This document shows, one piece after another, positions 1-64,000 of a stretch of 64,000 bases of DNA. Location of the stretch: assembly GCA_965214975.1 (NCBI GenBank), contig OZ244055.1, positions 452,875 to 516,874 on the forward strand. The letters are read 5' to 3'. How positions within the stretch are numbered: position 1 is the first letter of the stretch; every line of letters starts with the position of its first letter. A model generated the notes under the pieces. The model saw only the letters and a program-made list of their open reading frames with translations. It did no database searches and was not told the DNA's origin. Both the position numbers and the translations under genes were made by a program. Source of the stretch: Alphaproteobacteria bacterium (GTDB lineage Bacteria > Pseudomonadota > Alphaproteobacteria > MPNO01 > UBA830).

Positions 1-514
1 GGCGTTGAGCTTCCTGGCGACAGCCCGCCCCATGACCTGCAACGCCACCCGCCGGGCCTCGACCGCCTGGAAGTCCTCGACCACGTCCTCGCCGATCAGG
101 CGCCCGGCCTCGGCCCCGGCCTCGTGCGCGACCGACGACCGGAGCCCCCCTTTTTGCCGGCGCGGCCGGCTTGCGGGCGTCCAGCCGTGCATCGCATATC
201 CGGCCGCTGATCTCGACCAGTTCGCGCACCAGCGCGCGCAGGCGACGGAACTCCGCGATCTCGGCCCGCGTTTCCTCGACGGCATCGGCGGGGACGGTGC
301 GGCCCCGGGTCTTGCCCGTCTCCCTGTCCGGCCAGGTCAGCAACCAGTAGGGGCCGTGTCCCCGCGCGCCTTCGGCCGCGCAGTGGCAGGTGGGCTTGCC
401 GCATTTGCGGTGCTGTGCCCTGAGCGAGCCCTGGCGGAGGTCGCCGATGTCCGCCAGCTCCCGCAGGAGCTGGCCGCGCCGTTCGACGAGGCCGTCGCGT
501 TCGGCGGTCGCCAT
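1..514 (-). mobile_element. IS transposase, 5' portion only (gene runs off the window); N-terminal Cys/His zinc-motif domain
   Basis: Minus-strand ATG at 514 gives MATAERDGLVERRGQLLRELADIGDLRQGSLRAQHRKCGKPTCHCAAEGARGHGPYWLLTW... From memory, the CGKPxCxC..HGPYW motif matches DUF6788-type N-termini of ISKra4/ISNCY-like transposases. Left of the C6T5 run (145-155) the protein-like reading moves to another frame (..AGRLIGEDVVEDFQAVEARRVALQVMGRAVARKLNA). Not in the ORF track because no stop lies in the window. Confidence 0.45.
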
Positions 515-729
515 GTCCGTCTCCTTCTGTATCTCGGTAAAGGAAACCGAAATCGTGGCGGAACCACGGCGTTTCTCAACCCCTCAAATCCTGACGTGCA
601 CCCCCGGAAAGTCCGGACCTTGCCTGCCGGGCGGTTGTCGGATACGGTGCGCGCACGCGGCGCGGGCGACGGACCGGCCGGCGCGCGAAATCGAAAACGG
701 CGAAACCTGACGGGAAGAGGGGCGGATCA

Positions 730-3700
730 ATGGGCGCGCACCGGCGAGAGAACTGCGGCACGATCTCCGGAATCCGCAACGACCGGCACGGAACCGTTCG
801 CGGCACGCCCCCCCCCCCCCGGTCCGGCGGCGAGAGCGCGGCTGGCCTGCCTGGCCCTGCCGTGCGCCGTCGCCCTGGCGGTCATGTCGCCGACGGCCGC
901 CCGGGCGCAGGTCCACGTCAGCAACGATGTTGCCGGAAACTTTTTCGTGGACGGCCCGACGCAGGGCAGCGCCTCGAGCGAGAGCACGCTCCATCTCGCC
1001 CAGCCGTTCACGACCCCTTCGGGATCCGGCGGCATCCCCCTCCGGAACGTCGTTCTGCACTTCACCTCCATGCCCCTCTCGCTCGGTCAGGTGAAACTGT
1101 ACCTGTACCGGGCCAAGGCGAACCCGAACCCCACGAGCCCCCCGGCCTTCGCCCCGACGGTTCCGGATTCGGGCACGGTCGACTCGACGACCAACGAGCC
1201 CGCGGCCGCGGGCCGGCTTGCCGAATTCGCGACCCCCGTGAGCCTGGGGGGAGGCAGGTACCGGTTCGCCGCGCCCGCGAACACCGCTCTCGACGCGGCC
1301 ACCACGTACCATCTGTATCTGTGGTCGGTGGCGAACCTGACCGGGCCCGAATGGAGATCGGTGGACATCACCAGAACCCCCGGCGGCGCTCCCGGCGACG
1401 CGGGTTTCACCGGGCACAACTCCCAGTGCCCGCCGGGCGGCTGGGCTCTCCTGCGCGGGCTGAGCGCCGACGTGAGAAACCCCGGCGGCGAGGGCTGGAT
1501 CCCCGATGGCAACGGCAGGCTCGTGTACGTCACGGAGATCGTCGGAGAGCCGAACCACACCCCCAGCGGGAGCCCGGCGATCGCGGGAACCCAGACGATC
1601 GGCGAGACGCTGACGGCCGGCCCCGGGGATCTCGCCGACCTGAACGGCGCGCTGTCGTCGTTCGTCTACGAGTGGTTCCGGACCGACGCCGACGGGACGA
1701 ACTCGCAGGCCATTCCCGGCGCGACCTCCCCGACCTACACCCCGACGGAAGACGACGAGGGCAGACGGCTCCGGGTGCAGGTGACGTTCACCGACGCCGA
1801 CTGCTACGAGCAGACGACGAGCGTCCTCGCCGCCAACACGTTCGCCGAGGGCCTGGCGCTGGAGGCGGAGGGCGGCACGGCGCAGGTCGGCAAGACCCTG
1901 ACGGCGGAGACCGGCGGCATCGCGGACGCCGACGGCCTGCCGTCCTCGCCCGCGTTCACCTACCGGTGGACGCGGGTGGACGCCGACGGCGTGTCGAACC
2001 CGGAGGACATCGCCGGCGCGACGTCGCGGACCTACACGCCGGTCGAGGCCGACGAGGGCAAGCGGGTGCGGGTGACGGTGGGTTTCGCGGATAGCGACGG
2101 CCACCGCGAGGCGGTCGGCGCCCTTTCCGCGCCGATCGCGGAAAGGGCGCCCGCGGTCATCACCGTCGCGGCGGGCGGAAGCGTGACCGAGGGCGCGCCC
2201 GCGATCTTCACGCTGACCCGCACCGAGGAGCTCGCCATCGCGCTGGCGGTCGAGGTCACGGTGTCGGAAACCGGCGACATGGTCGCCGCGGGCGACAAGG
2301 GGACGCGGACGGTGACGTTCGGCGCGGGCGCGACCACCGCGACGCTGGAGGTGCCGACCGCGGACGATTCCGCGGTCGAGCCGGACAGCACGGTGACCGT
2401 CGCCGTCCAGGACGGCGACGGCTACGTCCCGGGCACGCCGTCGGAGGCCGAGGTCGTGGCGGAGGACGACGACCCGGCCGTCACCGTCGCGGCGGGCGGC
2501 AACGTGACCGAGGGCGCGCCCGCGATCTTCACGCTGACCCGCACCAGGGACACCGCCATCGCGCTGGCGGTCGAGGTCACGGTGTCGGAAACCGGCGACA
2601 TGGTCGCCGCGGGCGACAAGGGGACGCGGACGGTGACGTTCGCAGCGGGCGCGGCCACCGCGGCGCTGGAGGTGCCGACCGCGGACGATGACGCGGACGA
2701 GCCCGACAGCACGGTGACCGTCGTCGTCGAGGACGGCGGCGCCTACGACCCGGGCACGCCTTCCGAGGCCGGGGTCGTGGCGAGGGACAACGACGGGCCT
2801 CCGGTCGTCACCGTCGCGGCGGGCGGCAACGTGACCGAGGGCGCGCCCGCGCGTTTCACGCTGATCCGCACCAAGGATCCCGCCGCCGGGCTGGCGGTCG
2901 AGGTCACGGTGTCGGAAACCGGCGACATGGTCGCCGCGGGCGACGAGGGGACGCGGACGGTGACGTTCGGCGCGGGCGCGGCCACCGCGGCGCTGGAGGT
3001 GCCGACCGTGGACGATTCGGAGCGAGAGCCGGACAGCACGGTGACCGTCGCCGTCGAGGACGGCGGCGCCTACGACCGGGGCACGCCTTCCGAGGCCGGG
3101 GTCGTGGCGTCGGACAACGACCATCCGGTCGTCACCGTCGCGGCGGACGGAGACGTGACCGAGGGCGCGCCCGCGAGCTTCACGCTGACCCGCGCCGGGG
3201 ACATCTCCGCCGCGCTGGAGGTCGAGGTCGCGGTGTCGGAAACCGGCGACATGGTCGCCGCGGGCGACGAGGGGACGCGGACGGTGACGTTCGCAGCGGG
3301 CGTGGCCACCGCGGCGCTGGCGGTGCCGACCGTGGACGATTCCGCGGACGAGCCCGACAGCACTGTGACCGTCGCCGTCGCGGACGGCGACGCCTACGAC
3401 CCGGGCACGCCTTCCACCGCCGCCGTCGTGGTGGCGGACGAAGACGAGCCGGCGGTCGTCACCGTCGCGGCGGGCGGAGACGTGACCGAGGGCGCGGCCG
3501 CGAATTTCACGCTGACCCGCACCGGGGACGCCGCCACCGCGCTGGCGGTCGAGGTCGCGGTGTCGGAAACCGGCGACATGGTCGCCACGGGCGACAAGGG
3601 GACGCGGACGGTGACGTTCGGCGCTGGCGCGGCCACCGCGGCGCTGGCGGTGCCGACCGTGGACGATTCCGCGGACGAGCCGGACAGCACGGTGACCGTC

Positions 3701-5302
3701 GCCGTAGCGGACGGCGGCGCCTACGACCGGGGCACGCCGTCGGAGGCCGGGGTCGTGGTGGCGGACAACGACGAACCCGCACCTTCCTCCGTCGTCACTA
3801 GGCGGACGAAGGCGACGACCTACAACCTCTCCGCCATCGGGCGCGCAGTCACCAAGACCGTCGTCAACCGGGTCTGGGACCGTGCCGCGCGCCTGGATTC
3901 AGGGGACGTCCCGTCGTTTGCGACGGTTGGCGGACGCGTCGTCGACGCCGGCGCGCTCGCCGACGCGCGGCGCGTGTCCGGGGCGGTCGCCGGGCTTTTC
4001 GGGGCCGGCGGCGCGCCCGGGAGCGCGCGGGGCGCGGCGGCGGACTTCCACGCCCCGGACGCCGGCGGATACCGGGATCTGAAGCGGGGGCTGCTGCCCG
4101 ACGCCCGCAGCCTCCTGGGGCGGACCCGGTTCGAGCTGCGGCCGGGCGGCGCGGGTTCCGGCGCGACCGGCTCTCTCGCGGTCTGGGGGCGCGGCGACTT
4201 CACCGCCTTCGAGACCAGGGTCGAGGACGACGACATCGCGGACTTCTCCACCGAGGGCGAGGTGTTTTCCGGCCATGTCGGCGTCGACTACAGGCCCGGC
4301 CCGGGGTTCCTGGCCGGCATCGCGGCGGGGCATTCCCGGGGCGAGGCGAGCTACGCCTTCGCCGACCGCCCCGGCGTCCGGGACGACATGAAAACCACGC
4401 TCTCGAGCGTCCATCCCTATCTGCACTGGATGCCGTCGCGCGGCCTTCGCGTGTGGGGCACGGTCGGCTACGGCACCGGCACGGCGACCATCGTCGAGGA
4501 CGCGGTCCGGACCGAGACCGACCTCACGATGCGGACGGTCGGAGGCGGGGCGCGAAGCGAGATCTCCCGCCTCGACGGGACCGAGGTGGCGGTCAAGGCG
4601 GACGCGTTCCTCACCGAGATCGAGGCCGACGCGGCGGGCGGCGGGCGGACGCTCGCCGGGACGACGGCCGAGGCCAGCCGGATGCGGGCCGCCGTGGAAG
4701 GCGTCCGCAGGTGGGCTCTCGAGGAGGGGGACAGTCTCTCCGGGACGCTCGATCTCGGCGTGCGCATGGACGGCGGGGACGCCGGGGCCGGCGCCGGGGC
4801 GGACGTCGCCGGCGAGCTGCGCTACGCTGCTCCCCGGGACGGTCTCGAGGTGGCGTTGCGGGGCGGCGCGCTTCTCGTCCACGAGGCCGACGGCGTCGCG
4901 GAGTGGGGCCTCGGACTGCAGGTGGTCTACGATCCCGGCGTCCCCGGCAGGGGCGTCCGGCTCGCGCTCGGCCCCGCCTGGAACGTCCCGCGGTCGGGCG
5001 TGGCCGAGGCGATGTGGAACGCCGATGCGGGGTCCGGGGTCCGGAGCGGGGCATCGCCGGACCGGGGCGGCGCGGTCGTCGCCCGCCTGGGCTACGGCAC
5101 GGTCGCGCTGCGCGGCCGGGCGCTGGCGACGGCGTTCGGGGAGGCCGGCGGCGACGGCGACGGCGCCCGCCTGCGCCTGGGGACGGAACTGCGGCCGGCG
5201 GGCGCCGGCCGCCGGTTCGGCCTCGGGATCCACTGGGAGAGGCGGGATCTCCGGGCCGGCCCGGAACATGCGCTCGGGATGAGGCTCGGCCTCGAATTCT
5301 AG
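730..5302 (+). CDS. Type Va autotransporter adhesin with Ig-like and Calx-beta-like repeat passenger; start unresolved (leader ATG 730 is +1 out of frame across the C13 tract)
   Basis: Track ORF 5..5302. After the tract it encodes a signal peptide (ARARLACLALPCAVALAVMSPTAARA/QV) and Ig-like repeats (..TYTPTEDDEGRRLRVQVTF..). Five ~108-aa repeats follow (VTVAAGGxVTEGAPAxFTLTR..SETGDMVAAGD..EPDSTVTV). The C-terminal beta-barrel (..VWGRGDFTAFE..HPYLHWMP..) ends in GMRLGLEF. Confidence 0.85.
808..820 (+). repeat. C13 homopolymer between the leader ORF and the adhesin signal peptide
   Basis: Counted directly: 13 consecutive C (808-820). Read as PPPP in both the ATG-730 frame and the adhesin frame. 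Confidence 0.95.
2155..3780 (+). repeat. Five in-frame tandem coding repeats, period 321-327 bp (type A Calx-beta-like module)
   Basis: The GTCACCGTCGCGGCGGGCGG motif recurs at about 2158, 2479, 2806, 3130 and 3457. Five near-identical antisense ORFs in the track (2032..2391 to 3394..3690) mirror the periodicity. Confidence 0.9.
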
Positions 5303-5452
5303 GCGTCCGCGCCGCGGGTGCGGAACCGTCCGTCCCCGGCATTCCGGCCCGCGCCTGAAATCCGGGCCATTGCGGTTTCCGGCCTGTTGTTGCGCACCCG
5401 GGATCGCGGCGCCGCTTTCGCGGTCCCGTCGCCCTGTTCCGGGGAGCGCCGC

Positions 5453-6097
5453 TCAGCGTCCGCGAGAATCGATCGCGAGGCCCGCCGCCCGCGCGACGGT
5501 GCGCGCGTCGGCGTCCGGGCGGGCGTCCCGGCGAACGGCGATCCGGTTTCCGCCGGCCTCCCGGATGGCGGAGGCGAGGCGCACCCCGTCCGCAAGCCTG
5601 TCGCGGATCGCGCTCCAGCGGTCATGCAGGCCGCGTGCCGTCGGGCGGTTTCGCGGCGGACGGACCGCGTGGCAGGCGGGGACGGCGGTGAGCGGGCGGG
5701 CGGCGATGCGCGGGATTCCGCTGTTCCCGACCGGGCGCGGGCCGACTCCGGATTTCAGGCTTCGGAAGGCGACCTCGGTCCCGGCGATCTCCCGGCGGGT
5801 CCGGACTGCGGTTTCGGGATCCCGCTCGACATGGCTGGTGCGCGGCACGTGGATGCCCGCCTGCCGGTCGCGCTCGGCATGAAGGGCGTTGCGCCTCCGG
5901 CGGACGTCGCCGGCCCGCCCCCTCTCCCCGGGCTCCGCCTTGACGTCGCGCCGGCGGCGGACCCGCCGGTGTCCTTCCTTCAGCCGACCCGGCTTTCCGG
6001 TCACCCTGTCGGACTTCCTGCCGCGGTTCTTCCTCGACAGCCCGTCATGCGGGGCGCGCAGGGCGTCCCCGAAGTTCCGGCGCCGACGGGCGAGCAT
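5453..6097 (-). CDS. Hypothetical, very basic protein (about 214 aa); start uncertain
   Basis: Part of track ORF 5453..6334 (-). Third-codon positions are ~85-90% G/C by hand count, unlike the R/S/P-rich plus-strand ORFs sharing those positions. The C-terminus is protein-like (GLHDRWSAIRDRLADGVRLASAIREAGGNRIAVRRDARPDADARTVARAAGLAI). No family recognised. Confidence 0.3.
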   Translation of the reverse strand: MLARRRRNFGDALRAPHDGLSRKNRGRKSDRVTGKPGRLKEGHRRVRRRRDVKAEPGERGRAGDVRRRRNALHAERDRQAGIHVPRTSHVERDPETAVRTRREIAGTEVAFRSLKSGVGPRPVGNSGIPRIAARPLTAVPACHAVRPPRNRPTARGLHDRWSAIRDRLADGVRLASAIREAGGNRIAVRRDARPDADARTVARAAGLAIDSRGR

Positions 6098-6450
6098 GGC
6101 CTCGTCCTTCCGCCGGCGCTCATGGCTCCGGATGCGCGGCCGCGCTTCGCCGTCCCCCGCCTCGGGATCCGGGCCGGGCACGATGCCCGGCCCGGATCCC
6201 GAAGGCGGCGTCGGCCTTGCGCCCGCAGCCAGGCGAGGCGACCTCTGCGGAGACGCCCGCGTCCCTCGCGATCGCGGGCCCGGGGGCGCTGCGGCCGCCG
6301 GATCGCTGTTCCGGTCGCCCGATGGCGCCGGCAAGGGCTGCCGGCCCGGAGACGCTGCCGGGCAGGATCCCGCCGTGCCGCGAGAAGCCGGCCCCGTTCG
6401 GCAATAGGCCGACGGTCACGATCGGGCAATCGTTGCGCTTCCGCCTCGAA

Positions 6451-6613
6451 CACGCCGCCGGTCCGCCGGCAGCGGCATCCGGCGCCTCCGGACCCGAATC
6501 CCGCCCCGAAAGAAGGCCGCGACCCCGCGAAACGGACCGTCGCGCGCCAGCCGCGACGCCCGGACGCGGCCCGGACCGACCGGAATCGGCCGCAATCGGG
6601 GAGCGTGGGACAC
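6451..6613 (+). repeat. Intergenic repeat element, long copy (B segment ... A segment)
   Basis: CACGCCGCCGGTCCGCCGGCAGCGGCATCCGGCGCCTCCGG ... AATCGGCCGCAATCGGGGAGCGTGGGACAC. Both ends recur at 37827-37919. The A segment recurs inverted and the B segment direct at 26424-26512. Confidence 0.8.
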
Positions 6614-6710
6614 TCCTGGGGTGATTCGCCAGACGCCTTGCCAGCCCCCTTTTTTGCTGTACCATCTTCCCGAGCGTCGAGGTTCGGGACGTTCAACTAA
6701 GGAGGCAGAG

Positions 6711-6953
6711 ATGGCGGAAGCTAGACGACTGGTCCGCGGGGTGCTGGAAATGCTTCTGTGGCTGGTGGCGGTGCTGACGCTGTTGCAGGTTCTCTTCGGC
6801 AACAGTTTCGTTCAGTTCTTCGGAATAGACGTCGTGGGCAACATCGGCGCCCTCGTCGCGAAGTTCGGCAATGCCGGGCTGGTCGGCATCATCGCCGCGG
6901 CGGCGGTGGCCTACATGATCGTGCGCGAGCGGTCGGGCGGCGTCGAACGGTAA
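6711..6953 (+). CDS. Small two-TM membrane protein, paralogue 1 (80 aa)
   Basis: AAGGAGG six nt upstream of ATG 6711. MAEARRLVRGVLEMLLWLVAVLTLLQVLFGNSFVQFFGIDVVGNIGALVAKFGNAGLVGIIAAAAVAYMIVRER..; about 45% identical to the next ORF. Confidence 0.65.
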   Translation: MAEARRLVRGVLEMLLWLVAVLTLLQVLFGNSFVQFFGIDVVGNIGALVAKFGNAGLVGIIAAAAVAYMIVRERSGGVER

Positions 6954-7026
6954 CGCGGCCGTCCCGACGGGCGGTCCGGAGTAGCGAGTCGGAAGTTCAA
7001 ACCCAAGCAATCCATGGAGGACGAAA

Positions 7027-7248
7027 ATGCTTGACAACATCACAAGATGGCTGAGAGGCGTCATTGACCTGGTTGTCGTGCTGGTTGTGCTCGGAGTGGT
7101 GCTGCAAGTGCTGTTCCCGCAGGCGCTGATCTTCGTCGACGCCGACGTCACCGGGAACCTGATCAACCTGATCAACAAGTTCTCCGGCGCGGGCCTTGTC
7201 GGCCTGATCGCGTTCGGTCTCGTCTACTACTTCGCCCAGAGGCGGTAG
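7027..7248 (+). CDS. Small two-TM membrane protein, paralogue 2 (73 aa)
   Basis: TGGAGGA RBS before ATG 7027. MLDNITRWLRGVIDLVVVLVVLGVVLQVLFPQALIFVDADVTGNLINLINKFSGAGLVGLIAFGLVYYFAQRR. Shares the LQVLF..DVxGNl..L..KF..AGLVGxIA pattern with 6711-6953. Confidence 0.65.
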   Translation: MLDNITRWLRGVIDLVVVLVVLGVVLQVLFPQALIFVDADVTGNLINLINKFSGAGLVGLIAFGLVYYFAQRR

Positions 7249-7260
7249 GTCCGGGCATCC

Positions 7261-7290
7261 GGGCGGCCGGGCGTCCGCGCCCGGCCGCCC
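7261..7290 (+). terminator. Strong GC hairpin after the small-protein pair (putative terminator, no U-tract)
   Basis: GGGCGGCCGGGCG-TCCG-CGCCCGGCCGCCC: perfect 13-bp stem with a 4-nt loop, 13 nt after the stop at 7248. Confidence 0.5.
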
Positions 7291-7391
7291 GTTCCGCCGC
7301 GACCCGCGGCCGGCCGCCCGGCGCGGGCCCGGAAAGAGGCTTTCCGCCTCCCGGGCCGGCGCCGGGCGGTCGGCCGTTCCGGGGGCGCGCT

Positions 7392-7420
7392 TTGAACTGC
7401 CGGCCCTTTGACCGTATAAA
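7392..7420 (+). promoter_or_regulatory. Putative sigma70-type promoter of the nuo operon
   Basis: TTGAAC (7392-7397), 17-nt spacer, TATAAA (7415-7420), about 55 nt upstream of nuoA. Confidence 0.5.
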
Positions 7421-7474
7421 GCGGGACGCGCCGCCGGGCCGGCGCCGCGGCCCGCGGGCCAGCGGAGTGTGCAC

Positions 7475-7840
7475 ATGCAGGACATGCTGCGAGAGTACCT
7501 GCCGATACTCGTCTTCGTCGGCGTCGCCGCCGGCATGGCCGCCGCCGCGGTCGCGGCGTCCTACATCGTCGCCCGCCAGCGGCCCGATCCCGAGAAGGTT
7601 TCCGCCTACGAGTGCGGCTTCGACGCGTTCGACAACGCGCGCGGGCGGTTCGACGTCCGGTTCTACCTCGTCGCCATCCTGTTCATCGTCTTCGATCTCG
7701 AGATCGCGTTCCTGTTCCCGTGGGCCATCTCCCTGTCGGAGATCGGGCTGTTCGGCTTCCTGTCGATGATGGCCTTTCTCGCGGTGCTGACGGTCGGGTT
7801 CGTCTACGAGTGGAGGAAGGGGGCGCTGGAATGGGAGTAG
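7475..7840 (+). CDS. nuoA: NADH-quinone oxidoreductase subunit A
   Basis: [34 protein letters not shown] lies 7 nt before ATG 7475; the track ORF starts at GTG 7469. Confidence 0.95.
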
Positions 7841-8334
7841 ACGGCGGCGGCCCGCTCGCGGCGGGCCGGGAACTCGGCGACAAGGGCTTTCTCGTCACCC
7901 GCCTCGACCGTCTGGTGTCGTGGGCCCAGTCGGGATCCCTCTGGCCCATGACCTTCGGCCTCGCCTGCTGCGCCGTCGAGATGATGCACACGGCGGCGAG
8001 CCGCTACGACCTCGACCGCTTCGGCGTCGTCTTCCGGCCGAGCCCGCGGCAGTCCGACGTCATGATCGTCGCCGGAACGCTGACCAACAAGATGGCGCCG
8101 GCGCTGCGCAAGGTCTACGACCAGATGGCCGAGCCGCGCTGGGTGATCTCCATGGGAAGCTGCGCCAACGGCGGCGGCTACTACCACTACTCCTATTCCG
8201 TGGTGCGCGGCTGCGACCGCATCGTGCCGGTCGACGTCTACGTTCCGGGCTGCCCGCCGACGGCCGAGGCGCTGCTCTACGGCATCCTCCAGCTGCAGAA
8301 GAAGATCGCGCGCACCGGCACGGTCGCGCGCTAG
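7831..8334 (+). CDS. nuoB: NADH-quinone oxidoreductase subunit B
   Basis: ..[53 protein letters not shown].. within track ORF 7612..8334. ATG 7831 overlaps the nuoA stop. Confidence 0.95.
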
Positions 8335-8342
8335 AGGCGGGA

Positions 8343-8953
8343 ATGGACGACGCCCTCGACGACTTCGCGGAACATGTGCGGGCCGCCCCCGAACTCGCGT
8401 GCTGCGCCCCGCGGCTCGCGAACGGAGAGCTGGTCCTCGGGACCGGGCGCGGGGATCTTCTCGCCGTCCTGCGCTTCCTGCGCGACGATTCCGACAGCCT
8501 GTTCAAGATGCTCGCGGACATCACCGCGGTCGACCATCCGGAGCGCGCCGAACGGTTCGACGTCGTCTACAACCTGCTCAGCGTGGCGCACAACCAGCGC
8601 GTGCGCGTGACGGTCGCCGCCGACGAGCGCGCGCCGGTTCCCTCGGCGGTCCCGCTGTTCAGCTCCGCGGGCTGGTTCGAGCGCGAGGTCTGGGACATGT
8701 TCGGCATCCGCTTCGACGGCCATCCCGACCTGCGCCGCATGCTCACCGACTACGGTTTCGAGGGCATCCCCTGCGCAAGGACTTCCCGCTGACGGGCTAC
8801 GTCGAGGTGCGCTACGACGAGGAGCGCAAGCGGGTGGTGCAGGAGCCCGTCAGCCTCGCGCAGGACTTCCGCAGCTTCGATTTCATGAGCCCGTGGGAAG
8901 GGGCGCGGCACGTCCTGCCCGGAGACGGGAAGGCGGCGGACGATGCCCGCTGA
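8343..8953 (+). CDS. nuoC: NADH-quinone oxidoreductase subunit C, with an apparent 1-nt frameshift near 8763-8765
   Basis: The N-part is in the frame of track ORF 7920..8792 (..[44 protein letters not shown]). The C-part is in the frame of ORF 8399..8953 ([25 protein letters not shown]..). The junction reads GAG GG- CAT. Confidence 0.85.
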
Positions 8954-10124
8954 CGCCGGCGTCACCAGCCTGACGATGAACTTCGGGCCGCAGCACCCCG
9001 CGGCCCACGGGGTTCTCCGGCTCGTGGTGGAGATGGACGGCGAGATCGTCGAGCGCTGCGACCCGCATATCGGGCTCCTGCACCGCGGCACCGAGAAGCT
9101 CATCGAGTACAAGACCTATCTCCAGGCGGTGCCGTATTTCGACCGCCTCGACTACGTCTCGCCCATGTGCCAGGAGCACGCCTTCGCGCTCGCCGTGGAG
9201 AAGCTCGCCGGCATCGAGGTGCCGTTGCGGGGGCAGTACGTGCGGGTGCTGTTCAGCGAGATCACGCGCATTCTCAACCACGTCCTCAACATCAGCGCGT
9301 TCGCGCTCGACGTCGGCGCGATGACGCCGCTGCTCTGGGGGTTCGAGGAGCGCGAGAAGCTGATGGAGTTCTACGAGCGGGTGTCCGGGGCGCGGCTGCA
9401 CGCGGCGTATTTCAGGCCGGGCGGCGTCCACCGCGACCTGCCGGACGGGCTCGCCGAGGACATCGCCGCGTTCTGCGAGAGCTTTCCCGCCGTCATCGAC
9501 GACGTCGAGACGCTGCTGACCGACAACAGGATCTTCCGCCAGCGCACCGTCGACATCGGCGTCGTCGGGCGCGAGGACGCGCTCGACTGGGGATTCTCGG
9601 GGCCCATGCTGAGAGCGAGCGGCGTGGCCTGGGATCTGCGCAAGGCGCAGCCCTACGACGTCTACGGGCTCATGGACTTCGACGTCCCGACCGGCCGCAA
9701 CGGCGACTGCTTCGACCGCTATCTCGTGCGCGTCGAGGAAATGCGCCAGAGCCTGCGCATCGTCCGGCAGTGCCTCGAGAGCATGCCCGGCGGCGCGGTG
9801 CACACCGACGACCCCAAGATCTTCCCGCCGCCGCGCTCCGAGATGAAGCGCTCGATGGAGGCGCTGATCCACCACTTCAAGCTCTACACCGAGGGCTACC
9901 GCGTGCCCGGGGGCGAGACCTACACCGCCGTCGAGGCGCCCAAGGGCGAGTTCGCGGTGTTTCTCGTCTCCGACGGCACCAACCGGCCCTACCGCTGCAA
10001 GATCCGGGCCCCGGGATTCGCGTTCCTCCAGGCCACGGACTTCCTGTCGCGCGGGCACATGCTCGCGGACATGGTCGCCATCATCGGCTCCATGGACATC
10101 GTTTTCGGCGAGATCGACCGATGA
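8943..10124 (+). CDS. nuoD: NADH-quinone oxidoreductase subunit D
   Basis: [42 protein letters not shown]..; 393 aa. Confidence 0.97.
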
Positions 10125-10714
10125 GCGCGCGGTCGGACGGCTTCGCCTTCGACGACGAGAGGCGGATCCTGGCCGAACGCCACGTCGCCCGCTATCCCGA
10201 GGGGCGCCGGGCCAGCGCCGTGCTCGCGCTTCTCGACCTCGCGCAGCGCCAGTGCGGCGGCTGGCTGCCGCGCGCGGCGATGGACCACGTCGCCGGGTTC
10301 CTCGGCATGGCGCCGATCCGGGTCTACGAGATCGTGTCCTTCTACGAGATGTTCCACGACGCCCCCCGGGGCCGCCACGAGCTCCGGGTCTGCACGACGA
10401 CGCCGTGCTGGCTGCGGGGCAGCTCCGGGGTTCTCGCGGCCTGCGAGGACGAGCTCGGCTGCCGGGCCGGCGAGACCAGCGCCGACGGCCTGTTCTCGCT
10501 GAGCGAGTTCGAGTGCCTCGGGGCCTGCGTGAACGCCCCCGTGGTGTGGATCGACGACGACTACTACGAGGACGTCGAGCCCGACGGCGCGCGCCGCCTG
10601 ATCCGCGCGTTCCGCGAGGGAACCCGCCCGGAGCCGGGCTCGATGGCGGGGCGCCGCGGATCCGCCCCCGCCGGAGGGCCCGCGACGCCCGCCGGCGGGC
10701 CGGGGAGGGCCTGA
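10121..10714 (+). CDS. nuoE: NADH-quinone oxidoreductase subunit E
   Basis: ATG 10121 overlaps the nuoD stop (ATGA). ..[50 protein letters not shown].. Confidence 0.93.
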
Positions 10715-10717
10715 GCC

Positions 10718-11995
10718 GTGCTCGCCGACCGCGACCGCGTCTTCACCAACCTCCACGGCCTCGGGGACTGGAACCTCTCCGCCGCGCGGGCCCGCGGGGA
10801 CTGGGACGGCACCGCCGCCATCCTCGCCCGCGGCCGCGACCGGATCGTCGAGGAGATCAGGGAGTCGGGCCTTCGCGGCCGCGGCGGGGCCGGCTTCCCG
10901 GCCGGCCTCAAGTGGTCCTTCATGCCCCGGGAATCCGACGGCCGGCCCGCCTATCTGGTGGTCAACGCCGACGAGTCGGAGCCCGGAACCTGCAAGGACC
11001 GCGACATCCTGCGCCACGAGCCGCACAAGCTGGTCGAGGGCTGCTTGGTCGCGGGGTTCGCCATGGGCGCGTGCGCGGCCTACGTCTACGTCCGCGGCGA
11101 GTTCCACCGCGAGGCCGGGATCCTGCAGGCCGCGGTCGACGAGGCCTACGGGGCCGGGCTGGTCGGCGACGACGCCTGCGGCTCGGGCTGGCGCTTCGAC
11201 GTCTTCGTGCACCGCGGCGCCGGCGCCTACATCTGCGGCGAGGAGACGGCGCTGCTCGAGAGCCTCGAGGGCAAGAAGGGGCAGCCGCGCGTCAAGCCGC
11301 CGTTTCCCGCCAGCACGGGGCTCTACGGCTGCCCCACCACCGTCAACAACGTCGAGACCGTCGCCGTGGCGCCGACCATCTGCCGCCGCGGCGCGTCGTG
11401 GTTCGCCGGCCTCGGCCGCGAGAACAACACCGGCACCAAGATCTTCTGCATCTCGGGCCACGTGAACGCGCCGTGCAACGTCGAGGAGGAGATGAGCATC
11501 CCCCTCCGCGAGCTCCTCGAGCGCCACGCCGGCGGCGTGCGCGGCGGCTGGGACCGGCTCAAGGCGGTCATCCCCGGCGGCTCCTCGGTGCCGCTCATCC
11601 CGCGCGAGATCTGCGACAGCGTGCTGATGGACTTCGACGCCCTGCGCGACGTCTCCTCGGGCCTCGGGACCGCGGCCGTCATCGTCATGGACGAGACCAC
11701 CGACGTCATCGCGGCCGTGGCCCGGCTCTCCAGGTTCTACATGCACGAGAGCTGCGGCCAGTGCACCCCGTGCCGCGAGGGCACGGGATGGATGTGGCGC
11801 GTCATGGAGCGGCTGGTCCGCGGCGAGGCCGGGGTCGGGGAGATCGACATGCTGCTCGACGTCTCCCGCGAGATCGAGGGCCACACGATCTGCGCCCTCG
11901 GGGACGCCGCCGCCTGGCCGGTCCAGGGCCTGATCCGCCATTTCCGCGGCGAGATCGAGGACCGCATCGCGCGCCGCGGCGCGACGGCGGCCTGA
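10718..11995 (+). CDS. nuoF: NADH-quinone oxidoreductase subunit F
   Basis: [48 protein letters not shown]..; GTG start. Confidence 0.96.
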
Positions 11996-12009
11996 GACGG
12001 GATCCGGCG

Positions 12010-14067
12010 ATGCCCGCGCTCACCGTCGACGGCGTCGAGATCGAGGTCGAGGCCGGCCTCACCGTGCTGCAGGCGTGCGAGCAGGCGGGCGTCGAGATCC
12101 CCCGCTTCTGCTACCACGAGCGCCTGTCGATCGCGGGCAACTGCCGCATGTGCCTGGTCGAGATCGAGCGCTCGCCCAAGCCCGTCGCCTCCTGCGCCAT
12201 GCCGGTCGCGGACGGCATGGTCGTCCGCACCGCGACCGAGAGCGTGCGCAGGGCCCGCCGCGGCGTCATGGAGTTCCTGCTCATCAACCATCCGCTCGAC
12301 TGCCCGATCTGCGACCAGGGCGGGGAATGCGACCTCCAGGACCAGGCCATGGCCTACGGCGCCGGGCGGTCGCGCTTCCACGAGAGCAAGCGCGCGGTGG
12401 CGGACAAGGATTTCGGCCCGCTCATCGAGACCCACATGACGCGCTGCATCCACTGCACGCGCTGCATCCGCTTCGCCACCGAGGTGGCCGGCGTCGAGGT
12501 GCTCGGCGCCACCGGCCGCGGCGAGGGCATGGAGGTCGGAACCTACGTCGGCAGGGCGATCGCCTCGGAACTGTCGGCCAACATCGTCGACCTGTGCCCG
12601 GTCGGCGCCCTGACCTCCAAGCCCTACGCCTTCGCCGCCCGCCCGTGGGAGCTGGTCCGGACCGAGTCCGTCGACGTCATGGACGCCGTCGGCAGCAACG
12701 TCCGCGTCGACAGCCGCGGGCGCGAGGTCATGCGGATCCTTCCGGTCCTGAACGAGGACGTCAACGAGGAGTGGATCTCCGACAAGACGCGCCACGCCTG
12801 CGACGGGCTGGCGCGCCAGCGCCTCGACCGCCCCTATGTCAGGGAGGGCGGCCGGCTGCGGCCGGCGACCTGGCGGGAGGCGTTCGCCGCCGTCGCCGAC
12901 CGGCTCGCGGGAGTCCCCGGCGAGCGCCTCGCGGCCGTCGTCGGCGACCAGTGCGACGCCGAGGCCATGGTCGCGCTCTCGGACCTGATGGCCGCGCTCG
13001 GCTCGCCCAGCGTCGACTGCCGCCAGGACGGCGCCCGCCTGCCGCCGTCGCCCCGCGCGGCCTATCTCTTCAACACCACGATCGCCGGCATCGACGACGC
13101 CGACGCCTGCCTGCTGGTCGGCGCCGACCCGCGCCGGGAGGCGGCGATCGTCAACGCCCGGCTGCGCAGGCGCGGCCTCGCCGGCGGGTTTCCCGTCGGG
13201 CTGATCGGCGAGGCGGTCGATCTGACCTACGGCTACGACCATCTCGGAACCGGTCCGGCGGCGCTCGCCGGGATCGCGGACGGGAGCCATCCCTTCGCCG
13301 GGGTTCTCGCCCGCGCCGAGCGCCCGATGCTGGTCCTCGGACCGGGGGCGCTGGCCCGGGAGGACGGCGGCGCGGTGCTCGCGCTCGCCCGGCGCGCCGC
13401 GGAGTCCTGCGGCATGGTCTCCGGCGGCTGGAACGGGTTCAACGTGCTGCACGCCGCCGCCGCGCGCGTCGCCGGGCTCGATCTCGGGATCGTTCCCGGC
13501 CCGGGCGGCCGCGACGTCGCGGGCATCCTCGACGGCGCGGCCGCGGGGGAGATCGAGGCGGTCTACCTGCTCGCCGCCGACGAGATCGACGCCGGACGTC
13601 TCGCCGGCTGTTTCGTGGTCTACCAGGGCCATCACGGCGACGCCGGCGCGCATGCCGCGGACGTGGTGCTGCCGGGCGCCGCCTACACCGAGAAGGACGG
13701 CACCTACGCCAACACCGAGGGCCGGCCGCAGCGCGGGCGACGGGCGGTGTTCCCGCCGGGCGAGGCGCGCGAGGACTGGGCCGTGCTGCGCGCGCTGTCG
13801 GAGGAGCTCGGCAGGACGCTGCCCTACGACGATCTCGCCGGGGTGCGCGCGCGGATGGCGGAACGCGCGCCCGCGCTCGCGGCGACGGACGCCGTCGCGC
13901 CCGCGCCGTGGGAGCCGTTCGGCGAGGACGGCGAGGTCTCCGACGCGCCCTTCGCCGCCGCGGTCGCCAACTTCTACATGACCGACCCGATCTCGCGGGC
14001 GTCGGCGACCATGGCGGCCTGCACCGCGGCGTTCCCGCCGGACCGGGAGCGCGGCGGCGATGCCTGA
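12010..14067 (+). CDS. nuoG: NADH-quinone oxidoreductase subunit G
   Basis: [71 protein letters not shown].. Lies in the C-terminal 685 codons of track ORF 10252..14067. Confidence 0.95.
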
Positions 14068-15091
14068 CCTCTGGAGCGGATACGTCTGGCCCGGCCTCGA
14101 GATCGTCGGCTACATCCTGCTCATCGTCCTGCCGGTGACGGCGACGGTCGCCTACCTGACGTTCGCCGAGCGCAAGATCATCGCCGCCATGCAGCTGCGC
14201 CGCGGCCCCAACGTGGTCGGGCCGTTCGGGCTGCTCCAGCCCGTGGCCGACGGCCTCAAGCTGCTGTTCAAGGAGACCGTGATTCCCTCGGGCGCCAACC
14301 GGGTGGTCTTCGTGGTCGCCCCGATGCTGACCTTCGTCCTCAGCCTGATCGCCTGGGCCGTCATCCCGTTCGACGTCGGCTGGGTGCTCGCCGACATCAA
14401 CGTCGGGATCCTCTACGTCTTCGCGGTGTCCTCGCTCGGCGTCTACGGGATCATCATGGCCGGCTGGGCCAGCAACTCCAAGTACGCCTTTCTCGGCGCG
14501 CTGCGCTCGGCCGCGCAGATGGTCTCCTACGAGGTGGCGATCGGGTTCGTGCTCATCACGGTGCTGCTCTGCGCGGGCTCGCTCAACCTCTCCGACATCG
14601 TGCTCGCCCAGCAGGGCGGCGGCTTCTGGAACTGGCACTGGCTGCCGCTGGCGCCGATGTTTGTGATCTTCCTGGTCTCGGCGCTCGCCGAGACCAACCG
14701 CCACCCGTTCGACCTGCCGGAGGCGGAGGCCGAGCTGGTGGCCGGCTACAACGTCGAGTACTCGTCGATGACCTTCGCGCTGTTCTTTCTCGGCGAGTAC
14801 GCCAACATGATCCTGATGAGCGCCCTGACCGCGGTGCTCTTTCTCGGCGGCTGGCTGCCGCCGCTCGACGTCCGGCCCTTCACCTGGATCCCCGGCGTGG
14901 TCTGGTTCGGACTCAAGATCGCGGCCTGCCTGTTCGTGTTCGTGTGGGCGCGCGCGACCTTTCCGCGCTACCGCTACGACCAGCTCATGCGGCTGGGCTG
15001 GAAGGTGTTCCTGCCGTTCACGCTGCTGTGGGTGGTGGCGACCTCCGGGGCGCTGATGGCCTTCGGCTGGCTGCCGGGCGCACGGGGATAG
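14060..15091 (+). CDS. nuoH: NADH-quinone oxidoreductase subunit H
   Basis: ..[55 protein letters not shown].. Confidence 0.96.
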
Positions 15092-15101
15092 GGGAGGGGG
15101 G

Positions 15102-15590
15102 ATGTCCGTTCTGGCGCGTTCGGTGCGGGCGCTGCTGCTCTCGGAGCTGGTGTCGGGGCTGGCGCTCACGCTCCGGTACATGTTCCGGCCCAAGGTGACG
15201 CTCAACTACCCCTTCGAGAAGGGGCCGCTCAGCCCGCGCTTCAGGGGCGAGCACGCGCTGCGCCGCTATCCCAGCGGCGAGGAGCGCTGCATCGCCTGCA
15301 AGCTGTGCGAGGCGGTCTGCCCCGCCCAGGCGATCACGATCGAGGCCGAGCCGCGCGCCGACGGCAGCCGCCGGACCACGCGCTACGACATCGACATGAC
15401 CAAGTGCATCTACTGCGGCTTCTGCGAGGAGGCCTGCCCCGTCGACGCGATCGTCGAGGGGCCGAACTTCGAGTTCGCCGCCGAGACCCGCGAGGAGCTG
15501 ATGTACAACAAGCGGAAGCTTCTCGACAACGGCGACCGCTGGGAAAGCCACCTCGCCGCCCGCCTGTCGGCGGACGCGCCCTACAGGTGA
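15102..15590 (+). CDS. nuoI: NADH-quinone oxidoreductase subunit I
   Basis: Two 4Fe-4S motifs: [12 protein letters not shown] and [12 protein letters not shown]. Confidence 0.96.
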
Positions 15591-15594
15591 GCCC

Positions 15595-16194
15595 GTGATC
15601 GTCTCCGTCATCGCCTTCTACGCCTTCGCCGCCGTCGCCGTCGCCGCGGGCGCGATGGTGATCGCCGCCCGCAACCCCGTGCACTCGGTGCTGTTCCTGA
15701 TCCTCGCGTTCTTCAACGCGGCGGGGCTGTTCGTGCTGCTCGGCGCCGAGTTCATCGCGATGGTCCTGGTGATCGTCTACGTCGGCGCGGTCGCCGTGCT
15801 GTTCCTGTTCGTGGTGATGATGCTGGACATCGACTTCGCGGAGCTCCGCACGGGCTTCCTGCAGTACATGCCGGTCGGCGGCCTGATCGGCCTCGTGCTC
15901 CTGGCCGAGCTGGTTCTCGTGCTCGGCACCTGGGCCGCCGCTCCCGGCGCGCCGCCGGCGCCCGAGGTTCCCGAGACCGGAAACGCGCGCGCCATCGGCG
16001 AGGTGCTCTACACCGACCACGTGTTCCCGTTCCAGGCCGCCGGGGTGATCCTCCTGGTCGCGATGATCGGGGCGATCGTGCTCACGCTGCGGGCGCGCGG
16101 CGGCGTCCGGCGCCAGAGCGTCGCCGCCCAGGTCTCGCGCGAGCGCGGCCGGGCCGTCGACGTCAACGCCGTCGAGCCGGGGAGCGGCGCCTGA
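15595..16194 (+). CDS. nuoJ: NADH-quinone oxidoreductase subunit J
   Basis: Hydrophobic 199-aa ORF in the operon position: ..[51 protein letters not shown].. Confidence 0.93.
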
Positions 16195-16195
16195 C

Positions 16196-16501
16196 ATGGT
16201 CCCGCTCTCCCACCATCTCGCCGTCGCCGCCGTCCTGTTCACCCTCGGCGTGTTCGGCATCTTCCTCAACCGCAAGAACGTGATCGTCATCCTGATGTCG
16301 ATCGAGCTGCTGCTGCTGGCGGCCAACATCAACCTCGTCGCGTTCTCCGCCCATCTCGGCGACCTGACCGGACAGGTCTTCACCATCCTGGTGCTGGCGA
16401 TCGCGGCCGCCGAGGCGGCGATCGGCCTCGCGGTGATCCTGGTGTACTTCCGCAACCGCGGCTCGATCGCGGTCGAGGACGTCAGCCTGATGAAGGGCTG
16501 A
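16196..16501 (+). CDS. nuoK: NADH-quinone oxidoreductase subunit K
   Basis: 101 aa: ..[52 protein letters not shown].. Confidence 0.95.
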
Positions 16502-16508
16502 CCGGGGC

Positions 16509-18443
16509 ATGTACGCGCTCGCCGTCTTCCTGCCGCTGGCCGGCGCGGCCGTCGCGGGTTTCGGCGGCCGCTGGCTCGGCCGCCGCGGCTCCCAGGCCGT
16601 GACCTGCGGCGCCATGCTGCTGGCCGCGGCCCTCGGCTGCGTCTGCCTCGCCGAGGTCGCGCTCGGCGGCCGGCCGCGGACGGTCGAGCTGTTCCCGTGG
16701 ATCGTCTCCGGCGGCTTCGAGGCCGCGTGGACGCTCCGGTTCGACCAGCTCGCGGCGGTGATGGTGTTCGTCGTCACAGTGGTATCGGCGATGGTCCACG
16801 TCTACTCCGTCGGCTACATGGCCCACGATCCGCACGTGCCGCGGTTCATGGCCTATCTCAGCCTCTTCACCTTCTTCATGCTGATGCTGGTGACGTCCGA
16901 CAACCTGCTGCAGCTGTTCTTCGGCTGGGAGGGCGTCGGGCTGTGCTCGTACCTGCTGATCGGGTTCTGGTACGACCGGCCGGCCGCCAACGCCGCCGCC
17001 ATCAAGGCCTTCGTCGTCAACCGGGTCGGGGACTTCGGGTTCGCGCTCGGGATTCTCGGCGTCTACCTGCTGTTCGGCTCCATCGGGTACGACGCCATCT
17101 TCTCCGCCGCCGCGGACAAGGCCGACGCGACGCTGGACTTCCTCGGCCTCGAGACGAGCGCGCTCGACACGCTCTGCATTCTCCTGTTCATCGGCGCCAT
17201 GGGCAAGTCCGCGCAGCTCGGGCTCCACACCTGGCTGCCCGACGCGATGGAGGGGCCGACGCCGGTTTCGGCGCTGATCCACGCCGCGACCATGGTGACC
17301 GCCGGCGTGTTCATGGTGGCCCGGCTGTCGCCGCTGTTCGAGCACGCGCCCGACGCGCTCGCCGTGGTCGCGGTCGTCGGCGCGAGCACCGCGCTGTTCG
17401 CCGCGACCGTCGCGCTGTGCCAGAACGACATCAAGCGGGTGATCGCCTACTCGACCTGCAGCCAGCTCGGCTACATGTTCTTCGCCTGCGGCGTCTCGGC
17501 CTACGCTGCCGGGATCTTCCATCTCACCACCCACGCCTTCTTCAAGGCGCTCCTGTTCCTCGGCGCCGGCTCGGTCATCCACGCCATGTCGTCCGAGCAG
17601 GACATGCGGCGGATGGGCGGGCTGTGGCGCATGATTCCCGCGACCTACGTCCTGATGTGGATCGGAAGCCTGGCGCTCGCGGGCATGCCGTTCCTCTCCG
17701 GGTTCTACTCGAAGGATCTCGTCCTCGAGGCGGCCTTCGGCGCGGGCACCGGGGTCGGCCTGTACGCCTTCTGGATGGGGGTCGCCGCCGCCGTCCTGAC
17801 CGCGTTCTACTCCTGGCGGCTGCTCATCATGACGTTCCACGGCCCCAGAAACGCCGACGAGAAGACGCTCGCGCACGTCCACGAATCGCCGCCGGTCATG
17901 CTGGCGCCGCTCGGCGTGCTCGCTCTCGGCGCCGTGTTCTCCGGCTGGCTCGGCTACGAGCATTTCGCGGGCGGGGGAATGGAGGCGTTCTGGGGCGAGT
18001 CGCTGTTCGTCCTTCCGGGCACCGACCCGATCGCCGCCGCGCACCACGCGCCGCTCTGGGTCAAGGCGCTTCCGGCGGCGGTCGGGGCCGCCGGCATCCT
18101 CGCCGCCTGGCACGCCTACATGCGCGACCCCGCGCTTCCGCGGCGGCTCGCCGGGCGCCTGCCCCGGCTGCACCGCTTTCTCCTGAACAAGTGGTATTTC
18201 GACGAGCTCTACGACTTCCTGCTCGTCCGTCCGGCGCACCGGCTCGGGCGCGGCCTGTGGAAGGACGGCGACGAGGCGGTGATCGACGGCGTCGGCCCGG
18301 ACGGGGTGGCGGCCGCGGCCCGCCACGTCGCCCGCCGCGCCGCGGCGCTGCAGTCGGGCTACATCTACCACTACGCCTTCGCCATGCTGATCGGCGTCGC
18401 CGGCATCGTGACCTGGTACCTGTTCGGCCGGGCCGGGGGGTGA
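16509..18443 (+). CDS. nuoL: NADH-quinone oxidoreductase subunit L
   Basis: 644 aa: ..LFFGWEGVGLCSYLLIGFWYDRPAANAAAIKAFVVNRVGDFGF..GKSAQLGLHTWLPDAMEGPTPVSALIHAATMVTAG.. Confidence 0.96.
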   Translation: MYALAVFLPLAGAAVAGFGGRWLGRRGSQAVTCGAMLLAAALGCVCLAEVALGGRPRTVELFPWIVSGGFEAAWTLRFDQLAAVMVFVVTVVSAMVHVYSVGYMAHDPHVPRFMAYLSLFTFFMLMLVTSDNLLQLFFGWEGVGLCSYLLIGFWYDRPAANAAAIKAFVVNRVGDFGFALGILGVYLLFGSIGYDAIFSAAADKADATLDFLGLETSALDTLCILLFIGAMGKSAQLGLHTWLPDAMEGPTPVSALIHAATMVTAGVFMVARLSPLFEHAPDALAVVAVVGASTALFAATVALCQNDIKRVIAYSTCSQLGYMFFACGVSAYAAGIFHLTTHAFFKALLFLGAGSVIHAMSSEQDMRRMGGLWRMIPATYVLMWIGSLALAGMPFLSGFYSKDLVLEAAFGAGTGVGLYAFWMGVAAAVLTAFYSWRLLIMTFHGPRNADEKTLAHVHESPPVMLAPLGVLALGAVFSGWLGYEHFAGGGMEAFWGESLFVLPGTDPIAAAHHAPLWVKALPAAVGAAGILAAWHAYMRDPALPRRLAGRLPRLHRFLLNKWYFDELYDFLLVRPAHRLGRGLWKDGDEAVIDGVGPDGVAAAARHVARRAAALQSGYIYHYAFAMLIGVAGIVTWYLFGRAGG

Positions 18444-18449
18444 GCCGCG

Positions 18450-19958
18450 ATGTACGATTTCCCGATCCTGTCGCTGATCACCTTCCTGCCGCTGTTCGGG
18501 GCGCTGGCGATCCTGCTCGTCCGCGGCTCCCCGGAGGTGGTGGCGCGCAACGCCCGCGCCACGGCGCTCTGGGTCTCGCTGATCGTCTTCGGCCTGTCGC
18601 TCCTGCTGTGGATCGACTTCGACCGGTCGACCGCGGAGTTCCAGTTCGTCGAGCGGATGGCCTGGATCCCGTCCTTCGGGGTGTCCTACCACATGGGGGT
18701 CGACGGCATCTCGGTGTTCTTCGTCCTGCTGTCGACGTTCCTCACGCCGATCTGCGTGCTCGCGAGCTGGGACGCGGTGCGTGACCGGGTGCGGGAGTAC
18801 ATGGTCGCCTTCCTCGTTCTCGAGACGCTGATGGTCGGCATGTTCTGCGCGCTGGACTTCGTGCTGTTCTACGTGTTCTTCGAGGGCGTGCTGATCCCGA
18901 TGTTCCTCATCATCGGGGTGTGGGGCGGCCCGCGCCGGGTCTACGCCGCGTTCAAGTTCTTCCTCTACACCCTGACCGGGTCGGTGCTGATGCTGATCGC
19001 GGTGCTGGTCATCTTCTTCGAGACCGAGACCACGGACATCCCGCGGCTTCTCGGCACCGCGCTCGATCCGGAGCTGCAGCCGTGGCTGTGGCTCGCGTTC
19101 TTCGCGAGCTTCGCGGTCAAGGTGCCGATGTGGCCCGTGCACACCTGGCTGCCGGACGCCCACGTGGAGGCGCCGACCGCCGGATCCGTCGTGCTCGCGG
19201 GCGTGCTCCTGAAGATGGGCGCCTACGGGTTCCTGCGCTTCTCGGTGCCGATGCTGCCGGTCGCGAGCGACTTCTTCACGCCGCTGGTCTTCGCGCTGTC
19301 GGTGGTCGCGATCATCTACACCTCGCTGGTGGCGCTCGCCCAGGAGGACATGAAGAAGCTGATCGCCTACTCCTCGGTCGCGCACATGGGGTTCGTGACC
19401 ATCGGCATCTTCACGCTGACCCAGCAGGGCGTCCAGGGCGCGGTGGCGCAGATGCTGAGCCACGGCTTCGTGTCGGCCGCGCTCTTTCTCTGCGTCGGCG
19501 TGGTCTACGACCGGATCCACAGCCGCGAGATCGCCTCCTGCGGCGGGCTGGTGGAACGCATGCCGCGCTACGCGGTCGTGTTCATGGTCTTCACGCTCGC
19601 CTCGGTGGGCCTGCCCGGCACCAGCGGCTTCGTCGGCGAGTTCCTGGTTCTCGTCGGCGCCTTCCAGGTCAGCACGTGGGTCGCGCTCCTGGCCGCGACC
19701 GGCATCGTTCTCGGCGCCGCCTACATGCTCTACCTCTACCGGCGGGTGATCCTGGGCCGCCTCGAGAAGGAGCATCTCAGGGCGATCCTCGATCTCGGCC
19801 CCCGCGAGATCCTGGTGTTCGCGCCGCTGGTGGGGGTGACGGTCTGGATGGGGGTCTGGCCCGCCCCGTTCCTCGACGTCATGGAGGCGTCGGTCGCGAG
19901 CCTCGTCGAGCGGCACCGGGCGGCCCTGGAAGCGGCCGCCGCCGTGGCGGGCCGCTAG
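18450..19958 (+). CDS. nuoM: NADH-quinone oxidoreductase subunit M
   Basis: 502 aa: ..[49 protein letters not shown].. Confidence 0.96.
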
Positions 19959-19971
19959 GGGGCGCGGCGCG

Positions 19972-21429
19972 GTGGCGACGTCGGCCGATCTTCTCGCGGT
20001 GCTGCCCGAGCTCGTGCTCGTCTGCCTCGCGATGGCGCTCCTGATGTACGGCGCGTTCCGCGACGACGGCGCGGACCGGCAGGTGTCGTGGCTCTCGGTC
20101 GCGGCGCTCGCGGCCACCGCCGCGACGATGGCGCTGGTCTGGCCCGAGGCGGAGAGCGTCTCCGCCTTCGGCGGCCAGTTCGTGGACGACCGGTTCGCCC
20201 GCTTCCTCAAGTCCCTGATCCTGCTCGGCTCGGCGCTCGCGATCGTGATGTCGCTGGACTACAACCGGCGCGAGGGCATCCGGCGCTTCGAGTTTCCGGT
20301 CCTGATCCTGTTCGCGACCGTCGGCATGCTGCTCATGGTGTCGGCGGGCGACCTGATGTCGCTCTACGTCGCCGTCGAGCTCCAGAGCCTGCCGCTCTAC
20401 GTCATCGCGGCGATCCGGCGCGATTCCGTCCGCTCCTCGGAGGCCGGGCTCAAGTACTTCGTGCTCGGGGCGCTGTCGTCGGGGATGCTGCTCTACGGCA
20501 TCTCGATGATCTACGGCTTCACCGGCGCGACCGGGTTCGCGGAACTCGCCGACCTGTTCGCCGGCCCCGGGGCCGATCCCGGTCCCGGCACGGTGGTCGG
20601 GCTCGTGTTCCTGCTCGCCGGCCTCGCCTTCAAGGTCTCCGCGGTGCCGTTCCACATGTGGACGCCCGACGTCTACGAGGGCGCGCCGACCCCGGTCACG
20701 GCGTTTCTCGCCGCCGCGCCCAAGATCGCGGCGGTCGGGTTGCTGGTGCGCACGATGATCGACCCGTTCGGAGAGATGTTCGGGGAGTGGCAGCAGATCG
20801 TCGTTCTCCTGTCGGTCGCCTCGATGCTGCTCGGCGCGTTCGCGGCGATCTGGCAGACCAGCGTCAAGCGGCTTCTCGCCTACAGCTCGATCGGTCACGT
20901 CGGCTACGCGCTGGTGGGGCTCGCCGCGGGCTCGGAGGAGGGCGTCGGCGCGATCGCCCTCTACATGGCGATCTATCTCGCCATGAACGCGGGCGCGTTC
21001 TGCTGCGTGCTGTCGATGCGCCGCCAGGGCGTGCCGGTCGAGGGCATCGACGATCTCGCGGGGCTCGCCCGGAACCAGCCCATGATGGCGCTGGCGATGG
21101 CGATCTTCATGTTCTCGATGGCGGGGATCCCGCCTCTCGCGGGGTTCTTCGGCAAGCTCTACGTGTTCCTCGCGGCGGTCAACGAGGGACTGCACGCGCT
21201 TGCCGTCGTCGGCGTCCTCACCAGCGTCGTCGCCGCCTACTACTACCTGCGCGTCGTCAAGATCATGTATTTCGACGAGGCCGGGGAGGGCTTCGACCGC
21301 GGAACCGGCCGCGAGGTCGGCGTCGTCATGACCGCCGCCGGACTGTTCACGCTGCTGTTCTTCGCCTACCCCGCGCCGGTGGTGGCCGGCGCCGAGGCGG
21401 CGGCGGCCGTGCTGTTCGCGGGCAGCTAG
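19972..21429 (+). CDS. nuoN: NADH-quinone oxidoreductase subunit N
   Basis: 485 aa, GTG start: ..FKVSAVPFHMWTPDVYEGAPTPVTAFLAAAPKIAA..LLAYSSIGHVGY.. Confidence 0.95.
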   Translation: MATSADLLAVLPELVLVCLAMALLMYGAFRDDGADRQVSWLSVAALAATAATMALVWPEAESVSAFGGQFVDDRFARFLKSLILLGSALAIVMSLDYNRREGIRRFEFPVLILFATVGMLLMVSAGDLMSLYVAVELQSLPLYVIAAIRRDSVRSSEAGLKYFVLGALSSGMLLYGISMIYGFTGATGFAELADLFAGPGADPGPGTVVGLVFLLAGLAFKVSAVPFHMWTPDVYEGAPTPVTAFLAAAPKIAAVGLLVRTMIDPFGEMFGEWQQIVVLLSVASMLLGAFAAIWQTSVKRLLAYSSIGHVGYALVGLAAGSEEGVGAIALYMAIYLAMNAGAFCCVLSMRRQGVPVEGIDDLAGLARNQPMMALAMAIFMFSMAGIPPLAGFFGKLYVFLAAVNEGLHALAVVGVLTSVVAAYYYLRVVKIMYFDEAGEGFDRGTGREVGVVMTAAGLFTLLFFAYPAPVVAGAEAAAAVLFAGS

Positions 21430-21451
21430 CGTTTTGCGGGGCCGCCGGTTG

Positions 21452-22201
21452 ATGGGCGCGACAGTCCGGCCGGACCTGCCCGCGGCGTGCAGGGTCCGCG
21501 GGTCCGACGTCCTCGACGGCACCAACAGCGAGGCCCTGCGCCGTCTCGCGGCGCGCGACGCGCGCCCCGGCGACGCGTTCGTCGCGGCGGTCCAGACCGC
21601 CGGCCGCGGGCGCGGCGGACGCCGGTGGATCTCGCTTCCCGGAAATCTCCACGCGACCGTGGTCGTTCCCCCGCCGCCCGCCCCCGCCGCGGGCCAGCTC
21701 GCCCTCGTCGCGGGCGTCGCGCTCCGCGCCGCGCTCGCCGCGGCCGCGCCGGAGCTCGTGTTCGCCCTCAAGTGGCCCAACGACGTGCTCTGCAACGCCC
21801 GCAAGATCGCCGGCGTGCTGGTCGAGGCCGGCGACGGCGGGCACGCCGTCGGCATCGGGATCAACCTCGCCGCGGCGCCGCCGGACGACGGGGCGTCCTG
21901 GCCCGCGACCTCGCTCCGCGCGGAGGGCGGGGGAGGGCCGTCGCCCGGGGACATGCTGGAGCGGCTGTATTCCGCGCTGGCGGCGGCGCACCGGCGCTGG
22001 AGCGCCGGCGGGTTCGCGCCGATCCGCGAGGACTGGCTCGCCTCGATGCACGTCCCCGAGGACGGGTTCCGCGCGGTCACGCCCGAGGGGGTCTTCTCCG
22101 GACGTTTCGACGGCCTCGGCGCGGACGGCTCGCTCAGGCTCGTCGACGCCTCGGGCGTTCGCCGGTCGGTCGTCGCCGGCGACGTGGCCGCCGCCGGGTA
22201 G
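21452..22201 (+). CDS. birA: Biotin--[acetyl-CoA-carboxylase] ligase (short form, no HTH)
   Basis: ..QTAGRGRGGRRWISLPGNLH..LKWPNDVLCNARKIAGVLVE.. Start could instead be 21434. Confidence 0.85.
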   Translation: MGATVRPDLPAACRVRGSDVLDGTNSEALRRLAARDARPGDAFVAAVQTAGRGRGGRRWISLPGNLHATVVVPPPPAPAAGQLALVAGVALRAALAAAAPELVFALKWPNDVLCNARKIAGVLVEAGDGGHAVGIGINLAAAPPDDGASWPATSLRAEGGGGPSPGDMLERLYSALAAAHRRWSAGGFAPIREDWLASMHVPEDGFRAVTPEGVFSGRFDGLGADGSLRLVDASGVRRSVVAGDVAAAG

Positions 22202-22204
22202 GCC

Positions 22205-22978
22205 ATGCTGCTCGCCGTCGATTCCGGCAACACGAACCTCGTCTTCGCCCTCTACGAGGACCGCGAGCCCCTCGGGGTCTGGAGGCGGTCCGCCGACTAC
22301 CGGCGGACCGCCGACGAGTACGGCGTCTGGCTCATGCAGCTCATGGATCTCGCGGGCCTCGATCCCGCCGGCATCGACGGCGCCATCATCGCCACCGTGG
22401 TGCCCGACACGCTGTTCAGCCTCAGGAACCTGTGCCGGGGCTTTCTCGGCGTCGAGCCCATGGTGGTCGGGGAACCCGGCGTCGATCTCGGCATCGAGGT
22501 GCTGGTGGATTCCCCGGAAACGGTCGGGGCCGACCGGCTCGTGAACGCGGTCGCGGCGCACGAGACGCACGGCGGCGCGCTGATCGTGGTGGATTTCGGG
22601 ACGGCGACCACGTTCGACGTGGTCGACCGCGACGGCAGCTACGCCGGCGGCTGCATCGCGCCCGGCATCCAGCTCTCCGTCGAGGCGCTCCACGACGCGG
22701 CCGCGATGCTGCCGCGGATCTCCGTGGAGCGCCCGCCGTCGGTGATCGGCCGGCAGACCGCGCACGCGATGCAGTCGGGGATCTACTGGGGCTACGTCGG
22801 GCTGATCGAGGGCCTCGTCGCGCGGATCCGCGCGGAAACCGGCGAGAACCTTCCGGTGATCGCGACCGGCGGCCTCGCGCCGCTGTTCGCCGCGGCCACC
22901 GACGTCATCGCGAGCACCGACCCGGACATGACGCTCCGCGGCCTGGTCAGCATCTTCCGGAGGAACAGTGGGCGCTGA
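22205..22978 (+). CDS. coaX: Type III pantothenate kinase
   Basis: MLLAVDSGNTNLVFALYE..GADRLVNAVAAH..LIVVDFGTATTFDVV.. Confidence 0.92.
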   Translation: MLLAVDSGNTNLVFALYEDREPLGVWRRSADYRRTADEYGVWLMQLMDLAGLDPAGIDGAIIATVVPDTLFSLRNLCRGFLGVEPMVVGEPGVDLGIEVLVDSPETVGADRLVNAVAAHETHGGALIVVDFGTATTFDVVDRDGSYAGGCIAPGIQLSVEALHDAAAMLPRISVERPPSVIGRQTAHAMQSGIYWGYVGLIEGLVARIRAETGENLPVIATGGLAPLFAAATDVIASTDPDMTLRGLVSIFRRNSGR

Positions 22979-24617
22979 GGAACTCCTTTTCGTGCCGCTC
23001 GGCGGGGCCGGCGAGATCGGCATGAACATGAGCCTGTACGGCAGCGGCGACCGCTGGATGATGGTCGACGCGGGCATCGCCTTCGGCGACGAGACGACCC
23101 CCGGGGTCGACGTGCTGGTGCCCGACCCCGCCTTCGCGGTCTCCCTCGGGGACCGCCTCGCCGGGATCGTGATCACGCACGCCCACGAGGACCATGTCGG
23201 CGCCGTGCCGCATCTCTGGCCGCGGCTGCGCTGCCCCGTTCACGTCAGCCCCTTCGCGCGCGGCGTGCTCGAACGCAAGCTCGAGCAGGCGGGGCTCCTG
23301 GACGACGTGCCGCTTGTGACCTTCGAGACGGGCGCGACGGTCGGGATCGGGCCCTTCGAGGTCCGTTTCGTCGCCGCGGCGCATTCGATTCCGGAGGCGC
23401 ACATCCTGGCGATCCGCACCCCGGCCGGGATCGCGGTCCACGCGACGGACTGGAAGCTCGACCCCGACCCCCTGGTGGGCGCCCGCACCGACGAGGCGGC
23501 GCTGCGCGGTCTCGGCGACGAGGGCGTGCATCTTCTGGTCTGCGATTCGACCAACGCCTTCGTCGACGGCGCGGCGGGGTCGGAAGGCGCTCTCCGCGCG
23601 AGCCTGCGGGACATCGTGGGCCGGTGCGCGGGCCGCGTCGCGCTCGCGAGCTTCGCCAGCAACGTCGCGCGGATGGCGACGGTCGGCCGGGTCGCCGCCG
23701 AGACCGGCCGCCATCCCGCGCTGGTCGGCCGCTCGCTGCGCCGGATCGAGGACGTCGCCCGGGAAACCGGCCATCTCGACCCCGCGATGCGGTTCGTTCC
23801 CGAACAGGAGGTCGCGGCGCTGCCGCGCGACCGGACGTTCATGGCGGTGACCGGCAGCCAGGGCGAGCCGCGCGCCGCTCTCGCCCAGATCGCCCAGGGC
23901 AGGCACCGGCACGTCGCTCTCGAGGAGGGCGACACCGTGATCTTCTCGTCCCGGGAGATCCCCGGGAACGAGAAGGCGATCGGCCGGGTCCGGAACATGC
24001 TGGTCCGGCGCGGAATCGAGGTGATCACGGACGACGACGCGTTCGTGCACGTCTCGGGGCATCCCGCCCGCGACGAGCTCCGCGAGCTCCACGGGTGGCT
24101 GCGGCCGCGCGTGCTGGTGCCGATCCACGGCGAATCCCGGCATCTCGCGCAGCATGCGCGTCTCGCGCGCTCGAGCGGGATCGCGCGGACGGCGACCGCC
24201 GAGAACGGCGAGATGCTCCGCATCGACGGCGAGGGCGTCGAAGCGGTCGGCCGGGTCGAGTCGGGACGGCTCGCGGTCGACGGCTCGCGGCTGGTGCCGC
24301 TCGGCGGCAACGTCGTCAAGGAGCGCCGGCGGATGCGTTTCGAGGGGGCCGCGATGGCCACGGTCGTGCTCGACGGGGACGGCGAACCCGTCGGCGACCC
24401 GCTCCTGTCGCTCTCCGGAGTCCTGCAGGAGGGGGAGGAGGACGCCATCCTGGAGGACACGGTCGCCATCCTCCGGCGGACCGTCGCCGGCCTTCGCGCC
24501 GGCGACCGCTCGAGCGACCGCGCCGTCGCGAAGGCCGCGCGCCGCGCCGTGCGGGACCACCTCCACGACCGCGTCGGCAAGCGGCCGGTCACCGACGTCC
24601 ACGTGGTCCGGACATGA
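22968..24617 (+). CDS. rnj: Ribonuclease J (metallo-beta-lactamase family)
   Basis: ..LGGAGEIGMNMSLYG..GIVITHAHEDHVGAVPHLW..VSGHPARDELRELHGWLRPRVLVPIHGESRHL.. Confidence 0.9.
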   Translation: MGAEELLFVPLGGAGEIGMNMSLYGSGDRWMMVDAGIAFGDETTPGVDVLVPDPAFAVSLGDRLAGIVITHAHEDHVGAVPHLWPRLRCPVHVSPFARGVLERKLEQAGLLDDVPLVTFETGATVGIGPFEVRFVAAAHSIPEAHILAIRTPAGIAVHATDWKLDPDPLVGARTDEAALRGLGDEGVHLLVCDSTNAFVDGAAGSEGALRASLRDIVGRCAGRVALASFASNVARMATVGRVAAETGRHPALVGRSLRRIEDVARETGHLDPAMRFVPEQEVAALPRDRTFMAVTGSQGEPRAALAQIAQGRHRHVALEEGDTVIFSSREIPGNEKAIGRVRNMLVRRGIEVITDDDAFVHVSGHPARDELRELHGWLRPRVLVPIHGESRHLAQHARLARSSGIARTATAENGEMLRIDGEGVEAVGRVESGRLAVDGSRLVPLGGNVVKERRRMRFEGAAMATVVLDGDGEPVGDPLLSLSGVLQEGEEDAILEDTVAILRRTVAGLRAGDRSSDRAVAKAARRAVRDHLHDRVGKRPVTDVHVVRT

Positions 24618-24859
24618 CCTGGTTCTCCGGGATCCTGGTCTACGGGATCCTGTGGTGGCTGGTGTTCTTCATGACGCTTCCGGTCGGCGCCCGCTCCTAT
24701 CACGAGGCGGGAGAGCCGACCGAGGCCGGCAGCGCCGAGAGCGCGCCGATGCGCCCGCGGCTGAGGGCCAAGGCGGCGGCGACCACCGCGATCGCGGCGC
24801 TCCTGTGGTGCGTGGCCTGGTACCTGGTCGAGAGCGACCTGGTCGGTTTCCGGCCGTAG
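24614..24859 (+). CDS. DUF1467 family small membrane protein
   Basis: MTWFSGILVYGILWWLVFFMTLPVGARS.. Occupies the usual position after rnj in alphaproteobacteria (from memory). ATG 24614 overlaps the rnj stop. Confidence 0.8.
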   Translation: MTWFSGILVYGILWWLVFFMTLPVGARSYHEAGEPTEAGSAESAPMRPRLRAKAAATTAIAALLWCVAWYLVESDLVGFRP

Positions 24860-24871
24860 GCGGCCGTCGGG

Positions 24872-26323
24872 TCAGTCCTCTCCGAGCAGGGTCTCGAGGC
24901 GCAGCCGGGCGATCCGGTGCACCTGTTCCAGCGCCTCGCGGAACTCGGCGTCGCGGCCGTTGCCGAGCCGCTCGCGGAAGATCCCGAGGATGTCGCCGCG
25001 GGTGCGGCCGCGCACCGCGAGAACGAACGGGAAACCGAACCTCTCGCGGTAGCGCGCGTTGAGCGCGCGGAACTCCTCGTACTCCCCGGGCGTGCACCGG
25101 TCGAGCCCCGCGTTCGCCTGCTCCCCCGCCGAGGCCCCGGTGAGAGCGCCGTCGACCGCGAGCCGGCCCGCGAGGTCGGGATGGGCGCGCAGAAGGGCGA
25201 GCTGGCGGGCTTCCCCGGCCCCGTCGACGACGCCTCGCATGAGCGCGGCGAGCGCCTCGGCGGTGTCCGCCCCGGCCGCGAGGTTCTCTGCGGGAACCCC
25301 CTCCGCGACCCAGGGGGAGCGCTCGTAGACGCCGCCGAAGGCCTCGAGGAAACCGGCGCGCGGCATCGCCGAGGGCCGGAGCTGCCGGGCGCCCAAGGGT
25401 CGGGTTCCGCCGCCGGGGAAGGGATGGCGTTCGCGCCAGTGGCGGGCGATGTCGACGCGCCGGCAGAACCACACGCGGTCGTGCCCCCTGGCGTACTCGA
25501 CGAACCGCCTGAGGGCGGCGAACCGGCCCGGCCGGCCGGCGAGCCGGCAGTGCAGCCCGACCGACATCATCTTCGGAACGCCGCGGTCGCCCTCGTCGAG
25601 GAGGGTGTCGAAGGCGTCCCGCAGATAGGCGAAGAACTGGTCGCCCGAATTGAACCCCTGGGCCGTGGCGAAGCGCATGTCGTTGGCGTCTAGGGTGTAG
25701 GGCACCACGAGATGGGGCCGCCCGGAAACCACGGTCCAGTGGGGCAGGTCGTCGCTGTAGTCGTCGGCGTCGTAGAGAAAGCCCCCCTCCTCGACGACCA
25801 GGCGCCGGGTGTTGGGGCTGGTGCGCCCGGTGTACCAGCCGAGCGGCCGTTCGCCGCAGAGCCGGGCGTGGATCTCGATGGCGCGCGCCATGTGCTCGCG
25901 CTCGACGTCCGGGGCCACGTGCTGGTAGTCGATCCAGCGCCAGCCGTGGCTGCACATCTCGTGACCGGCGGCGAGCGCGGCCTCGGCGACGGCGGGATTG
26001 CGTTCGAGCGCCATCGCCGTCGCGAAGAGGGTGACCGGGACCGCGTGGTCCCCGAACAGGCGCAGGAGCCGCCACACCCCGGCGCGGCTGCCGTACTCGT
26101 ACACCGATTCCATGCTCATGTGGCGCACGCCGAAGCGCGCGTCGGCGCCGATGATCTCGGAGAGAAAGGCTTCCGAGGCCGGGTCTCCGTGGAGGACGGC
26201 GTTCTCGCCGCCCTCCTCGTAGTTGACGACGAACTGGACGGCGAGGCGGGCGCCGTCCGGCCAGTCCGCCCGAGGGGGTTCGGCGCCGTAGCCGACGAGA
26301 TCGCGGGGGTAGGGCGTGTTCAT
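24872..26323 (-). CDS. puuE: Fusion protein: PuuE-type allantoinase (polysaccharide deacetylase fold) + OHCU decarboxylase
   Basis: N-part: MNTPYPRDLVGYGAEPPRADWPDGARLAVQFVVNYEEGGE..HGWRWIDY.. C-part: ..LLRAHPDLAG..EQANAGLDRCTPGEYEEFRALNARYRERFGFPFVLAVRG.. (UraD signature). Confidence 0.85.
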   Translation of the reverse strand: MNTPYPRDLVGYGAEPPRADWPDGARLAVQFVVNYEEGGENAVLHGDPASEAFLSEIIGADARFGVRHMSMESVYEYGSRAGVWRLLRLFGDHAVPVTLFATAMALERNPAVAEAALAAGHEMCSHGWRWIDYQHVAPDVEREHMARAIEIHARLCGERPLGWYTGRTSPNTRRLVVEEGGFLYDADDYSDDLPHWTVVSGRPHLVVPYTLDANDMRFATAQGFNSGDQFFAYLRDAFDTLLDEGDRGVPKMMSVGLHCRLAGRPGRFAALRRFVEYARGHDRVWFCRRVDIARHWRERHPFPGGGTRPLGARQLRPSAMPRAGFLEAFGGVYERSPWVAEGVPAENLAAGADTAEALAALMRGVVDGAGEARQLALLRAHPDLAGRLAVDGALTGASAGEQANAGLDRCTPGEYEEFRALNARYRERFGFPFVLAVRGRTRGDILGIFRERLGNGRDAEFREALEQVHRIARLRLETLLGED

Positions 26324-26423
26324 CGGCCGCGGGTCCGTTCCGGGAGCGCTGGGGGAAGGGGGATTCTGCCCGCGGTCCGGGAAATTTCAACACGCGGCCC
26401 CCGGCTTCCGGCAGAAGCGCTCC

Positions 26424-26512
26424 GGAGTGTCCCGCGCTCGCCGGTTGCGGGCGATTGCGGACGGTTCGGGACAGGCGGTCCGCCGGTCCCGGCATCCGGC
26501 GCCTCCGGGCCG
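26424..26512. repeat. Intergenic repeat element, rearranged copy (A segment inverted, B segment direct)
   Basis: GGAGTGTCCCGCGCTCGCCGGTTGCGGGCGATTGCGG is a near reverse complement of the A segment at 6584-6613. It is followed by GGTCCGCCGGTCCCGGCATCCGGCGCCTCCGG, which matches the B segment. Confidence 0.7.
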
Positions 26513-26827
26513 ACCTCCTGTCCGAACCATCGGTTGCCAGCCGGGCGGCCGCGCACCGGCCGCGACGCCCGGAACCGCCCGGCCGCGGGAGCGGACCGGT
26601 CCGAACGCGATTCCGGGACCGGCGCAACGTCGGCCCGGGCGCCATGGGGCCGCTCTTCCCGTCGGGGTTGCCGGCAGACCCGACGGGATCCCGGAGCGGT
26701 CCCGGTTTCCGGGGAAACCCGCCGGCCGCGGCGGGAGAATTCCGCTCGGGCGCGGAAGCTTGCGGGCAGCTTTCGGGCAACCCGGACGTTTCGTCCCGCC
26801 GCCCGGAACCGCGGGGGAGCCGCGAGA

Positions 26828-26881
26828 CCCGGTCGCGGCCGGATCCCGGCGGCAACCGTCCTCGGACCGGCATGTTCCGGC
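26828..26881. repeat. Left arm of a 54-nt imperfect inverted repeat flanking the glycosyltransferase cassette
   Basis: CCCGGTCGCGGCCGGATCCCGGCGGCAACCGTCCTCGGACCGGCATGTTCCGGC. Hand alignment to the reverse complement of 28441-28494 gives about 42/54 matches. Confidence 0.7.
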
Positions 26882-26970
26882 CCGGCCCGGCGGCTTCCGT
26901 TCGAAGGCGTCGGCCCGGGCGGGCGACCCGGAAACCCCCGCGTGCGGGACGGGGCCCCGCATGCGGGGCG

Positions 26971-28272
26971 TCAGCGCGAGGCGTCTCCTCCGGCGCCGTT
27001 GCCGGTTCCTTTCGCGCGGCCGCCGGCGGACCCCGGTTCCGGGTCGGCCAGCATGGCGGCGGCAGCGTCGAACGGCCGTTCCCGGAGCGGAAACGGCATG
27101 TGGCCGTCGTGCTTGTCGCCGATGCCCTCGTGCCACCTTCGGAAGGCTCTCCGGTACCGCATTATGACGGCCCGGCCCTTGCCGCTGTTCCATCTGAAGT
27201 GCGGGTTGTCGGTCAGCGATCCCGGCCGGACGCGGGCGAAAGTCAGCGGCCACGGGCGATGCGCGACCCGGTCCTCGCCGAACAGGACGCCGAGCCGTCT
27301 CTCGAACTCGCTGTCGCTGCCGAAGCGGACCGGATCGAAGAATCCCGCCCGTCGCAGAACCTCGTCTCTGCGGAACACCAGGGAGACCGCGGCGGGATGC
27401 AGATAGTACTGGATCGTCGCGGTTCCCCCGGACGAACCCGCGTCCGGGACCGCCTGCAGGTTGGCCTTCGAGAGGAGAGCCCCTTCCGCCGTCATCCGCA
27501 CCATGGCGGTCGTCAGCGCGACGGTCCCGGGCGCGGAGGCCAGAACCGCGACGCTCTTTCCGATCCTGTCGGGATGGGACCAGTCGTCGCCGTCCTGGAA
27601 GGCGACGAACTCCCCTTTGGCGTGGAGCAGGCCGGCGTTCCGGCTCGCGAACGCCCCGCCGTTCCGGTCCCTGGCTATCACCCGGATCCGCCGGTCCCCG
27701 CTCGCGGTGCGACGCAGCGCTTCCAGCGTTCCGTCGGTGCTGCGGTCGTCGACGACGATCAGTTCCAGGTTGCGGTAGCCCTGGTTCAGGATCGACCTGA
27801 CCGAGAACCCGACCAGGCGCTCGACGTTGCAGGCGGTCATGACGACCGACACCAGCGGCCCGTCGCGCAGCGGCGGATGGCCGTCCGGACAGCGCGGCGC
27901 CGCGGTCGCCGCGACCGTCAGCCGGTCGAAGACGGCGCGGCCGCGGGCCCGGCCCACGCGGACGGGCCGGCAGCCCATCGCCAGGTACCCGTCGTCAAGG
28001 CATCGGACCGCGCGCTCCGGAGCGTCCGGCCTGTCGGCCCTGGCCAGCGCATAGCGGAAAAACGGCAGCTGCCCGGCCAGGTGGCCGGAGAGAGCCCCCG
28101 CGTCCAGCAGCTCCAGGTTGCGCCGGGCGGCCTCGAGGTCGCCCAGCTCGATCGCGCAGCCGGCGGCCAGCAGCCGCGCCCCGGCGTCGTCGGGCCGCGT
28201 TTCGAGATCGCGCAGCGCCAGCTTCATCGCCGCCCCGTAGTCTCCCGAACAGACCAGTATGTGGGCCGCCAC
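26971..28272 (-). CDS. TPR-like N-domain + family 2 glycosyltransferase
   Basis: ..VSVVMTACNVERLVGFSVRSILNQGYRNLELIVVDDRSTDGT..ARDRNGGAFASRNAGLLHAKGEFVAFQDGDDWSHPDRI.. The track ORF extends to 28500, but that stretch overlaps the inverted repeat and is low complexity. GTG 28272 is the assumed start (alternatives ATG 28230 or 28428). Confidence 0.8.
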   Translation of the reverse strand: MAAHILVCSGDYGAAMKLALRDLETRPDDAGARLLAAGCAIELGDLEAARRNLELLDAGALSGHLAGQLPFFRYALARADRPDAPERAVRCLDDGYLAMGCRPVRVGRARGRAVFDRLTVAATAAPRCPDGHPPLRDGPLVSVVMTACNVERLVGFSVRSILNQGYRNLELIVVDDRSTDGTLEALRRTASGDRRIRVIARDRNGGAFASRNAGLLHAKGEFVAFQDGDDWSHPDRIGKSVAVLASAPGTVALTTAMVRMTAEGALLSKANLQAVPDAGSSGGTATIQYYLHPAAVSLVFRRDEVLRRAGFFDPVRFGSDSEFERRLGVLFGEDRVAHRPWPLTFARVRPGSLTDNPHFRWNSGKGRAVIMRYRRAFRRWHEGIGDKHDGHMPFPLRERPFDAAAAMLADPEPGSAGGRAKGTGNGAGGDASR

Positions 28273-28440
28273 CTGCGAAAGCCCCGGACGGGGGAGGGGG
28301 GATCCTTGCGTCGAAGCCCCGCGCGCGGGACTTCCCCCCGAACGCGGAATCCCGCGAACGGCTCGAACGCGGAGGTTCCCGGCAAGTCCGGCAAGCCACC
28401 TTCTCGAACGGAGGTGTTCGAACAGCATGTGCCAAGCAAG

Positions 28441-28494
28441 GCCGGAACGCGCCAGCCCGAGGACGGCCACGACCGGGATCCGGTTGCAACCGGG
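28441..28494. repeat. Right arm of the 54-nt inverted repeat flanking the glycosyltransferase cassette
   Basis: GCCGGAACGCGCCAGCCCGAGGACGGCCACGACCGGGATCCGGTTGCAACCGGG. See 26828-26881. Confidence 0.7.
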
Positions 28495-28604
28495 CCTCAC
28501 GGCTCCCCCCTCCCACCGGAGTTCCGGGCGACGAGACGGAACGTTCCGGTCATCCGGGCCGCATCCGGGATTCCGCGTTCGAGGGGAGTTCCTTCGCCGC
28601 GGCC

Positions 28605-28627
28605 GGGGGGGGGGGGGAGAGAGAGAG
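28605..28627. repeat. Compound microsatellite G13(AG)5
   Basis: Counted directly: 13 G (28605-28617) followed by AGAGAGAGAG. On the glycosyltransferase sense strand this reads (CT)5C13. Confidence 0.95.
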
Positions 28628-29117
28628 GGTTCCGGAAATCGGCACCGTTCCGTGATTCCGTCGGGTTTCCGAAGACCCGGCGGGGAGAACGGCCCCGTGG
28701 TGCCGGGACGGGCATTGTACCGGTCCCGGCATCGCGTTCAAGCCGGCGCGCTCCCGCGGCCCGGGGAGGATCCCGGGCCGTCCGGCGGGAGACGTCGCCG
28801 TCTCGCGGCGGTTCCCGGGTTCGCGCGCGGCGGGAGCCTTCTTCCCCGTTTCCGCGGCCTGCCCGGCCGGCCGGGGACCGCGCGACGCCGGCGCGCGCGT
28901 TCGTCGCCGATTCAACCTGCCGACGACGCGCACCCCTGGCGGCACGGGATCCTGCCAGCCGGGCCGGTCCGGAACCGCGGGCGCGGGATCACCCTGCAGA
29001 AGCGCCGGGGACGGCATGCGCGAAGGCGGGTCATGGCGTAGAATGGCGCCGGGTCCGGATTCCGCCGGAGCCGCTGTTGCGGGGAACCGTTGCGGCGCGC
29101 GACTGCTGGAGGGGTCG

Positions 29118-29465
29118 ATGGGGCGCTTGACGACGCACGTGCTCGACACGGCCGGAGGCGTGCCGGCCGCCGGGGTGCGGATCGATCTCTGCAGGCTCGA
29201 CGGCGGCGGGATCCGCCGTCTGGTCTCCGCGGCGACCAACGGCGACGGGCGCTGCGACGCGCCTCTTCTGGAGGGCGAGGCGCTCGTCGCCGGCGCCTAC
29301 CAGCTCGAGTTCGCGGTGGGAGCCTATTTCGGCGAGGCCGGGCATCCGGGGCCCGCGTTTCTGGAGGTCGTTCCCGTCCGCTTCGTCGTTTCGGATCCCG
29401 CGCAGCACTACCATGTCCCGCTCCTGATCTCCCCCTACGGCTACTCGACGTACCGCGGAAGCTAG
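29118..29465 (+). CDS. uraH: 5-hydroxyisourate hydrolase (transthyretin-like)
   Basis: MGRLTTHVLDTAGGVPAAGVRIDL..HYHVPLLISPYGYSTYRGS (C-terminal YRGS signature). Confidence 0.93.
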   Translation: MGRLTTHVLDTAGGVPAAGVRIDLCRLDGGGIRRLVSAATNGDGRCDAPLLEGEALVAGAYQLEFAVGAYFGEAGHPGPAFLEVVPVRFVVSDPAQHYHVPLLISPYGYSTYRGS

Positions 29466-29474
29466 GAAACCCCG

Positions 29475-30722
29475 ATGCTCGACGTCGCGTACGCGGACTG
29501 GCTGGAGCTCGGCTTCCGGTGGCTGCACGTGATCGCCGGCATCGCGTGGATCGGGACGTCGTTCTACTTCATCTTCCTCGATCTCAGCCTGCGCAGGCAC
29601 GCCGACATGCCGCCGGGGGTGGGCGGGGAATCGTGGAACGTGCACGGCGGCGGCTTCTACCTGATGCGCAAGTACGTGGTGGCTCCCGAACGGCTGCCCG
29701 AGGAGCTGCACTGGTTCAAGTACGAGGCGTACTTCACCTGGATTTCCGGTTTCGCGCTGCTCGCGGTGATCTACTACTGGGGCGCCGAGAGCTACCTGAT
29801 CGACAAGGAGGTGCTCGACCTCGAGCCGTGGGAGGCGATCGCCATCAGCATGGGGTTCTTCGCCGCCGGCTGGATCGTCTACGACGGCCTCTGCCGGTCG
29901 CCCTTCAACCGGCATCCGCTGCTGCTGTCGGCCGCGGTCTTCGCGATGATCGCGTTCGCCGCCTATTTCCTGACGCACCTGTTCTCCGGCCGCGCCGCCT
30001 TCGTGCATGTCGGCGCGATGGTCGGATCCATCATGGTCGGAAACGTCTTCTTCGTGATCATCCCGAACCAGAAGAAGGTCGTCAGGGCGCTTCTGGCGGG
30101 CGAGGAGCCCGATCCCGCGCTCGGCATCCAGGGCAAGCACCGCTCGACCCACAACAACTACCTCACGCTGCCGGTCCTGCTGATGATGATCAGCCAGCAC
30201 TACCCGATGCTGTACGACAACGAGAACGGCTGGCTGGTGGTGACGCTGGTCCTGCTCGTCGGGGCGACCATCCGCCACTTCTTCAACCTGATGCATTCCG
30301 GCCGGCCGATCCGGACCCTGCGCTGGCAGTGGCCGACGGCGGCGGTCCTGATGCTGCTGCTGGTCGGCTATCTGAGCTGGCGCCCCGACGACGGGCCGGT
30401 CGAACGGGACATTCCCTCGGCGCGGGACGCGCTCGCGATCGCGCAGGCCCGCTGCGCGAGCTGCCATGCCGCGAGGCCGACCGATCCGGACACGAAGAAG
30501 GCTCCGGGCGGCGTCGCGCTCGAGACCGTCGACGAGCTTCGCCGGCACGGCGCCCGGGTGTTCAGCCAGGCGGTGCTGTCCACCGCCATGCCCCTCGGGA
30601 ACAGGACCGGCATGACGGCCGGGGAGCGGGAGGCCCTGGGGCTGTGGATCCGGGCCGGCATGCCCGACGGCGACGACGGCGAGAGCGAGGCGAGGACGGA
30701 GGACGCCGGCGGCGCGAGGTGA
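29475..30722 (+). CDS. puuD: Membrane urate hydroxylase PuuD with C-terminal cytochrome c domain
   Basis: ..WLELGFRWLHVIAGIAWIGTSFYFIFLD..; C-terminal CASCHA heme-binding motif. Confidence 0.85.
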   Translation: MLDVAYADWLELGFRWLHVIAGIAWIGTSFYFIFLDLSLRRHADMPPGVGGESWNVHGGGFYLMRKYVVAPERLPEELHWFKYEAYFTWISGFALLAVIYYWGAESYLIDKEVLDLEPWEAIAISMGFFAAGWIVYDGLCRSPFNRHPLLLSAAVFAMIAFAAYFLTHLFSGRAAFVHVGAMVGSIMVGNVFFVIIPNQKKVVRALLAGEEPDPALGIQGKHRSTHNNYLTLPVLLMMISQHYPMLYDNENGWLVVTLVLLVGATIRHFFNLMHSGRPIRTLRWQWPTAAVLMLLLVGYLSWRPDDGPVERDIPSARDALAIAQARCASCHAARPTDPDTKKAPGGVALETVDELRRHGARVFSQAVLSTAMPLGNRTGMTAGEREALGLWIRAGMPDGDDGESEARTEDAGGAR

Positions 30723-30741
30723 CCGCCGAAGGCGGGCGCCG

Positions 30742-31620
30742 TCACGACCTGCGGCGCGCGCCCGCGCGCGCGAGATGGACCGCGGAGGCGATGATGACGA
30801 GCGTGCCCGCGACCGACCAGCCGTCCGGCAGTTCCCGGAACACGATGTACCCCAGGAGGGCGGCGACCGGCAGTCGCACGAAATCCAGCGGCGCGATGAT
30901 GCCGACCTCTCCCGCGTCGTAGGCGCGGGCGAGAAAGGCCTGTCCCGCGACGCCGAGCAGGCCGGTGAGCGCCAGCCAGCCGAACTGCCCGAGGGTCGGC
31001 GTCTCCCAGGTCGCGGCGGCAGGCGGCACCAGCAGCAGCGTTCCGAAGAGCATGAAGTAGAAGACGATCCGCGTCGGCGGTTCGGTCGAGGACAGTCTTT
31101 TCATCGAGACCATGGCGCTGGACGTCATGACCGCGCTGCCGAGCGCGAGCAGCATCGCCGGCTCGATGCCGCCCTGCGGCTTGACGATCATCACCACGCC
31201 GCAGAAACCCGCGGCGGCCGCGGCGACGCGGTTTCCCCGGATGGCCTCTCCGAGCACCGCGGCCGAGATCAGGATCGACCAGAAGGGCGACGTGAACGCG
31301 AGCACCATGGCGTCGGCGAGAATCAGCCATTGCAGGGCGTGCACGATCAGCACGAACGCGGCGATGCCGAAGAACGCGCGCGCGAAATGCATCCCCGTCC
31401 GGGTCGTCCGGATTCCGGCCGCCCCGGTTCTCGCGAGCCACGGGAGCAGGCAGGCAAGCGAGAAGAACGTGCGCGCGAGCGCGACCACGAAGACCGGAAG
31501 CTCGGCGACCAGCTGCTTGATGACCACGAACATGAGGGTCAGCAGGGTGACGGCCGCCAGCATCCACGCGACGGCGCGGAGGTTGTCGGGTTCCGGAGTG
31601 TAGGATCCGGCTGCGGGCAA
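30742..31620 (-). CDS. EamA/DMT family transporter
   Basis: C-terminal ~290 codons of track ORF 30742..32706. Ten hydrophobic segments, ..LAFTSPFWSILISAAVLGEAI..GIIAPLDFVRLPVAALLGYIVFRE.. Start is TTG 31620 or ATG 31563. Confidence 0.8.
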   Translation of the reverse strand: MPAAGSYTPEPDNLRAVAWMLAAVTLLTLMFVVIKQLVAELPVFVVALARTFFSLACLLPWLARTGAAGIRTTRTGMHFARAFFGIAAFVLIVHALQWLILADAMVLAFTSPFWSILISAAVLGEAIRGNRVAAAAAGFCGVVMIVKPQGGIEPAMLLALGSAVMTSSAMVSMKRLSSTEPPTRIVFYFMLFGTLLLVPPAAATWETPTLGQFGWLALTGLLGVAGQAFLARAYDAGEVGIIAPLDFVRLPVAALLGYIVFRELPDGWSVAGTLVIIASAVHLARAGARRRS

Positions 31621-31694
31621 GCGATCAGGCCCCGCGCCGCCGCGCCCGCGCCGTCCGGGCGTTCCGGGGAGTCCGGAGGCGGGGCAAGACCGTC

Positions 31695-32921
31695 TCAGCC
31701 CGCCGCGGCGCGCCGTTCGGCGAGCACCTCGTCCACCGGGCGGTCGTCGATGGGCCAGTGAAGGAGGGAGGCGAGCGCCCCTCCGACGATGACGATCCAC
31801 CACGCCAGTTCGTAGGATCCCGTCGTGTCCCAGATCCGGCCGCCGAGCCAGACGCTGGTGAAGCTTCCGACCTGGTGGCTGAAGAACACGATGCCGTAGA
31901 GCGTCGCCATGTAGCGGGGGCCGAACATGCCGAAGACGATTCCGGACGTGAGCGGCACCGTCGCGAGCCAGAGCAGTCCGACGCTGGCCGCGAAAACGTA
32001 GACCGACCACTCCGAGAGCGGCGTGACGATGAAGATCATGAAGATGAGCGACCGCAGGAAGTAGAGGATGGCGAGCAGGTACTTGCGGCGGTACCGGTCG
32101 CCGAGCCATCCCGAGATCCACGTGCCCACCATGTTGAAGAAGCCGATCACCGAAATCGCGGTCGCGCCGACGATCGGCTCGAGGTTCATGTCGGCGAGAT
32201 AGGCCGGAAGGTGGTTGTTGATGTACTGGACCTGGAAGCCGCAGGTGAAGAAGCCGAGAACCAGCAGCCAGAATCCGCGGTGGCCGCGCGCCTCGTTCAG
32301 GGCCTGGATCAGGCCCTGGTCCTTCTTCCGGTCGGGTTCGACGCGGCCGGCGGCGTTGCTCAGCAGGAAGCCGAGCGGCACGATCAGAAGCACCAGCGCC
32401 GAGAGGGCCACGAGCGCGAACAGCCAGCCGTGGCCGTCGATGAGCAGCTGTCCCGCCGGCACCAGCGCCAGTTGTCCGCCGGTGCCCCCGGAGGTGATGA
32501 TGCCGAGCCAGAGACTGCGCTTCTCGGGCGGCGCGATCCGGCTCGCGATCGCCAGCACCATCGACAGCGCGCAGCCCGCCGACCCGACGCCGCCGAGCAG
32601 GCCGGCGCTCAGCAGCATGCCTTCGGGGGTGACCTGCTGGGACATCAGGAAGATGCCGAGCGCGTACATCAGTCCCGAGACCACCAGCACCCTGGCCGGT
32701 CCCCACTTGTCGGCGACGGCGCCGAGGAACGGCGCCGCGGCGCCGTAGATCAGCGCCTGGGTTCCGAAGACCAGCGACAGGCTCTCGCGGCCCCAGCCGA
32801 AATCGGTGGTGATCGGCCGCAGGTAGATTCCGAAACTCTGCCGGCTGCCGTAGGCGAGAAACACGATGCCGACGGCGCAGGCGAGCGCGAAGTAGGGGCT
32901 TCTCGAGAGGGTCCGAAACAT
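31695..32921 (-). CDS. MFS transporter (paralogue of 61977-63197)
   Basis: MFRTLSRSPYFALACAVGIVFLAYGSRQSFGIYLRPITTDFGWGRE.. from ATG 32921; 12-TM-like profile. Confidence 0.85.
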   Translation of the reverse strand: MFRTLSRSPYFALACAVGIVFLAYGSRQSFGIYLRPITTDFGWGRESLSLVFGTQALIYGAAAPFLGAVADKWGPARVLVVSGLMYALGIFLMSQQVTPEGMLLSAGLLGGVGSAGCALSMVLAIASRIAPPEKRSLWLGIITSGGTGGQLALVPAGQLLIDGHGWLFALVALSALVLLIVPLGFLLSNAAGRVEPDRKKDQGLIQALNEARGHRGFWLLVLGFFTCGFQVQYINNHLPAYLADMNLEPIVGATAISVIGFFNMVGTWISGWLGDRYRRKYLLAILYFLRSLIFMIFIVTPLSEWSVYVFAASVGLLWLATVPLTSGIVFGMFGPRYMATLYGIVFFSHQVGSFTSVWLGGRIWDTTGSYELAWWIVIVGGALASLLHWPIDDRPVDEVLAERRAAAG

Positions 32922-33310
32922 GTCGGGATCCGGTGGCGAGGCCAAGTCTCCGGCGGGCGTCCGAAGCGGCGGGAACGCCGCGGAAGACCGGCCGTCATCC
33001 GGGCCGCGTCCCCGGGCCGGCGACCGTGTCGAAGGCCGCCATGATACCACCCGCGCCGGCAAGGGGTAAGCGCGCCGCCCGCCTCGCGCCCTCGCGGCCG
33101 CGGCTCGCGGCCGGCGCGCCCCGGGGCCGCTCTCCCGTAAGCGTCAACTTGCTTTGGGGCATTCGACGAAGCGTCCGGAGAGTTGGGGGCAACCGGCGTC
33201 GCGGGGGTTCTGCCAACGCCTTCGAGATGCCGTTCCATTCGCCGGTCGCCCGTGCCAGGGGGAGGCGGGGTTCGATGGCTCGCGTGGCCCGGTTGCGCAT
33301 GAATCTGAAG

Positions 33311-33990
33311 TCACGCCACGGGCTGTGCGGACGACGCCGCCTCCGGGTCGCATCCCCAGGGGGAAACAGCGCTTGCATGACGGATCGGCTTTTCCACCAG
33401 CAAGGCGACCAGGAGCTCGCCGTGGAGCCACGCCCTGGCGCTTTCGTCGCCGTGTTTCGGCACATGCCCCGGCTGCGCCAGCGACTTGAAGCGCTTGAAG
33501 ACCAGCTCGGCCTGCCAGCGGACGCGGTACCACTCGAGAACCTCGGCGGCGGTGAAGCGCGCTTCGGGGAAGGTCGTGAACACGATGACGTGGCTCGCGA
33601 ACTCCAGGGTCCGCGGCTGCACCCGGTTGCCTTTCCGCGCCGTCGTCTCGCGCAGCTTGCGGTGCGCGATCGCGGTCGCCTCCCGTGTCTTCCGGATCGC
33701 GCACACGCGTCCCGGCACCGCGATGCCGTCCCCGACCGCCACCGCCGGCCAGGATCGCGCGGCGCCGGCGCGCTTCAGCGAGCCGACCGCTGCTGGCAGG
33801 TCGAACGGCGCGCCGCCGGTCGTTCGAAGCGGCAGCGCACCGGTGTTCACCCGCACCGTGACGTGACCGCCCGCGGACGCCACGTGCGCGAGGCCCGCGG
33901 CGGTCGAGTGGCCCCGGTCGGCCAGCACGTGATCGCCCCTGGCGACGGGAAAGTGCGCGAACGTCTCGCCCGTGACCGGTCCCGACGTCG
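33311..33990 (-). pseudogene. IS4-family transposase, 5'-truncated remnant
   Basis: ..ETFAHFPVARGDHVLADRGHST..VLEWYRVRWQAELVFKRFKSLAQPGHVPKHGDESARAWLHGELLVALLVE.. (YRxRWQIELxFKxxK signature). About 150 N-terminal residues are missing. The first ~15 codons of track ORF 33311..34030 are adhesin-derived. Confidence 0.7.
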
Positions 33991-34280
33991 CCGTCAACAC
34001 GCCGTCGGCGTCCGCGATGCCGTCGGTCACCGCCGTCAGCGCCCGGCCGATCCGCGCCGTGCCGCCCGGTACGTCCAGCGCCAGACCCGCGGCGAACGCG
34101 TTGCCGGTGAGGACGCCCGTCGTCCGCTGGTGGCAGTCGGCTGGTGGCAGCCGGCGTCGGTGCAGGTCACCTGCACCCGCAGCCGCCTGCCCTCGTCGTC
34201 TTCCGTCGGGACGTAGGTCCGGGAGGTCGCCGCCGGGGCGTCCGGCCCGTCGCGTCGGCGCCCCGGTCGATGCGACGGAT
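33990..34280 (-). pseudogene. Fragment of a third autotransporter-adhesin paralogue (frameshifted relic)
   Basis: Minus-strand reading ..TSRTYVPTEDDEGRRLRVQVTCTDAGCHQPTA // TTGVLTGNAFAAGLALDVPGGTARIGRALTAVTDGIADADGV. It parallels adhesin 1 ..TSPTYTPTEDDEGRRLRVQVTFTDADCYEQTTSVLAANTFAEGLALEAEGGTAQVGKTLTAETGGIADADGL. Confidence 0.75.
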
Positions 34281-34618
34281 CCGGGCGCGCATCATGCGCC
34301 GTGCGAGGGCGGCGGCCGCCGCACGAGCGGCCGCCATGTCCGCGTGGGGTCATGGCGGGGTCCGCCGCCGCCCGGGGTCCGGCATCCCGGTGCCGGCCGT
34401 CCGCCGGTCGACGTGCCCCGCCACGTCGCCCGCCCCTCGCCGGGGAGCGGAAAACCGCGCCCGCCCCGCACCGTTCCCGCGTCCCTTCCCGCGACAGCGT
34501 CGGCGGGCTCCCGGCCGGGAGTCTGCGAGCGGCTCGTCCGTGTCCCGGTCCGCGGCCCGCCGGCCGGCGGATGCGGGCGTCGGCTGACGCGGGTTCGGGC
34601 GGGGCGCGCGATCCCCGT

Positions 34619-36193
34619 TCACCTTTTCACCCTGAAGACGACGCCGTCGGCCAGTTCCGCCACCGGTTCCAGGACCGGTAGCGACCGCAACTCGGCCTCG
34701 CCGTAGTCGAAGAGATCCGCATTCCACGTTGCACGGAACCAGACCACGTGAGCGTCGTCGGGGATTTCCGCAAGCTGCCGGCCGAGCCGGTCGACGCGCA
34801 AGCGAAGACGACGGCAGCAGGGCGCGTACTCCCGGTTCCTGTTGACGTGAAGCGACAGGGGCTCCGGCGCGTTGGTGTACGTGCGCTCTCTCTTCGCGGA
34901 GAGATTTTCCCGGACGTGCCGCAGCGTCTCGGAACCGGTCCAGCGCGGTTCGTTGAAGCCGAGTTCGAGCTCGCCGCGGCTTGCCTTCGCGATCCTGGAA
35001 ACGTTCGTGATCGCCTGGTTCGCCACCCCGAGGGAGAGAACGACCGCCACGATGGCGGCCAGCACGCTTCCCCCCTTCCCCGGCATCGCCGCCCGAACGA
35101 CGGACAGGTTGCCGACGCTTCCCAGCAACGGCCTCTCCCGTTCATGGACGAGAACGCGGTCCAGCGCGAACGCCCCGGCCACCAGGAGCGGAACGTACAG
35201 CGGAACCAGGTATCTCCTCGGCACCTCCCCGTGCAGGATGCGGACCACAAGCGATGCGGCCAAGACGAACAGGACGAGGTACGCAAGCGCGAAGCCGCCG
35301 AACACCCAGACGGGACTCCAGCCGGCAACGGACAGCCGCTTCCATCGAGCCGCGACGAGAACGCAGACCAACGGCGCCAGGACCGCGGTGCCGTTGGCCA
35401 GCGCCCAGCTCCACAGGATGTCGAGAACGTCCCCCAGCATCATCGACACGGGATAGCCGGGGGGCGGACCGTGCCTGGTGAGCTCTCCCGTGACCAGGAA
35501 ATTGCGCAGAAACCACAGGGCCGTCGGCGTCGCCGCGACCGACGAGTAGACGGCGACGTGTCCCGCCCTCCGGGCCATGGAGAAGGATGCCCCCATCCCC
35601 GGATGGAGCAGCAGCAGCAGCCCCACGATGGCCGGCACGGCGCCCCCGACGTACCGGGTCTGCCAGGCCAGGGCGCTGAACGCCGCCGCCCAGACCAGGG
35701 ACCGGAGCCGGCCCCCGTCCAGGAACCTGTCGGCCTGGATCAGGGCGAGAACCGCCAGCAGGACGAACAGGGTCTCGGAGTGCGCCCACGCCGACCATCT
35801 CGTCAGCGGCGGCGCCAGGGCCGTCGCGAGACAGCCCCATGCCGCCAGGGACCGGGACTCCAGGCGTTGCCGCAGGTAGCGCCCGACGACGAACACGGTC
35901 AGCCCGAAAACGACGGCGTTGAGGGGACCGGCGACGGCGACCGGATCGAACGTCCCGAGACTGGCCGCGGCCAGCAGAAGGGGATAGAGAGGAGGCCACA
36001 AGGTGTCGGGGAAGCCCTCGAAATTGAGAAGCCCTTCTCCGCCCAGCAGACTCCGGGCGAAGGCGATGAAGTACGCCGCGTCCGTGGCCAGCGCCACTCC
36101 GTGGCCCCGGACGAGCGCGGCGCCGAGCGCGGCGAAGGCGGCCGCCAGCAGGGTGAAGCGGTCGGGCCGGAAGCGCGTCGGCAACGCCGTCAA
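34619..36193 (-). CDS. Polytopic membrane protein, GT-C/PMT_2 (ArnT-like) glycosyltransferase candidate, with a C-terminal soluble domain
   Basis: 524 aa with more than 10 hydrophobic segments. The N-terminal pattern (..TDAAYFIAFARSLLGGEG..WPPLYPLLLAA..) resembles family-39-type glycosyltransferases. Assignment is by resemblance only. Confidence 0.5.
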   Translation of the reverse strand: MTALPTRFRPDRFTLLAAAFAALGAALVRGHGVALATDAAYFIAFARSLLGGEGLLNFEGFPDTLWPPLYPLLLAAASLGTFDPVAVAGPLNAVVFGLTVFVVGRYLRQRLESRSLAAWGCLATALAPPLTRWSAWAHSETLFVLLAVLALIQADRFLDGGRLRSLVWAAAFSALAWQTRYVGGAVPAIVGLLLLLHPGMGASFSMARRAGHVAVYSSVAATPTALWFLRNFLVTGELTRHGPPPGYPVSMMLGDVLDILWSWALANGTAVLAPLVCVLVAARWKRLSVAGWSPVWVFGGFALAYLVLFVLAASLVVRILHGEVPRRYLVPLYVPLLVAGAFALDRVLVHERERPLLGSVGNLSVVRAAMPGKGGSVLAAIVAVVLSLGVANQAITNVSRIAKASRGELELGFNEPRWTGSETLRHVRENLSAKRERTYTNAPEPLSLHVNRNREYAPCCRRLRLRVDRLGRQLAEIPDDAHVVWFRATWNADLFDYGEAELRSLPVLEPVAELADGVVFRVKR

Positions 36194-36641
36194 CGGGTTC
36201 TCCCCGGGCGACCTCGGGCCGGCCGCGCGCCGCCGTTCCGTTGCGGCGCGGGCGCCGCCGCCGGACCCGCCGGCCGGCTCGCGCGATCCCGCGGGGCGAA
36301 CGCCGCCGGATCGCCGTCCGCGGGTTTCCGGGGGCGCCGTCGGTCGGCCGGATCCGGCTCGAATTCCGTCATCCGGGCGACCGGTCCGGTCCGGAACCGC
36401 GGAGCGGGATCATCCCGTTCCCGCGGCCCGAGGAAGATCCCGTGCCGTGTTCCCCACGCTCGTCATGTCCCTAGCGTCCGCCCGTCGGCATCCGTAACAG
36501 CACGGACCGCCATGCGTCAAGCGGGCCGCGGCCCCGGCCCAGGGCGATCCCACGCCCGGTTTGGTCGGCGCTTCGGGTTCCCGGCGAGGGCGGTTGGATC
36601 GGGCTCCGGCTTTTCGCCGCCGATTCGGCCAGGATGGCGGC

Positions 36642-37806
36642 ATGGGCCGCCGAGCGGACGCCAGACCCCTCTTCGAGAGCACGCCCGACGGCTTCCCGCT
36701 TGCCGACGTGACGGTTCGTCCCCCGGAGCCGCGCGAGCGCGTGCGGCGGGACGCGACGGTCGCGCGGCACCACTGCGTGCGCGGGCACGCTGTCGCAGCG
36801 GGAGCCGGAAGCGCCCGGCGCCTGGAAAGACCCGGAGACCGGCCGCTCGTGCCGGTCCCGAGATCGACCCTGCACCGCGTCGTCTCCTCCGTCGACCCAG
36901 AACGGTTCGAGGCGGCGCTGCAACGCTTCGCGACCGCGCGGCCGAACCTCGGCCGCGCGGTCGCGGTCGACGGCAAGCGCATCCGCGGCGCGAACCGCAA
37001 CGGCGCCGGCCACCACGAGACCGCGACCCTGGTCGACCACGCGACCCGCGCGCCGCTCGCGAGCCTTGCCTTCAACGAGGAGGGCGGCGGGGCCGCCGCC
37101 GTGCACGCGCCGCTGGAGCGGGTTTCCGTCGACGGCCGCGTGATCACCCTCGACTCGCTCCACACAACCCGCAACACGGCGCGGCTCACCAAGGACACCC
37201 ACGGCGCCGACTGTCTCGTGACGGGCAGGGGAAACGCCCCCGAGACCCGCGGGATCCTCGCCTCCATCGACCGGGAACGCGACGCGAGCGGCCGCTTCGC
37301 CGAAGACATCGACAAGGCCCGCGAACGCATCGGGCAACGCCGCATCGCGACCCTGACCCCGCACCCGCGCCTGATCAAGCATCCCCATGTCAGGAACAAT
37401 TTTTTGTCGCGGCCGAGATCCCGGGGCAAGCGGGAGCGCTGGTGCCGCAGGCGTTCCGGGGGAGCTCCGAGCGTGCCCCGCCGACGTCACGGGAGAGACC
37501 ACCGGCGGGCACGCCTGCGGCATCACCTCGGTGCCGGCGGAGCGCGCCTCCCCGCGGCAGCTCCTCGCCCGGAGCCGCGGGCACCGGGCGGTCGAGGCCA
37601 CCCGCCACGTCCGGGACACGGTCTTCGGCGAGGACGCGTGTCTTGCGCGGACCGCCTTCGCGCCCGGGAACAACGCGACGGCCACCAACCTCGCCCTCGC
37701 GGTCATCCTCCGCAGGACCGGCTCCTCCGGCGCCGGCATCGCCCCGGCAACCCGGCGCTTCGCGCTCCGGCGCAAGGGCGCCTTCGCCGCGATCCTGTCC
37801 CCTTGA
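36642..37806 (+). pseudogene. ISAs1-family transposase, frameshifted and degraded
   Basis: ..RSTLHRVVSSVDPERFEAALQRF..AVAVDGKRIRGA..VITLDSLHTTRNTARL.. is in the frame of ORF 36561..38084. The reading then switches to the frame of ORF 37387..37806: ..RGHRAVEATRHVRDTVFGEDACLARTAFAPGNNATATNLAL.. (HWxVEN..DVTFxED signature). Confidence 0.7.
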
Positions 37807-37826
37807 AATCCGCGGCGCGGCGCCGC

Positions 37827-37919
37827 CACGCCGCCGGTCCGCCGGCATCGGCATCCGGCGCCTCCTGGCCGGCATCCCGCCCCGACCGAAATCGGCCGCA
37901 ATCGGGGAGCGTGGGACAC
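37827..37919 (+). repeat. Intergenic repeat element, short copy (B + A segments without the internal ~70 nt)
   Basis: CACGCCGCCGGTCCGCCGGCATCGGCATCCGGCGCCTCCTGG..AATCGGCCGCAATCGGGGAGCGTGGGACAC. The 30-mer at 37890-37919 is identical to 6584-6613. Confidence 0.85.
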
Positions 37920-38070
37920 CCTTGGTTCCCGCGCCGTCCGCTATTGGCATGGAGACCGCAGCGTGTAGTATTTCGCCGACATGGCGACCGGCGCGGCGTG
38001 CCGTCGCGCCGGTCGCGCGAAACCCCGAGACGCCGGGAACGGGCGCCGCTTAACGACGGAGAACTGAGCC

Positions 38071-39228
38071 ATGACCAAGCGTGACAGGAAGGCCGAAGGC
38101 GGACGGGCTGCCGCCCGCCAGGGAAAGAGCCACGACAGGAGATCGTTCATCAAGGGCGCCGCCGTCGCGGGCGCCGGCGCCACCGCGGCCGCGGCCGGCA
38201 TGTCGGCTCCGGCGGTCGCCCAGAAGCGCACCGAGATGGCGGTCGTCACGACCTGGCCCCGCGACTTTCCGGGGCTCGGCACGGGCGCGCAGCGCTTTGC
38301 CAAGCGCGTCGAGGACATGACCGAAGGCCGCATCAAGGTGCAGTACTTCGCGGCGGGCGAGCGCGTCGGCGCCTTCGACTCCTTCGACGAGGTCGCCTCC
38401 GGCAACGCGCAGGCCTACCACGCCGCAGACTACTACTGGAAGGGCAAGCATCCCGGCTGGGCGTATTTCACGTCGGTCCCGTTCGGTCTCACCTACACCG
38501 AGATCAACGCGTGGATCCGCTTCGGCGGCGGCCAGGAGCTGTGGGACGAGCTTGCGGGCGAGTACGGGCTCAAGTGCGTCATGTGCGGCAACACCGGCGT
38601 CCAGATGGGCGGGTGGTTCAACAAGGAGATCAACTCCTCCGACGATCTCCGGGGCCTCAAGATGCGCATCCCCGGCCTCGGCGGCGACGTCATGGCCAGG
38701 CTCGGCGCGTCGCCGGTCTCGCTCCCCGGCGGCCAGATCTACGAGAACCTGGTCTCCGGCGCGATCGACGCCACCGAGTGGGTCGGACCGTGGAACGACA
38801 GTTTCATGAAGTTCTACGAGGCCGCCAAGTACTACTACTACCCCGGCATGCACGAGCCCGGCGCCATGCTGTCGCTCGGCCTGAACGCGTCGTGGTGGGG
38901 AGGGCTCACCAAGTCGGACCGGATCCTGATCGAGGCCGCGGCCGGCATGGAGAACGACGTGATGATGGCCGAGTACAACGCCAAGAACGGCGCGGCGCTG
39001 GCCAAGCTCGTCAGCGAGCACGGCGTCAGGCTCCGCAAGTTCAACGACGACGTCTACGACAGCTTCGGGGAGGCTTCGGCGGAGGTCTTCGAGACCGTGG
39101 TGTCGCACAGCGCTCTCGCCAAGCGCGTGCACGAGAGCTTCCTCGCCGCGCGCAAGGATCTCGGCGCCTGGTCGAAGATCTCCGACCAGGCCTACGTCGC
39201 CCAGCGCAACCGCGTCCTCGGCGTCTAG
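38071..39228 (+). CDS. TRAP transporter substrate-binding protein (Tat signal)
   Basis: RRSFIKGAAVAGAGATAAAAGMSAPAVAQ signal; ..VVTTWPRDFPGLGTGAQRFAKRVEDMTEGRIKVQYFAAGE..WNDSFMKFYEAAKYYYYPG.. Confidence 0.88.
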   Translation: MTKRDRKAEGGRAAARQGKSHDRRSFIKGAAVAGAGATAAAAGMSAPAVAQKRTEMAVVTTWPRDFPGLGTGAQRFAKRVEDMTEGRIKVQYFAAGERVGAFDSFDEVASGNAQAYHAADYYWKGKHPGWAYFTSVPFGLTYTEINAWIRFGGGQELWDELAGEYGLKCVMCGNTGVQMGGWFNKEINSSDDLRGLKMRIPGLGGDVMARLGASPVSLPGGQIYENLVSGAIDATEWVGPWNDSFMKFYEAAKYYYYPGMHEPGAMLSLGLNASWWGGLTKSDRILIEAAAGMENDVMMAEYNAKNGAALAKLVSEHGVRLRKFNDDVYDSFGEASAEVFETVVSHSALAKRVHESFLAARKDLGAWSKISDQAYVAQRNRVLGV

Positions 39229-39308
39229 CGCCCGGACGCGGATCTCCGGGAAAGCGGAGCCCCCGGGCTCCGCTTTCCGCATCCGAACCTCCGGGGCGGC
39301 GGCGCGAC

Positions 39309-40346
39309 ATGGACTCGGCGAACGGGAACTCCGGCCGTCGCCCGCCGTTTTCCCGGGGCCGCGCGCTGCAGGCGGCGGCGCTGGCGGTCGCGGCCGTCGC
39401 CGTCGTGTTCACGTTCAACAACTTCCTTGTCTTCTGGCTGGGCTGGCCCGGCGTCGGCGCGCCGCTCTCCGATCTCGGCTGGGGCGTCCGGCCGTCCCGT
39501 CCTCCCGACGGGGCCGCGGCCGCGCAGGGCTGGCTCCAGCTCCTTTCGTACGCCGCCGCGATCGGTCTCGCCGTCGCCTTCGTCCGGTTCGGCCGCGGGC
39601 GCACGCTGACCCGGGACGCCGACGTCCTCGCGGCGTTCGCCGCCTACATCGCCCGGGCCGCCTTCTGGGCGGTGCTTCTCGTGGGCGTCGCCGACATGGC
39701 GATCTCGTTCCTGCGCGTCGAGGGGCTGCTCGCGCAGACGGTCGGCGAAGGCCTTGCCAGGGATCTCGGACGGCCCAGTTTCCGCGGAACCGCGGTGCAT
39801 TTTCCGCTGATCGCGGCGGCCTTCGCGATCGCGGGGTTCCTGCGCTCTCTCGGGTTCATCTGGCTCGCTCTCCTGATCGTGCTCGCCGAATTCCAGATCG
39901 TGCTGGCGCGGTTCATCTTCTCCTACGAGCAGGCGTTCATGGGCGATCTCGTGCGGTTCTGGTACGCCGCGCTGTTCCTGTTCGCGAGCGCCTACACGCT
40001 GATCACGGAAGGCCACGTCCGGGTGGACGTCGCCTACGCGTCGTTCGGCGAACGCGCCAGGGCGTGGTCCAACCTGGTCGGTTCGGTCGTCCTCGGCGTG
40101 CCCCTGTGCTGGATCATCCTCGCCGCCGGCATGCGGACCAAGTCGTCGGTGATCAACGCGCCGCTTCTGAGCTACGAGGTCACGCAGAGCGGGTACGGCA
40201 TGTACGTGAAGTACCTGATGGCCGGGTTCCTGCTGATCTACGCCCTCAGCATGCTCATGCAGTTCCTCGGTTACGCGCTGCGCAACGCGGCGGTGCTTCT
40301 CGGGGACGCCGATGCGCGTCCGGTCGCCCACCAGGGCGCGCCGTAG
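39309..40346 (+). CDS. TRAP transporter small permease component (long form, 345 aa)
   Basis: Membrane ORF between the binding protein and the large permease. ATG 39309 lies within track ORF 38511..40346. Confidence 0.75.
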   Translation: MDSANGNSGRRPPFSRGRALQAAALAVAAVAVVFTFNNFLVFWLGWPGVGAPLSDLGWGVRPSRPPDGAAAAQGWLQLLSYAAAIGLAVAFVRFGRGRTLTRDADVLAAFAAYIARAAFWAVLLVGVADMAISFLRVEGLLAQTVGEGLARDLGRPSFRGTAVHFPLIAAAFAIAGFLRSLGFIWLALLIVLAEFQIVLARFIFSYEQAFMGDLVRFWYAALFLFASAYTLITEGHVRVDVAYASFGERARAWSNLVGSVVLGVPLCWIILAAGMRTKSSVINAPLLSYEVTQSGYGMYVKYLMAGFLLIYALSMLMQFLGYALRNAAVLLGDADARPVAHQGAP

Positions 40347-43005
40347 CGGGCCCGTGGAGATCGTCTTTCTCGCGGTTCTCGTCGTCACCATGGCGGCGGC
40401 GCTGGCGTCGGGCTATCCGGTGGCCTTCGCGCTCCCGGGATCGGCGATCCTCTCGATCGGGCTCGCCGCTCTCTGCGGCTATCTCTTCGCCGGCCATCCG
40501 GACGCCTATTTCCTGCACGGCGGGCCGCAGCAGTGGCTGACCGCCGGAGTCACGAACTTCCGGGGAATCTACTGGGAGGTCGAGCGCGACACGCTGATCG
40601 CGATTCCGCTGTTCGTCTTCATGGGGATCATGCTGGAACGCTCGAAGGTGGCCGAGGATCTTCTCGTCACCATGGCCCAGCTCTTCGGGCCGATTCCCGG
40701 AGGTCTCGGCATCGCGGTCGTGTTCGTCGGCGCGCTGCTGGCGGCGACCACGGGAATCGTCGGCGCGACGGTCGTGGCGATGGGGCTGATCTCGCTGCCG
40801 GTGATGCTGCGCGCGAACTACTCCAGGTCGCTGGCGACCGGAACCATCAGCGCTTCGGGAACCCTCGGCCAGATCATTCCGCCGTCCATCGTCCTGATCA
40901 TCCTCGCCGACCAGCTCGCGAGCGCGGCCGACCAGGCGAGCACGCTCCGGAAGGCCGAGTTCAAGGCGGCCACGGGGCAGGCGTCGCTGCCGAGCGAGTA
41001 CGGTCTCACGTCGACCAGCGCCGGCGACATGTTCCTCGGGGCGCTGCTGCCGGGGCTGGTTCTCGTCGGCCTCTACATGACCTACATCCTCGTCCTGTCG
41101 CTGCTGCGCCCGAAGGCCGCGCCGCCGGTGCCGTTCGAGACCGGCTTCGACGCCCGTTTCGTGCTCAGGGTCCTGCTCGCCCTGGTGCCGCCGCTCGCGC
41201 TCATCTTCATCGTGCTCGGGTCGATCATCATGGGCGTGGCCACGGTCAACCAGGCCGGCGCGATCGGGGCCGTGGGCGCCGTGATCATGGCCGGCTACCG
41301 CCTGCGGTCCGGGCACCCCGGCTCGTTCGTTCCCAGCGTCCTCGCGGTTGCCGCCGTCGGCGCTCTCGTCGTCCTTCTCGGCATCTACGACATCAACATC
41401 AAGAACACGCGGACCGCCTCCGAATGGACGGGCGTGGGCCTTGCCGCGGCCGCCGTCGCCGTCCTGCTGGTCGCGGTCGTCTGGAGCCTGTGGCGGGCCT
41501 ACCGCATCGACGACATTCTCCGCGGCGTGATGATCGAGACCGCGAGGACGACGTCTCTCGTCTTCATCATCCTTCTCGGCGCGGCCATGCTCACGGCCGC
41601 CTTCCGCGCGTTCGGCGGCGAGGAGCTGGTGCGCGATTTCCTGTTCGGCCTGCCGGGCGGCTTCATCACGAAGTTCGTCGTGGTGATGGCCGTCATCTTC
41701 ATCCTCGGGTTCTTTCTCGACTTCATCGAGATCGCGGTGGTCGTGGTACCGATCATCGCGCCGATCCTGCTCGCAGACACCTCGGCCAACATCACCGCGG
41801 TGTGGCTTGGCGTGATGATCGGCGTCAACATGCAGACCTCGTTTCTCACGCCGCCTTTCGGCTTCGCGCTGTTCTATCTCCGGGGCGTCGCGCCGCCCTC
41901 GGTCAAGACCGTCCAGATGTACGCCGGCGTGGTGCCGTTCATCCTGCTTCAGCTGGCGGGACTCGCCATCGTCGGGTTCTGGCCGGCTCTCGTGAACTAT
42001 CTCCCGACCCGGGTCTATCTCACGGCGGAAACCGCGCCGCCCCCCAAGAACCCGCGGCTCCAGCTGTGCCTCGAGGACATGCTTTTCAAGGCCTACGAGG
42101 CGAGGGCCGACGAACTCCGCGGCGCGGTGGCCGCGGGCGGGCGGCTCGACGTCTCGTACCTGCCGCGTTCGCTCCGTTCCGGCCTTGAAGAGGGGTTCGA
42201 GGCGGCGGCCGGCGTGTTCGACCGGGTTCTGGAGGTGGAGTCCGCGGCAGCGGAGGTCGCGGCGTACGATCCCGTGTACCGGCCGGTCCACCGCGAGGTC
42301 CGCGGGCTCCAGCTTCGCATCCGCGAGCGGAACGACGAGGCCGCCGACGTCGAGGACCGCATCCGCCAGCGCCGCCGGGACGGCGCCGACGCGGCCGATC
42401 TCCGGACGCGGCTCGCGGAGATCCTCGAGGAGATCGCCGCGCTCGAGGCGAGGCTTCCGGACGGCTGGGAGGAGAAGCGCAAGACCTACCTCGCGCTCGC
42501 CGGGGCGGAGACGCGGGCGCGGAGAGCGTACCGGAGGGCCGTCGACGACGCCTACGAGCCGGCCGCGTCGACGCTCGGGATCATCGGCCAGACCGACGCG
42601 CTCGCGGCCGTCGGCCGCAGGCTCGGAGCGTTGCGGGAGGCTGCGGCGTCCCTGCCGCCGGCGGAGGCCGCGCAGCGGTTCCGGGAAGCCGAGAGGCTGT
42701 TCTCGGGCCTCGACGGGGTGAGCCACGTGAGATCCCGGTTTTCGCGGGCGCGCCGGATGCTAGGCCGCGACCAGCCCGACCCCGAGCGGGCGCGCGCGGC
42801 GCTCGAGGAGGGGTTGCGGCGCTACGAGGCGGAACTGTCGTGGCGGCGTCGCGCGGCCGGGGAACTGCGGCCCGGGCTCGCGGCGTACGAGGCGGCGATC
42901 CGCGACACGATGGGGCTGCGCTCGCAGGCGCGGCTGAACGGCGAGCAGGCTGCGGCGGTGGCGGGCTGCATGTCTTCGCACCGGGACATCTCGCTGAACT
43001 TCTGA
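40312..43005 (+). CDS. TRAP transporter large permease (DctM-like) with a ~330-aa C-terminal soluble extension
   Basis: ..AIPLFVFMGIMLERSKVAEDLL..GTLGQIIPPSIVLIILAD..PFGFALFYLRGVAPP.. to about 42010. A charged, helical-looking tail then runs to CMSSHRDISLNF in the same frame. The exact start is uncertain. Confidence 0.85.
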   Translation: MRVRSPTRARRSGPVEIVFLAVLVVTMAAALASGYPVAFALPGSAILSIGLAALCGYLFAGHPDAYFLHGGPQQWLTAGVTNFRGIYWEVERDTLIAIPLFVFMGIMLERSKVAEDLLVTMAQLFGPIPGGLGIAVVFVGALLAATTGIVGATVVAMGLISLPVMLRANYSRSLATGTISASGTLGQIIPPSIVLIILADQLASAADQASTLRKAEFKAATGQASLPSEYGLTSTSAGDMFLGALLPGLVLVGLYMTYILVLSLLRPKAAPPVPFETGFDARFVLRVLLALVPPLALIFIVLGSIIMGVATVNQAGAIGAVGAVIMAGYRLRSGHPGSFVPSVLAVAAVGALVVLLGIYDINIKNTRTASEWTGVGLAAAAVAVLLVAVVWSLWRAYRIDDILRGVMIETARTTSLVFIILLGAAMLTAAFRAFGGEELVRDFLFGLPGGFITKFVVVMAVIFILGFFLDFIEIAVVVVPIIAPILLADTSANITAVWLGVMIGVNMQTSFLTPPFGFALFYLRGVAPPSVKTVQMYAGVVPFILLQLAGLAIVGFWPALVNYLPTRVYLTAETAPPPKNPRLQLCLEDMLFKAYEARADELRGAVAAGGRLDVSYLPRSLRSGLEEGFEAAAGVFDRVLEVESAAAEVAAYDPVYRPVHREVRGLQLRIRERNDEAADVEDRIRQRRRDGADAADLRTRLAEILEEIAALEARLPDGWEEKRKTYLALAGAETRARRAYRRAVDDAYEPAASTLGIIGQTDALAAVGRRLGALREAAASLPPAEAAQRFREAERLFSGLDGVSHVRSRFSRARRMLGRDQPDPERARAALEEGLRRYEAELSWRRRAAGELRPGLAAYEAAIRDTMGLRSQARLNGEQAAAVAGCMSSHRDISLNF

Positions 43006-43133
43006 CCCGTCGCGAAAACGCCGCGGTCCGCCGGGCCGGAGGCCGCGGGACGAAGCGGCTGCCGGGACGGTTTCCGGCCCCGTCGCCGCGGTTGACCGGC
43101 CGGGCGGGCGTCTGTAACTCTCGCGGAGATCCC

Positions 43134-44729
43134 ATGACCGACAAACGCGTATATCTCTACGACACGACGCTGCGCGACGGTGCGCAGATGCTCGGCGTCG
43201 ACTTCACCGTCGCCGACAAGACGGCGCTTGCCCGGGCGCTCGACAGCCTCGGGATCGACTACGTCGAGGGCGGCTGGCCGGGGGCGAATCCGATCGACGA
43301 CGCGTTTTTCGGCAACGCGCCCGCGCTCGCCCGCGCGAAGTTCGCGGCCTTCGGCATGACCCGCAGGCCGGGCCGTTCCGTCGAGAACGATCCCGGCGTG
43401 GCGGCGCTGCTCGACGCCGCGCCGGCGGCGGTCTGCATGGTCGGAAAGACCTGGGACTACCATGTCGACGTCGCGCTGGGGATCGACCGCGGCGAGAACC
43501 GGAGGATGATCGCCGAGTCGGTGTCCCACGCGGCGGGCAGGGTGGGCGAGGTCCTGTTCGACGCGGAGCATTTCTTCGACGGCTACAAGGCCAACCCCGG
43601 CTACGCGCTGTCCTGCGCGCGCGCGGCGCACGAGGCCGGAGCGCGCTGGGTCGTGCTGTGCGACACCAACGGGGGCGCCCTGCCGCACGAGGTCGCCGAG
43701 ATCGCGGACGCGGTGACCCGCCATGTTCCGGGCACGCATCTCGGCATCCACTGCCACAACGACACCGAGAACGCGGTCGCCAACTCGCTGGCAGCGGTGC
43801 TCGCGGGCGTCCGCCAGATCCAGGGGACGATCAACGGCCTCGGCGAGCGCTGCGGCAACGCCAACCTGACCGCGATCATTCCCAATCTCATGCTGAAGAC
43901 GGAGTTCGAGACCGGCGTGTCCGCCGACGGCCTCGCCCAGCTCACGCACGTGTCCCGCCTGCTGGACGAACGCCTGAACCGGGAGCCGTTCCGCCACGCC
44001 GCCTATGTCGGGGAATCGGCTTTCGCCCACAAGGGCGGGCTGCACGTCTCGGCCGTGGAAAAGGATCCGCGAACCTACGAGCACGTCGACCCGGCGCTGG
44101 TCGGAAACGAGCGGCGCATCGTGGTCTCGGACCAGTCGGGCCGCTCCAACGTTCTCGCGCGGTTCCGCGACATCGGCATCGAGATTCCCCCGGAACATCC
44201 CGGCCTGCCGTCCCTTCTCGAGAGGATCAAGCGCCGGGAGTTCGAGGGGTACGCCCATGACGGCGCCGAAGCCAGCTTCGAGCTGCTGGCGCACCGCATG
44301 CTCGGAGAGGTTCCGGAGTTCTACAGCCTGCAGTCCTTCCGGGTGCTCGACGAGCGGCGCTGGAACGCCCGCGGCGAGCTGGTGACGATTTCGGAAGCGA
44401 CGATCAAGGTCGACGTCGGCGACGAGCGTCACATGGCCGTCGCCGAGGGGAACGGTCCCGTCAACGCGCTCGACAACGCGCTGTCGAAGGTGCTGCTGCC
44501 GACCTACCCCCAGCTCGGGGACATGCGGCTGGTCGACTACAAGGTGCGCATTCTCACCCCGGCCGACGGCACCGGCGCGGTCACCCGCGTCATGATCGAG
44601 TGCGCCGACGGGGAAGACCAGCGCTGGGCCTGCGTCGGCCTGTCGACCAACATCATCGACGCCTCCTACAATGCCCTGCAGGACGCGATCATCTACAAGC
44701 TCTTCCGCGACCGGGCGGAAGCGCCGTAG
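43134..44729 (+). CDS. cimA: Citramalate synthase / LeuA-family aldolase
   Basis: MTDKRVYLYDTTLRDGAQMLGVDFTVADK..LGIHCHNDTENAVANSLAAV..INGLGERCGNANL..; C-terminal LeuA-dimer-like region. Confidence 0.85.
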   Translation: MTDKRVYLYDTTLRDGAQMLGVDFTVADKTALARALDSLGIDYVEGGWPGANPIDDAFFGNAPALARAKFAAFGMTRRPGRSVENDPGVAALLDAAPAAVCMVGKTWDYHVDVALGIDRGENRRMIAESVSHAAGRVGEVLFDAEHFFDGYKANPGYALSCARAAHEAGARWVVLCDTNGGALPHEVAEIADAVTRHVPGTHLGIHCHNDTENAVANSLAAVLAGVRQIQGTINGLGERCGNANLTAIIPNLMLKTEFETGVSADGLAQLTHVSRLLDERLNREPFRHAAYVGESAFAHKGGLHVSAVEKDPRTYEHVDPALVGNERRIVVSDQSGRSNVLARFRDIGIEIPPEHPGLPSLLERIKRREFEGYAHDGAEASFELLAHRMLGEVPEFYSLQSFRVLDERRWNARGELVTISEATIKVDVGDERHMAVAEGNGPVNALDNALSKVLLPTYPQLGDMRLVDYKVRILTPADGTGAVTRVMIECADGEDQRWACVGLSTNIIDASYNALQDAIIYKLFRDRAEAP

Positions 44730-44744
44730 GCGCCGCCCCGGTCG

Positions 44745-45506
44745 ATGCCGGACACCGACGGCGGCCCGCCTCCCCCGGCGATCGTTCTCGTCCAGCCGAC
44801 GCTCGGGGAGAACATCGGCGCCGCGGCCCGGGCGATGATGAACTTCGGCCTGTCGGATCTGCGTCTCGTGCGCCCCAGGGGCGACTGGCCCAATCCCAAG
44901 GCCGTCAACACGGCGTCGGGCGCGGAGCGGATCCTCGAGGACGCGCGGCTCTTCGACACGACCCCCGAGGCCGTCGCCGACCTGCACCGGGTCCACGCGA
45001 CCACCGCGCGCGTGCGCGACATGGAAAAGCCGGCGCTGTCGCCCCGCCGACTCGCCGAAACCCTCCACGGCACCGGGGCGCGGAGCGGGATCCTGTTCGG
45101 CCGCGAGGCCAGGGGGCTGCACAACGACGACGTGGCGCTCGCCGATTCCATCGTCATGGTGCCGGCGAGCGCGGCGCACCGGTCGCTGAATCTGGCGCAG
45201 GCGGTGCTGCTGATCGGCTACGAATGGTTCCAGAGGGGCGGGAGCGAAGCCGTGGCGCCGGCGCGCAGACGCGGCGGCCGCCCGGCGTCGCGCACGGAAC
45301 TCGTCGGCTTCTTCGAGCATCTCGAGAGGGAACTCGACGCGTGCGGTTTCCTGTTCCCGCCCGAGAAACGTCCGCGCATGGTTCGCAACATCCGCAACAT
45401 TTTCGCGCGCGCCGGGCTCAGCGACCAGGAAGTCCGGACACTGCGGGGAATCGTGTCGGGGCTCTCGAAGCCGGAGCGTGGCGCCGGGGGGACTTCCCGG
45501 GGATAG
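44745..45506 (+). CDS. trmJ: SpoU/TrmH-class tRNA 2'-O-methyltransferase (TrmJ-like)
   Basis: ..IVLVQPTLGENIGAAARAMMNFGLSDLRLV..ILFGREARGLHNDDVALADSIVMVP..SLNLAQAVLLIGYEW.. Confidence 0.85.
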   Translation: MPDTDGGPPPPAIVLVQPTLGENIGAAARAMMNFGLSDLRLVRPRGDWPNPKAVNTASGAERILEDARLFDTTPEAVADLHRVHATTARVRDMEKPALSPRRLAETLHGTGARSGILFGREARGLHNDDVALADSIVMVPASAAHRSLNLAQAVLLIGYEWFQRGGSEAVAPARRRGGRPASRTELVGFFEHLERELDACGFLFPPEKRPRMVRNIRNIFARAGLSDQEVRTLRGIVSGLSKPERGAGGTSRG

Positions 45507-45628
45507 TTTCCGTCCGTCCGGTTCGCGTCGCTGTCCGCACGCCGCGCCGGCCTGGCCGCGAACGCCTCGGCAACCGCCCGCCGTTCCGGGCCGCGACCGA
45601 CGGGAGGGAACCGGCCTGCCGGCGAAGT

Positions 45629-45658
45629 TTGACAAGCCGTGCCGGGCGCCTGTATCAT
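45629..45658 (+). promoter_or_regulatory. Putative sigma70-type promoter of rpsD
   Basis: TTGACA (45629-45634), 18-nt spacer, TATCAT (45653-45658), about 85 nt upstream of ATG 45742. Confidence 0.5.
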
Positions 45659-45741
45659 GGCTTTCCGGATGCCGTTGCCGTTCTCCGCGGGAGCGCGGGG
45701 CGGAGCCGGAACAGCCTTGAACAGTCGAGGGAGGCGGGCGC

Positions 45742-46359
45742 ATGTCGAAGCGCGTGCGGTCCAAGCACAAGATCGATCGCCGTCTCGGGTGCAATCTGTG
45801 GGGGCGCCCGAAGAGCCCGTGGAACCGGCGCGAGTACGGCCCGGGAGAGCACGGCCAGAGGCGCCGGGGCAAGATGTCCGACTACGGCCTGCAGCTTCAG
45901 GCGAAGCAGCGCCTGAAGGGATACTACGGCAACATCACCGAGAAGCAGTTCCGCCGCCTGTACGAGGAGGCGGTGCGCCGTCGCGGCGACACCGTCGAGA
46001 TCCTGATCGGCCTTCTGGAACAGCGGCTCGACACCGTCGTCTACCGCCTCAAGTTCGTGCCCACGGTGTTCGCCGCGCGGCAGTTCGTCAATCACGGCCA
46101 CGTCCGGGTCAACGGCAAGCGCGTCAACATCCCCTCCTACAGGGTCAGGGAAGGGGACGTGATCGAGGTGCGCGAACGGTCCCGGGAGATCCCCATGGTC
46201 ATCGAGGCGCCGGAACTCGCCGAGCGCGACGTGCCGGAGTATCTCGAGGTCGATCACCACAAGATGCAGGGCCGGTTCGTCCGCACCCCGTCGCTCTCCG
46301 AGGTTCCGTACCCGGCCCAGATGTCGCCCAATCTGGTCATCGAGTACTATTCGCGCTGA
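45742..46359 (+). CDS. rpsD: 30S ribosomal protein S4
   Basis: [70 protein letters not shown].. Confidence 0.97.
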
Positions 46360-46735
46360 CCCCGGCCGCGCGCGAAAGGCCTCGCCGAAGGCCGCTTCCG
46401 CGGCGAAGGGCGGCCGTTCGGGTTTCCGCGCGCGCTCCCGGGCCGACGATCCGCACCGCGTGGAGGAACGACCAGTCGGCGATGTTCCGTGTCCAGGGGG
46501 CGTCGTCGCCGAGGACCGCCCGGCGTCGCGGAAAGCCGGAGAGGATCCGGGACCGGTTTCCTGTCCGGCGACGGGTGAACCGGGCCAGTCCGGCGGGTCG
46601 TTCGGGAGCGCGTTTCGCCGGTCCGGGTGTCGGTTCGGACCTTGGGAAACGGATCCTGGTCGCACGGCAGGCGGATCCGCATCCGCCACCGGCACCCGGT
46701 CACGACAGAAAACGTTCCTGCCGCTCGACCTGAAA

Positions 46736-46763
46736 GCCGCAGGTTCGAATCCTGTCCCCTCCG
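46736..46763 (+). other. tRNA 3'-end-like fragment (T-arm + acceptor 3' strand), no 5' half
   Basis: GCAGG-TTCGAAT-CCTGT followed by CCCCTCC-G. No complementary GGAGGGG/GGGGGGG acceptor strand lies within 100 nt upstream. Confidence 0.35.
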
Positions 46764-46995
46764 TCACCGCCAATCCATTGAAATCGCCCATGTTTTGGGT
46801 GTTTTCCCCGTTTCCGCGGCAGAGCCGTTCCGGCGAACCGGCAAACGATCGGCAAACGCCGGGAATCAAGGCTCCGCCGACGATTGGCGGGGAGTCGCCC
46901 GGTCTGCAAACCTCGTGTCGCTTGTTTTCTGTTTTTCGCTTTGTGTCCTAAAATTGCGTGCTTTGCTACGGTGCCATGCAACTTTGGAGGTGCGC

Positions 46996-47253
46996 ATGCA
47001 TACTGCGAATCTGTGCAAGGTCGGTGACTCGGTCATGCTCGCGGTGCCCCCGGCACTTGTCGACCTCCTCAAGCTCACGGTCGGCGCCAAGGTGGATATC
47101 GGCGTCGAGGACGGCCGCCTGGTCGTCACGCCGAAGCCCCGCCCGAGCCACTCGCTCGAAGAGTTGCTGGCGCAGTGCGACGAGACCGCCCCGGCTGACG
47201 ACGAAGATCGCGCCTGGCTCGAGGACAAGCCCGTCGGCAAAGAACTTCTGTAA
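46996..47253 (+). CDS. mazE: Type II antitoxin, MazE/AbrB (SpoVT) family
   Basis: GGAGG 5 nt upstream. MHTANLCKVGDSVMLAVPPALVDLLKLTVGAKVDIGVEDGRLVVTP.. Confidence 0.85.
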   Translation: MHTANLCKVGDSVMLAVPPALVDLLKLTVGAKVDIGVEDGRLVVTPKPRPSHSLEELLAQCDETAPADDEDRAWLEDKPVGKELL

Positions 47254-47265
47254 AGAACTTCTGTA

Positions 47266-47646
47266 ATGCAACGGGGCGAAATCCGGCCCGTCAACCTCGA
47301 TCCCGTCACCGGCCACGAGCAACGAGGAACCCGGCCGGTCGTGATCGTGTCTCCCGCACGCTTCAACGGGCTGACCGGGGCGCCGGTCGTCCTTCCGATC
47401 ACGAAAGGTGGAGGTTTCGCTCGCCGACGCGGTTTCACGGTCTCGCTCGACGACGCAGGCACCCGCACGGTCGGCGTGATCCGTTGCGACCAGCTGCGCA
47501 CCCTTGATCTCGCCGCCCGGAACGGGAAACGCCTCGAATCCGTCACGAAGCCGATCATGGACGAGGTGCTCGCCCGCCTCGCCACGATCCTGGCACAGAC
47601 GGAGAAGCATGAGTTCGATCATCCTGTCGGAGGCAGGGCTGATTAA
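47266..47646 (+). CDS. mazF: Type II toxin, MazF/PemK endoribonuclease family
   Basis: MQRGEIRPVNLDPVTGHEQRGTRPVVIVSPARFNGLTGAPVVLPITKG..VIRCDQLRTLD.. Confidence 0.88.
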   Translation: MQRGEIRPVNLDPVTGHEQRGTRPVVIVSPARFNGLTGAPVVLPITKGGGFARRRGFTVSLDDAGTRTVGVIRCDQLRTLDLAARNGKRLESVTKPIMDEVLARLATILAQTEKHEFDHPVGGRAD

Positions 47647-47984
47647 CTGTCCGCCCGTCGGGCGGGGGCGCGGTGAAGGCGGCGCTGAACATTCCATTGT
47701 CGATGTGGCAACGTGCCGGTCATGGTGACGCTGCCGGCCCCGGATTTGTCCATTGACCTGAGCACGGTCTCGGTGCGCCCGACCCGGGGTGCTGCGCGGG
47801 AGCACCGGCGCTGGGACCGGCTGGTGGCGGAGCACCAACCACTACCAGCGGTTCCACGGCGTCATCGGCAAGGGTCTGCGCCATGTTGCGGTGCCACGGC
47901 GATTCCGCGTTGCGGTTCCGGACCGGCGGCACCCTCGGAGCCCGCGGCGCCGTCCGGGCCCGGGAGCGTTCCGGGGCGCGTGCT

Positions 47985-50900
47985 TCAGAAGGCGACGCCG
48001 CCCTTGAGCACGACCAGGCCGTCCGGCCGGCCCCGGTCCCCGCGCCGCTCGCCGTAGAGCTCGAGGCCCGGTCCCGCGGTCCCGCGCAGCCGGAACTCCA
48101 CGCCGAGGCGGACACGGTCGTCGTCGCCGGACCGCCCCAGCTCGCCGAACGCCGTCGTCACGGCGCGGTCCCGGAGCACCCCCCACCCGTAGCCCAGGCG
48201 GGCGTCGAGGGACGCGCCGCCGCCGCCGCCGCCGCGGCCCGCGGCGCCGGGGTCGGCGTTCCACATCGCCTCGGCGACGCCGCGCGCCGGCGCGCCCCAG
48301 GACGGCGCGAGCCGGAGCCGCAGGCCGCGGCCCCGGACCCCCGGATCCCAGTCCAGCCCGAGGCCGAGGCCCCACTCCCGGAAGCCGCTTTCCTCGTGGG
48401 CCAGAAGCGCGCTGCCGCGGCCCCGGATCTCGAGACCGGCATGCGGCAGGACGTAGCCGAAGCCCAGCGCGAGGTCGGCGCCCGCGCCCCGCTCGGCGTC
48501 CCCGTCGTCGAGACGCGCGCCGAGCTCGAAACTGCCGGCGAGCTCGCCGCCGTCCGCGAGCGCGCGGCGGGAGCTTCCCTCGAGGGCCAGACGCACCCGG
48601 GACGCCGCGGCGTCGACCTCCAGGAGCTCGTCCTCCACGCCGTCCGCGGACACCGTCGCGTGGAACGCGTCGGCCTTCACCGCGAGACCGACCCCGCCGA
48701 CCGACGCGAGATCGTCCCGGACCCCGGCGGCGACCGTGCGCATCTCGACGTCGGTCCCGACCGAGCCGTCCCGGTCCGCGATCTCCGTCGAGCCCCTGCC
48801 GTAGCCGGCCGTCCCCCAGACGCCGAGACCCGTCGGCGACATCCAGTGCACGTAGGGATGCGCGCTCGTCAGGGTCGTCTCCACGGCGCCGCCGCCGTCG
48901 CCGCCGCCGAAGGCGTAGTCGATGTCGCCGACCGTGCGGCTCACCGCGACCCCGGCAAGCAGGTCGTCCCGGAAGCGGTGGTCGAGACCGAGATGCGCGG
49001 CGAAGATCCCGCCCTCGCTCGAGAATGCGCCGATCCGGTCGTCGTCCTCGTCCAGCCCGTCGCTCCCGACCTCGGTGAACGTGCCGCGGCCCCACAGCGT
49101 GAGACCGCCCGCGGCCCCGCCGTCCCCGCCGGGCGACAGCGCGAACGCCGTCCGTCCCAGCAGGTCGCGGCCGTCGGGCGGCGCCAGCCCGCGGAAGCCG
49201 TCGGCGGAACCGCCGCCGGGGCCGTGGCGGCGCTCCGCGCCGCCGGCGTCGCCGGAAACGCCGCCGACGCCGCTGACGCCCATGAGGCCGGCAAGGACGC
49301 CGGCCGCGGGCGCGCCCGGCGCCAGGGGCTGCCCGCCCACCGTCGCGCGCGAGCCGGCGTCCCCGGAGCGGTGGCTTTCGGCGCGGTCCCAGACCAGCTC
49401 GACAACGTTCGCCGCCACCGTCCGGCCGGTGGCGGCGAGAACGTACCTCAGCGCCAGCGCGCGCCTCTCGCTCCGCCCCGCGCCCAGATCGTATCTCGCC
49501 TCCCACCCCTCGTCGTTGTCGGAGACCCGGGCCGCGTCCACGTCCACGAGCCTCACGGTCGCGGCCTCGGTCTCCCCGTCGACCTCGACCGCGACCGTCA
49601 TTCCGGTGTCGCCGCGCTCGAACGTCAGGGTTCCGGCTTCCTCCTCCCCGTCGCGCGCCTTCACGTAGCCGACCCCGAGGGCTTCGCGCGCGGGCCACGG
49701 CCGGTCCAGGCCCACCGTGAACGCGACGGTCGCCGTCTCCCCGACGGCGGGCCTCTTCACCGACCCCGGCGCGGGCGCGGCCACCGACAGCACCGGCCGG
49801 GCGGCGAGCCAGTGCTCCGTTCTCCGGGGCTCCGGCAGCAGGACGTTGGTCGAGCCCGTCAGCCCGAGCTCCACCACCTCGGCGGCGTCGCCGGCCTCCA
49901 CCTCGACCGTTCTCCGGGTCTCCCCGTGCTGGAACGTCAGCAGCCCGGAAACGGCGCCGCCCCCGTCCACGACCGTCTCGTGGTCGACCGTCACCAGGTC
50001 GTCGCCCGGCCCCGTCGGCGGATCCAGCGCGACCGTGAAGGTGACGGTCCCGGCCTCGTCCGCGGCCTCCACCGACAGCCGGCGGTCGTCGTCGCGGACG
50101 GTCCCGAGACCCCGGCCCGTCCCGATCTCGTATCCCGCGGCGCTCGTGACGCTGTCCAGCGTGACCACCACGAGCCCGTCGCTCTCGGCCTCCCTGTCGC
50201 CCTCGACCGTCGCCACGATCGTCTTCGCGGTCTCCCCCGGCGCGAACGCCAGCGTGCCGGTCGTCGCGCGCATGTCCCGCTCGGCGAGCCTGACCTCCGC
50301 CGCGCCCGTCACGGTGTAGTCGACGCTCACCGGACCGTCCGCGGCTTCCGACAGCGTCACCGGGAACCGGAGTTCCGCGGGGCCCCCGTCGCCCTCGACG
50401 ACGCTCGTCGACCCGACCCAGACCGCCGGACCGGACGTCCCGCGCGCGTCGTCGTTCCGGATCGTGCCCGTCCCGCGGTGCCTGCGGAGCAGCGCCCCGC
50501 CGGTCGGGTCCGAGAGCGTGACCACGACCGTCTCGTCCAGCTCGAAAACCCCGTCGCCCTTCACCGGGACCGTGACCGTCTGCCTGGTCTCCCCCGGCGC
50601 GAACGCGACCGAACCGGCCTCGGGGGCGTCGTGGTCCCTTCCGGCCTCCGCCGTGCCCCCAACCGTGTAGTCGACGACGACCTCCCGGTCCGACGCCGGC
50701 GCCAGCGTCACCGCGAACGCCAGGTCCGTCGTCCCGGAATCGCCCTCGTCCACGCTCGGCGAGTCGATCGAGAGCGCCGATTCGTCGTCGTCCCTGATCG
50801 TGCCCGTGCCGGTGCCGGTCCCGATCGTCGCGCCGCCGGTCGCGCCCGACAGCGCGATCTCCACCGTCTCGTCGTTCTCGTCGATCCCGTCGCCCCTCGC

Positions 50901-53900
50901 CGCGACGGTGATCGTCTTGCCGCTCTCGCCGGGCGCGAACGCCAGCGTGCCGCCCGCGACCGCCTCGTAGTCCTCTCCGGAGGTCGCCGTGCCGCCTCCC
51001 GAATCCGCCCAGTCGACCGTGACCCGCCGGTCCGAGACCGGCGCCAGCGTCACCGCGAACACCAGCTCCGACGTCCCCGAATCGCCCTCCGCGACCTCGG
51101 GCGAGCCGATCGAGAGCGCCGCCTCCTCGTCGTCCGCGATCGTCCCCGCGCCGGTGGCGGTCCCGATCGTCGCGCCGCCGGTCGGGTTCGAGAGCGCGAT
51201 CTCCACCGTCTCGTCCTCCTCGTCGATCCCGTCGCCGTTCACCGCGACCGTGACCGTCCTCGTGGTGTCCCCGGGATCGAACGCCAGCGTGCCGCCCGCC
51301 ACCGCCTCGTGGTCGGTCCCGGAGGTCGCCGTGCCGCCGCCCGAATCCGCCCAGGCGACCGTGACCCGCCGGTCCCAGGCCGGCGTCAGCGTCACCGTGA
51401 ACACCAGGTCCGACGTCCCGGAATCGCCCTCGGCGACGCGCGGCGAGTCGATCGCGAGCTCGGGAGCCTCGTCGTCGACGATCGTGCCCGTGCCCGCGGC
51501 GGTCCCGACCGTCGCGCCGCCGGTCGGGTTCGAGAGCGCGATCACGACCGTCTCGTTGCCCTCGACGGCGTCGTCGCCGGTCACCCTGACCGTGACCGTC
51601 TTCGCGCTCTCGCCGGGCGCGAACGTCAGCGTGCCGTCCGCCACCGCCTCGTGGTCGGTCCCGGAGGTCGCCGTGCCGCCGCCCGAATCCGCGTAAGCGA
51701 CCGTGACCTGCTGGCGCGAGACCGGATCCAGCGTCACCGTGAACACCAGCTCCGCCGTCCCCGAATCGCCCTCGTCCACCCGCGGCGAATCGATCGAGAG
51801 CGACGGGATGTCGTCGTCGACGATCGTGCCCGTGCCCGCGGCGGTCCCGATCGTCGCGCCGCCGGTCGCGCCCGAAAGCGCGATCACGACCGTCTCGTCG
51901 GCCTCGTCGGTCCGGTCGCCGGTCACCTTGACCGTGACCGTCTTGCCGCTCTCGCCGGGCGCGAACGTCAGCGTGCCGTCCGCCACCGCCTCGTGGTCGG
52001 CGCCGGAGGTCGCCGTGCCGCTGCCCGGATCCGCGTACCCGACCGTGACCCGCCGGTCCGAGACCGGATCCAGCGTCACCGTGAACACCAGGTCCGCCGT
52101 CCCGGAATCGCCCTCGTCAACGCTCGGCGAATCGATCGCGAGCGCCGCCTCGTCGTCGTCCGCGATCGTGCCCGTGCCCGTGGGGGTCGCGATGTCCGCG
52201 CCGCCGGTCGCGCCCGAAAGCGCGATCACGACCGTCTCGTCGAGCTCGTCGATCCCGTCGCCGTTCACCCTGACCGTGACCGTCCTCGTGCTGTCCCCGG
52301 CCGCGAACGTCAGCGTGCCGCCCGCCACCGCCGCGTGGTCGGCGCCGGAGGTCGCCGTGCCGCCGCCCGAATCCGCCCAGGCGACCGTGACCTCGCTGTC
52401 CGAGACCGGATCCAGCGTCACCGTGAACACCAGGTCCGCCGGCCCCGAATCGCCCTCGGCGACGCTCGGCGAATCGATCGAGAACTGCGGGGTCTCGTTG
52501 TCGACGATCGTGCCCGTGCCCGTCGCGGTCCCGAGCGCCGCGCCGCCGGTCGCGCCCGAAAGCGCGATCTCCACCGTCTGGTTGCCCTCGCCGACGTCGT
52601 CGCCGGTCACCGTGACCGCGATCGTCTTGCTGCTCTCCCCGGCCGCGAACGTCAGCGTGCCGCCCGCCACCGCCTCGTAGTCCTCTCCGGAGGTCGCCGA
52701 GCCGCCGCCCGAATCCGCCCAGTCGACCGTGACCTGCCGGTCCGAGACCGGATCCAGCGTCACCGTGAACGTCAGCGTCGACGTCTCTCCCGCGTCGCCC
52801 TCCTCCGCCCGCGGCGAATCGATCGCGAGCGTCGCCTCGTCGTCGTCCCGGATCGTGCCCACGCCGGTCCCTTTCAGGATCTCGCCGCCTATCGGGCTCC
52901 CGAGCCCGAGCTCGACCGTCTCGTCGACCTCGTCGATCCCGTCGCCGTTCACCCGGACCGTGACCGTCTTCCTGGTCTCGCCGGGCGCGAACGCCAGCTC
53001 GGCGGAGGACACGCTCCGGTAGTCGGCGTCGGCGCCGGAGGTCGCCGTGCCGTTCCCGGAGTCCTCGTACCGGACCGAGACCTCGCTGTCCCACTCCGGC
53101 TCCAGCGTCACCGTGAACACCAGGCTGGCCGTCCCCGTGTCGCCCTCGACGACGCTCGGCGAGTTGATCGAGAACCCGGGAACCTCGTCGTCGACGATCG
53201 TGCCCGTGCCCTCGGCGGTTCCGATCGTCGCCCCGCCGGTCGCGCCCGAAAGCCGGATCACGACCGTCTCGTCGTCCTCGAAGGCGTCGTCGCCGTTCAC
53301 CGCGACCGTGACCGTCTTCGTGCTCTCGCCGGGCGCGAACGTCAGCGTGCCGCCCGCCACGGCCTCGTGGTCGGTCCCGGAGGCTGCCGTGCCGCCGCCC
53401 GAATCCGCGTACCCGACCGTGACCCGGCGGTCCGAGACCGGCTCCAGCGTCACCGTGAACACCAGGTCCGCCGTCCCGGAATCGCCCTCGTCCACCCGCG
53501 GCGAATCGATCGCGAGCGACGCCTGGTCGTTGTCCGACACCGCGACATCGGCCTCGGACGGCGAGCCCGGGTCGTGGTCGCCGCCGTCGACGACGGCGAC
53601 GGTCACCGTGCTGTTGTCCTCGTCCACGGCATCGTCCGCGGTCGGCACCTCCACCGTCGCGGTGGCCGAGTTCGCGCCGAACGTCACCGTCCGCGTCCCC
53701 TCGTCGCCCGGGGCGACCATCTTGCCCGTTTCCGAGACCGTGACCTCGACCGCCAGCGCGACCGCGAGGTGCCCGTCGCGGGTCAGCGTGAAACGCGCCG
53801 GCGCGCCCTCCGTCACGTCGCCGTCGGACGCGACGGTGACCACCGGAACGTCGTCGTCCGACACCACGACGTCGGCCTCCGAAGGCGTGCCCGGGTCGTA

Positions 53901-55199
53901 GTCGCTGCCGTCCACGACGGTGACCGTCACCGTGCTGTCCGGCTCGTCCGTGGAATCGCCCTGGGTCGGCACCGCCAGCTGAAAGACGCCCGAGTTCCTG
54001 CCGAACCTCACCGTCTTCGTTCCCTCCTCGCGCGCGGCGACCATCCTGCCCGTTTCCGACACCGTGACCTCGACCGTCAGCGCGGCGGAGCGGTTCCCGG
54101 TGCGGGTCAGGTTGAAACGCGCGGCCGTGCCCTCCGTCACGTTTCCGGCGGACTCGACGGTGACCATCGGATCGTCGTCGTCCGACACCACCACGCCGGC
54201 CTCGGACGGCGTGCCCGCGACGTAGCCGTCGCCGGCCGCGACGGCCACGGTCACCGTGCTGTCGGGCTCGGACGCGGAATCGGCCTGGGTCGGCACCGTC
54301 ACCGTCGCCGTGGCCGAGCCCGCGGCGAACGTCGCCGTCTTCGCCCCCTCCTCGCCCGCGGCGACCATGTCGCCCGTCTCCGAGACCGTGACCCCGACCT
54401 CCAGCTCGGCGGCGGTGTTCCCGGCGCGGGTCAGCGTGAAACTCGCGGCCGTGCCCTCCGTCACGTCGCCGTCGGACGCGACGGTGACGGCGGTCCCCGT
54501 GACGACGATGTCGAAGGTGACCGTGTGGGCGATGGCGGGCTCCCACTTGCTGCTGGTGGTCGTGTAGGTCACCGTCGTGGTGCCTGTCCCGGTCGGGGTG
54601 CCGGACAGGACGCGGGTGGCCGGGTCGAAGGACAGTCCGGGCGGCAACCCGGTCAGCGCGTAGCTGCGGTCTTTGTCGTTGTCGCCGGTCGTCGCCTCGA
54701 GCGTCACGGGGGTGATGCCCGTGTCCAGGTCGACGTTCAGGTTGTCCGGTGTGGGAAAAAAGTCATCGGGATAGTCAAGGAGATGAAAATCGATGTTGGC
54801 GCGCGTGGCCGTGGCGCCGGCGTCGTCGGTGACCGTGTAGTTGAAACTACGGATCACGCAGGGGATGCCCGTGCAGGAGTCGCCGTAAGCCCCCCCGGAA
54901 GAGTCGGGCGGGTTGCCGGACAGGACGCGGGTGCTCGGGTCGAAGGACAGCCCGCTGCGCGCCAGCCCGCCCACCGCGTTCACCGAGTAGGTGTAGGGTG
55001 CGGTGCCGCCGGTGGCCTCCGGCAGGGTTATGGAGATGTTCCTTCCCGAGACGAAGGCATGGTCGAAGGAGACCGCCCCCAGGGACAACGGATCCTGGGC
55101 CTGGGCGGACAACCCGGGGAGGAAGCACGCCATGACCGCCGCCGCCGACAGGAAGGCGAAGGGCCGGCGGGCGGCGGGCGGGCCGCTCCGACGACTCAC
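47985..55199 (-). CDS. Giant type Va autotransporter adhesin (He_PIG-like Ig domains, 3 type A + 10 Calx-beta repeats, C-terminal beta-barrel). The conservative start is GTG 55199; an ATG leader at 55287 is +1 out of frame across a C10 tract
   Basis: Track ORF 47985..55331. Signal peptide RRPFAFLSAAAVMACFLPGLSAQA/QD. ..GLPPGLSFDPATRVLSGTP.. Ten repeats of the IDSPxVxEGDSGT..FTVTL..V.YAD.GGGTATSG.D..AV.GTLTFAPGE..KTV.V.V.GD...E..ETV.I.LS form. The barrel ends ..LVVLKGGVAF. Confidence 0.9.
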   Translation of the reverse strand: MSRRSGPPAARRPFAFLSAAAVMACFLPGLSAQAQDPLSLGAVSFDHAFVSGRNISITLPEATGGTAPYTYSVNAVGGLARSGLSFDPSTRVLSGNPPDSSGGAYGDSCTGIPCVIRSFNYTVTDDAGATATRANIDFHLLDYPDDFFPTPDNLNVDLDTGITPVTLEATTGDNDKDRSYALTGLPPGLSFDPATRVLSGTPTGTGTTTVTYTTTSSKWEPAIAHTVTFDIVVTGTAVTVASDGDVTEGTAASFTLTRAGNTAAELEVGVTVSETGDMVAAGEEGAKTATFAAGSATATVTVPTQADSASEPDSTVTVAVAAGDGYVAGTPSEAGVVVSDDDDPMVTVESAGNVTEGTAARFNLTRTGNRSAALTVEVTVSETGRMVAAREEGTKTVRFGRNSGVFQLAVPTQGDSTDEPDSTVTVTVVDGSDYDPGTPSEADVVVSDDDVPVVTVASDGDVTEGAPARFTLTRDGHLAVALAVEVTVSETGKMVAPGDEGTRTVTFGANSATATVEVPTADDAVDEDNSTVTVAVVDGGDHDPGSPSEADVAVSDNDQASLAIDSPRVDEGDSGTADLVFTVTLEPVSDRRVTVGYADSGGGTAASGTDHEAVAGGTLTFAPGESTKTVTVAVNGDDAFEDDETVVIRLSGATGGATIGTAEGTGTIVDDEVPGFSINSPSVVEGDTGTASLVFTVTLEPEWDSEVSVRYEDSGNGTATSGADADYRSVSSAELAFAPGETRKTVTVRVNGDGIDEVDETVELGLGSPIGGEILKGTGVGTIRDDDEATLAIDSPRAEEGDAGETSTLTFTVTLDPVSDRQVTVDWADSGGGSATSGEDYEAVAGGTLTFAAGESSKTIAVTVTGDDVGEGNQTVEIALSGATGGAALGTATGTGTIVDNETPQFSIDSPSVAEGDSGPADLVFTVTLDPVSDSEVTVAWADSGGGTATSGADHAAVAGGTLTFAAGDSTRTVTVRVNGDGIDELDETVVIALSGATGGADIATPTGTGTIADDDEAALAIDSPSVDEGDSGTADLVFTVTLDPVSDRRVTVGYADPGSGTATSGADHEAVADGTLTFAPGESGKTVTVKVTGDRTDEADETVVIALSGATGGATIGTAAGTGTIVDDDIPSLSIDSPRVDEGDSGTAELVFTVTLDPVSRQQVTVAYADSGGGTATSGTDHEAVADGTLTFAPGESAKTVTVRVTGDDAVEGNETVVIALSNPTGGATVGTAAGTGTIVDDEAPELAIDSPRVAEGDSGTSDLVFTVTLTPAWDRRVTVAWADSGGGTATSGTDHEAVAGGTLAFDPGDTTRTVTVAVNGDGIDEEDETVEIALSNPTGGATIGTATGAGTIADDEEAALSIGSPEVAEGDSGTSELVFAVTLAPVSDRRVTVDWADSGGGTATSGEDYEAVAGGTLAFAPGESGKTITVAARGDGIDENDETVEIALSGATGGATIGTGTGTGTIRDDDESALSIDSPSVDEGDSGTTDLAFAVTLAPASDREVVVDYTVGGTAEAGRDHDAPEAGSVAFAPGETRQTVTVPVKGDGVFELDETVVVTLSDPTGGALLRRHRGTGTIRNDDARGTSGPAVWVGSTSVVEGDGGPAELRFPVTLSEAADGPVSVDYTVTGAAEVRLAERDMRATTGTLAFAPGETAKTIVATVEGDREAESDGLVVVTLDSVTSAAGYEIGTGRGLGTVRDDDRRLSVEAADEAGTVTFTVALDPPTGPGDDLVTVDHETVVDGGGAVSGLLTFQHGETRRTVEVEAGDAAEVVELGLTGSTNVLLPEPRRTEHWLAARPVLSVAAPAPGSVKRPAVGETATVAFTVGLDRPWPAREALGVGYVKARDGEEEAGTLTFERGDTGMTVAVEVDGETEAATVRLVDVDAARVSDNDEGWEARYDLGAGRSERRALALRYVLAATGRTVAANVVELVWDRAESHRSGDAGSRATVGGQPLAPGAPAAGVLAGLMGVSGVGGVSGDAGGAERRHGPGGGSADGFRGLAPPDGRDLLGRTAFALSPGGDGGAAGGLTLWGRGTFTEVGSDGLDEDDDRIGAFSSEGGIFAAHLGLDHRFRDDLLAGVAVSRTVGDIDYAFGGGDGGGAVETTLTSAHPYVHWMSPTGLGVWGTAGYGRGSTEIADRDGSVGTDVEMRTVAAGVRDDLASVGGVGLAVKADAFHATVSADGVEDELLEVDAAASRVRLALEGSSRRALADGGELAGSFELGARLDDGDAERGAGADLALGFGYVLPHAGLEIRGRGSALLAHEESGFREWGLGLGLDWDPGVRGRGLRLRLAPSWGAPARGVAEAMWNADPGAAGRGGGGGGASLDARLGYGWGVLRDRAVTTAFGELGRSGDDDRVRLGVEFRLRGTAGPGLELYGERRGDRGRPDGLVVLKGGVAF
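50100..54495 (-). repeat. In-frame tandem coding repeats: about 10 Calx-beta units (50100-53525) and 3 type A units (53525-54495), period about 320-345 bp
   Basis: Periodic GTGTI(V/R/A)DD(D/E) boundaries in the translation. The type A units share the SETG(D/R/K)MVA..EPDSTVTV core with adhesin 1. Confidence 0.85.
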
Positions 55200-55214
55200 T
55201 GGATCGCGCTCCAA

Positions 55215-55224
55215 GGGGGGGGGG
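55215..55224 (-). repeat. C10 (sense strand) homopolymer just upstream of the adhesin-2 signal peptide
   Basis: Counted directly: 10 consecutive G on the plus strand (55215-55224). Confidence 0.95.
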
Positions 55225-55577
55225 CACGGGACTGGTGCTGTGCACCTTTTCCGTCCCGCAGCGACCAAGCCCTGTTTTTCCCGCCATGCTTCCGTCTCCC
55301 GCTTCCTCGACCCGACCGAGAACGGACCCAAGGTAGTGCCCCCGACCGCATGGCGTCAACCGGCCCCGGGAGGTCGCGGATTGCAGGGCAGCGATCGCCG
55401 GCGTGGGCGCGGCGGAGACGGGTGGCGGACTTCCCCGATGCGGTCCGAAGCGTTCCCGCGTTGCCGGTCGGCGTGGGGCGGGCGCCGCTCGGGCGGCGAC
55501 GGGTCGGCCGACCGCGGGCTCGATGCAGCCGTGGTTGCAGAGCGTGCGGAGCCGCCGCGGAGCGTTGCGCCGGACCA

Positions 55578-55915
55578 TCAGGGCCTCGCAGGCGGCCGCG
55601 CGGTCGTGGCAGGCTTGCGGTTCCTCGGCATCGGGTGGATGACGCGCAGCGTCCCGGGCGCGCCCGCGACGATGGCGCGCTTGCAGCCGCGCCGTGCCGC
55701 GAAGGCGCGGTGCCGGGCCCCGAATCGGCGGCCCCTGGTTCTCGCCGCGCCGTGGGCGCGCTCGACGAGGACGGCGCGCAGGATCCTGGCTCTCTTGCGG
55801 GTGTGCCCCGCGCTTCGCTTTCCGGCGCTTTCGCGGTTGCCGGGACAGCGGCCGGCCCGGGAGGCGGGACGCTCCCTGGAGGCGGATGCGTTGATGTCGG
55901 CTCGATGAGGACCGC
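55578..55915 (-). pseudogene. IS110-family transposase, 3' remnant (degenerate)
   Basis: Minus-strand reading ..RESAGKRSAGHTRKRARILRAVLVERAHGAARTRGRRFGARHRAFAARRGCKRAIVAGAPGTLRVIHPM.. resembles the IS110 C-terminal SGK..G...IS..GN..LR..L...A pattern. No N-terminal part is present. Not listed as an ORF in the track. Confidence 0.35.
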
Positions 55916-56481
55916 GGTCGCGGAGTCGCGCGAGGGCAAGCAGCCCGACGGTCGCGCGAAGACCCGCGAGGCCAGGCTAGTCGCCGTGTGGTCGGCGCAA
56001 ACCTCCGCAAACCTCCATTGCCGGGGGCCAGCCACCCCGTGCAATGAAAAAAACGGACGCCCGTTCCGCGACGGGGCTTCGGGCCATGATCCGGGGGAGC
56101 CCGCCGGTCGCGGTCCGCAGGACGGGAACGGGTCCGGCGTGCTTCTGGCGCTCTCGGAGCCGTGCTCCGGCAGCGCACGGGGTCTGTTTGCCGAATCGCG
56201 GAATCTTTTTCACGGCAAACGGGACGTCCACCCGTCAACGGGACGGGCCCGCGCCGAGGCTCCGGACCGGCCCGGTCGCCCGCATGACGGGAGTCCGAGC
56301 CGGATCCGGCCGGTTGGCGGTGTCCTCGCGGACCGCCGCGACGCGGGACCGCCCCGAGCCGCCTGGATCGGACGTTCGGCCAGCGCGGGACGGTCCCGCA
56401 CCCCGATTTCCGCGGTCTTGACAGCCGCGGCGATTCCGCGCATCTTCGGATCGTGCCGCCGTTCGCTCTTCGGCGGCGGGC

Positions 56482-56557
56482 CGGGGCCGTAGCTCAGTTG
56501 GGAGAGCGCAGCGTTCGCAATGCTGAGGTCAGGGGTTCGACTCCCCTCGGCTCCACC
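56482..56557 (+). tRNA. tRNA-Ala (anticodon CGC)
   Basis: Hand-folded cloverleaf: GGGGCCG/CGGCTCC acceptor with G3:U70, anticodon loop TTCGCAA, T-arm AGGGG-TTCGACT-CCCCT, encoded CCA; 76 nt. Confidence 0.92.
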
Positions 56558-56665
56558 AGTCCCCGTGCACCATCCCCCCTTCTCCGCAGGCCTCGCCGGA
56601 GACGCGCCCGGTCACCCGAGAGCGGGCGCCTTCCCCGACGGCGGCCCGCGCGGGCCTGCCCGCCG

Positions 56666-57121
56666 TCACGACGACAGGCGGGCGATGTCCGCAAGCACCT
56701 CGTCGGGGTGGGCGGCCGGCTTGACCGTGTCGTAGGACGCGGCGACGGCTCCGTCCGGGCCGACCAGCACGGACTTGCGCGGCGAGCGTCGGCTGTCCGG
56801 TTCCGACACCCCGTAGGCCGTCGAGACGGCGCCGTCGACGTCGCTCAGCAAGTCGTAGGGGAACGCGAATTTCTCGCGGAACGCCCGGTTGTCGGCCTCG
56901 CTGTCGTAGCTGATGCCGACCACGGCCGCGTCGTGGTCGTTGAAGTCCTGGATTCGATCACGGAATCCCTTGCCTTCGATGGTTCAGCCGGGCGTGTCGG
57001 CCTTGGGATACCACCAGAGAAGCAGGTAGCGGCCGGAAAAGTCGTCCTTCCCGACCGGGATTCCATCCTGGTTGGGCAAGTTGAAGTCGGGCGCGTCGGC
57101 GCCCGCGGCGATCAGGACCAT
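56666..57121 (-). CDS. bcp: Bcp/PrxQ-type peroxiredoxin with in-frame TGA at the peroxidatic-Cys codon (candidate selenoprotein, or a pseudogene)
   Basis: Minus-strand ATG 57121: MVLIAAGADAPDFNLPNQDGIPVGKDDFSGRYLLLWWYPKADTPG-TGA-TIEGKGFRDRIQDFNDHDAAVVGISYDSEADNRAFREKFAFPYDLLSD.. The TGA (56986-56984) replaces C in the conserved PKADTPGCT motif. The track lists only the 3' part (56666..56923). Confidence 0.75.
56942..56977 (-). promoter_or_regulatory. Candidate bacterial SECIS hairpin downstream of the in-frame UGA
   Basis: mRNA sense: UGA ACCAUC GAAG gcaag GGAUUC cgugauc GAAUCC agga CUUC. A 4-bp lower and 6-bp upper stem with a 7-nt apical loop containing G and U. The loop starts 24 nt after the U of UGA. 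Confidence 0.45.
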
Positions 57122-57172
57122 GGCGTTTCCCCTATGGCTCCGCGCGCCGCGCCGGCGTCGCGGAAGGTTCCG

Positions 57173-57364
57173 TCAGTAGTAGTCCGCCGCACTGCGCTTG
57201 CGGCATCTCAGGCACAGGCGGTTGTGCCAGCCCTCGCTCATGAACTTGTCGCCGCACGAAAGGCAGGAGCGTTCTCCCGGGACGCGGTGGATGGGCTGGA
57301 ATTCCTCCTCGACCGCCTCGTCGGTCTCGAGGGCCGTCGCCGGCGTCGTCTCGTTCATTCCCAT
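57173..57364 (-). CDS. Small hypothetical protein with a CxxC..CxxC zinc-ribbon-like motif (63 aa)
   Basis: ..ERSCLSCGDKFMSEGWHNRLCLRCRKRS..; acidic N-terminus. Confidence 0.55.
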   Translation of the reverse strand: MGMNETTPATALETDEAVEEEFQPIHRVPGERSCLSCGDKFMSEGWHNRLCLRCRKRSAADYY

Positions 57365-57572
57365 CTTCCCTGCTCCCTTGAAGTTCAGGCATCGCCGACC
57401 CGCGTGCGGCGACGGTCATGTCGGCATGAGTCCCGCGTCGGCGTGCCTCTCGATCGAACGCCCGCGAGGTCGTTGCCTCCGGGCCGGGGTGAAAGCGGCT
57501 GTTTCCGTCGTTCTTTGGCCGCGCCTCCGCCGCGGATGGTAGCGCAAACCCCATGGCGGCGCAAAACGGCGG

Positions 57573-58793
57573 TCAGGCGGCCGCCGCGGCGCGGCTTCCG
57601 GGCAGGGTGCGCAGCAGGATGAACGACATGATGGCGATGTTGACCAGGTTCCAGGCGATCCCGTTGACGAAAGCCGCCTGGTAGGATCCCGTCAGGTCGA
57701 AGATCCATCCGGATATCCAGCCGCCGAGGGCCATGCCGATGATGGTTGCCATGATCAGGATCCCGACGCGCTGGCCGGCCACCCGCCCCGGCATGTATTC
57801 GCGCGCGATGATCGCGTAGTTCGGAACGATGCCGCCCTGGGCGAGGCCGAAGACCAGCGACACCGCGTAGAGCGAGGCCAGGCCGTCGAACGGCAGGAAA
57901 AGGAACAGCGAGACGCCCTGCAGGACGGAGCCGAGCAGCAGCGAGCGCACGCCTCCGAAGCGGTCGGCCAGGAAGCCGAAGACCATGCGGCTGACGGCGC
58001 CGCCCGCCAGCATCAGCGAGAGCATCTCGGCGCCGCGGGCGACGCCGTAGCCGAGATCGCTGCAGTAGGCGACGATGTGCACCTGCGGCATCGACATCGC
58101 GACGCAGCAGCTGACGCCGGCGAACGCCAGCAGGGCCAGGAGAAGGCGCTGGTCGATCGCGACCGGCAGCAGGCCGCCGCCGGCCTCGCCGGAATCCGGG
58201 ACCGGTCGCGCCCTGCGGCGAAGAAGCAGCGACAGCGGCACCATGACGACCAGACAGGCGCCGGCTATCGCCAGATACGCCGTTCGCCAGCTGCCGGATT
58301 CGAGGAACGGCCCGATGGCCAGCGGCCACAGCGCGCCGCCGAAATAGTTGCCGCAGGCCGCGAGGGCGACCGCGATGCCGCGGCGCCTGCGGAACCAGTG
58401 CGACACGTCGGCCATCAGCGGGCCGAAGGTTCCGGCCGACCCCAGGCCGATCAGGAGACCCTGGATCAGGGCGAACTGCCAGAGCGACGAGACCAGCGCC
58501 GCGGCCGCGAATCCCGACGCGAGCAGGAGCGTGGCGCAGATCAGCGGCGGGAGAATCCCCGACCGGTCGGCCATGCGGCCGAACAGGAGATTGCCGGCGG
58601 CGAACCCGGCCATGGTCAGGGCGTAGGAGAGGGTGGTGTCGGCGCGGCCCGCGCCGAATTCCCGCTGGACGTCGGGAAGCACGACGACGATGGCCCAGAA
58701 GCCGACGCTGCCCGTGGTTCCGAGAAGGACCGACACGCCGAGGCGGAACCAGGCGTGGCGGCCGTCGGGGGGCGGGAACCCCGCGTCGTTCAT
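57573..58793 (-). CDS. MFS transporter
   Basis: From ATG 58793: MNDAGFPPPDGRHAWFRLGVSVLLGTTGSVGFWAIVVVLPDVQREFG..; 12-TM-like profile. Confidence 0.85.
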   Translation of the reverse strand: MNDAGFPPPDGRHAWFRLGVSVLLGTTGSVGFWAIVVVLPDVQREFGAGRADTTLSYALTMAGFAAGNLLFGRMADRSGILPPLICATLLLASGFAAAALVSSLWQFALIQGLLIGLGSAGTFGPLMADVSHWFRRRRGIAVALAACGNYFGGALWPLAIGPFLESGSWRTAYLAIAGACLVVMVPLSLLLRRRARPVPDSGEAGGGLLPVAIDQRLLLALLAFAGVSCCVAMSMPQVHIVAYCSDLGYGVARGAEMLSLMLAGGAVSRMVFGFLADRFGGVRSLLLGSVLQGVSLFLFLPFDGLASLYAVSLVFGLAQGGIVPNYAIIAREYMPGRVAGQRVGILIMATIIGMALGGWISGWIFDLTGSYQAAFVNGIAWNLVNIAIMSFILLRTLPGSRAAAAA

Positions 58794-58836
58794 CCGGCCG
58801 GCGGGAACCGTCCGTCCCGCCTCCCGCCGCCGGCCG

Positions 58837-59931
58837 TCACGTCGCCGGGCGCGACACGAGGTCGTCCAGGGCTTCGCGGCGCTCCGCCGCCGACGCGCTC
58901 CCGGAATGCCGGCCGGCCATGGCGAGCAGCAGATCCACCGTCGAGATCGACCCGACCGGCTTTCCGTCCGGATCGACGCAGCAGATCTCCTCGCCGGGGG
59001 CCGTGGTGACCACCGGCAGGACATCCTCCAGACTCATGTCCAGCGGGCATTGCGGCGTCGGGTCGAGACCGGGGCGGAGAGGTCCCATGATCGAGCCGAC
59101 GGAGATGACCCGCCCCCGGTTGATGCCGCGGGTGAACTCGGAAACGTGCTCGTCGGCGGGCTGCAGGATGATGTCCTGGGCGTCGGCGTTCTGCACCACC
59201 TCCCCGTCCCGCAGGATCGCGATCCGGTCTCCGATCTCGAGCGCCTCCTCGAGATCGTGCGTGACGAACACGATGGTCTTCCGGAGTTCCCGCTGCAGTT
59301 CGAGAAGAAGCGCCCGCATGTCGGCGCGGATGAGCGGGTCGAGGGCGCTGAACGCCTCGTCCATCAGCAGGATCCCGGCATCCGTGGCCAGCGCCCGCGC
59401 GAGTCCCACCCGTTGCTGCATGCCGCCGGAGAGGTGGTGCGGATAGGAATCCTCGTAGCCCGCAAGGCCCACCCGCTCGATCCACCGGGCGGCGCGCTCG
59501 CGGGTCTCGCGGCGCGTCAGCCCCTGCACCGCCAGGCCGTAGCCGACGTTCTGCATGACGGTTCTGTGGGGGAACAGCGCGAATCTCTGGAAGACCATGC
59601 TGACCCGGTGGCGCCGGAAGTCCCGGAGCGCGGCGTCGTCGAGGTCGAGGACGGCCTCCCCGTCGACCCGGATGTCGCCCTCCGTGGGCTCGATCAGCCG
59701 GTTGACGTGACGGACCAGCGTCGACTTTCCGGAGCCGCTGAGGCCCATGAGAACCTGGATGCTGCGCGGCTCGATGTCGATGTCGATGTTTCGCAGGCCG
59801 AGCACGTGGCCGTGGTCCTCGAGAAGCCGGGCCTTCGCGATGCCGTCCCGGACCAGCGGAAGGACCGATTCCGGATCGTCTCCGAACACCTTGGAAAGGC
59901 CGTGGATCGTGACCGCCGCGCCGTCTTTCAT
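58837..59931 (-). CDS. proV: Glycine betaine/proline ABC transporter ATP-binding protein with C-terminal CBS-like region
   Basis: ..LMGLSGSGKSTLVRHVNRLIEPTEG..LSGGMQQRVGLARAL..LLMDEAFSALDP.. ATG 59931 overlaps the proW stop. Confidence 0.9.
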   Translation of the reverse strand: MKDGAAVTIHGLSKVFGDDPESVLPLVRDGIAKARLLEDHGHVLGLRNIDIDIEPRSIQVLMGLSGSGKSTLVRHVNRLIEPTEGDIRVDGEAVLDLDDAALRDFRRHRVSMVFQRFALFPHRTVMQNVGYGLAVQGLTRRETRERAARWIERVGLAGYEDSYPHHLSGGMQQRVGLARALATDAGILLMDEAFSALDPLIRADMRALLLELQRELRKTIVFVTHDLEEALEIGDRIAILRDGEVVQNADAQDIILQPADEHVSEFTRGINRGRVISVGSIMGPLRPGLDPTPQCPLDMSLEDVLPVVTTAPGEEICCVDPDGKPVGSISTVDLLLAMAGRHSGSASAAERREALDDLVSRPAT

Positions 59932-60815
59932 GACTGGCGGCCCCGGCCTTCCTGTACGCGCCGGCCGTAGCTCTGCGTGATTCTGTCGAACACGATCGCC
60001 AGCGCCACCACGGCGGCGCCGTTGAACAGGCCGAGCGCGAAATACTGGTTGGTCACCGCCTCGAGCACCGGCTGGCCCAGCCCCTTGACGCCGATCATCG
60101 AGGCGATCACGACCATCGACAGGGCCATCATGATCGTCTGGTTGATCCCGGCCATGATGTTGGGCAGCGCCAGCGGCAGCTGCAGCCCCACGAGCAGGCG
60201 CCACGGCCCGGTTCCGAAGGCGTGCCCGGCCTCCAGCACCTCGGCGTCGACCAGCCGGATGCCGAGATTGGTGAGCCGGATGACCGGCGGCACGGCGTAG
60301 ACGACGACGGCGATCATTCCCGGCACCTTGCCGAGGCCGAACAGCATGACCACCGGAATCAGGTAGACGAAGATGGGCATCGTCTGCATGACGTCGAGGG
60401 TCGGCGTCATGACCGCCCGCACGCCCTCGGAACGCGCCATCAGGATTCCGACGGGGATGCCGATGGCGATGGCGACGATGGCGGACACGAAGATGATGGC
60501 GAGCGTCCGCATCGTGTTGTCCCACATGCCGAGCACGCCGATCAGCACGAAAGCGACCGTCACGCCCGCCGTCAGCCACGCCCTGCGGCTCGCGACGTAG
60601 CAGAGACCGGCAAGCGCGCCGATCACCAGCCACCACGGCGAGTCGAGCAGAAGGCGCTCGAACCAGATCAGGGAATGGAGCAGGGGGTCGAACGCCCGCT
60701 CGATGGCGTCGCCGTAGCTCCTCGAGAACGCCCGGTAGCCGCCGTCGATGGACTTCTCGACCCCGCGCAGGACATCGCCGTCGAGCGTCGGGAACCTCCG
60801 GAGCCAGTCCGCCAT
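59928..60815 (-). CDS. proW: Glycine betaine/proline ABC transporter permease
   Basis: 295 aa membrane protein between proX and proV; ..WDNTMRTLAIIFVSAIVAIAIGIPVGILMARSE.. Confidence 0.88.
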   Translation of the reverse strand: MADWLRRFPTLDGDVLRGVEKSIDGGYRAFSRSYGDAIERAFDPLLHSLIWFERLLLDSPWWLVIGALAGLCYVASRRAWLTAGVTVAFVLIGVLGMWDNTMRTLAIIFVSAIVAIAIGIPVGILMARSEGVRAVMTPTLDVMQTMPIFVYLIPVVMLFGLGKVPGMIAVVVYAVPPVIRLTNLGIRLVDAEVLEAGHAFGTGPWRLLVGLQLPLALPNIMAGINQTIMMALSMVVIASMIGVKGLGQPVLEAVTNQYFALGLFNGAAVVALAIVFDRITQSYGRRVQEGRGRQS

Positions 60816-60843
60816 CGATCGGGCCGCCGGGGCCGCCGGGGGA

Positions 60844-61845
60844 TCAGAGGGCGGCCTTGATCCTGGCCCTGGCCTCCGCGGGCACCCAGCGCGACCAGAC
60901 GTCCTCGTGGTTCCTGAGGAAATGCAGCGCCGTCTCCTCGCTGTTCGCCCTCCGCTCCTCCTTCCAGGCGAGAATCCTCTCGAGCGTGCTGTTGGACCAC
61001 GACATCGACGAGACGAACTTGAACGCCTCCGGAGCCGACCTGGCGAACGACGAGGTCACCACGGTGTAGACGACCGACTTGGGCCAGAGGTTGGGCTTGG
61101 GGTCGGCGCAGTCCTTGTCGACCACGCAGCTCCATGTCTCCGGGTCGTGCTTCATGCCGCCGAGCTTGACCATGGGATAGCGGCCCAGCAGCGCGGTCGG
61201 CGACCAGTAGTAGGTCAGAAGGGGGAGTTTCCGCGAATTGGCCCGGTCGATGGCGGCGGCGAGGCCCTCTCCGGAGCCGGGGTTGAACATCGTGAATCCG
61301 GCCTTGTCGAGGCCGTAGGCCTTGAACAGGTTGCGGTTGATGATCTGGCAGGCCCAGCCGGCCGGACAGGTGTAGAACCGGCCCTTGCCGGGTTCCTCCT
61401 TGTCGGGGAACAGGTCGGGCCGCTTCATGACGGCCTGCAGGGTCGTCAGTTCGGGATGGGCGTCCACCATGTACCGGGGGATGTACCAGCCCTCGACGCC
61501 GCCGTCGCTCAGGATCTCTGTGGCGATGCGCAGGCGGTCCTCGGCAAGCGCGCGCTCGAGAACCGTGCGGGCCGAGTTGAACCAGATCTCCGGCGCGATG
61601 TCGGGTTCGCCCTTTTCCGCCATCGAGGTCGCGGTCGGCACGGTGTCGCCGGGCACGAGTTCCGACTCGCAGCCGTAGCCGCGGGCAAGGATGAAGTGTC
61701 CCACGTGGGCCGCCACGGCCGCCGACGCCCAGGTCATCTCGGCGATGGTGATCTTGCCGCAGGCTCCCTGGGCGGCCGCCGACCATCCGGCCGCCGCCAG
61801 AACGGCCGCGGCGACTCCGAAACCTCTCGCTTTCGGGCGTGCCAC
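60844..61845 (-). CDS. proX: Glycine betaine-type ABC transporter substrate-binding protein
   Basis: Signal peptide MARPKARGFGVAAAVLAAAGWSAAAQGA; ..ITIAEMTWASAAVAAHVGHFIL..YYWSPTALLG.. Confidence 0.85.
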   Translation of the reverse strand: MARPKARGFGVAAAVLAAAGWSAAAQGACGKITIAEMTWASAAVAAHVGHFILARGYGCESELVPGDTVPTATSMAEKGEPDIAPEIWFNSARTVLERALAEDRLRIATEILSDGGVEGWYIPRYMVDAHPELTTLQAVMKRPDLFPDKEEPGKGRFYTCPAGWACQIINRNLFKAYGLDKAGFTMFNPGSGEGLAAAIDRANSRKLPLLTYYWSPTALLGRYPMVKLGGMKHDPETWSCVVDKDCADPKPNLWPKSVVYTVVTSSFARSAPEAFKFVSSMSWSNSTLERILAWKEERRANSEETALHFLRNHEDVWSRWVPAEARARIKAAL

Positions 61846-61976
61846 AGTCTCTCTCCTCTTCGGTTGGCGGGACGGGGCCGACGCTCACCTTAGGGGAAGT
61901 CCCGGCGGTCCGCAAACCGGCGGGACTTCCGGCGCCGGCCGGGTTCGCGCGTTCCGGCCGCCGCCGGGGAGGGAGG

Positions 61977-63197
61977 CTACGGCCGGGCGGCCCGGCTCTC
62001 GCGCGCCCAGCGAGGAACCGGCGAGTCGTCGAGCTGCCAGTGGATCAGCGCCGCGATGCCTCCCAGCGCGATCGCCAGCCACCAGCCCGCGTCGTAGCTG
62101 CCGTGGAGGTCGTGGAACCGGCCGCCCAGGTAGATCCCCGCGAAACCGCCGACCTGGTGGCTGAAGAACACGATGGCGAACAGCGTCGCCATGTAGCGGG
62201 GGCCGAATATCTGGGCGACGATGCCCATCGTGAGCGGCGCCGTGGACAGCCACAGCAGCCCGAACACGGCCGCGAAGCCGAGCACCGTGGTCTCGCTGAC
62301 CGGCAGCATCAGGAAAGCGAGGAACAGCACGGCCCGGGACAGGTAGAGGAGGCCGAGCAGCTTCTTCTTGCGCCAGCGCGCGCCCATCCAGCCCGCGAGG
62401 AGGGTGCCGAAGATGTTGAACAGCCCGATCGCGCCCAGCGCCCAGGCCGCGAGCCACTGGCTGGCGCCGGCGTCCTCGAGATAGCCGGGAAGATGGACGC
62501 CGACGAACTGGATCTGGAAGCCGCAGACGAAGAACCCCAGCACGAGCAGCCAGTAGCCGTGGTGCCTCCCGGCCTCGCGCAGGGCCGCGGACAGGCGCTG
62601 GCTGTCGGGCGCCGCGAGGGTCGCCGCGCTTCCGGCGCGCATCGACAGCGCGAGCGGCACCGTGACGGCGATGACCAGCGACAGCGCCACGACCCCGTCG
62701 GCCCAGCCCAGACCGTCGATCAGCCCGGCGCTGAGCGGCGCGAACAGGAACTGGCCCGCGGAGCCGCCGGCCGTCACGATTCCCAGCCACAGGCTGCGCC
62801 TGCCGTCCGACGCGACGCGGCCGACCAGGGCCAGGGGCAGGGTGAAGCCCACGCCGGCGGCGCCGAGCCCGACGACCAGCCCGGCCGACAGGACCATGGT
62901 CTCCGGCGTCGTCGACACCGAGATCAGGCCCACCCCGAGAGCGTAGAGAAGGCTGGAGAGCGCGATGATCCGTATCGGCCCCAGGCGGTCGCCGAGGCCG
63001 GCGACGAACGGCGCGGCGGCGCCCATGACGAGGTTCTGGACCGCGACGGCGAAGGCGAACTCGCTCCGGGCCCAGCCGAGATCGGCGCTGAGCGGTATCA
63101 GGAAAAGCCCGAAATTCTGGCGCGATCCGTTGGCGACCAGCAGCAGCGCCGTGGCCGCGAAGAGCACGTACGCCGGTTCGCGCCAGAAGGTTCTCAT
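61977..63197 (-). CDS. MFS transporter (paralogue of 31695-32921)
   Basis: From ATG 63197: MRTFWREPAYVLFAATALLLVANGSRQNFGLFLIPLSADLGWARSEF.. aligns along its length with the 31695-32921 product. Confidence 0.85.
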   Translation of the reverse strand: MRTFWREPAYVLFAATALLLVANGSRQNFGLFLIPLSADLGWARSEFAFAVAVQNLVMGAAAPFVAGLGDRLGPIRIIALSSLLYALGVGLISVSTTPETMVLSAGLVVGLGAAGVGFTLPLALVGRVASDGRRSLWLGIVTAGGSAGQFLFAPLSAGLIDGLGWADGVVALSLVIAVTVPLALSMRAGSAATLAAPDSQRLSAALREAGRHHGYWLLVLGFFVCGFQIQFVGVHLPGYLEDAGASQWLAAWALGAIGLFNIFGTLLAGWMGARWRKKKLLGLLYLSRAVLFLAFLMLPVSETTVLGFAAVFGLLWLSTAPLTMGIVAQIFGPRYMATLFAIVFFSHQVGGFAGIYLGGRFHDLHGSYDAGWWLAIALGGIAALIHWQLDDSPVPRWARESRAARP

Positions 63198-63271
63198 CGC
63201 CGTCCTTTCCCCGCTTGGTCTAGCGCGGGCCTCCGGGCGGCGCAAATCCGCCGCGCCCGGCCGGTTCCCGC

Positions 63272-63300
63272 TTGACGCGGCGCCTTCGCCGGCCTAAACG
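63272..63300 (+). promoter_or_regulatory. Putative promoter of rpsT
   Basis: TTGACG (63272-63277), 17-nt spacer, TAAACG (63295-63300). Confidence 0.35.
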
Positions 63301-63326
63301 TCGCGTTCCCGAAAAGGTCGAGGAAC

Positions 63327-63587
63327 ATGGCGAACACGAGTTCCGCGAAGAAGCGGGTGAGGCGGGATGTCCGCCGGACCCGCGTGAACGGCGCCCGCCG
63401 GGCCCGCATCCGCACCTATGTCCGGCGGGTCGAGACCGCGATCGCGGCCGGCGACCGCGAGGCGGCGGCCGAGGCCCTGCGTCTCGCCCAGCCCGAGATG
63501 ATGCGCGGCGTCACCCGCGGCGTCGTCACCAGGAACGCCGCCTCCCGCAAGATCTCCCGGCTCTCGCGCCGCATCAGGGCGCTCTGA
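63327..63587 (+). CDS. rpsT: 30S ribosomal protein S20
   Basis: [36 protein letters not shown].. Confidence 0.95.
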
Positions 63588-63634
63588 GCGCGCCGGGCGG
63601 GCGAAGGGTCCGCGCGGTCCGGAAAGCCGCCCCG

Positions 63635-64000
63635 ATGCCGGCCGGCCGGCGGCAGCGGGCCGCCGCCTGGTTCCGCGAGCTGCGGGACGCGATCTGCGCC
63701 TCGTTCGAGGCGCTCGAGGACGAGCTCGACGCCCCCGCCGCCGGCGTCGCGGCGCCCGGCCGGTTCGTCCGCACGCCGTGGGAGCGTCCGGGCGGCGGCG
63801 GCGGCGAGATGTCGATCATGCGCGGGCGGCTCTTCGAGAAGGTCGGGGTCAGCGTCTCGACGGTTCACGGCGAGTTCTCCGAGGCCTTCCGGAGCCGGAT
63901 CCCCGGCGCCGCCGACGACCCCCGCTTCTGGGCCTCCGGCATCTCCCTGGTCGCGCACATGCATTCCCCGCTGGTGCCGGCGGCCCACATGAACACGCGT
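63635..64000 (+). CDS. hemF: Oxygen-dependent coproporphyrinogen III oxidase, 5' part (runs off the window)
   Basis: [87 protein letters not shown].. Confidence 0.85.

Follow-up and report, generated by a model that had tools for sequence, protein, structure and literature searches.

A candidate poly-C contingency switch between the leader and the signal peptide of an adhesin gene in an uncultured alphaproteobacterium

In several bacteria, the expression of a surface protein is set by the length of a homopolymeric tract in the 5' part of its gene. Neisseria and Bordetella autotransporters provide well-documented examples. In Neisseria meningitidis nalP/mspA, a coding poly-C run ranges from 6 to 15 nt among strains, and the ON and OFF states have been confirmed by immunoblot (PMC3723659). 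In Bordetella pertussis bapC, a G11 run leaves the reference gene out of frame, a one-base contraction restores it, and the length varies within single colonies (PMC1891110). A related arrangement is found in the sortase-pilin genes of Bifidobacterium breve UCC2003, where a G tract splits the Sec signal from the body (PMC9187656). In a limited literature search we found no precedent for poly-C control of alphaproteobacterial autotransporters. Here we describe a C13 tract that appears to divide an adhesin gene of an uncultured alphaproteobacterium in much the same way. The affiliation with the Alphaproteobacteria is plausible, judging by the best named matches to NuoD.

A leader and a signal peptide in different frames

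The window, that is, the whole 64-kb stretch of DNA analysed, carries the gene for adhesin 1 on its plus strand. An ATG at position 730, 7 nt beyond a Shine-Dalgarno-like AGAGGGG (716 to 722), opens a 26-codon leader (730 to 807; MGAHRRENCGTISGIRNDRHGTVRGT) that forms an N-terminal extension before the signal peptide. The leader runs into 13 consecutive C residues at 808 to 820 (+), codons 27 to 31 of the true ORF. In the ATG-730 frame, the tract gives PPPP and is followed by a junk frame that stays open to 2094 (454 codons). The signal peptide (GPAARARLACLALPCAVALAVMSPTAARA; 821 to 907, +) and the ~1,490-aa body of Calx-beta/autotransporter type together occupy 821 to 5302, in the +1 frame relative to the leader, and the leader-signal junction includes RGTPPPPGPAAR. 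Read by eye, the Sec signal peptide has the n-h-c layout ARARL / ACLALPCAVALAVMSP / TAARA-QV, which is conserved in orthologues, with putative cleavage at ARA/QV and a putative mature N terminus of QVHVSND. As for possible start codons, the body frame has none but CTG after the tract and before the hydrophobic core, and its first ATG (884) is already within the core. Re-reading the sequence thus bore out the initial annotation, which had described the leader, the C13 run and the +1 body, and had found no body-frame ATG, GTG or TTG in this interval.

Frame arithmetic over tract lengths 9 to 17 gives a single ORF of 1,522 to 1,524 aa at C9, C12 and C15, all other lengths being OFF; fusion at C12 or C15 had been proposed, and C9 can be added. 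C13 as sequenced is an OFF length with one C in excess. The position of the frame switch is also visible in codon usage. Upstream of the tract, GC3 is 22/26 (85%) in the ATG frame versus 16/25 (64%) in the other two frames; downstream it is 53/60 in the body frame. This shift supports the C13 tract as the place where the frame changes.

The gene resembles nalP and mspA, autotransporter genes in which an intragenic poly-C run sets the ON or OFF frame, every third length being ON (PMC3723659). It differs in that NalP/MspA belongs to a betaproteobacterial human pathogen, with variation and protein ON/OFF states shown, whereas adhesin 1 belongs to an uncultured alphaproteobacterium and is known from sequence; the passenger here, moreover, is made of Calx-beta/Ig repeats. 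B. breve is similar in that secretion signal and body lie in two frames that are joined at certain tract lengths, and in that the reference genome carries an OFF length while cultures are mixtures and short reads fail past the tract (PMC9187656). The B. breve genes, however, encode Gram-positive pilins, and their tract follows the Sec signal, whereas the C13 tract precedes the hydrophobic core of the signal peptide.

Pfam matches to the translation divide the adhesin-1 passenger (908 to 4099, +) into a conserved N-terminal domain, Ig-like (SCAB-Ig/AIR9) repeats and then ~5 to 6 Calx-beta-like repeats, at roughly 2230 to 3850. The C-terminal domain (4100 to 5302, +), which ends in GLEF and a stop, appears to be a translocator, a divergent relative of the autotransporter beta-domain. 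It had no match when compared directly with Pfam and NCBIfam, nor in a sequence search of the PDB. The assignment comes from its homologues, which number 6,853: the domain shares 31% identity (E 3e-30) with the C terminus of P0055, which matches PF03797 at 35 bits, and 5 of 10 sampled homologues (E<1e-55) match PF03797 above the cut-off. Moreover, the domain lies at the extreme C terminus of proteins of 1 to 7 kaa, with F as the final residue. An AlphaFold model from a two-sequence alignment reached a pLDDT of 35 and was not used for a fold search. The ~26-residue extension was also considered as an ESPR and rejected; leader plus signal peptide of neither adhesin had any Pfam match at E<=1, PF13018 included, and the extension is a different, lineage-specific sequence.

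Orthologues and the other long C tracts

In two orthologues, L001 (P0001) and L002, which lack the tract, a homologous leader opens with the corresponding ATG and reads straight through into the same signal peptide. Purine-rich SD-like sequences stand at the matching place (GGAGGG in L001, GGGAGGAG in L002), and at the tract position L002 has GGGCGCCCC and L001 has GGGCGCACC. Relative to both, the window has a net gain of 1 nt, placed at the tract. The leader peptide is kept in the ATG frame across the three species, and the signal peptide is conserved in L001 and L002. Because both orthologues carry the leader fused in frame, ATG 730 is the true start codon of adhesin 1, and the gene is split exactly at the tract. 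The orthologues thus agree with the proposal that leader, signal peptide and body are one gene broken by an extra C. The comparison of orthologous tract lengths suggested at the outset yielded the single-frame gene but no length variation, as the orthologues have no tract. Three further relatives (NuoD identity 91 to 92%) have no adhesin upstream of nuoA and therefore provide no orthologous tract to compare. Adhesin 1 itself lies in a variable region and adjoins an IS-associated DUF6788 gene; the upstream DUF6788 ORF is continuous and extends off the window.

L002 does have a long C run elsewhere. A C28 stands 155 nt upstream of the ATG of its adhesin-1 orthologue; because a CRISPR array ends on the far side of this run, only position links it to an adhesin promoter. 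This is the only C/G run of >=8 within ~137 kb of related loci. Long C tracts would therefore have arisen at least two times, independently and at differing positions, at the adhesin-1 gene.

A paralogue, adhesin 2, lies on the minus strand. Its leader (55225 to 55287; MAGKTGLGRCGTEKVHSTSPV) begins at ATG 55287 with an SD-like GGGAGA upstream, and runs into a C10 tract (G10 on the plus strand) at 55215 to 55224. C9 and C12 would be ON lengths; C10 is OFF, one C too long, and leads into a junk frame open for 146 codons. Signal peptide and body (47985 to 55214, minus) comprise 2,409 aa, with He_PIG, 10 Calx-beta repeats and a C-terminal domain 48% identical to its adhesin-1 counterpart. A second run, G7 at 54890 to 54896, is inside the gene. 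In the orthologues and paralogues P0024/L003, P0055/L004 and P0025, the adhesin-2 leader is in frame with the signal peptide; L003 and L004 carry CCCGGTCCCC at the tract position, and P0025, which is encoded on the same contig and is probably a third paralogue, is in frame through a PPP stretch. In contrast to locus 1, the adhesin-2 body frame offers, past the tract, a TTG (55214) and a GTG (55199) before the hydrophobic core is reached; the GTG, which is preceded by a GGAG at a distance of 9 nt, could allow tract-independent expression of adhesin 2. The initial annotation had cited this locus as a repetition of the first. The same +1 offset is indeed present, but the run is only C10 and on the minus strand. 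The argument from homologous leaders is weaker than claimed, because the leaders share their architecture while the proposed M.G....CGT motif is not conserved in the locus-1 orthologues.

The 5' leader of a TPR and family-2 glycosyltransferase gene (26971 to 28500, minus) contains a third candidate switch, (CT)5C13 at 28605 to 28627 (minus; C13 at 28605 to 28617). A sigma-70-like TTGAAC-16-TACAAT (28741 to 28714, minus) is ahead of it, and no coding signal was found around the tract. These tracts are extreme outliers. C/G run counts in the window are 471 of length 4, 107 of 5, 17 of 6, one of 7, none of 8 or 9, one of 10 and two of 13, a bimodal distribution. Analytic extrapolation from the decay of shorter C/G runs predicts 0.005 to 0.1 runs of >=10 and 1e-5 to 1e-3 runs of >=13. 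The window has four C/G runs of >=7, and every one of them is in or just upstream of one of the two adhesin genes or the glycosyltransferase gene, near the gene's 5' end. Contingency loci are recognized by a hypermutable homopolymer of at least ~8 to 9 nt, a length reached by C13 (808 to 820), C10 and C13 (28605 to 28617); by a repeat longer than composition predicts, as the run-length histogram shows against the decay expectation; and by placement, and here the tract is in the 5' coding region and only 3n lengths give the full ORF.

With these loci in view, the likeness to Bordetella widens. The bapC and tcfA genes also have G/C tracts in the 5' part of autotransporter genes in a high-GC genome, bapC has two tracts, as does adhesin 2 (C10 and G7), and the promoter poly-C of the fim surface genes parallels the L002 C28 and the third tract (PMC1891110). 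The differences are taxon, lifestyle and the within-colony variation demonstrated in Bordetella, where our tract is read from an assembled sequence.

We consider it probable that 808 to 820 is a hypermutable poly-C contingency switch, operating by slipped-strand mispairing, whose assembled length, be it genuine or a product of base calling, is an OFF one. Among the three mechanisms first proposed (phase variation, ribosomal slippage and a miscall), slipped-strand phase variation fits best, because the tracts are outliers and lie at the 5' ends of surface-related genes, because the tract is absent from orthologues, and because a relative carries C28. Mispairing at replication would alter the C count. 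At C9, C12 or C15, ATG 730 would be joined to the signal peptide and body, and the adhesin would be exported with a linker of PPP to PPPPP; at the remaining lengths, ribosomes would enter the junk frame and no secreted adhesin would be made. The assembled C13 would be such an OFF allele, a single contraction from ON. We infer that cells of one population differ in tract length and that those in the OFF state have no adhesin. Adhesin 2 (C10) and the glycosyltransferase leader ((CT)5C13) are apparently governed alike, which would give a population of mixed surface types. Some leak is likely, through +1 slippage on CCC-C, a possible route for OFF (+1) alleles, or through RNA polymerase slippage. 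Because the tract precedes the signal peptide and encodes polyproline, EF-P-dependent stalling could also make expression differ in degree among ON alleles according to their length. A broader reading, which we put at somewhat below an even chance, is that this possibly host-associated alphaproteobacterium has a multi-locus poly-C phasome of at least two to three paralogous autotransporter adhesins and a glycosyltransferase, with tracts that arose independently in sister species.

Miscalled length, decay and recoding as alternatives

A miscalled tract length is a possible but doubtful explanation of the apparent frameshifts. The true lengths would be C12 or C15 at locus 1 and C9 or C12 at locus 2, most cells would then have unbroken genes, and the frameshift would be an artefact, although the tract would remain inherently unstable. 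Long-read consensus sequences still err mainly in homopolymers of >=10 nt, and a genome assembled into a single 3.8-Mb contig points to such reads. A 13-nt homopolymer is at the limit of reliable calling on any platform, so the OFF state itself is possibly an artefact; and since the sequence comes from a MAG of an uncultured organism, its consensus may combine different cells. Both adhesins are off by the same sign (+1), as expected of a systematic bias. Short reads fail too: one contig (L007) of a same-species short-read MAG ends in garbled sequence exactly at the third tract, a breakdown that also speaks for the switch reading. Illumina reads likewise fail at the G tracts of B. breve, where reference tract lengths also disagree with cultures (PMC9187656). 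That MAG (GCA_964347355.1), through contigs L005 to L007 (rpsD, puuE and a urate-oxidase neighbour), shares 14.9 kb with the window, none of it across tracts 1 or 2. In this independent assembly we found zero indels, and the 26 homopolymers of 5 to 6 nt that could be compared showed no length difference (runs <=6 nt only). The window assembly is thus without a general indel or homopolymer problem, as tested for runs up to 6 nt. Moreover, the probable paralogue P0025, on the same contig, is in frame through its PPP, so any length error is not uniform. Proven phase-variable genes, too, are often OFF in reference genomes, as with bapC G11 (PMC1891110). JGI metagenome contigs returned no matches in a protein-pattern scan and an exact-flank DNA scan.

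Plain decay, in which two accessory adhesins are being lost through frameshifts at accidental homopolymers with no selected switching, is improbable. Adhesin 1 does sit beside an IS-associated gene in a region where three relatives have no adhesin, and both adhesins are broken as sequenced. However, no further lesions occur over 4.5 and 7.2 kb of ORF. GC3 in the remainders is 0.90 and 0.94 and all domains are detected; because the rest of both ORFs is intact, the adhesins are not decayed pseudogenes. The breaks also fall at the only long tracts in the window's adhesins, at the 5' ends, where a switch would be optimally placed. Also against decay are the third tract at the glycosyltransferase gene and the C28 at the L002 orthologue.

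Recoding is less credible still. Under this account C13 and C10 are the normal lengths, and +1 frameshifting on CCC-C, RNA-polymerase slippage, or both, give low, tunable expression; peptidyl-tRNAPro would re-pair one base downstream, aided by polyproline stalling. Exactly a +1 shift is required at both loci, and at locus 2 the last CCC is followed in the 0 frame by CUU, a codon likely rare at 72% GC. The context, CCC CCC CCC CCC C, and the +1 direction are those of described CCC-C frameshifting (tRNAPro, m1G37/EF-P), in which tRNAPro is equally stable in the 0 and +1 frames, and E. coli shows up to ~1% +1 frameshifting at CCC-C beside the start codon (PMC4519876). At such unprogrammed rates, ~1% or less, slippage would be expected as a leak, not as the main route. 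In addition, programmed frameshift sites are normally conserved, and the slippery site is missing from L001, L002, L003 and L004, all in frame with no tract. Because of this lack of conservation, programmed +1 slippage, one of the mechanisms first offered, is disfavoured. The 0 frame stays open for 454 and 146 codons, with no stop close by; the codons that follow the tract are CGG at locus 1 and CUU at locus 2. Neither a stimulatory SD nor a downstream structure was identified, and P0025 is in frame.

We give almost no weight to an upstream non-ATG start, with PPPP inside a long extension and the ATG leader a coincidence: the body frame is open through the tract from TTG 635, GTG 647 (placed at 648 in the initial annotation, which had raised it as a start; TTG 635 shares its frame) and, at locus 2, TTG 55331, but L002 has CTG in place of the GTG, a 1-nt indel that disrupts TTG 635 and further non-3n indels before the ATG, L001 is dissimilar upstream of the SD, the SDs of these starts are poor, GC3 before the tract favours the ATG frame (85% vs 64%), and it is in that frame that the leader peptide is conserved in three species.

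Implications for annotation and for phase variation outside pathogens

A practical consequence concerns annotation. Genes of this kind will be labelled pseudogenes or given spurious upstream starts, when the true starts are ATG 730 and, for the paralogue, ATG 55287. The mechanism itself is textbook, and the finding therefore changes no concept. If the proposed switch is real, its interest lies in where it occurs. Whether genomes rich in phase-variable loci are truly limited to pathogens and commensals, or whether this impression is a database bias, is a question raised in a recent review (PMC11868660). An uncultured alphaproteobacterial MAG with a clean set of poly-C switches on its adhesin and glycan genes would be one data point against that restriction; should the phasome be real, multi-locus SSR phase variation would no longer be confined to the classical pathogens. 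For the organism, the switches would flag its adhesins as being under fluctuating selection, for example by phage, host or grazers.

Leader and body of adhesin 1 in two frames

Adhesin 1 (+ strand, 730-5302) opens with an ATG at 730-732 that is preceded by a Shine-Dalgarno-like AGAGGGG (716-722, + strand). The frame set by this ATG reads MGAHRRENCGTISGIRNDRHGTVRGT-PPPP and then runs on as junk as far as 2094. Directly 3' of a C13 run (808-820, + strand), the +1 frame encodes a typical signal peptide, GPAARARLACLALPCAVALAVMSPTAARA/QV, followed by a body of 1,493 codons that ends at 5302. This layout is as the initial annotation had described it, including the lack of ATG, GTG or TTG after the run and ahead of the hydrophobic core; CTG is the sole start-like codon type there, and the first body-frame ATG, at 884, is already within the core. 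GC3 5' of the run is 22/26 in the ATG frame versus 16/25 in the other two, while the body frame scores 53/60 on the 3' side, a pattern that confirms the frame switch at C13. Upon in silico replacement of the run with lengths of 9-17, C12 and C15 fused leader and body as predicted, and so did C9, giving one ORF of 1,522-1,524 aa; all remaining lengths were OFF, with the leader read into the junk frame.

When the hypothetical fused N-terminus was used as a query, one close relative came up, P0001 (72% identity), which reads MDTHRRGAPMISEIRNDPHGTGRGGRTGVAARARLTCMALPC…AARAQVHVSND and carries the same leader joined in frame with the same signal peptide. On its contig, L001, the alignment to the window starts at the Shine-Dalgarno sequence and does not extend 5' of it; at the C13 position L001 has GGGCGCACC. 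The second orthologue, L002, lies in the complete MAG chromosome OZ244045.1 and is 85% identical to the window in DNA across the gene's first 1.5 kb. Its ORF is intact from the homologous ATG (MGAHWRENRSMISEIRNDSHGTHGTVRGTGRPGPAARARLACLALPC…), with ACG GGG CGC CCC GGT at the C13 position. The proposed comparison of orthologous tracts thus found leader and signal peptide in one frame, but no C run in either L001 or L002. After in-frame indels are discounted, the window is 1 nt longer than both, and the extra nucleotide is inside C13. The N-terminal extension was ruled out as a known ESPR.

Calx-beta repeats occur in both adhesins, together with Ig-like domains (SCAB-Ig/AIR9-like or He_PIG), and over the C-terminal ~400 residues the two proteins are 48% identical. 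This C-terminal domain had no direct match in sequence searches of Pfam, NCBIfam or PDB, and AlphaFold, given a two-sequence alignment, modeled it at pLDDT 35, too low to be of use. It does match the C-terminus of the adhesin-2 relative P0055 (31% identity, E 3e-30), which in turn matches PF03797 (Autotransporter beta-domain) at 35 bits. A profile search gathered 6,853 representative homologues; in nearly all, the domain sits at the very C-terminal end of a protein of 1-7 kaa, and PF03797 scored above cut-off in 5 of 10 sampled. On these transitive links both proteins are putatively autotransporter-type adhesins; the body of ~1,490 aa first proposed is there, and its class is reached through intermediates rather than by a direct match.

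A second locus and the exceptional runs

Adhesin 2 (minus strand, 55287-47985) repeats the layout. From an ATG at 55287 with an SD-like GGGAGA upstream, its leader reads MAGKTGLGRCGTEKVHSTSPV-PPP, the prolines through a C10 run (55224-55215), and the signal peptide (…RRPFAFLSAAAVMACFLPGLSAQA/QDP) and 2,409-codon body follow in the +1 frame to 47985; C9 or C12 would fuse them. The parallel first drawn between the loci holds for the poly-C run, the one-C +1 offset and the leader layout, but there is little similarity in leader sequence, and the 'CGT' leader motif is not conserved among the locus-1 orthologues. In the more distant relatives P0024 (contig L003) and P0055 (L004) the leader is in frame, and CCCGGTCCCC stands where the window has C10. 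A further protein, P0025, reads MAGKTGLGRCGTEKARGAIPAPPPRRDPVSR…FAFLSVAAV in frame and is probably a third paralogous adhesin of the same genome, in the ON frame. The first 14 residues of its leader match adhesin 2 exactly, and the frame is kept across PAPPP. The called P0025 protein stops at ~155 residues with an apparently out-of-frame tail, and may carry another frameshift further in.

In adhesin 2, a body-frame TTG (55214) and GTG (55199, with GGAG 9 nt upstream), both on the minus strand, lie 3' of C10 and ahead of the hydrophobic core. Tract-independent initiation at either is conceivable and would yield a normal-looking signal peptide (MSRRSGPPAARRPFAFLSAAAV…). The sequence from 55332 to 56482 (~1.1 kb) has no clear coding signal; beyond it, 1.15 kb 5' of where adhesin 2 starts, is a tRNA-Ala(CGC) at 56483-56558 (+ strand), which also accounts for the sole Rfam match, 'tmRNA' (47.6 bits, with the gathering threshold at 47).

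G+C makes up 71.6% of the window, and its C/G runs of lengths 4 to 9 fall geometrically (471, 107, 17, 1, 0, 0). Beyond length 9 there are a single 10-nt run and two 13-nt runs, whereas the decay of the shorter runs would predict 0.005-0.1 runs of at least 10 and 1e-5 to 1e-3 of at least 13. The second 13-nt run is part of (CT)5C13 (28627-28605, minus strand), in the 5' leader of a TPR + family-2 glycosyltransferase gene (26971-28500), ~105 nt from its first possible start and ~100 nt downstream of a sigma-70-like TTGAAC-16-TACAAT (28741..28714, minus strand). No coding signal was detected around it, and it is a third candidate for phase variation, which may act on transcription or through the 5'UTR. 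Among C/G runs, lengths of 7-9 nt are represented in the window by just one G7, in frame on the coding (minus) strand of adhesin 2 (54890-54896, …SSGGAY…, ~codon 130), so that adhesin 2 has two tracts, like Bordetella pertussis bapC, and all four runs of at least 7 are near the 5' ends of three surface-related genes.

Across ~137 kb of related loci (L001-L011) there is one C/G run of at least 8: a C28 in L002 (2818-2845), 155 nt upstream of the adhesin-1 orthologue ATG. Within positions 1-2845 of L002, ahead of this orthologue, is a CRISPR array in which the 36-nt repeat GCATCCGGGGCGCGCGCGCCCCGGCCTCATTGAAGG occurs 22 times at a spacing of 71-76 nt, interrupted by a ~1.2-kb insert bearing a 363-aa ORF; the C28 begins ~40 nt past the last repeat.

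Assembly quality and alternative explanations

The window carries core chromosomal genes (nuoA-N, RNase J, puuE, rpsD, tRNA-Ala), and the best named NuoD matches are to Alphaproteobacteria/Rhodospirillaceae (85-86% identity), which makes the alphaproteobacterial assignment plausible. Adhesin 1, flanked on its other side by 5303-7468, sits in a segment that is variable and was probably acquired, since in three relatives (NuoD 91-92% identity) the region 5' of nuoA holds an aldo-keto reductase, a permease and other genes, and no adhesin. One of the three has an ISAzo13 transposase fragment there. In the window an IS-associated DUF6788 ORF (ATG 513, minus strand, 1-513, running off the window start) abuts adhesin 1. 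A DctM-type TRAP transporter permease (40312-43005, + strand) is called at 897 aa, roughly double what is usual, and has two matched stretches; an identical call in L005, from an independent MAG, indicates that it is not an assembly artefact.

Over 14.9 kb, the window and that fragmented, same-species MAG (GCA_964347355.1) are 99.4-100% identical with zero indels, and all 26 homopolymers of 5-6 nt are equal in length; thus, the assembly is clean for ordinary sequence. A miscount of the C's is nevertheless a possible, though less probable, explanation, because no platform reads runs of at least 10 nt with ease and the two adhesin loci are off with the same sign. Such a miscall would touch the recorded state and not the nature of the element, since a miscalled tract would still be intrinsically unstable. 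At the third tract, the MAG contig L007 stops ~60 nt past it and reads G7CG2 followed by garbled sequence, as described for Illumina reads past G tracts (PMC9187656), so it is no gauge of tract length.

Phase variation and miscall were two of the three mechanisms initially offered; the third, +1 ribosomal slippage, is improbable as the main route, as is transcriptional slippage. CCC-C is truly +1-slippery, with ~1% slippage adjacent to a start codon in Escherichia coli (PMC4519876). However, none of the four orthologous loci has the site, the 0 frame stays open for 454 codons at locus 1 and 146 at locus 2, and one paralogue is in frame; recoding would be expected to give a leak at most. Dead pseudogenes are unlikely, given ORFs of 4.5 and 7.2 kb that are otherwise intact and breaks that fall on the window's only long runs.

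Translation of adhesin 1 from upstream non-ATG codons is highly improbable: the in-frame GTG (at 647, not 648 as annotated) is CTG in L002, the in-frame TTG 635 is broken there by a 1-nt gap, and more gaps that are not multiples of three precede the ATG. The in-frame leaders of L001 and L002, together with this lack of conservation, indicate by sequence comparison that ATG 730 is the true start, that the leader is a genuine N-terminal extension of the signal peptide, and that the gene is broken exactly at C13.

Proposed slipped-strand mispairing and its known parallels

Of the mechanisms considered, slipped-strand mispairing has the best support. The gene would be a contingency locus in which tract length toggles the junction of the initiation codon with the export signal, and C13 would be an OFF allele one contraction short of ON. 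From the anatomy and the run-length statistics, we infer that tract length itself varies. The arrangement is that documented for nalP and mspA, where coding poly-C of 6-15 nt is ON every three bases, as confirmed by immunoblot (PMC3723659); for bapC and tcfA in the high-GC genome of B. pertussis, where the reference records bapC with an out-of-frame G11, a tract that varies within colonies and whose contraction by one base restores the frame (PMC1891110); and for Bifidobacterium breve pilins, where a G tract joins Sec signal and body in two frames and the reference tract length is unlike the culture mixture (PMC9187656).

The mechanism class is therefore well known, and only the taxon, the multi-locus pattern, the placement of a tract before the signal peptide and the independent C tracts in sister species are new. 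An uncultured alphaproteobacterium would be a new taxon for this arrangement. Long C tracts appear to have arisen independently at the same gene in sister species, as the C28 of L002 suggests, a point relevant to whether multi-locus phase variation is truly restricted to pathogens, a question that is still open (PMC11868660).

What the first reader, a model, noticed from the sequence alone, without database searches (positions are those of the whole stretch)
55199..55287. Adhesin 2: the same leader-ORF / poly-C / +1 offset layout, but with a bypass GTG start
On the minus strand, ATG 55287 follows GGGAGACGGAAGC and encodes MAGKTGLGRCGTEKVHSTSPV. It then reads PPP from the C10 run (55224-55215) and continues out of frame. 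The adhesin frame (LERDPVSRRSGPPAARRPFAFLSAAAVMACFLPGLSAQA/QD) is +1 relative to the leader; C9 or C12 would fuse them. Unlike adhesin 1, an in-frame GTG (55199) lies 16 nt after the run and could start a normal signal peptide (MSRRSGPPAARRPFAFL..). In that case the tract would sit in the 5' UTR/RBS region and could tune expression rather than switch it. The track ORF start at 55331 is a TTG in the adhesin frame, so three starts are possible. Both leaders share M-G, CGT and a terminal poly-Pro, and the DNA is recognisably related (CTGCGGCACG vs CTGCGGGACG; CAC.G.ACC.GT.C..G.GCCCCC). This suggests the leader is a conserved functional module.
Basis: partly seen in the sequence, partly recalled or inferred. 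Interest (0 to 1): 0.75.

Follow-up and report, generated by a model that had tools for sequence, protein, structure and literature searches.

The report
Poly-C switch in adhesin leader
Ten C's sit inside the conserved start of a giant surface-adhesin gene in an uncultured high-GC bacterium and put the real start codon out of frame, the same slippage-driven on/off layout already known from Neisseria and Bordetella autotransporters.

Summary
C10 lies at 55224-55215 (minus strand). ATG 55287 has a Shine-Dalgarno site. The adhesin frame is +1 to the leader, so C9 or C12 would fuse them. GTG 55199 is in frame, with GGAG 9 nt upstream. The tract is not chance: this 71.6% GC window has almost no C/G runs of 7-9, yet it has runs of 10, 13 and 13.

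The "leader ORF" is not a separate upstream ORF. It is the conserved N-terminal extension of the adhesin's signal peptide. Tract-less homologues (Binatia MAG locus L003/P0026, P0034, and adhesin-1 orthologue P0179) read ATG-leader-signal peptide as one frame. Tract-bearing paralogues carry C6GC6 or C19 at the same spot.

The best reading is a translational phase-variation switch by slipped-strand mispairing, sequenced in the OFF state. This matches nalP/mspA in Neisseria and bapC/tcfA in Bordetella. The GTG bypass is plausible, but it is not a conserved feature of the family.

No read-level or strain-level tract census was possible, because short-read assemblies of the same species break before or at these loci. 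The homopolymer length in a single assembly is uncertain.

Verdict: a new member of a known kind, of moderate interest.

The parts
55296..55300 (-). Shine-Dalgarno GGGAG, 8 nt upstream of ATG 55287
   Evidence: The homologous position in the Binatia MAG paralogues is GGAGGACGGAAAC-ATG.
55225..55287 (-). Leader codons 1-21 (MAGKTGLGRCGTEKVHSTSPV); this is the conserved N-terminal extension of the signal peptide and the ancestral start of the adhesin
   Evidence: The first 14 aa are identical in P0002. M-x-E/G-K-T-x-x-G-x-x-x-T-E is kept in L003-L006 and P0034, with synonymous codon differences.
55215..55224 (-). C10 homopolymeric tract (reads PPP plus 1 nt); proposed slipped-strand switch
   Evidence: Paralogues carry C5, C6GC6 or C19 at the same site.
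55209..55212 (-). GGAG, 9 nt upstream of GTG 55199 (possible SD for an internal start)
55098..55199 (-). GTG 55199 and the core signal peptide MSRRSGPPAARRPFAFLSAAAVMACFLPGLSAQA, with the cleavage motif AQA/QD read by eye
   Evidence: The h-region and AQA are nearly invariant across paralogues. No signal-peptide predictor was available.
47985..55199 (-). Adhesin 2 body, 2404 aa from the GTG: He_PIG-type N-terminal domains, 10 Calx-beta repeats and a C-terminal beta-domain ending ...GGVAF
   Evidence: Pfam gives Calx-beta E = 7e-110 and He_PIG. GC3 is 0.94.
47988..49250 (-). Autotransporter-type translocator (beta) domain
   Evidence: 36% identity (E = 3e-46) to the beta-domain of P0025, which passes Pfam PF03797. 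tblastn with P0034 matches here. There is no direct Pfam hit.
730..820 (+). Sister case, adhesin 1: ATG 730 leader plus C13 (808-820), also +1 out of frame (ATG-to-anchor distance 151 nt)
   Evidence: The orthologue P0179/L010 has the leader fused in frame and no tract.
28605..28617 (-). Third long tract in the window: (CT)5-C13, about 105 nt upstream of the GT2/TPR glycosyltransferase start at 28500
   Evidence: The other-strain contig ends in degraded sequence at this tract.

Best explanation
The C10 run lies inside the coding sequence of the adhesin preprotein, within a roughly 30-residue conserved N-terminal extension that precedes the core signal peptide. Translation normally starts at ATG 55287, which has an SD. 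With C9 or C12 the ribosome reads leader-PPP(P)-LERDPVSRR-signal peptide-adhesin, and the 2400-residue Calx-beta autotransporter is exported. With C10, as sequenced, the ribosome runs +1 out of frame for 146 codons and no adhesin is made from that start. Slipped-strand mispairing during replication changes the tract by +/-1 at high frequency, so a population holds ON and OFF cells. This is translational phase variation at a contingency locus. Shown here: the anatomy, the non-random tract, the conservation and coding nature of the leader, contiguity of leader and signal peptide in tract-less homologues, and tract length and frame differences among paralogues. Inferred: that the tract actually slips in this organism, that switching is reversible, and that the sequenced state is truly C10. 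GTG 55199 may add a tract-independent, probably weaker, route to a protein with a normal-length signal peptide, making OFF leaky.
For: (1) The tract is an outlier against the genome's own run-length distribution. All three runs of 10 or more in 64 kb sit at 5' ends of surface-related genes: two autotransporters and a glycosyltransferase. (2) Homologues without a tract read ATG-leader-signal peptide as one ORF. These are L001/L003 = P0001/P0026 (GGGAGGAGGAAAC-ATG...), P0034 and the adhesin-1 orthologue P0179/L010. P0002 has the identical first 14 residues, MAGKTGLGRCGTEK, then APPP fused in frame to RRDPVSR...signal peptide. (3) Four paralogues in one Binatia MAG carry C5, C6GC6, C19+(CA)4 and C19+(CA)5 at the same position. 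Their ATG-to-anchor distances are 135, 141, 160 and 156 nt, so both in-frame and out-of-frame states occur. Within the leader region, all length differences between these 91-93% identical copies except one 7-nt insertion fall in the C/CA/G repeat block. (4) Leader codons differ synonymously between homologues (AAA/AAG, ACA/ACG, CCT/CCG), which indicates translation in the ATG frame. (5) The adhesin frame has no coding signal upstream of about 55200, so TTG 55331 is not the start. (6) Downstream of the tract the ORF is intact, with GC3 0.94 and 10 good Calx-beta domains, as expected for a reversible OFF state rather than decay. (7) Precedents exist: poly-C tracts of 6-15 bp in the coding sequence switch the nalP and mspA autotransporters (PMC3723659, PMC5472700), and bapC G11 is out of frame in the reference genome and varies within single colonies of high-GC B. 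pertussis (PMC1891110).
Against: There is no tract-length census at this locus. The second assembly of the same species (99.4% identical) ends at 46455 and 56501 and does not cover the tract. At the third tract its contig ends in degraded sequence. Homopolymer length in a single, probably long-read, assembly may be off by one, so the OFF call is uncertain. Both window adhesins are off by the same +1, which could reflect a systematic error. GTG 55199 with its SD could make the switch irrelevant or leaky. Several family members carry frameshifts outside homopolymers (L004, L006, L010; probably P0002), so decay rather than switching affects part of the family. Open frames are weak evidence at 72% GC.
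Confidence: 0.68

Rival explanations
1. Bypass or tuning model. The functional start in this lineage is GTG 55199 (SD GGAG, 34-residue signal peptide). The tract then lies upstream of the gene. It only modulates expression, for example through ribosomes from ATG 55287 reading across the GTG start, or through the spacing of upstream signals.
For: GTG is in frame, GGAG sits 9 nt upstream, and the n-region (RRSGPPAARR), h-region and AQA motif are all present. The GC3 signal begins at about 55200. P0002 keeps Val at this position. L005, which is out of frame from its ATG, is intact from the homologous GTG.
Against: The ATG-leader is conserved as protein and is contiguous with the signal peptide in tract-less homologues. 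In L004 and L006 the homologous GTG is not in the signal-peptide frame. The position is Ala in P0034 and Trp in L003. Adhesin 1 has no such start. In the C10 state, ribosomes from the ATG would translate across the GTG and its SD for 146 codons.
Confidence: 0.15
2. Assembly artefact. The true tract is C9 or C12 and stable. The gene is simply ON, with a short poly-proline in its signal-peptide extension, and the +1 offset is a homopolymer consensus error.
For: Both window adhesins are off by exactly the same +1, with 151 nt in each. Homopolymers of 10-13 are error-prone on long-read platforms (own knowledge). The short-read assembly of the sister strain ends in degraded sequence at the one long tract it reaches.
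Against: The rest of the window shows no broken genes at shorter runs. The apparent break in the peroxiredoxin is a TGA at the catalytic Cys, not a frameshift. Even a true C9-C13 tract would be slippage-prone by analogy with nalP, mspA and bapC. Paralogues show widely different tract lengths.
Confidence: 0.1
3. Recoding. The +1 layout is read through without any DNA change, either by +1 ribosomal slippage of tRNA-Pro on CCC-C or by RNA polymerase stuttering on the C run. The 'OFF' allele would then give a set fraction of full-length adhesin.
For: All three out-of-frame family members seen (adh1, adh2, L005) need +1. CCC-C is a known +1-prone context that is held in frame by EF-P and m1G37 (own knowledge).
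Against: There is no 0-frame stop or stimulatory structure near the tract. The RNA fold is no better than shuffles (z = +1.2), and the 0 frame runs 146 codons. The L005 offset comes from a 7-nt insertion, not the tract. In-frame and tract-less paralogues exist, so frameshifting is not required for the family.
Confidence: 0.04
4. Decay. Adhesin 2 is a recently inactivated pseudogene, and the tract is a mutational scar rather than a switch.
For: L004, L006, L010 and probably P0002 carry frameshifts outside long homopolymers.
Against: A 7.2 kb ORF with GC3 0.94 and 10 high-scoring Calx-beta repeats is intact. The only lesion is at a tract where one slip restores the frame, and the same design recurs in adhesin 1.
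Confidence: 0.03

Closest known systems
[quoted passage not shown]
   Same: Both are type Va autotransporters with a poly-C tract of similar length (6-15 bp reported) inside the ORF. Changes of +/-1 switch translation ON or OFF, and many isolates are sequenced in the OFF state (PMC3723659, PMC5472700).
   Different: Here the host is an uncultured, 72% GC environmental lineage, not a host-restricted pathogen. The tract lies in a conserved N-terminal extension upstream of the core signal peptide. A downstream in-frame GTG with an SD exists. No strain census is available.
Bordetella pertussis bapC and tcfA homopolymeric tracts
   Same: High-GC genome and autotransporter genes. G/C tracts of 9-14 in the coding region, near the 5' end in bapC. 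The reference allele (G11) is out of frame and one contraction restores it. Mixed alleles occur within single colonies (PMC1891110).
   Different: In Bordetella, variation was shown experimentally; here it is only inferred. Passenger domains are unrelated (Calx-beta/He_PIG here).
Neisseria AutA/AutB (AAGC repeats just after the start codon)
   Same: The repeat is placed at the extreme 5' end of an autotransporter ORF, so the start codon is uncoupled from the body of the gene. Many alleles are additionally disrupted elsewhere (PMC5472700), as in L004, L006 and L010.
   Different: It is a tetranucleotide repeat, not a homopolymer.
Extended signal peptide region (ESPR, Pfam PF13018) of large autotransporters and TpsA proteins
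   Same: A conserved N-terminal extension of about 25-30 residues precedes an otherwise normal Sec signal peptide of a very large type V passenger, for a total of about 64 residues here.
   Different: There is no sequence match to the ESPR model at E <= 10, and the motif here (M-x-E/G-K-T-x-x-G-x-C-x-T-E) is unrelated. The role in secretion is untested.
Haemophilus influenzae lic1 (repeat tract with alternative start codons) - from own knowledge
   Same: A repeat tract is combined with more than one usable start codon, so tract length can select between strong, weak and no expression rather than a pure ON/OFF.
   Different: In lic1 the alternative starts lie upstream of the repeat in different frames. 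Here the second start lies downstream of the tract and would be independent of tract length.

Membership tests
[quoted passage not shown] | Homopolymer longer than expected for the genome's composition | tested here: met
   C10, where runs of 8-9 are absent and only one run of 7 exists in 64 kb. Markov expectation for >=10 is 0.56; the observed count of runs >=10 is 3, two of them C/G13.
[quoted passage not shown] | Tract lies between the functional start codon and the body of the ORF, so +/-1 changes the frame | tested here: met
   The start codon is anchored by homologues with a contiguous leader and signal peptide. ATG-to-anchor distance is 151 nt, mod 3 = 1.
[quoted passage not shown] | Tract length differs between strains, or within a population, at the same locus | not testable with these tools
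   Contigs of the sister strain stop at 46455 and 56501. No reads are available. Only paralogue-level variation was seen: C5, C6GC6, C10, C13, C19, C19.
[quoted passage not shown] | Reversible ON/OFF switching of the product | not testable with these tools
   This needs culture or reporter work.
Type Va (classical) autotransporter | C-terminal beta-barrel translocator domain (Pfam PF03797) | tested here: inconclusive
   There is no direct Pfam or NCBIfam hit. The last 417 residues align end to end (36% identity, E = 3e-46) with P0025, whose domain passes PF03797 (37 bits against a cutoff of 26). P0026 and P0034 also pass. The protein ends in an aromatic residue (F).
Type Va (classical) autotransporter | N-terminal Sec signal peptide and a large repetitive passenger | tested here: met
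   n-region, h-region and AQA motif read from the sequence. 10 Calx-beta plus He_PIG domains. No signal-peptide predictor was available.
ESPR extended signal peptide (PF13018) | Match to the ESPR sequence model at the N-terminus | tested here: not met
   No hit at E <= 10 for the fused N-termini of adhesin 2, adhesin 1 or P0026. The resemblance is architectural only.
Regulatory upstream (leader) ORF | Independent short ORF with its own stop, conserved as a separate unit from the main ORF | tested here: not met
   In tract-less or in-frame homologues the leader has no stop and continues into the signal peptide. In the window it runs 146 codons into the adhesin gene.
Programmed +1 ribosomal frameshift (prfB-type) | Slippery site with a 0-frame stop or pause signal and a stimulator | tested here: not met
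   No nearby 0-frame stop, and no stable structure (z = +1.2). Only the slippery CCC-C context is present.

The most novel reading that the evidence does not exclude
The +1 configuration is not 'OFF' but a recoding device. Ribosomes, or RNA polymerase, slip +1 on the C run at a rate set by tRNA-Pro m1G37 and EF-P status. Adhesin output from C10 and C13 alleles would then report the cell's translational state, with the downstream GTG providing a second isoform that has a short signal peptide. Both window adhesins and L005 share the +1 offset, which the evidence does not exclude as more than coincidence.
Probability: 0.05. Interest if true: 0.75.

Novelty: new member of a known kind. Interest (0 to 1): 0.4.

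Why it matters
Homopolymer contingency loci have been studied almost entirely in host-adapted pathogens. Here the same design appears at least five times: two adhesins and a glycosyltransferase in this window, and two C19 paralogues in a Binatia MAG. These are uncultured, roughly 70% GC environmental bacteria, which suggests that stochastic switching of surface proteins is also used outside pathogens, for example against phages, grazers or hosts. There is also a practical lesson. Gene callers mis-annotate these genes (TTG 55331; the 438-aa chimera P0002), and short-read assemblies break at the tracts. Such loci are therefore systematically lost or misread in metagenome catalogues. The conserved signal-peptide extension is a candidate functional analogue of ESPR that could be tested.

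Tried and rejected
(1) A strain-level tract census failed. Exact-protein look-ups found a second assembly of the same species (GCA_964347355.1, 99.4% identical) and an ENA sample. Their contigs stop at window 46455, 56501 and 57027 and never reach the adhesin-2 tract. At the third tract the contig ends in degraded, C-converted sequence, so it is unusable for length.
(2) Look-ups of P0002, of the 2448-aa TTG product and of the 483-aa MFS ORF returned nothing.
(3) A JGI metagenome scan with the leader/signal-peptide alignment gave 543 pattern hits but none confirmed.
(4) A profile search with the 86-column leader+SP alignment returned nothing, not even the known members.
(5) The representative-library search was swamped by He_PIG repeat proteins. 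Only P0034 and P0082 were informative.
(6) An RNA structure around the tract that could sequester either SD was rejected: z = +1.2.
(7) No sigma-70-like promoter was found in 55100-56700. Apart from the tRNA-Ala gene at 56483-56558, which also scored as tmRNA, only sub-threshold, probably chance Rfam matches fall in 55100-57100; one (Metazoa_SRP, 14.8 bits against a gathering score of 70, E = 0.46) overlaps the leader at 55220-55343.
(8) A genomic-island reading of the adhesin-2 locus was not pursued. No direct repeat of the tRNA-Ala was found near 46.4-48.1 kb.
(9) Homology between the adhesin-1 and adhesin-2 leaders was rejected (E = 17).
(10) ESPR membership was rejected.
Full report
**1. 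The observation**

The window is 71.6% GC. Read on the minus strand, the region contains, in order:
- GGGAGACGGAAGC at 55300-55288
- ATG at 55287
- 21 codons encoding MAGKTGLGRCGTEKVHSTSPV
- a C10 run at 55224-55215
- TTGGAGCGCGATCCA
- GTG at 55199
- a textbook signal peptide, SRRSGPPAARRPFAFLSAAAVMACFLPGLSAQA/QD

From the ATG, the frame reads PPP through the tract. It then continues out of frame to a stop at 54849-54847, giving 146 aa. The distance from the ATG to the conserved signal-peptide anchor GTCATGGCGTGC is 151 nt (mod 3 = 1). The adhesin frame is therefore +1, and C9 or C12 would fuse the two. GTG 55199 is in the adhesin frame, and GGAG lies 9 nt upstream. TTG 55331 is only the first start codon of the longest mechanical ORF, 47985..55331.

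**2. Is the tract more than chance?**

A composition-only model would allow about 2.6 C/G runs of 10 or more in 64 kb. The genome itself, however, avoids such runs strongly.

| Run length | Observed | Markov expectation |
|---|---|---|
| 6 | 17 | 53 |
| 7 | 1 | 15.7 |
| 8 | 0 | 4.8 |
| 9 | 0 | 1.3 |
| 10 | 1 | 0.42 |
| 13 | 2 | 0.01 |

The expectation for all runs of 10 or more is 0.56; three are observed. The three long runs all sit at the 5' ends of surface-related genes:
- adhesin 1 (C13, 808-820)
- adhesin 2 (C10)
- a GT2/TPR glycosyltransferase ((CT)5-C13, 28605-28617 and flanking)

The distribution is bimodal, which is the signature of maintained tracts.

**3. What the gene is**

From the GTG the product is 2404 aa. 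It has He_PIG-type N-terminal domains and ten Calx-beta repeats (E = 7e-110). Its C-terminal 417 residues align end to end with the beta-domain of P0025 (36% identity, E = 3e-46). P0025 passes Pfam PF03797, as do the relatives P0026 and P0034. The window proteins themselves get no direct PF03797 hit, so autotransporter membership rests on transitive homology plus the terminal Phe. GC3 is 0.94 across the ORF. Third-position GC falls to background upstream of about 55200.

**4. What the "leader" is**

This is the key result. A search with the N-terminal region found two relatives that carry the leader.
- P0001/P0026 starts MAEKTEPGHGRTERVSPVPGPQSW...RRLLAFLSVAVVMACLFPGLSAQAQE. Leader and signal peptide form one ORF with no long C run. 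The DNA reads GGGAGGAGGAAAC-ATG.
- P0002 contains ...MAGKTGLGRCGTEKARGAIPAPPPRRDPVSRPRGLPARRPFAFLS... Its first 14 leader residues are identical to the window's, and the leader is fused in frame.

A scan of 185,579 species-representative genomes found four paralogous loci. All are in one Candidatus Binatia MAG, OZ243984.1. All four have the same SD-ATG-leader layout.

| Locus | Repeat at the tract position | ATG-to-anchor distance | Frame |
|---|---|---|---|
| L003 | C5 | 135 nt | in frame |
| L004 | C6GC6 | 141 nt | in frame |
| L006 | C19 + (CA)5 + G5 | 156 nt | in frame |
| L005 | C19 + (CA)4 + G4 | 160 nt | +1 out of frame |

Further family members point the same way:
- A further member, P0034 (1421 aa, carries PF03797), reads (V)TEKTKLGHCRAEKTPPS...signal peptide in one frame.
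- For adhesin 1, the orthologue P0179/L010 reads MDTHRRGAPMISEIRNDPHGTGRGGRTGVAARARL...signal peptide in one frame. The window's C13 corresponds to an insertion relative to it.
- Leader codons differ synonymously between homologues (AAA/AAG, ACA/ACG, CCT/CCG), so the ATG frame is translated.

The "leader ORF" is therefore the conserved N-terminal extension of the preprotein. The tract lies inside the coding sequence. TTG 55331 is an annotation artefact.

**5. How it most likely works**

The anatomy is that of a translational contingency locus. A slippage-prone homopolymer sits between a conserved start codon and the body of a surface-protein gene. One-base changes toggle the frame. As sequenced, adhesin 2 (C10) and adhesin 1 (C13) are both OFF by +1. 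The very different tract lengths in otherwise 91-93% identical paralogues fit a hypermutable site, as does the concentration of length differences in the C/CA/G repeat block.

Direct precedents are known:
- poly-C tracts of 6-15 bp in the coding sequences of nalP and mspA (PMC3723659, PMC5472700)
- G/C tracts in the autotransporter genes bapC and tcfA of high-GC B. pertussis, where the reference bapC allele (G11) is out of frame and alleles mix within single colonies (PMC1891110)

The steps not shown here are actual slippage, reversibility, and the true tract length in the population.

**6. The bypass GTG**

GTG 55199 has a reasonable SD and would give a complete 34-residue signal peptide. P0002 keeps Val there. 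The comparative evidence is otherwise against a designed bypass:
- In L004 and L006 the homologous GTGAGTCGT is read as (C)GT GAG TCG, so it is out of the signal-peptide frame.
- It comes into frame in L005 only because of a 7-nt insertion.
- The position is Ala in P0034 and Trp in L003.
- Adhesin 1 has no equivalent start.
- In the C10 state, ribosomes from the ATG read across the GTG and its SD.

I therefore rate the bypass as a possible source of leakiness (0.15), not a conserved part of the module. The RNA around the tract has no unusual structure (z = +1.2).

**7. Caveats**

No read-level or strain-level census was possible. A second assembly of the same species (99.4% identity) ends at 46455 and 56501 and does not reach the tract. 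At the glycosyltransferase tract its contig ends in degraded sequence. This is itself consistent with a long, problematic homopolymer there, but it is useless for measuring length.

A one-base consensus error at a C10 or C13 run cannot be excluded. Both adhesins being off by the same +1 is compatible with that. Several family members also carry frameshifts outside homopolymers: L004, L006, L010, and probably P0002. Part of the family is therefore decaying, or those assemblies contain errors.

**8. Comparison and novelty**

The locus works like nalP, mspA and bapC. The N-terminal extension is architecturally like ESPR but does not match its model. It is not a regulatory uORF and not a prfB-type frameshift site.

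What is new is the setting and the recurrence:
- an uncultured, roughly 70% GC lineage, whose only leader-bearing relatives among species representatives were in Candidatus Binatota
- recurrence of the SD-ATG-leader-poly-C module across paralogues and genomes

Verdict: a new member of a known kind, interest 0.4.

Noticed in passing
window 56666-57121 (-), TGA at 56986-56984: A BCP/PrxQ-type peroxiredoxin (Pfam AhpC-TSA) has an in-frame TGA exactly at the catalytic Cys (YPKADTPG-TGA-T). A hairpin, GGAUUC-N7-GAAUCC, starts 18 nt downstream. It is probably a selenocysteine peroxiredoxin, which gene callers split into fragments of 45 and 85 aa.
   Followed up: partly
window 28500-28740 (-), tract 28605-28617: A (CT)5-C13 compound repeat lies about 105 nt upstream of the GTG 28500 start of a TPR+GT2 glycosyltransferase. 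A 71-codon upstream ORF (ATG near 28715) runs through the tract and ends in a GTGA overlap with the start codon. A TTGAAC-N16-TACAAT promoter-like site sits at 28740-28713. This is possibly a third phase-variable unit, of a different design.
   Followed up: partly
window 26556-26905 (+) versus 28451-28789 (-): An inverted, 69% identical copy of the glycosyltransferase 5' region lies at the 3' end of the same gene. It lacks the (CT)5-C13 repeat and has GCG in place of the GTG start. Its meaning is unknown.
   Followed up: partly
L011:1-80 (GCA_964347355.1 contig 317), equivalent to window 28543-28620: In the sister strain's short-read assembly the contig ends at the third tract, reads G7CGG instead of G13, and then degrades into C-converted sequence. 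This shows how such tracts break or corrupt assemblies.
   Followed up: yes
window 56483-56558 (+); contig ends at 46455 and 56501: A tRNA-Ala(CGC) gene lies 1.2 kb upstream of the adhesin-2 leader. Contigs of the sister strain end inside this tRNA and just after rpsD, bracketing the whole 10 kb adhesin-2 locus. That would fit a strain-variable segment, but no tRNA-derived direct repeat was found.
   Followed up: partly
window 56010-56219 (-): A non-coding block is shared with the region upstream of the paralogue P0002 (81% identity over 70 translated residues; about 90% at the DNA level is my estimate, since P0002's DNA was not retrievable). It contains a terminator-like hairpin followed by a T7 run at 56075-56050. 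Other pieces of P0002's upstream region match 28776-28936, upstream of the glycosyltransferase tract.
   Followed up: partly
window 56237-56312 versus 36345-36419: A 76-nt repeat (85.5% identity) is shared between the adhesin-2 upstream region and another intergenic site. Shorter matches lie upstream of the glycosyltransferase.
   Followed up: no
L005:5963-5995 and L006:6048-6080 (Binatia MAG OZ243984.1): These are compound repeats, C19 followed by (CA)4-5 and G4-5, in the leaders of two paralogues. L005 also has a 7-nt insertion, L006 a 2-nt deletion about 700 nt into the gene, and L004 a 1-nt deletion about 2.4 kb in, none of them at long homopolymers. Three of the four paralogues in that genome are therefore disrupted as assembled.
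   Followed up: partly
window 54890-54896 (G7 on the minus strand, codons SSGGAY): This is the only run of 7 in the window and it lies inside the adhesin-2 coding sequence. It is close to the position where the reading frame of the paralogue P0002 breaks (after ...VLSGTAPP). It could be a second slippage site, or coincidence.
   Followed up: partly
window 47883..56492 (+): A 2869-codon ORF lies antisense to adhesin 2. It reminds us that open frames carry little weight at 72% GC.
   Followed up: no

Follow-up and report, generated by a model that had tools for sequence, protein, structure and literature searches.

Peroxiredoxins with selenocysteine (Sec) are known from prokaryotes. The family 'Prx (COG1225/PF00578, TxxU)' ranked second in abundance among the Sargasso Sea's selenoprotein families (Zhang, Fomenko and Gladyshev 2005; PMC1088965), and 253 genes of the Prx family (pfam00578, TxxU) were reported from GOS (Zhang and Gladyshev 2008; PMC2398784). 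The supplements of these two surveys list the peptide LLWWYPKADTPGuTIEGNGFRDRIQDF under the entries AACY01271188 and JCVI_READ_560720 (PMC1088965, PMC2398784). A 2026 review places Prx (PF00578, TxxU) among the established prokaryotic selenoproteins and cites for it the enzyme of Eubacterium acidaminophilum (PMC13188914). This enzyme, PrxU of E. acidaminophilum (Sohling et al. 2001), is the experimentally shown Sec-peroxiredoxin.

Here we describe a peroxiredoxin gene with an in-frame TGA, located in a window of 64 kb (the whole stretch of DNA that was analysed). Its product is 73% identical to AACY01271188 / JCVI_READ_560720 over 128 residues. It has in common with the Sargasso/GOS Prx family the PF00578 domain, the PxxxTxxU motif (PMC13188914, PMC1088965), the position of Sec and the flanking peptide LLWWYPKADTPGUTIEG.GFRDRIQDF. 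There is no essential difference between them, and the Sargasso/GOS clade, like the window gene, stands as a computational prediction. Hence, the gene is a further orthologue, in a genome of 71% GC, of an already published selenoprotein clade, and it is not new. Its wider significance is limited, since the surveys of the Sargasso Sea (2005) and GOS (2008) had already described both the family and this clade. What is added here is a quantitative demonstration, on about 200 sequences, of RNA-level selection on the predicted SECIS of this family, together with two minor leads, namely a Cys4 mini-protein conserved upstream of the gene and a Cys form that retains the hairpin.

The similarity to PrxU of E. 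acidaminophilum is more distant. Both proteins are peroxidases of the AhpC/TSA fold with Sec, predicted in the case of the window protein, in place of the peroxidatic Cys; however, PrxU belongs to a different Prx subfamily, and the window protein is ~80 residues shorter than the PrxU model (151 aa versus 233 positions). The model NF040737 (peroxi_PrxU) scores the window protein with 43.1 bits at a cutoff of 270. The preliminary description of this DNA had mentioned PrxU-type Sec-peroxiredoxins; the matching family is 'Prx (COG1225, TxxU)', which is BCP-like, and not PrxU.

Results

A BCP-like peroxiredoxin gene with an internal UGA

In the list of open reading frames the gene appears as two pieces, one of 45 aa (56984..57121) and one of 85 aa (56666..56923). 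The minus-strand frame, if read through, has a single internal stop, a TGA, and no other disruption (Table 1). The context of this stop is WWYPKADTPG-TGA-TIEG, i.e. LLLWWYPKADTPG-TGA-TIEGKGFRDRIQDF. If Cys is put in for the stop, residues 7-128 of the product match Pfam AhpC-TSA PF00578 (E=2.8e-29), and the alignment spans profile positions 2-123 of 124. The preliminary description had already recognised a split 151-codon homologue of Bcp/PrxQ here, with its only in-frame TGA at the position of the catalytic Cys, and both points are borne out: in the alignment U46 occupies the column of the peroxidatic Cys in the Cys-type homologues P0058, P0066, P0070, P0085, P0090 and P0102.

Table 1. Positions of the features in the window and, where a locus is named, in related sequences
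Feature	Position	Strand	Basis or remark
Candidate 1-Sec BCP/PrxQ-like peroxiredoxin CDS, complete, 151 residues	56666..57121	minus	translation through the internal UGA; PF00578 match
Start codon ATG	57121-57119	minus	translation
Terminal stop TGA	56668-56666	minus	translation
Predicted Sec codon UGA, U46, peroxidatic position of P39-x3-T43-x2-U46	56984..56986	minus	alignment
Putative Shine-Dalgarno-like purine-rich stretch AGGGGAAA	57126..57133	minus	just 5' of the ATG; read from the sequence
Predicted bacterial SECIS inside the CDS	56942..56977	minus	fold, RNAalifold consensus, synonymous-site conservation
Lower stem GAAG/CUUC	56977-56974 with 56945-56942	minus	fold
Upper stem GGAUUC/GAAUCC	56968-56963 with 56955-56950	minus	fold
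Apical loop CGUGAUC, 7 nt	56962-56956	minus	fold
63-aa ORF, CxxC...CxxC (…SCLSCGDKFMSEGWHNRLCLRCRK…)	57173-57364	minus	directly upstream of the peroxiredoxin gene, same strand
tRNA-Ala(CGC)	56483-56558	plus	ARAGORN; 108 nt downstream of the peroxiredoxin gene, convergent
Giant repeat protein, 2448-aa ORF, at least 9 Calx-beta + He_PIG Ig domains	47985-55331	minus	
Giant repeat protein, at least 1765 aa, Calx-beta + Ig-like domains	5-5302	plus	open at the window edge
DDE_Tnp_1 transposase fragment, 239 aa	33311-34030	minus	E=2e-12; between MFS-transporter and TRAP-transporter genes
tRNA-Sec	L041 6106-6200	minus	ARAGORN; Rfam RF01852, 79 bits (gathering score 47)
P0066 gene, Cys-type, TGC at the catalytic codon, 52% identical	L084 1001-1450, L085 1001-1450		hairpin retained

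Among NCBIfam models the best matches of the protein are E. coli Bcp NF006960 (96.3 bits, cutoff 140) and PrxQ NF053650 (92.7 bits, cutoff 260), and its best PDB matches are the BCPs of Burkholderia (5enu), Sulfolobus (Bcp1, 3drn) and Xanthomonas campestris (5iiz). The predicted protein is thus BCP-like; it lies below the equivalog cutoffs of Bcp and PrxQ and so is not an equivalog of them. With the thioredoxin-dependent BCP/PrxQ thiol peroxidases it shares the monomer-sized Trx-fold of ~150-160 aa and the active-site motif, which reads P39-KAD-T43-PG-U46 in the window protein; R115 is invariant across the clade. However, the BCP/PrxQ enzymes carry Cys at the peroxidatic position (Cp), where the window protein has the predicted Sec.

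There is not a single Cys in the window protein. Earlier it had been said that no resolving Cys follows the UGA and that a Gly stands in its place; the absence of Cys holds, and is complete, whereas the residue at Cp+5 is K51 and not Gly, with G50 at Cp+4. By our reading of the alignment, the helix-alpha3 position is R82. With Cys at neither K51 nor R82, an intramolecular disulfide or selenenylsulfide cycle would not be possible. Cys is missing altogether in 54/84 sequences of the Sec clade, and the remainder have one Cys at scattered positions. No second Cys is therefore conserved, which points to a 1-Sec enzyme that would be re-reduced by an external thiol. In the Cys-type relatives, Cys is found in an 'LLCD' motif in 21 of ~47 proteins, where the Sec forms have Ser/Thr (window residue 93), and at Cp+5 in 10 of ~47. 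The gain of Sec thus accompanies the loss of the candidate resolving Cys.

TGA is retained in all related loci examined

A scan with one genome per GTDB species yielded 80 loci with 57-81% protein identity, nearly all of them from MAGs of uncultured Alphaproteobacteria/'Rhodospirillaceae'. Some orthologues lie on complete MAG chromosomes, e.g. OZ251539.1, OZ245815.1 and OX638326.1. WWYPKADTPG-TGA-T is present in 80/80 of these loci. Altogether the TGA stands at codon 46 in 83/83 related loci, including the 80 species-representative genomes, and in 84/84 aligned sequences. The metagenomes were scanned with a DNA pattern in which the hairpin comes after TGA, TGC or TGT; at least 120 contigs matched, and among the matches listed the codon is TGA in 120/120, though the pattern also permitted TGC and TGT. 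The question raised earlier, whether orthologues carry TGC or TGA at this codon, is thus answered in favour of TGA. Among the matches listed (L094-L213), the peptides before the UGA vary (FFPKADTPG, FYPRASTPG, WYPKASTPG and others) while the hairpin that follows is the same, and these genes come from soil and marine metagenomes.

In the protein search the top three matches (89, 85 and 77% identity) are C-terminal fragments of 84-85 aa. The corresponding contigs carry TGA at the same codon in 3/3 cases; two of them (L001, L002) show the identical split into 45 and 85 aa, and the third (L003) ends upstream of the gene. Apparently full-length homologues reach 75% identity. The 'full-length' database proteins P0001-P0038 have W at position 46, since the gene callers used code 4 for TGA. 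Further public entries of the family are fragments of 45 aa and 85 aa. Public metagenome protein sets thus systematically mis-annotate this family as Trp proteins or as fragments. True Cys forms occur among the homologues only at ~54% identity or lower.

In the 84 sequences the residues after the TGA are conserved while synonymous codons vary freely, and the same is seen before the TGA. This pattern implies that the downstream part is translated, and the comparison indicates that the amino acids on both sides of the UGA are under purifying selection.

The hairpin downstream of the UGA

The bipartite stem-loop of the preliminary description is present as drawn there. It begins 6 nt past the UGA, its loop begins 24 nt past the U of the UGA, and it is both the MFE and the centroid fold (-11.5 kcal/mol). 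For a sequence of 71% GC this stability is unremarkable (z=+1.5; 192/200 shuffles fold as well or better). Thermodynamic stability was therefore dropped as evidence, and the significance of the hairpin is a matter of its conservation only.

The hairpin lies within all the published bSECIS constraints (Table 2). Its loop CGUGAUC departs from the model in the 'mostly' sub-pattern, where N1 and N2 pair, and the hairpin has no similarity to the SECIS of E. coli fdhF. No Rfam SECIS family gave a match, either in the whole window at the gathering threshold or in a permissive scan of 56880-57040. The hairpin thus agrees with the constraints of the bSECISearch model, its spacing included, and is not recognised by the SECIS families of Rfam. 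A 5S match that appeared in the permissive Rfam scan was set aside as chance (E=0.11).

Table 2. The hairpin beside the bSECIS model (bSECISearch), as PMC13188914 gives it (its Fig. 2A)
Property	bSECIS model	Hairpin after UGA46
Apical loop	3-9 nt	7 nt
Upper stem	4-16 bp	6 bp
Loop sequence	G followed by G/U, in the first two positions of the loop	C-G-U..., with G and U at positions 2-3
UGA-to-loop spacing	16-37 nt	21 nt
MFE	<= -7.5 kcal/mol	-10.9 to -11.5 kcal/mol

For the RNA-level comparison, 66 nt around codon 46 were aligned in the 84 sequences. The RNAalifold consensus is the same bipartite structure. Standard pairs make up 99% of the sequence-by-pair cells, and 100% of those in the upper helix; in the slid control, where the 3' partner is shifted by 1-3 columns, the share drops to 13-63%. 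Double compensatory changes, which the preliminary description had advised to look for, are found in two upper-stem pairs: U-A to C-G in L029 and G-C to A-U in L065. As the stem hardly varies, the covariation is confined to these two events, each of them in one sequence.

Codon usage points in the same direction. The normalised codon entropy at conserved residues is 0.6-1.0 across most of the gene, with a few positions lower, and it is 0-0.49 at residues 49-57 (E, G, G, F, R, D, R, I), in the hairpin region. Phe is encoded by TTC in 83/83 sequences, Arg by CGT in 84/84 and Ile by ATC in 82/83, and the second Arg uses CGA/AGA only. Some of these codons are rare in the window genome (CGT 3.4% and CGA 1.1% of Arg, GAT 12% of Asp); given the peptide GFRDRI, the probability of the hairpin codon set under the codon usage of this genome is ~3e-6. 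By this comparison, the freezing of synonymous sites is confined to the hairpin. The predicted SECIS is conserved across a wider protein diversity than that of the WWYPKADTPG clade.

In three of the four distinct Cys-type homologues (L086, L087, L089) the peptide is the same or similar, the codons are other ones and the hairpin is absent. In the fourth, P0066 (L084/L085), TGC is followed by the same hairpin; hence the hairpin is not strictly exclusive to UGA genes. The P0066 hairpin, GGAUUC-CGUGACC-GAAUCC, uses the same codons as the Sec forms. It may be the fossil SECIS of a recent Sec-to-Cys conversion, or the gene may represent a pre-adapted Cys ancestor.

Search for the selenocysteine machinery

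SelA, SelB and SelD were not found in NCBIfam and Pfam scans that covered ~30 ORFs of the window, and their E. coli sequences, used as tblastn queries, gave nothing significant in the window and ~1.4 Mb of related loci. A weak GTPase-like match of SelB in L026 was dismissed. The tRNA-Sec gene (selC) is absent from the 64-kb window, whose sole tRNA is tRNA-Ala(CGC). One relative, L041, has a tRNA-Sec (anticodon TCA; ARAGORN and Rfam) at a distance of ~3 kb from its peroxiredoxin gene. The tRNA gene is flanked by unrelated genes (GST, GIY-YIG, flavin reductase), with no selB or other sel protein gene near it. In several alphaproteobacteria tRNA-Sec is nested in or adjacent to selB (PMC8124441); unlike in these, the tRNA-Sec of L041 stands alone.

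A search of the window for a second selenoprotein gene, by in-frame TGAs with coding-like GC3 flanks, returned only the peroxiredoxin codon and two ordinary gene junctions. A scan of all gathered sequence for TGA followed by a hairpin with an NGU loop gave just non-coding-looking noise.

Discussion

Alternative explanations of the internal TGA

One explanation, named as the alternative in the preliminary description, is that of a pseudogene or a sequencing error, in which a recent TGC-to-TGA nonsense change has killed an ordinary Bcp gene. A single in-frame stop does split the ORF, and no sel genes lie within the 64-kb window. However, the TGA is shared by 84/84 sequences from ~80 species and by 120/120 of the metagenome matches listed, purifying selection continues past the stop with no other disruption of the frame, and the hairpin is conserved and covarying. 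The related loci are not assembly duplicates of one source, as their identities of 57-81% demonstrate. The comparative data thus reject the nonsense change, and we give it practically no chance. An equally negligible chance is left to an alternative code, in which TGA would mean Trp or Gly throughout the genome, an assumption made by several gene callers for metagenomes. The W at position 46 of P0001-P0038 is what such a code would give; however, it is an artefact of code 4 applied to short contigs. TGA is an ordinary stop in the window, where it terminates 18/24 well-supported genes (those with full-length family matches), e.g. nuoL, nuoD, nuoF and rpsD and also the peroxiredoxin gene itself, and this excludes the alternative code. 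The scan of the window for in-frame TGAs gave none at conserved Trp/Gly positions of housekeeping genes, the genome with its 71% GC is alphaproteobacterium-like, and the peroxidatic residue is not replaceable by Trp or Gly.

There is slightly more room, though still very little, for expression without selenium, either by read-through with insertion of Cys or another residue by a near-cognate tRNA or a mis-charged tRNA-Sec, or as two peptides of 45 and 85 aa. An internal ORF for the 85-aa product does exist, with its GTG at 56923, and no Sec machinery was observed within the 64-kb window. The two-peptide version is contradicted by residues 47-66 (TIEGKGFRDRIQDF...), which lie between the UGA and the GTG and are conserved as protein; they are therefore translated in one frame with the N-terminus. 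Against selenium-free read-through stand the hairpin, which has the features of a SelB-type SECIS, the tRNA-Sec of a member of the clade, and the published family, which is treated as a selenoprotein.

Hence, we consider it very probable that the gene encodes a Sec-containing BCP/PrxQ-like AhpC/TSA thiol-peroxidase of the known 'Prx (TxxU)' family. With the same high confidence we read the TGA as a selenocysteine codon, where Sec insertion itself is inferred from the conserved anatomy. The conserved UGA speaks for the candidate selenoprotein of the preliminary description, and so do the hairpin, which is conserved and covarying, the purifying selection, the bSECIS constraints and the published orthologues.

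Proposed mechanism

Step 1: The ribosome would reach UGA46, and the stem-loop 10-45 nt downstream would act as a bacterial SECIS. The specialised elongation factor SelB with Sec-tRNA(Sec) would bind the loop C-G-U-G-A-U-C on the 6-bp helix. We suggest that selABCD is present elsewhere in the source genome.

Step 2: Selenocysteine would be inserted instead of termination, and the full-length enzyme of 151 residues would result, as the conserved anatomy suggests.

Step 3: The selenolate of U46 in the active site of P39, T43, U46 and R115 would reduce peroxides and become selenenic acid. An external thiol, e.g. thioredoxin, glutaredoxin or glutathione, would presumably bring the 1-Sec peroxiredoxin directly back to its reduced state.

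For annotation this means one intact gene with a translation exception at 56986-56984, and neither fragments, a pseudogene nor a Trp protein. The source organism (an uncultured alphaproteobacterium, high-GC and Rhodospirillaceae-like) would rely on selenium for some of its defence against peroxides.

Neighbouring genes and a possible partner

The 63-aa Cys4 ORF upstream of the peroxiredoxin gene is found at the same position in 22 related loci, with 50-94% identity (tblastn). It has no significant match to a Pfam or NCBIfam family, and its resemblance to a HypA-type zinc ribbon is weak (E=0.013). The Cys4 protein may be a resolving or reducing partner of the peroxiredoxin, or a metal or redox sensor. 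A dedicated Cys4 partner of the Cys-free peroxiredoxin and, separately, P0066 as a snapshot of the Sec-to-Cys change or as a pre-adapted Cys ancestor are ideas that we judge jointly to be rather unlikely. If the former were true, a two-gene selenoperoxidase module would be defined.

The tRNA-Ala(CGC) downstream of the gene was also labelled tmRNA by Rfam (RF00023, 47.6 bits at a gathering score of 47, with model positions 1-374 placed on 76 nt); this label is a clan-competition artefact and was rejected in favour of a plain tRNA. The two giant repeat proteins of the window are probably secreted or surface adhesin-like, and the DDE_Tnp_1 fragment may be an IS remnant.
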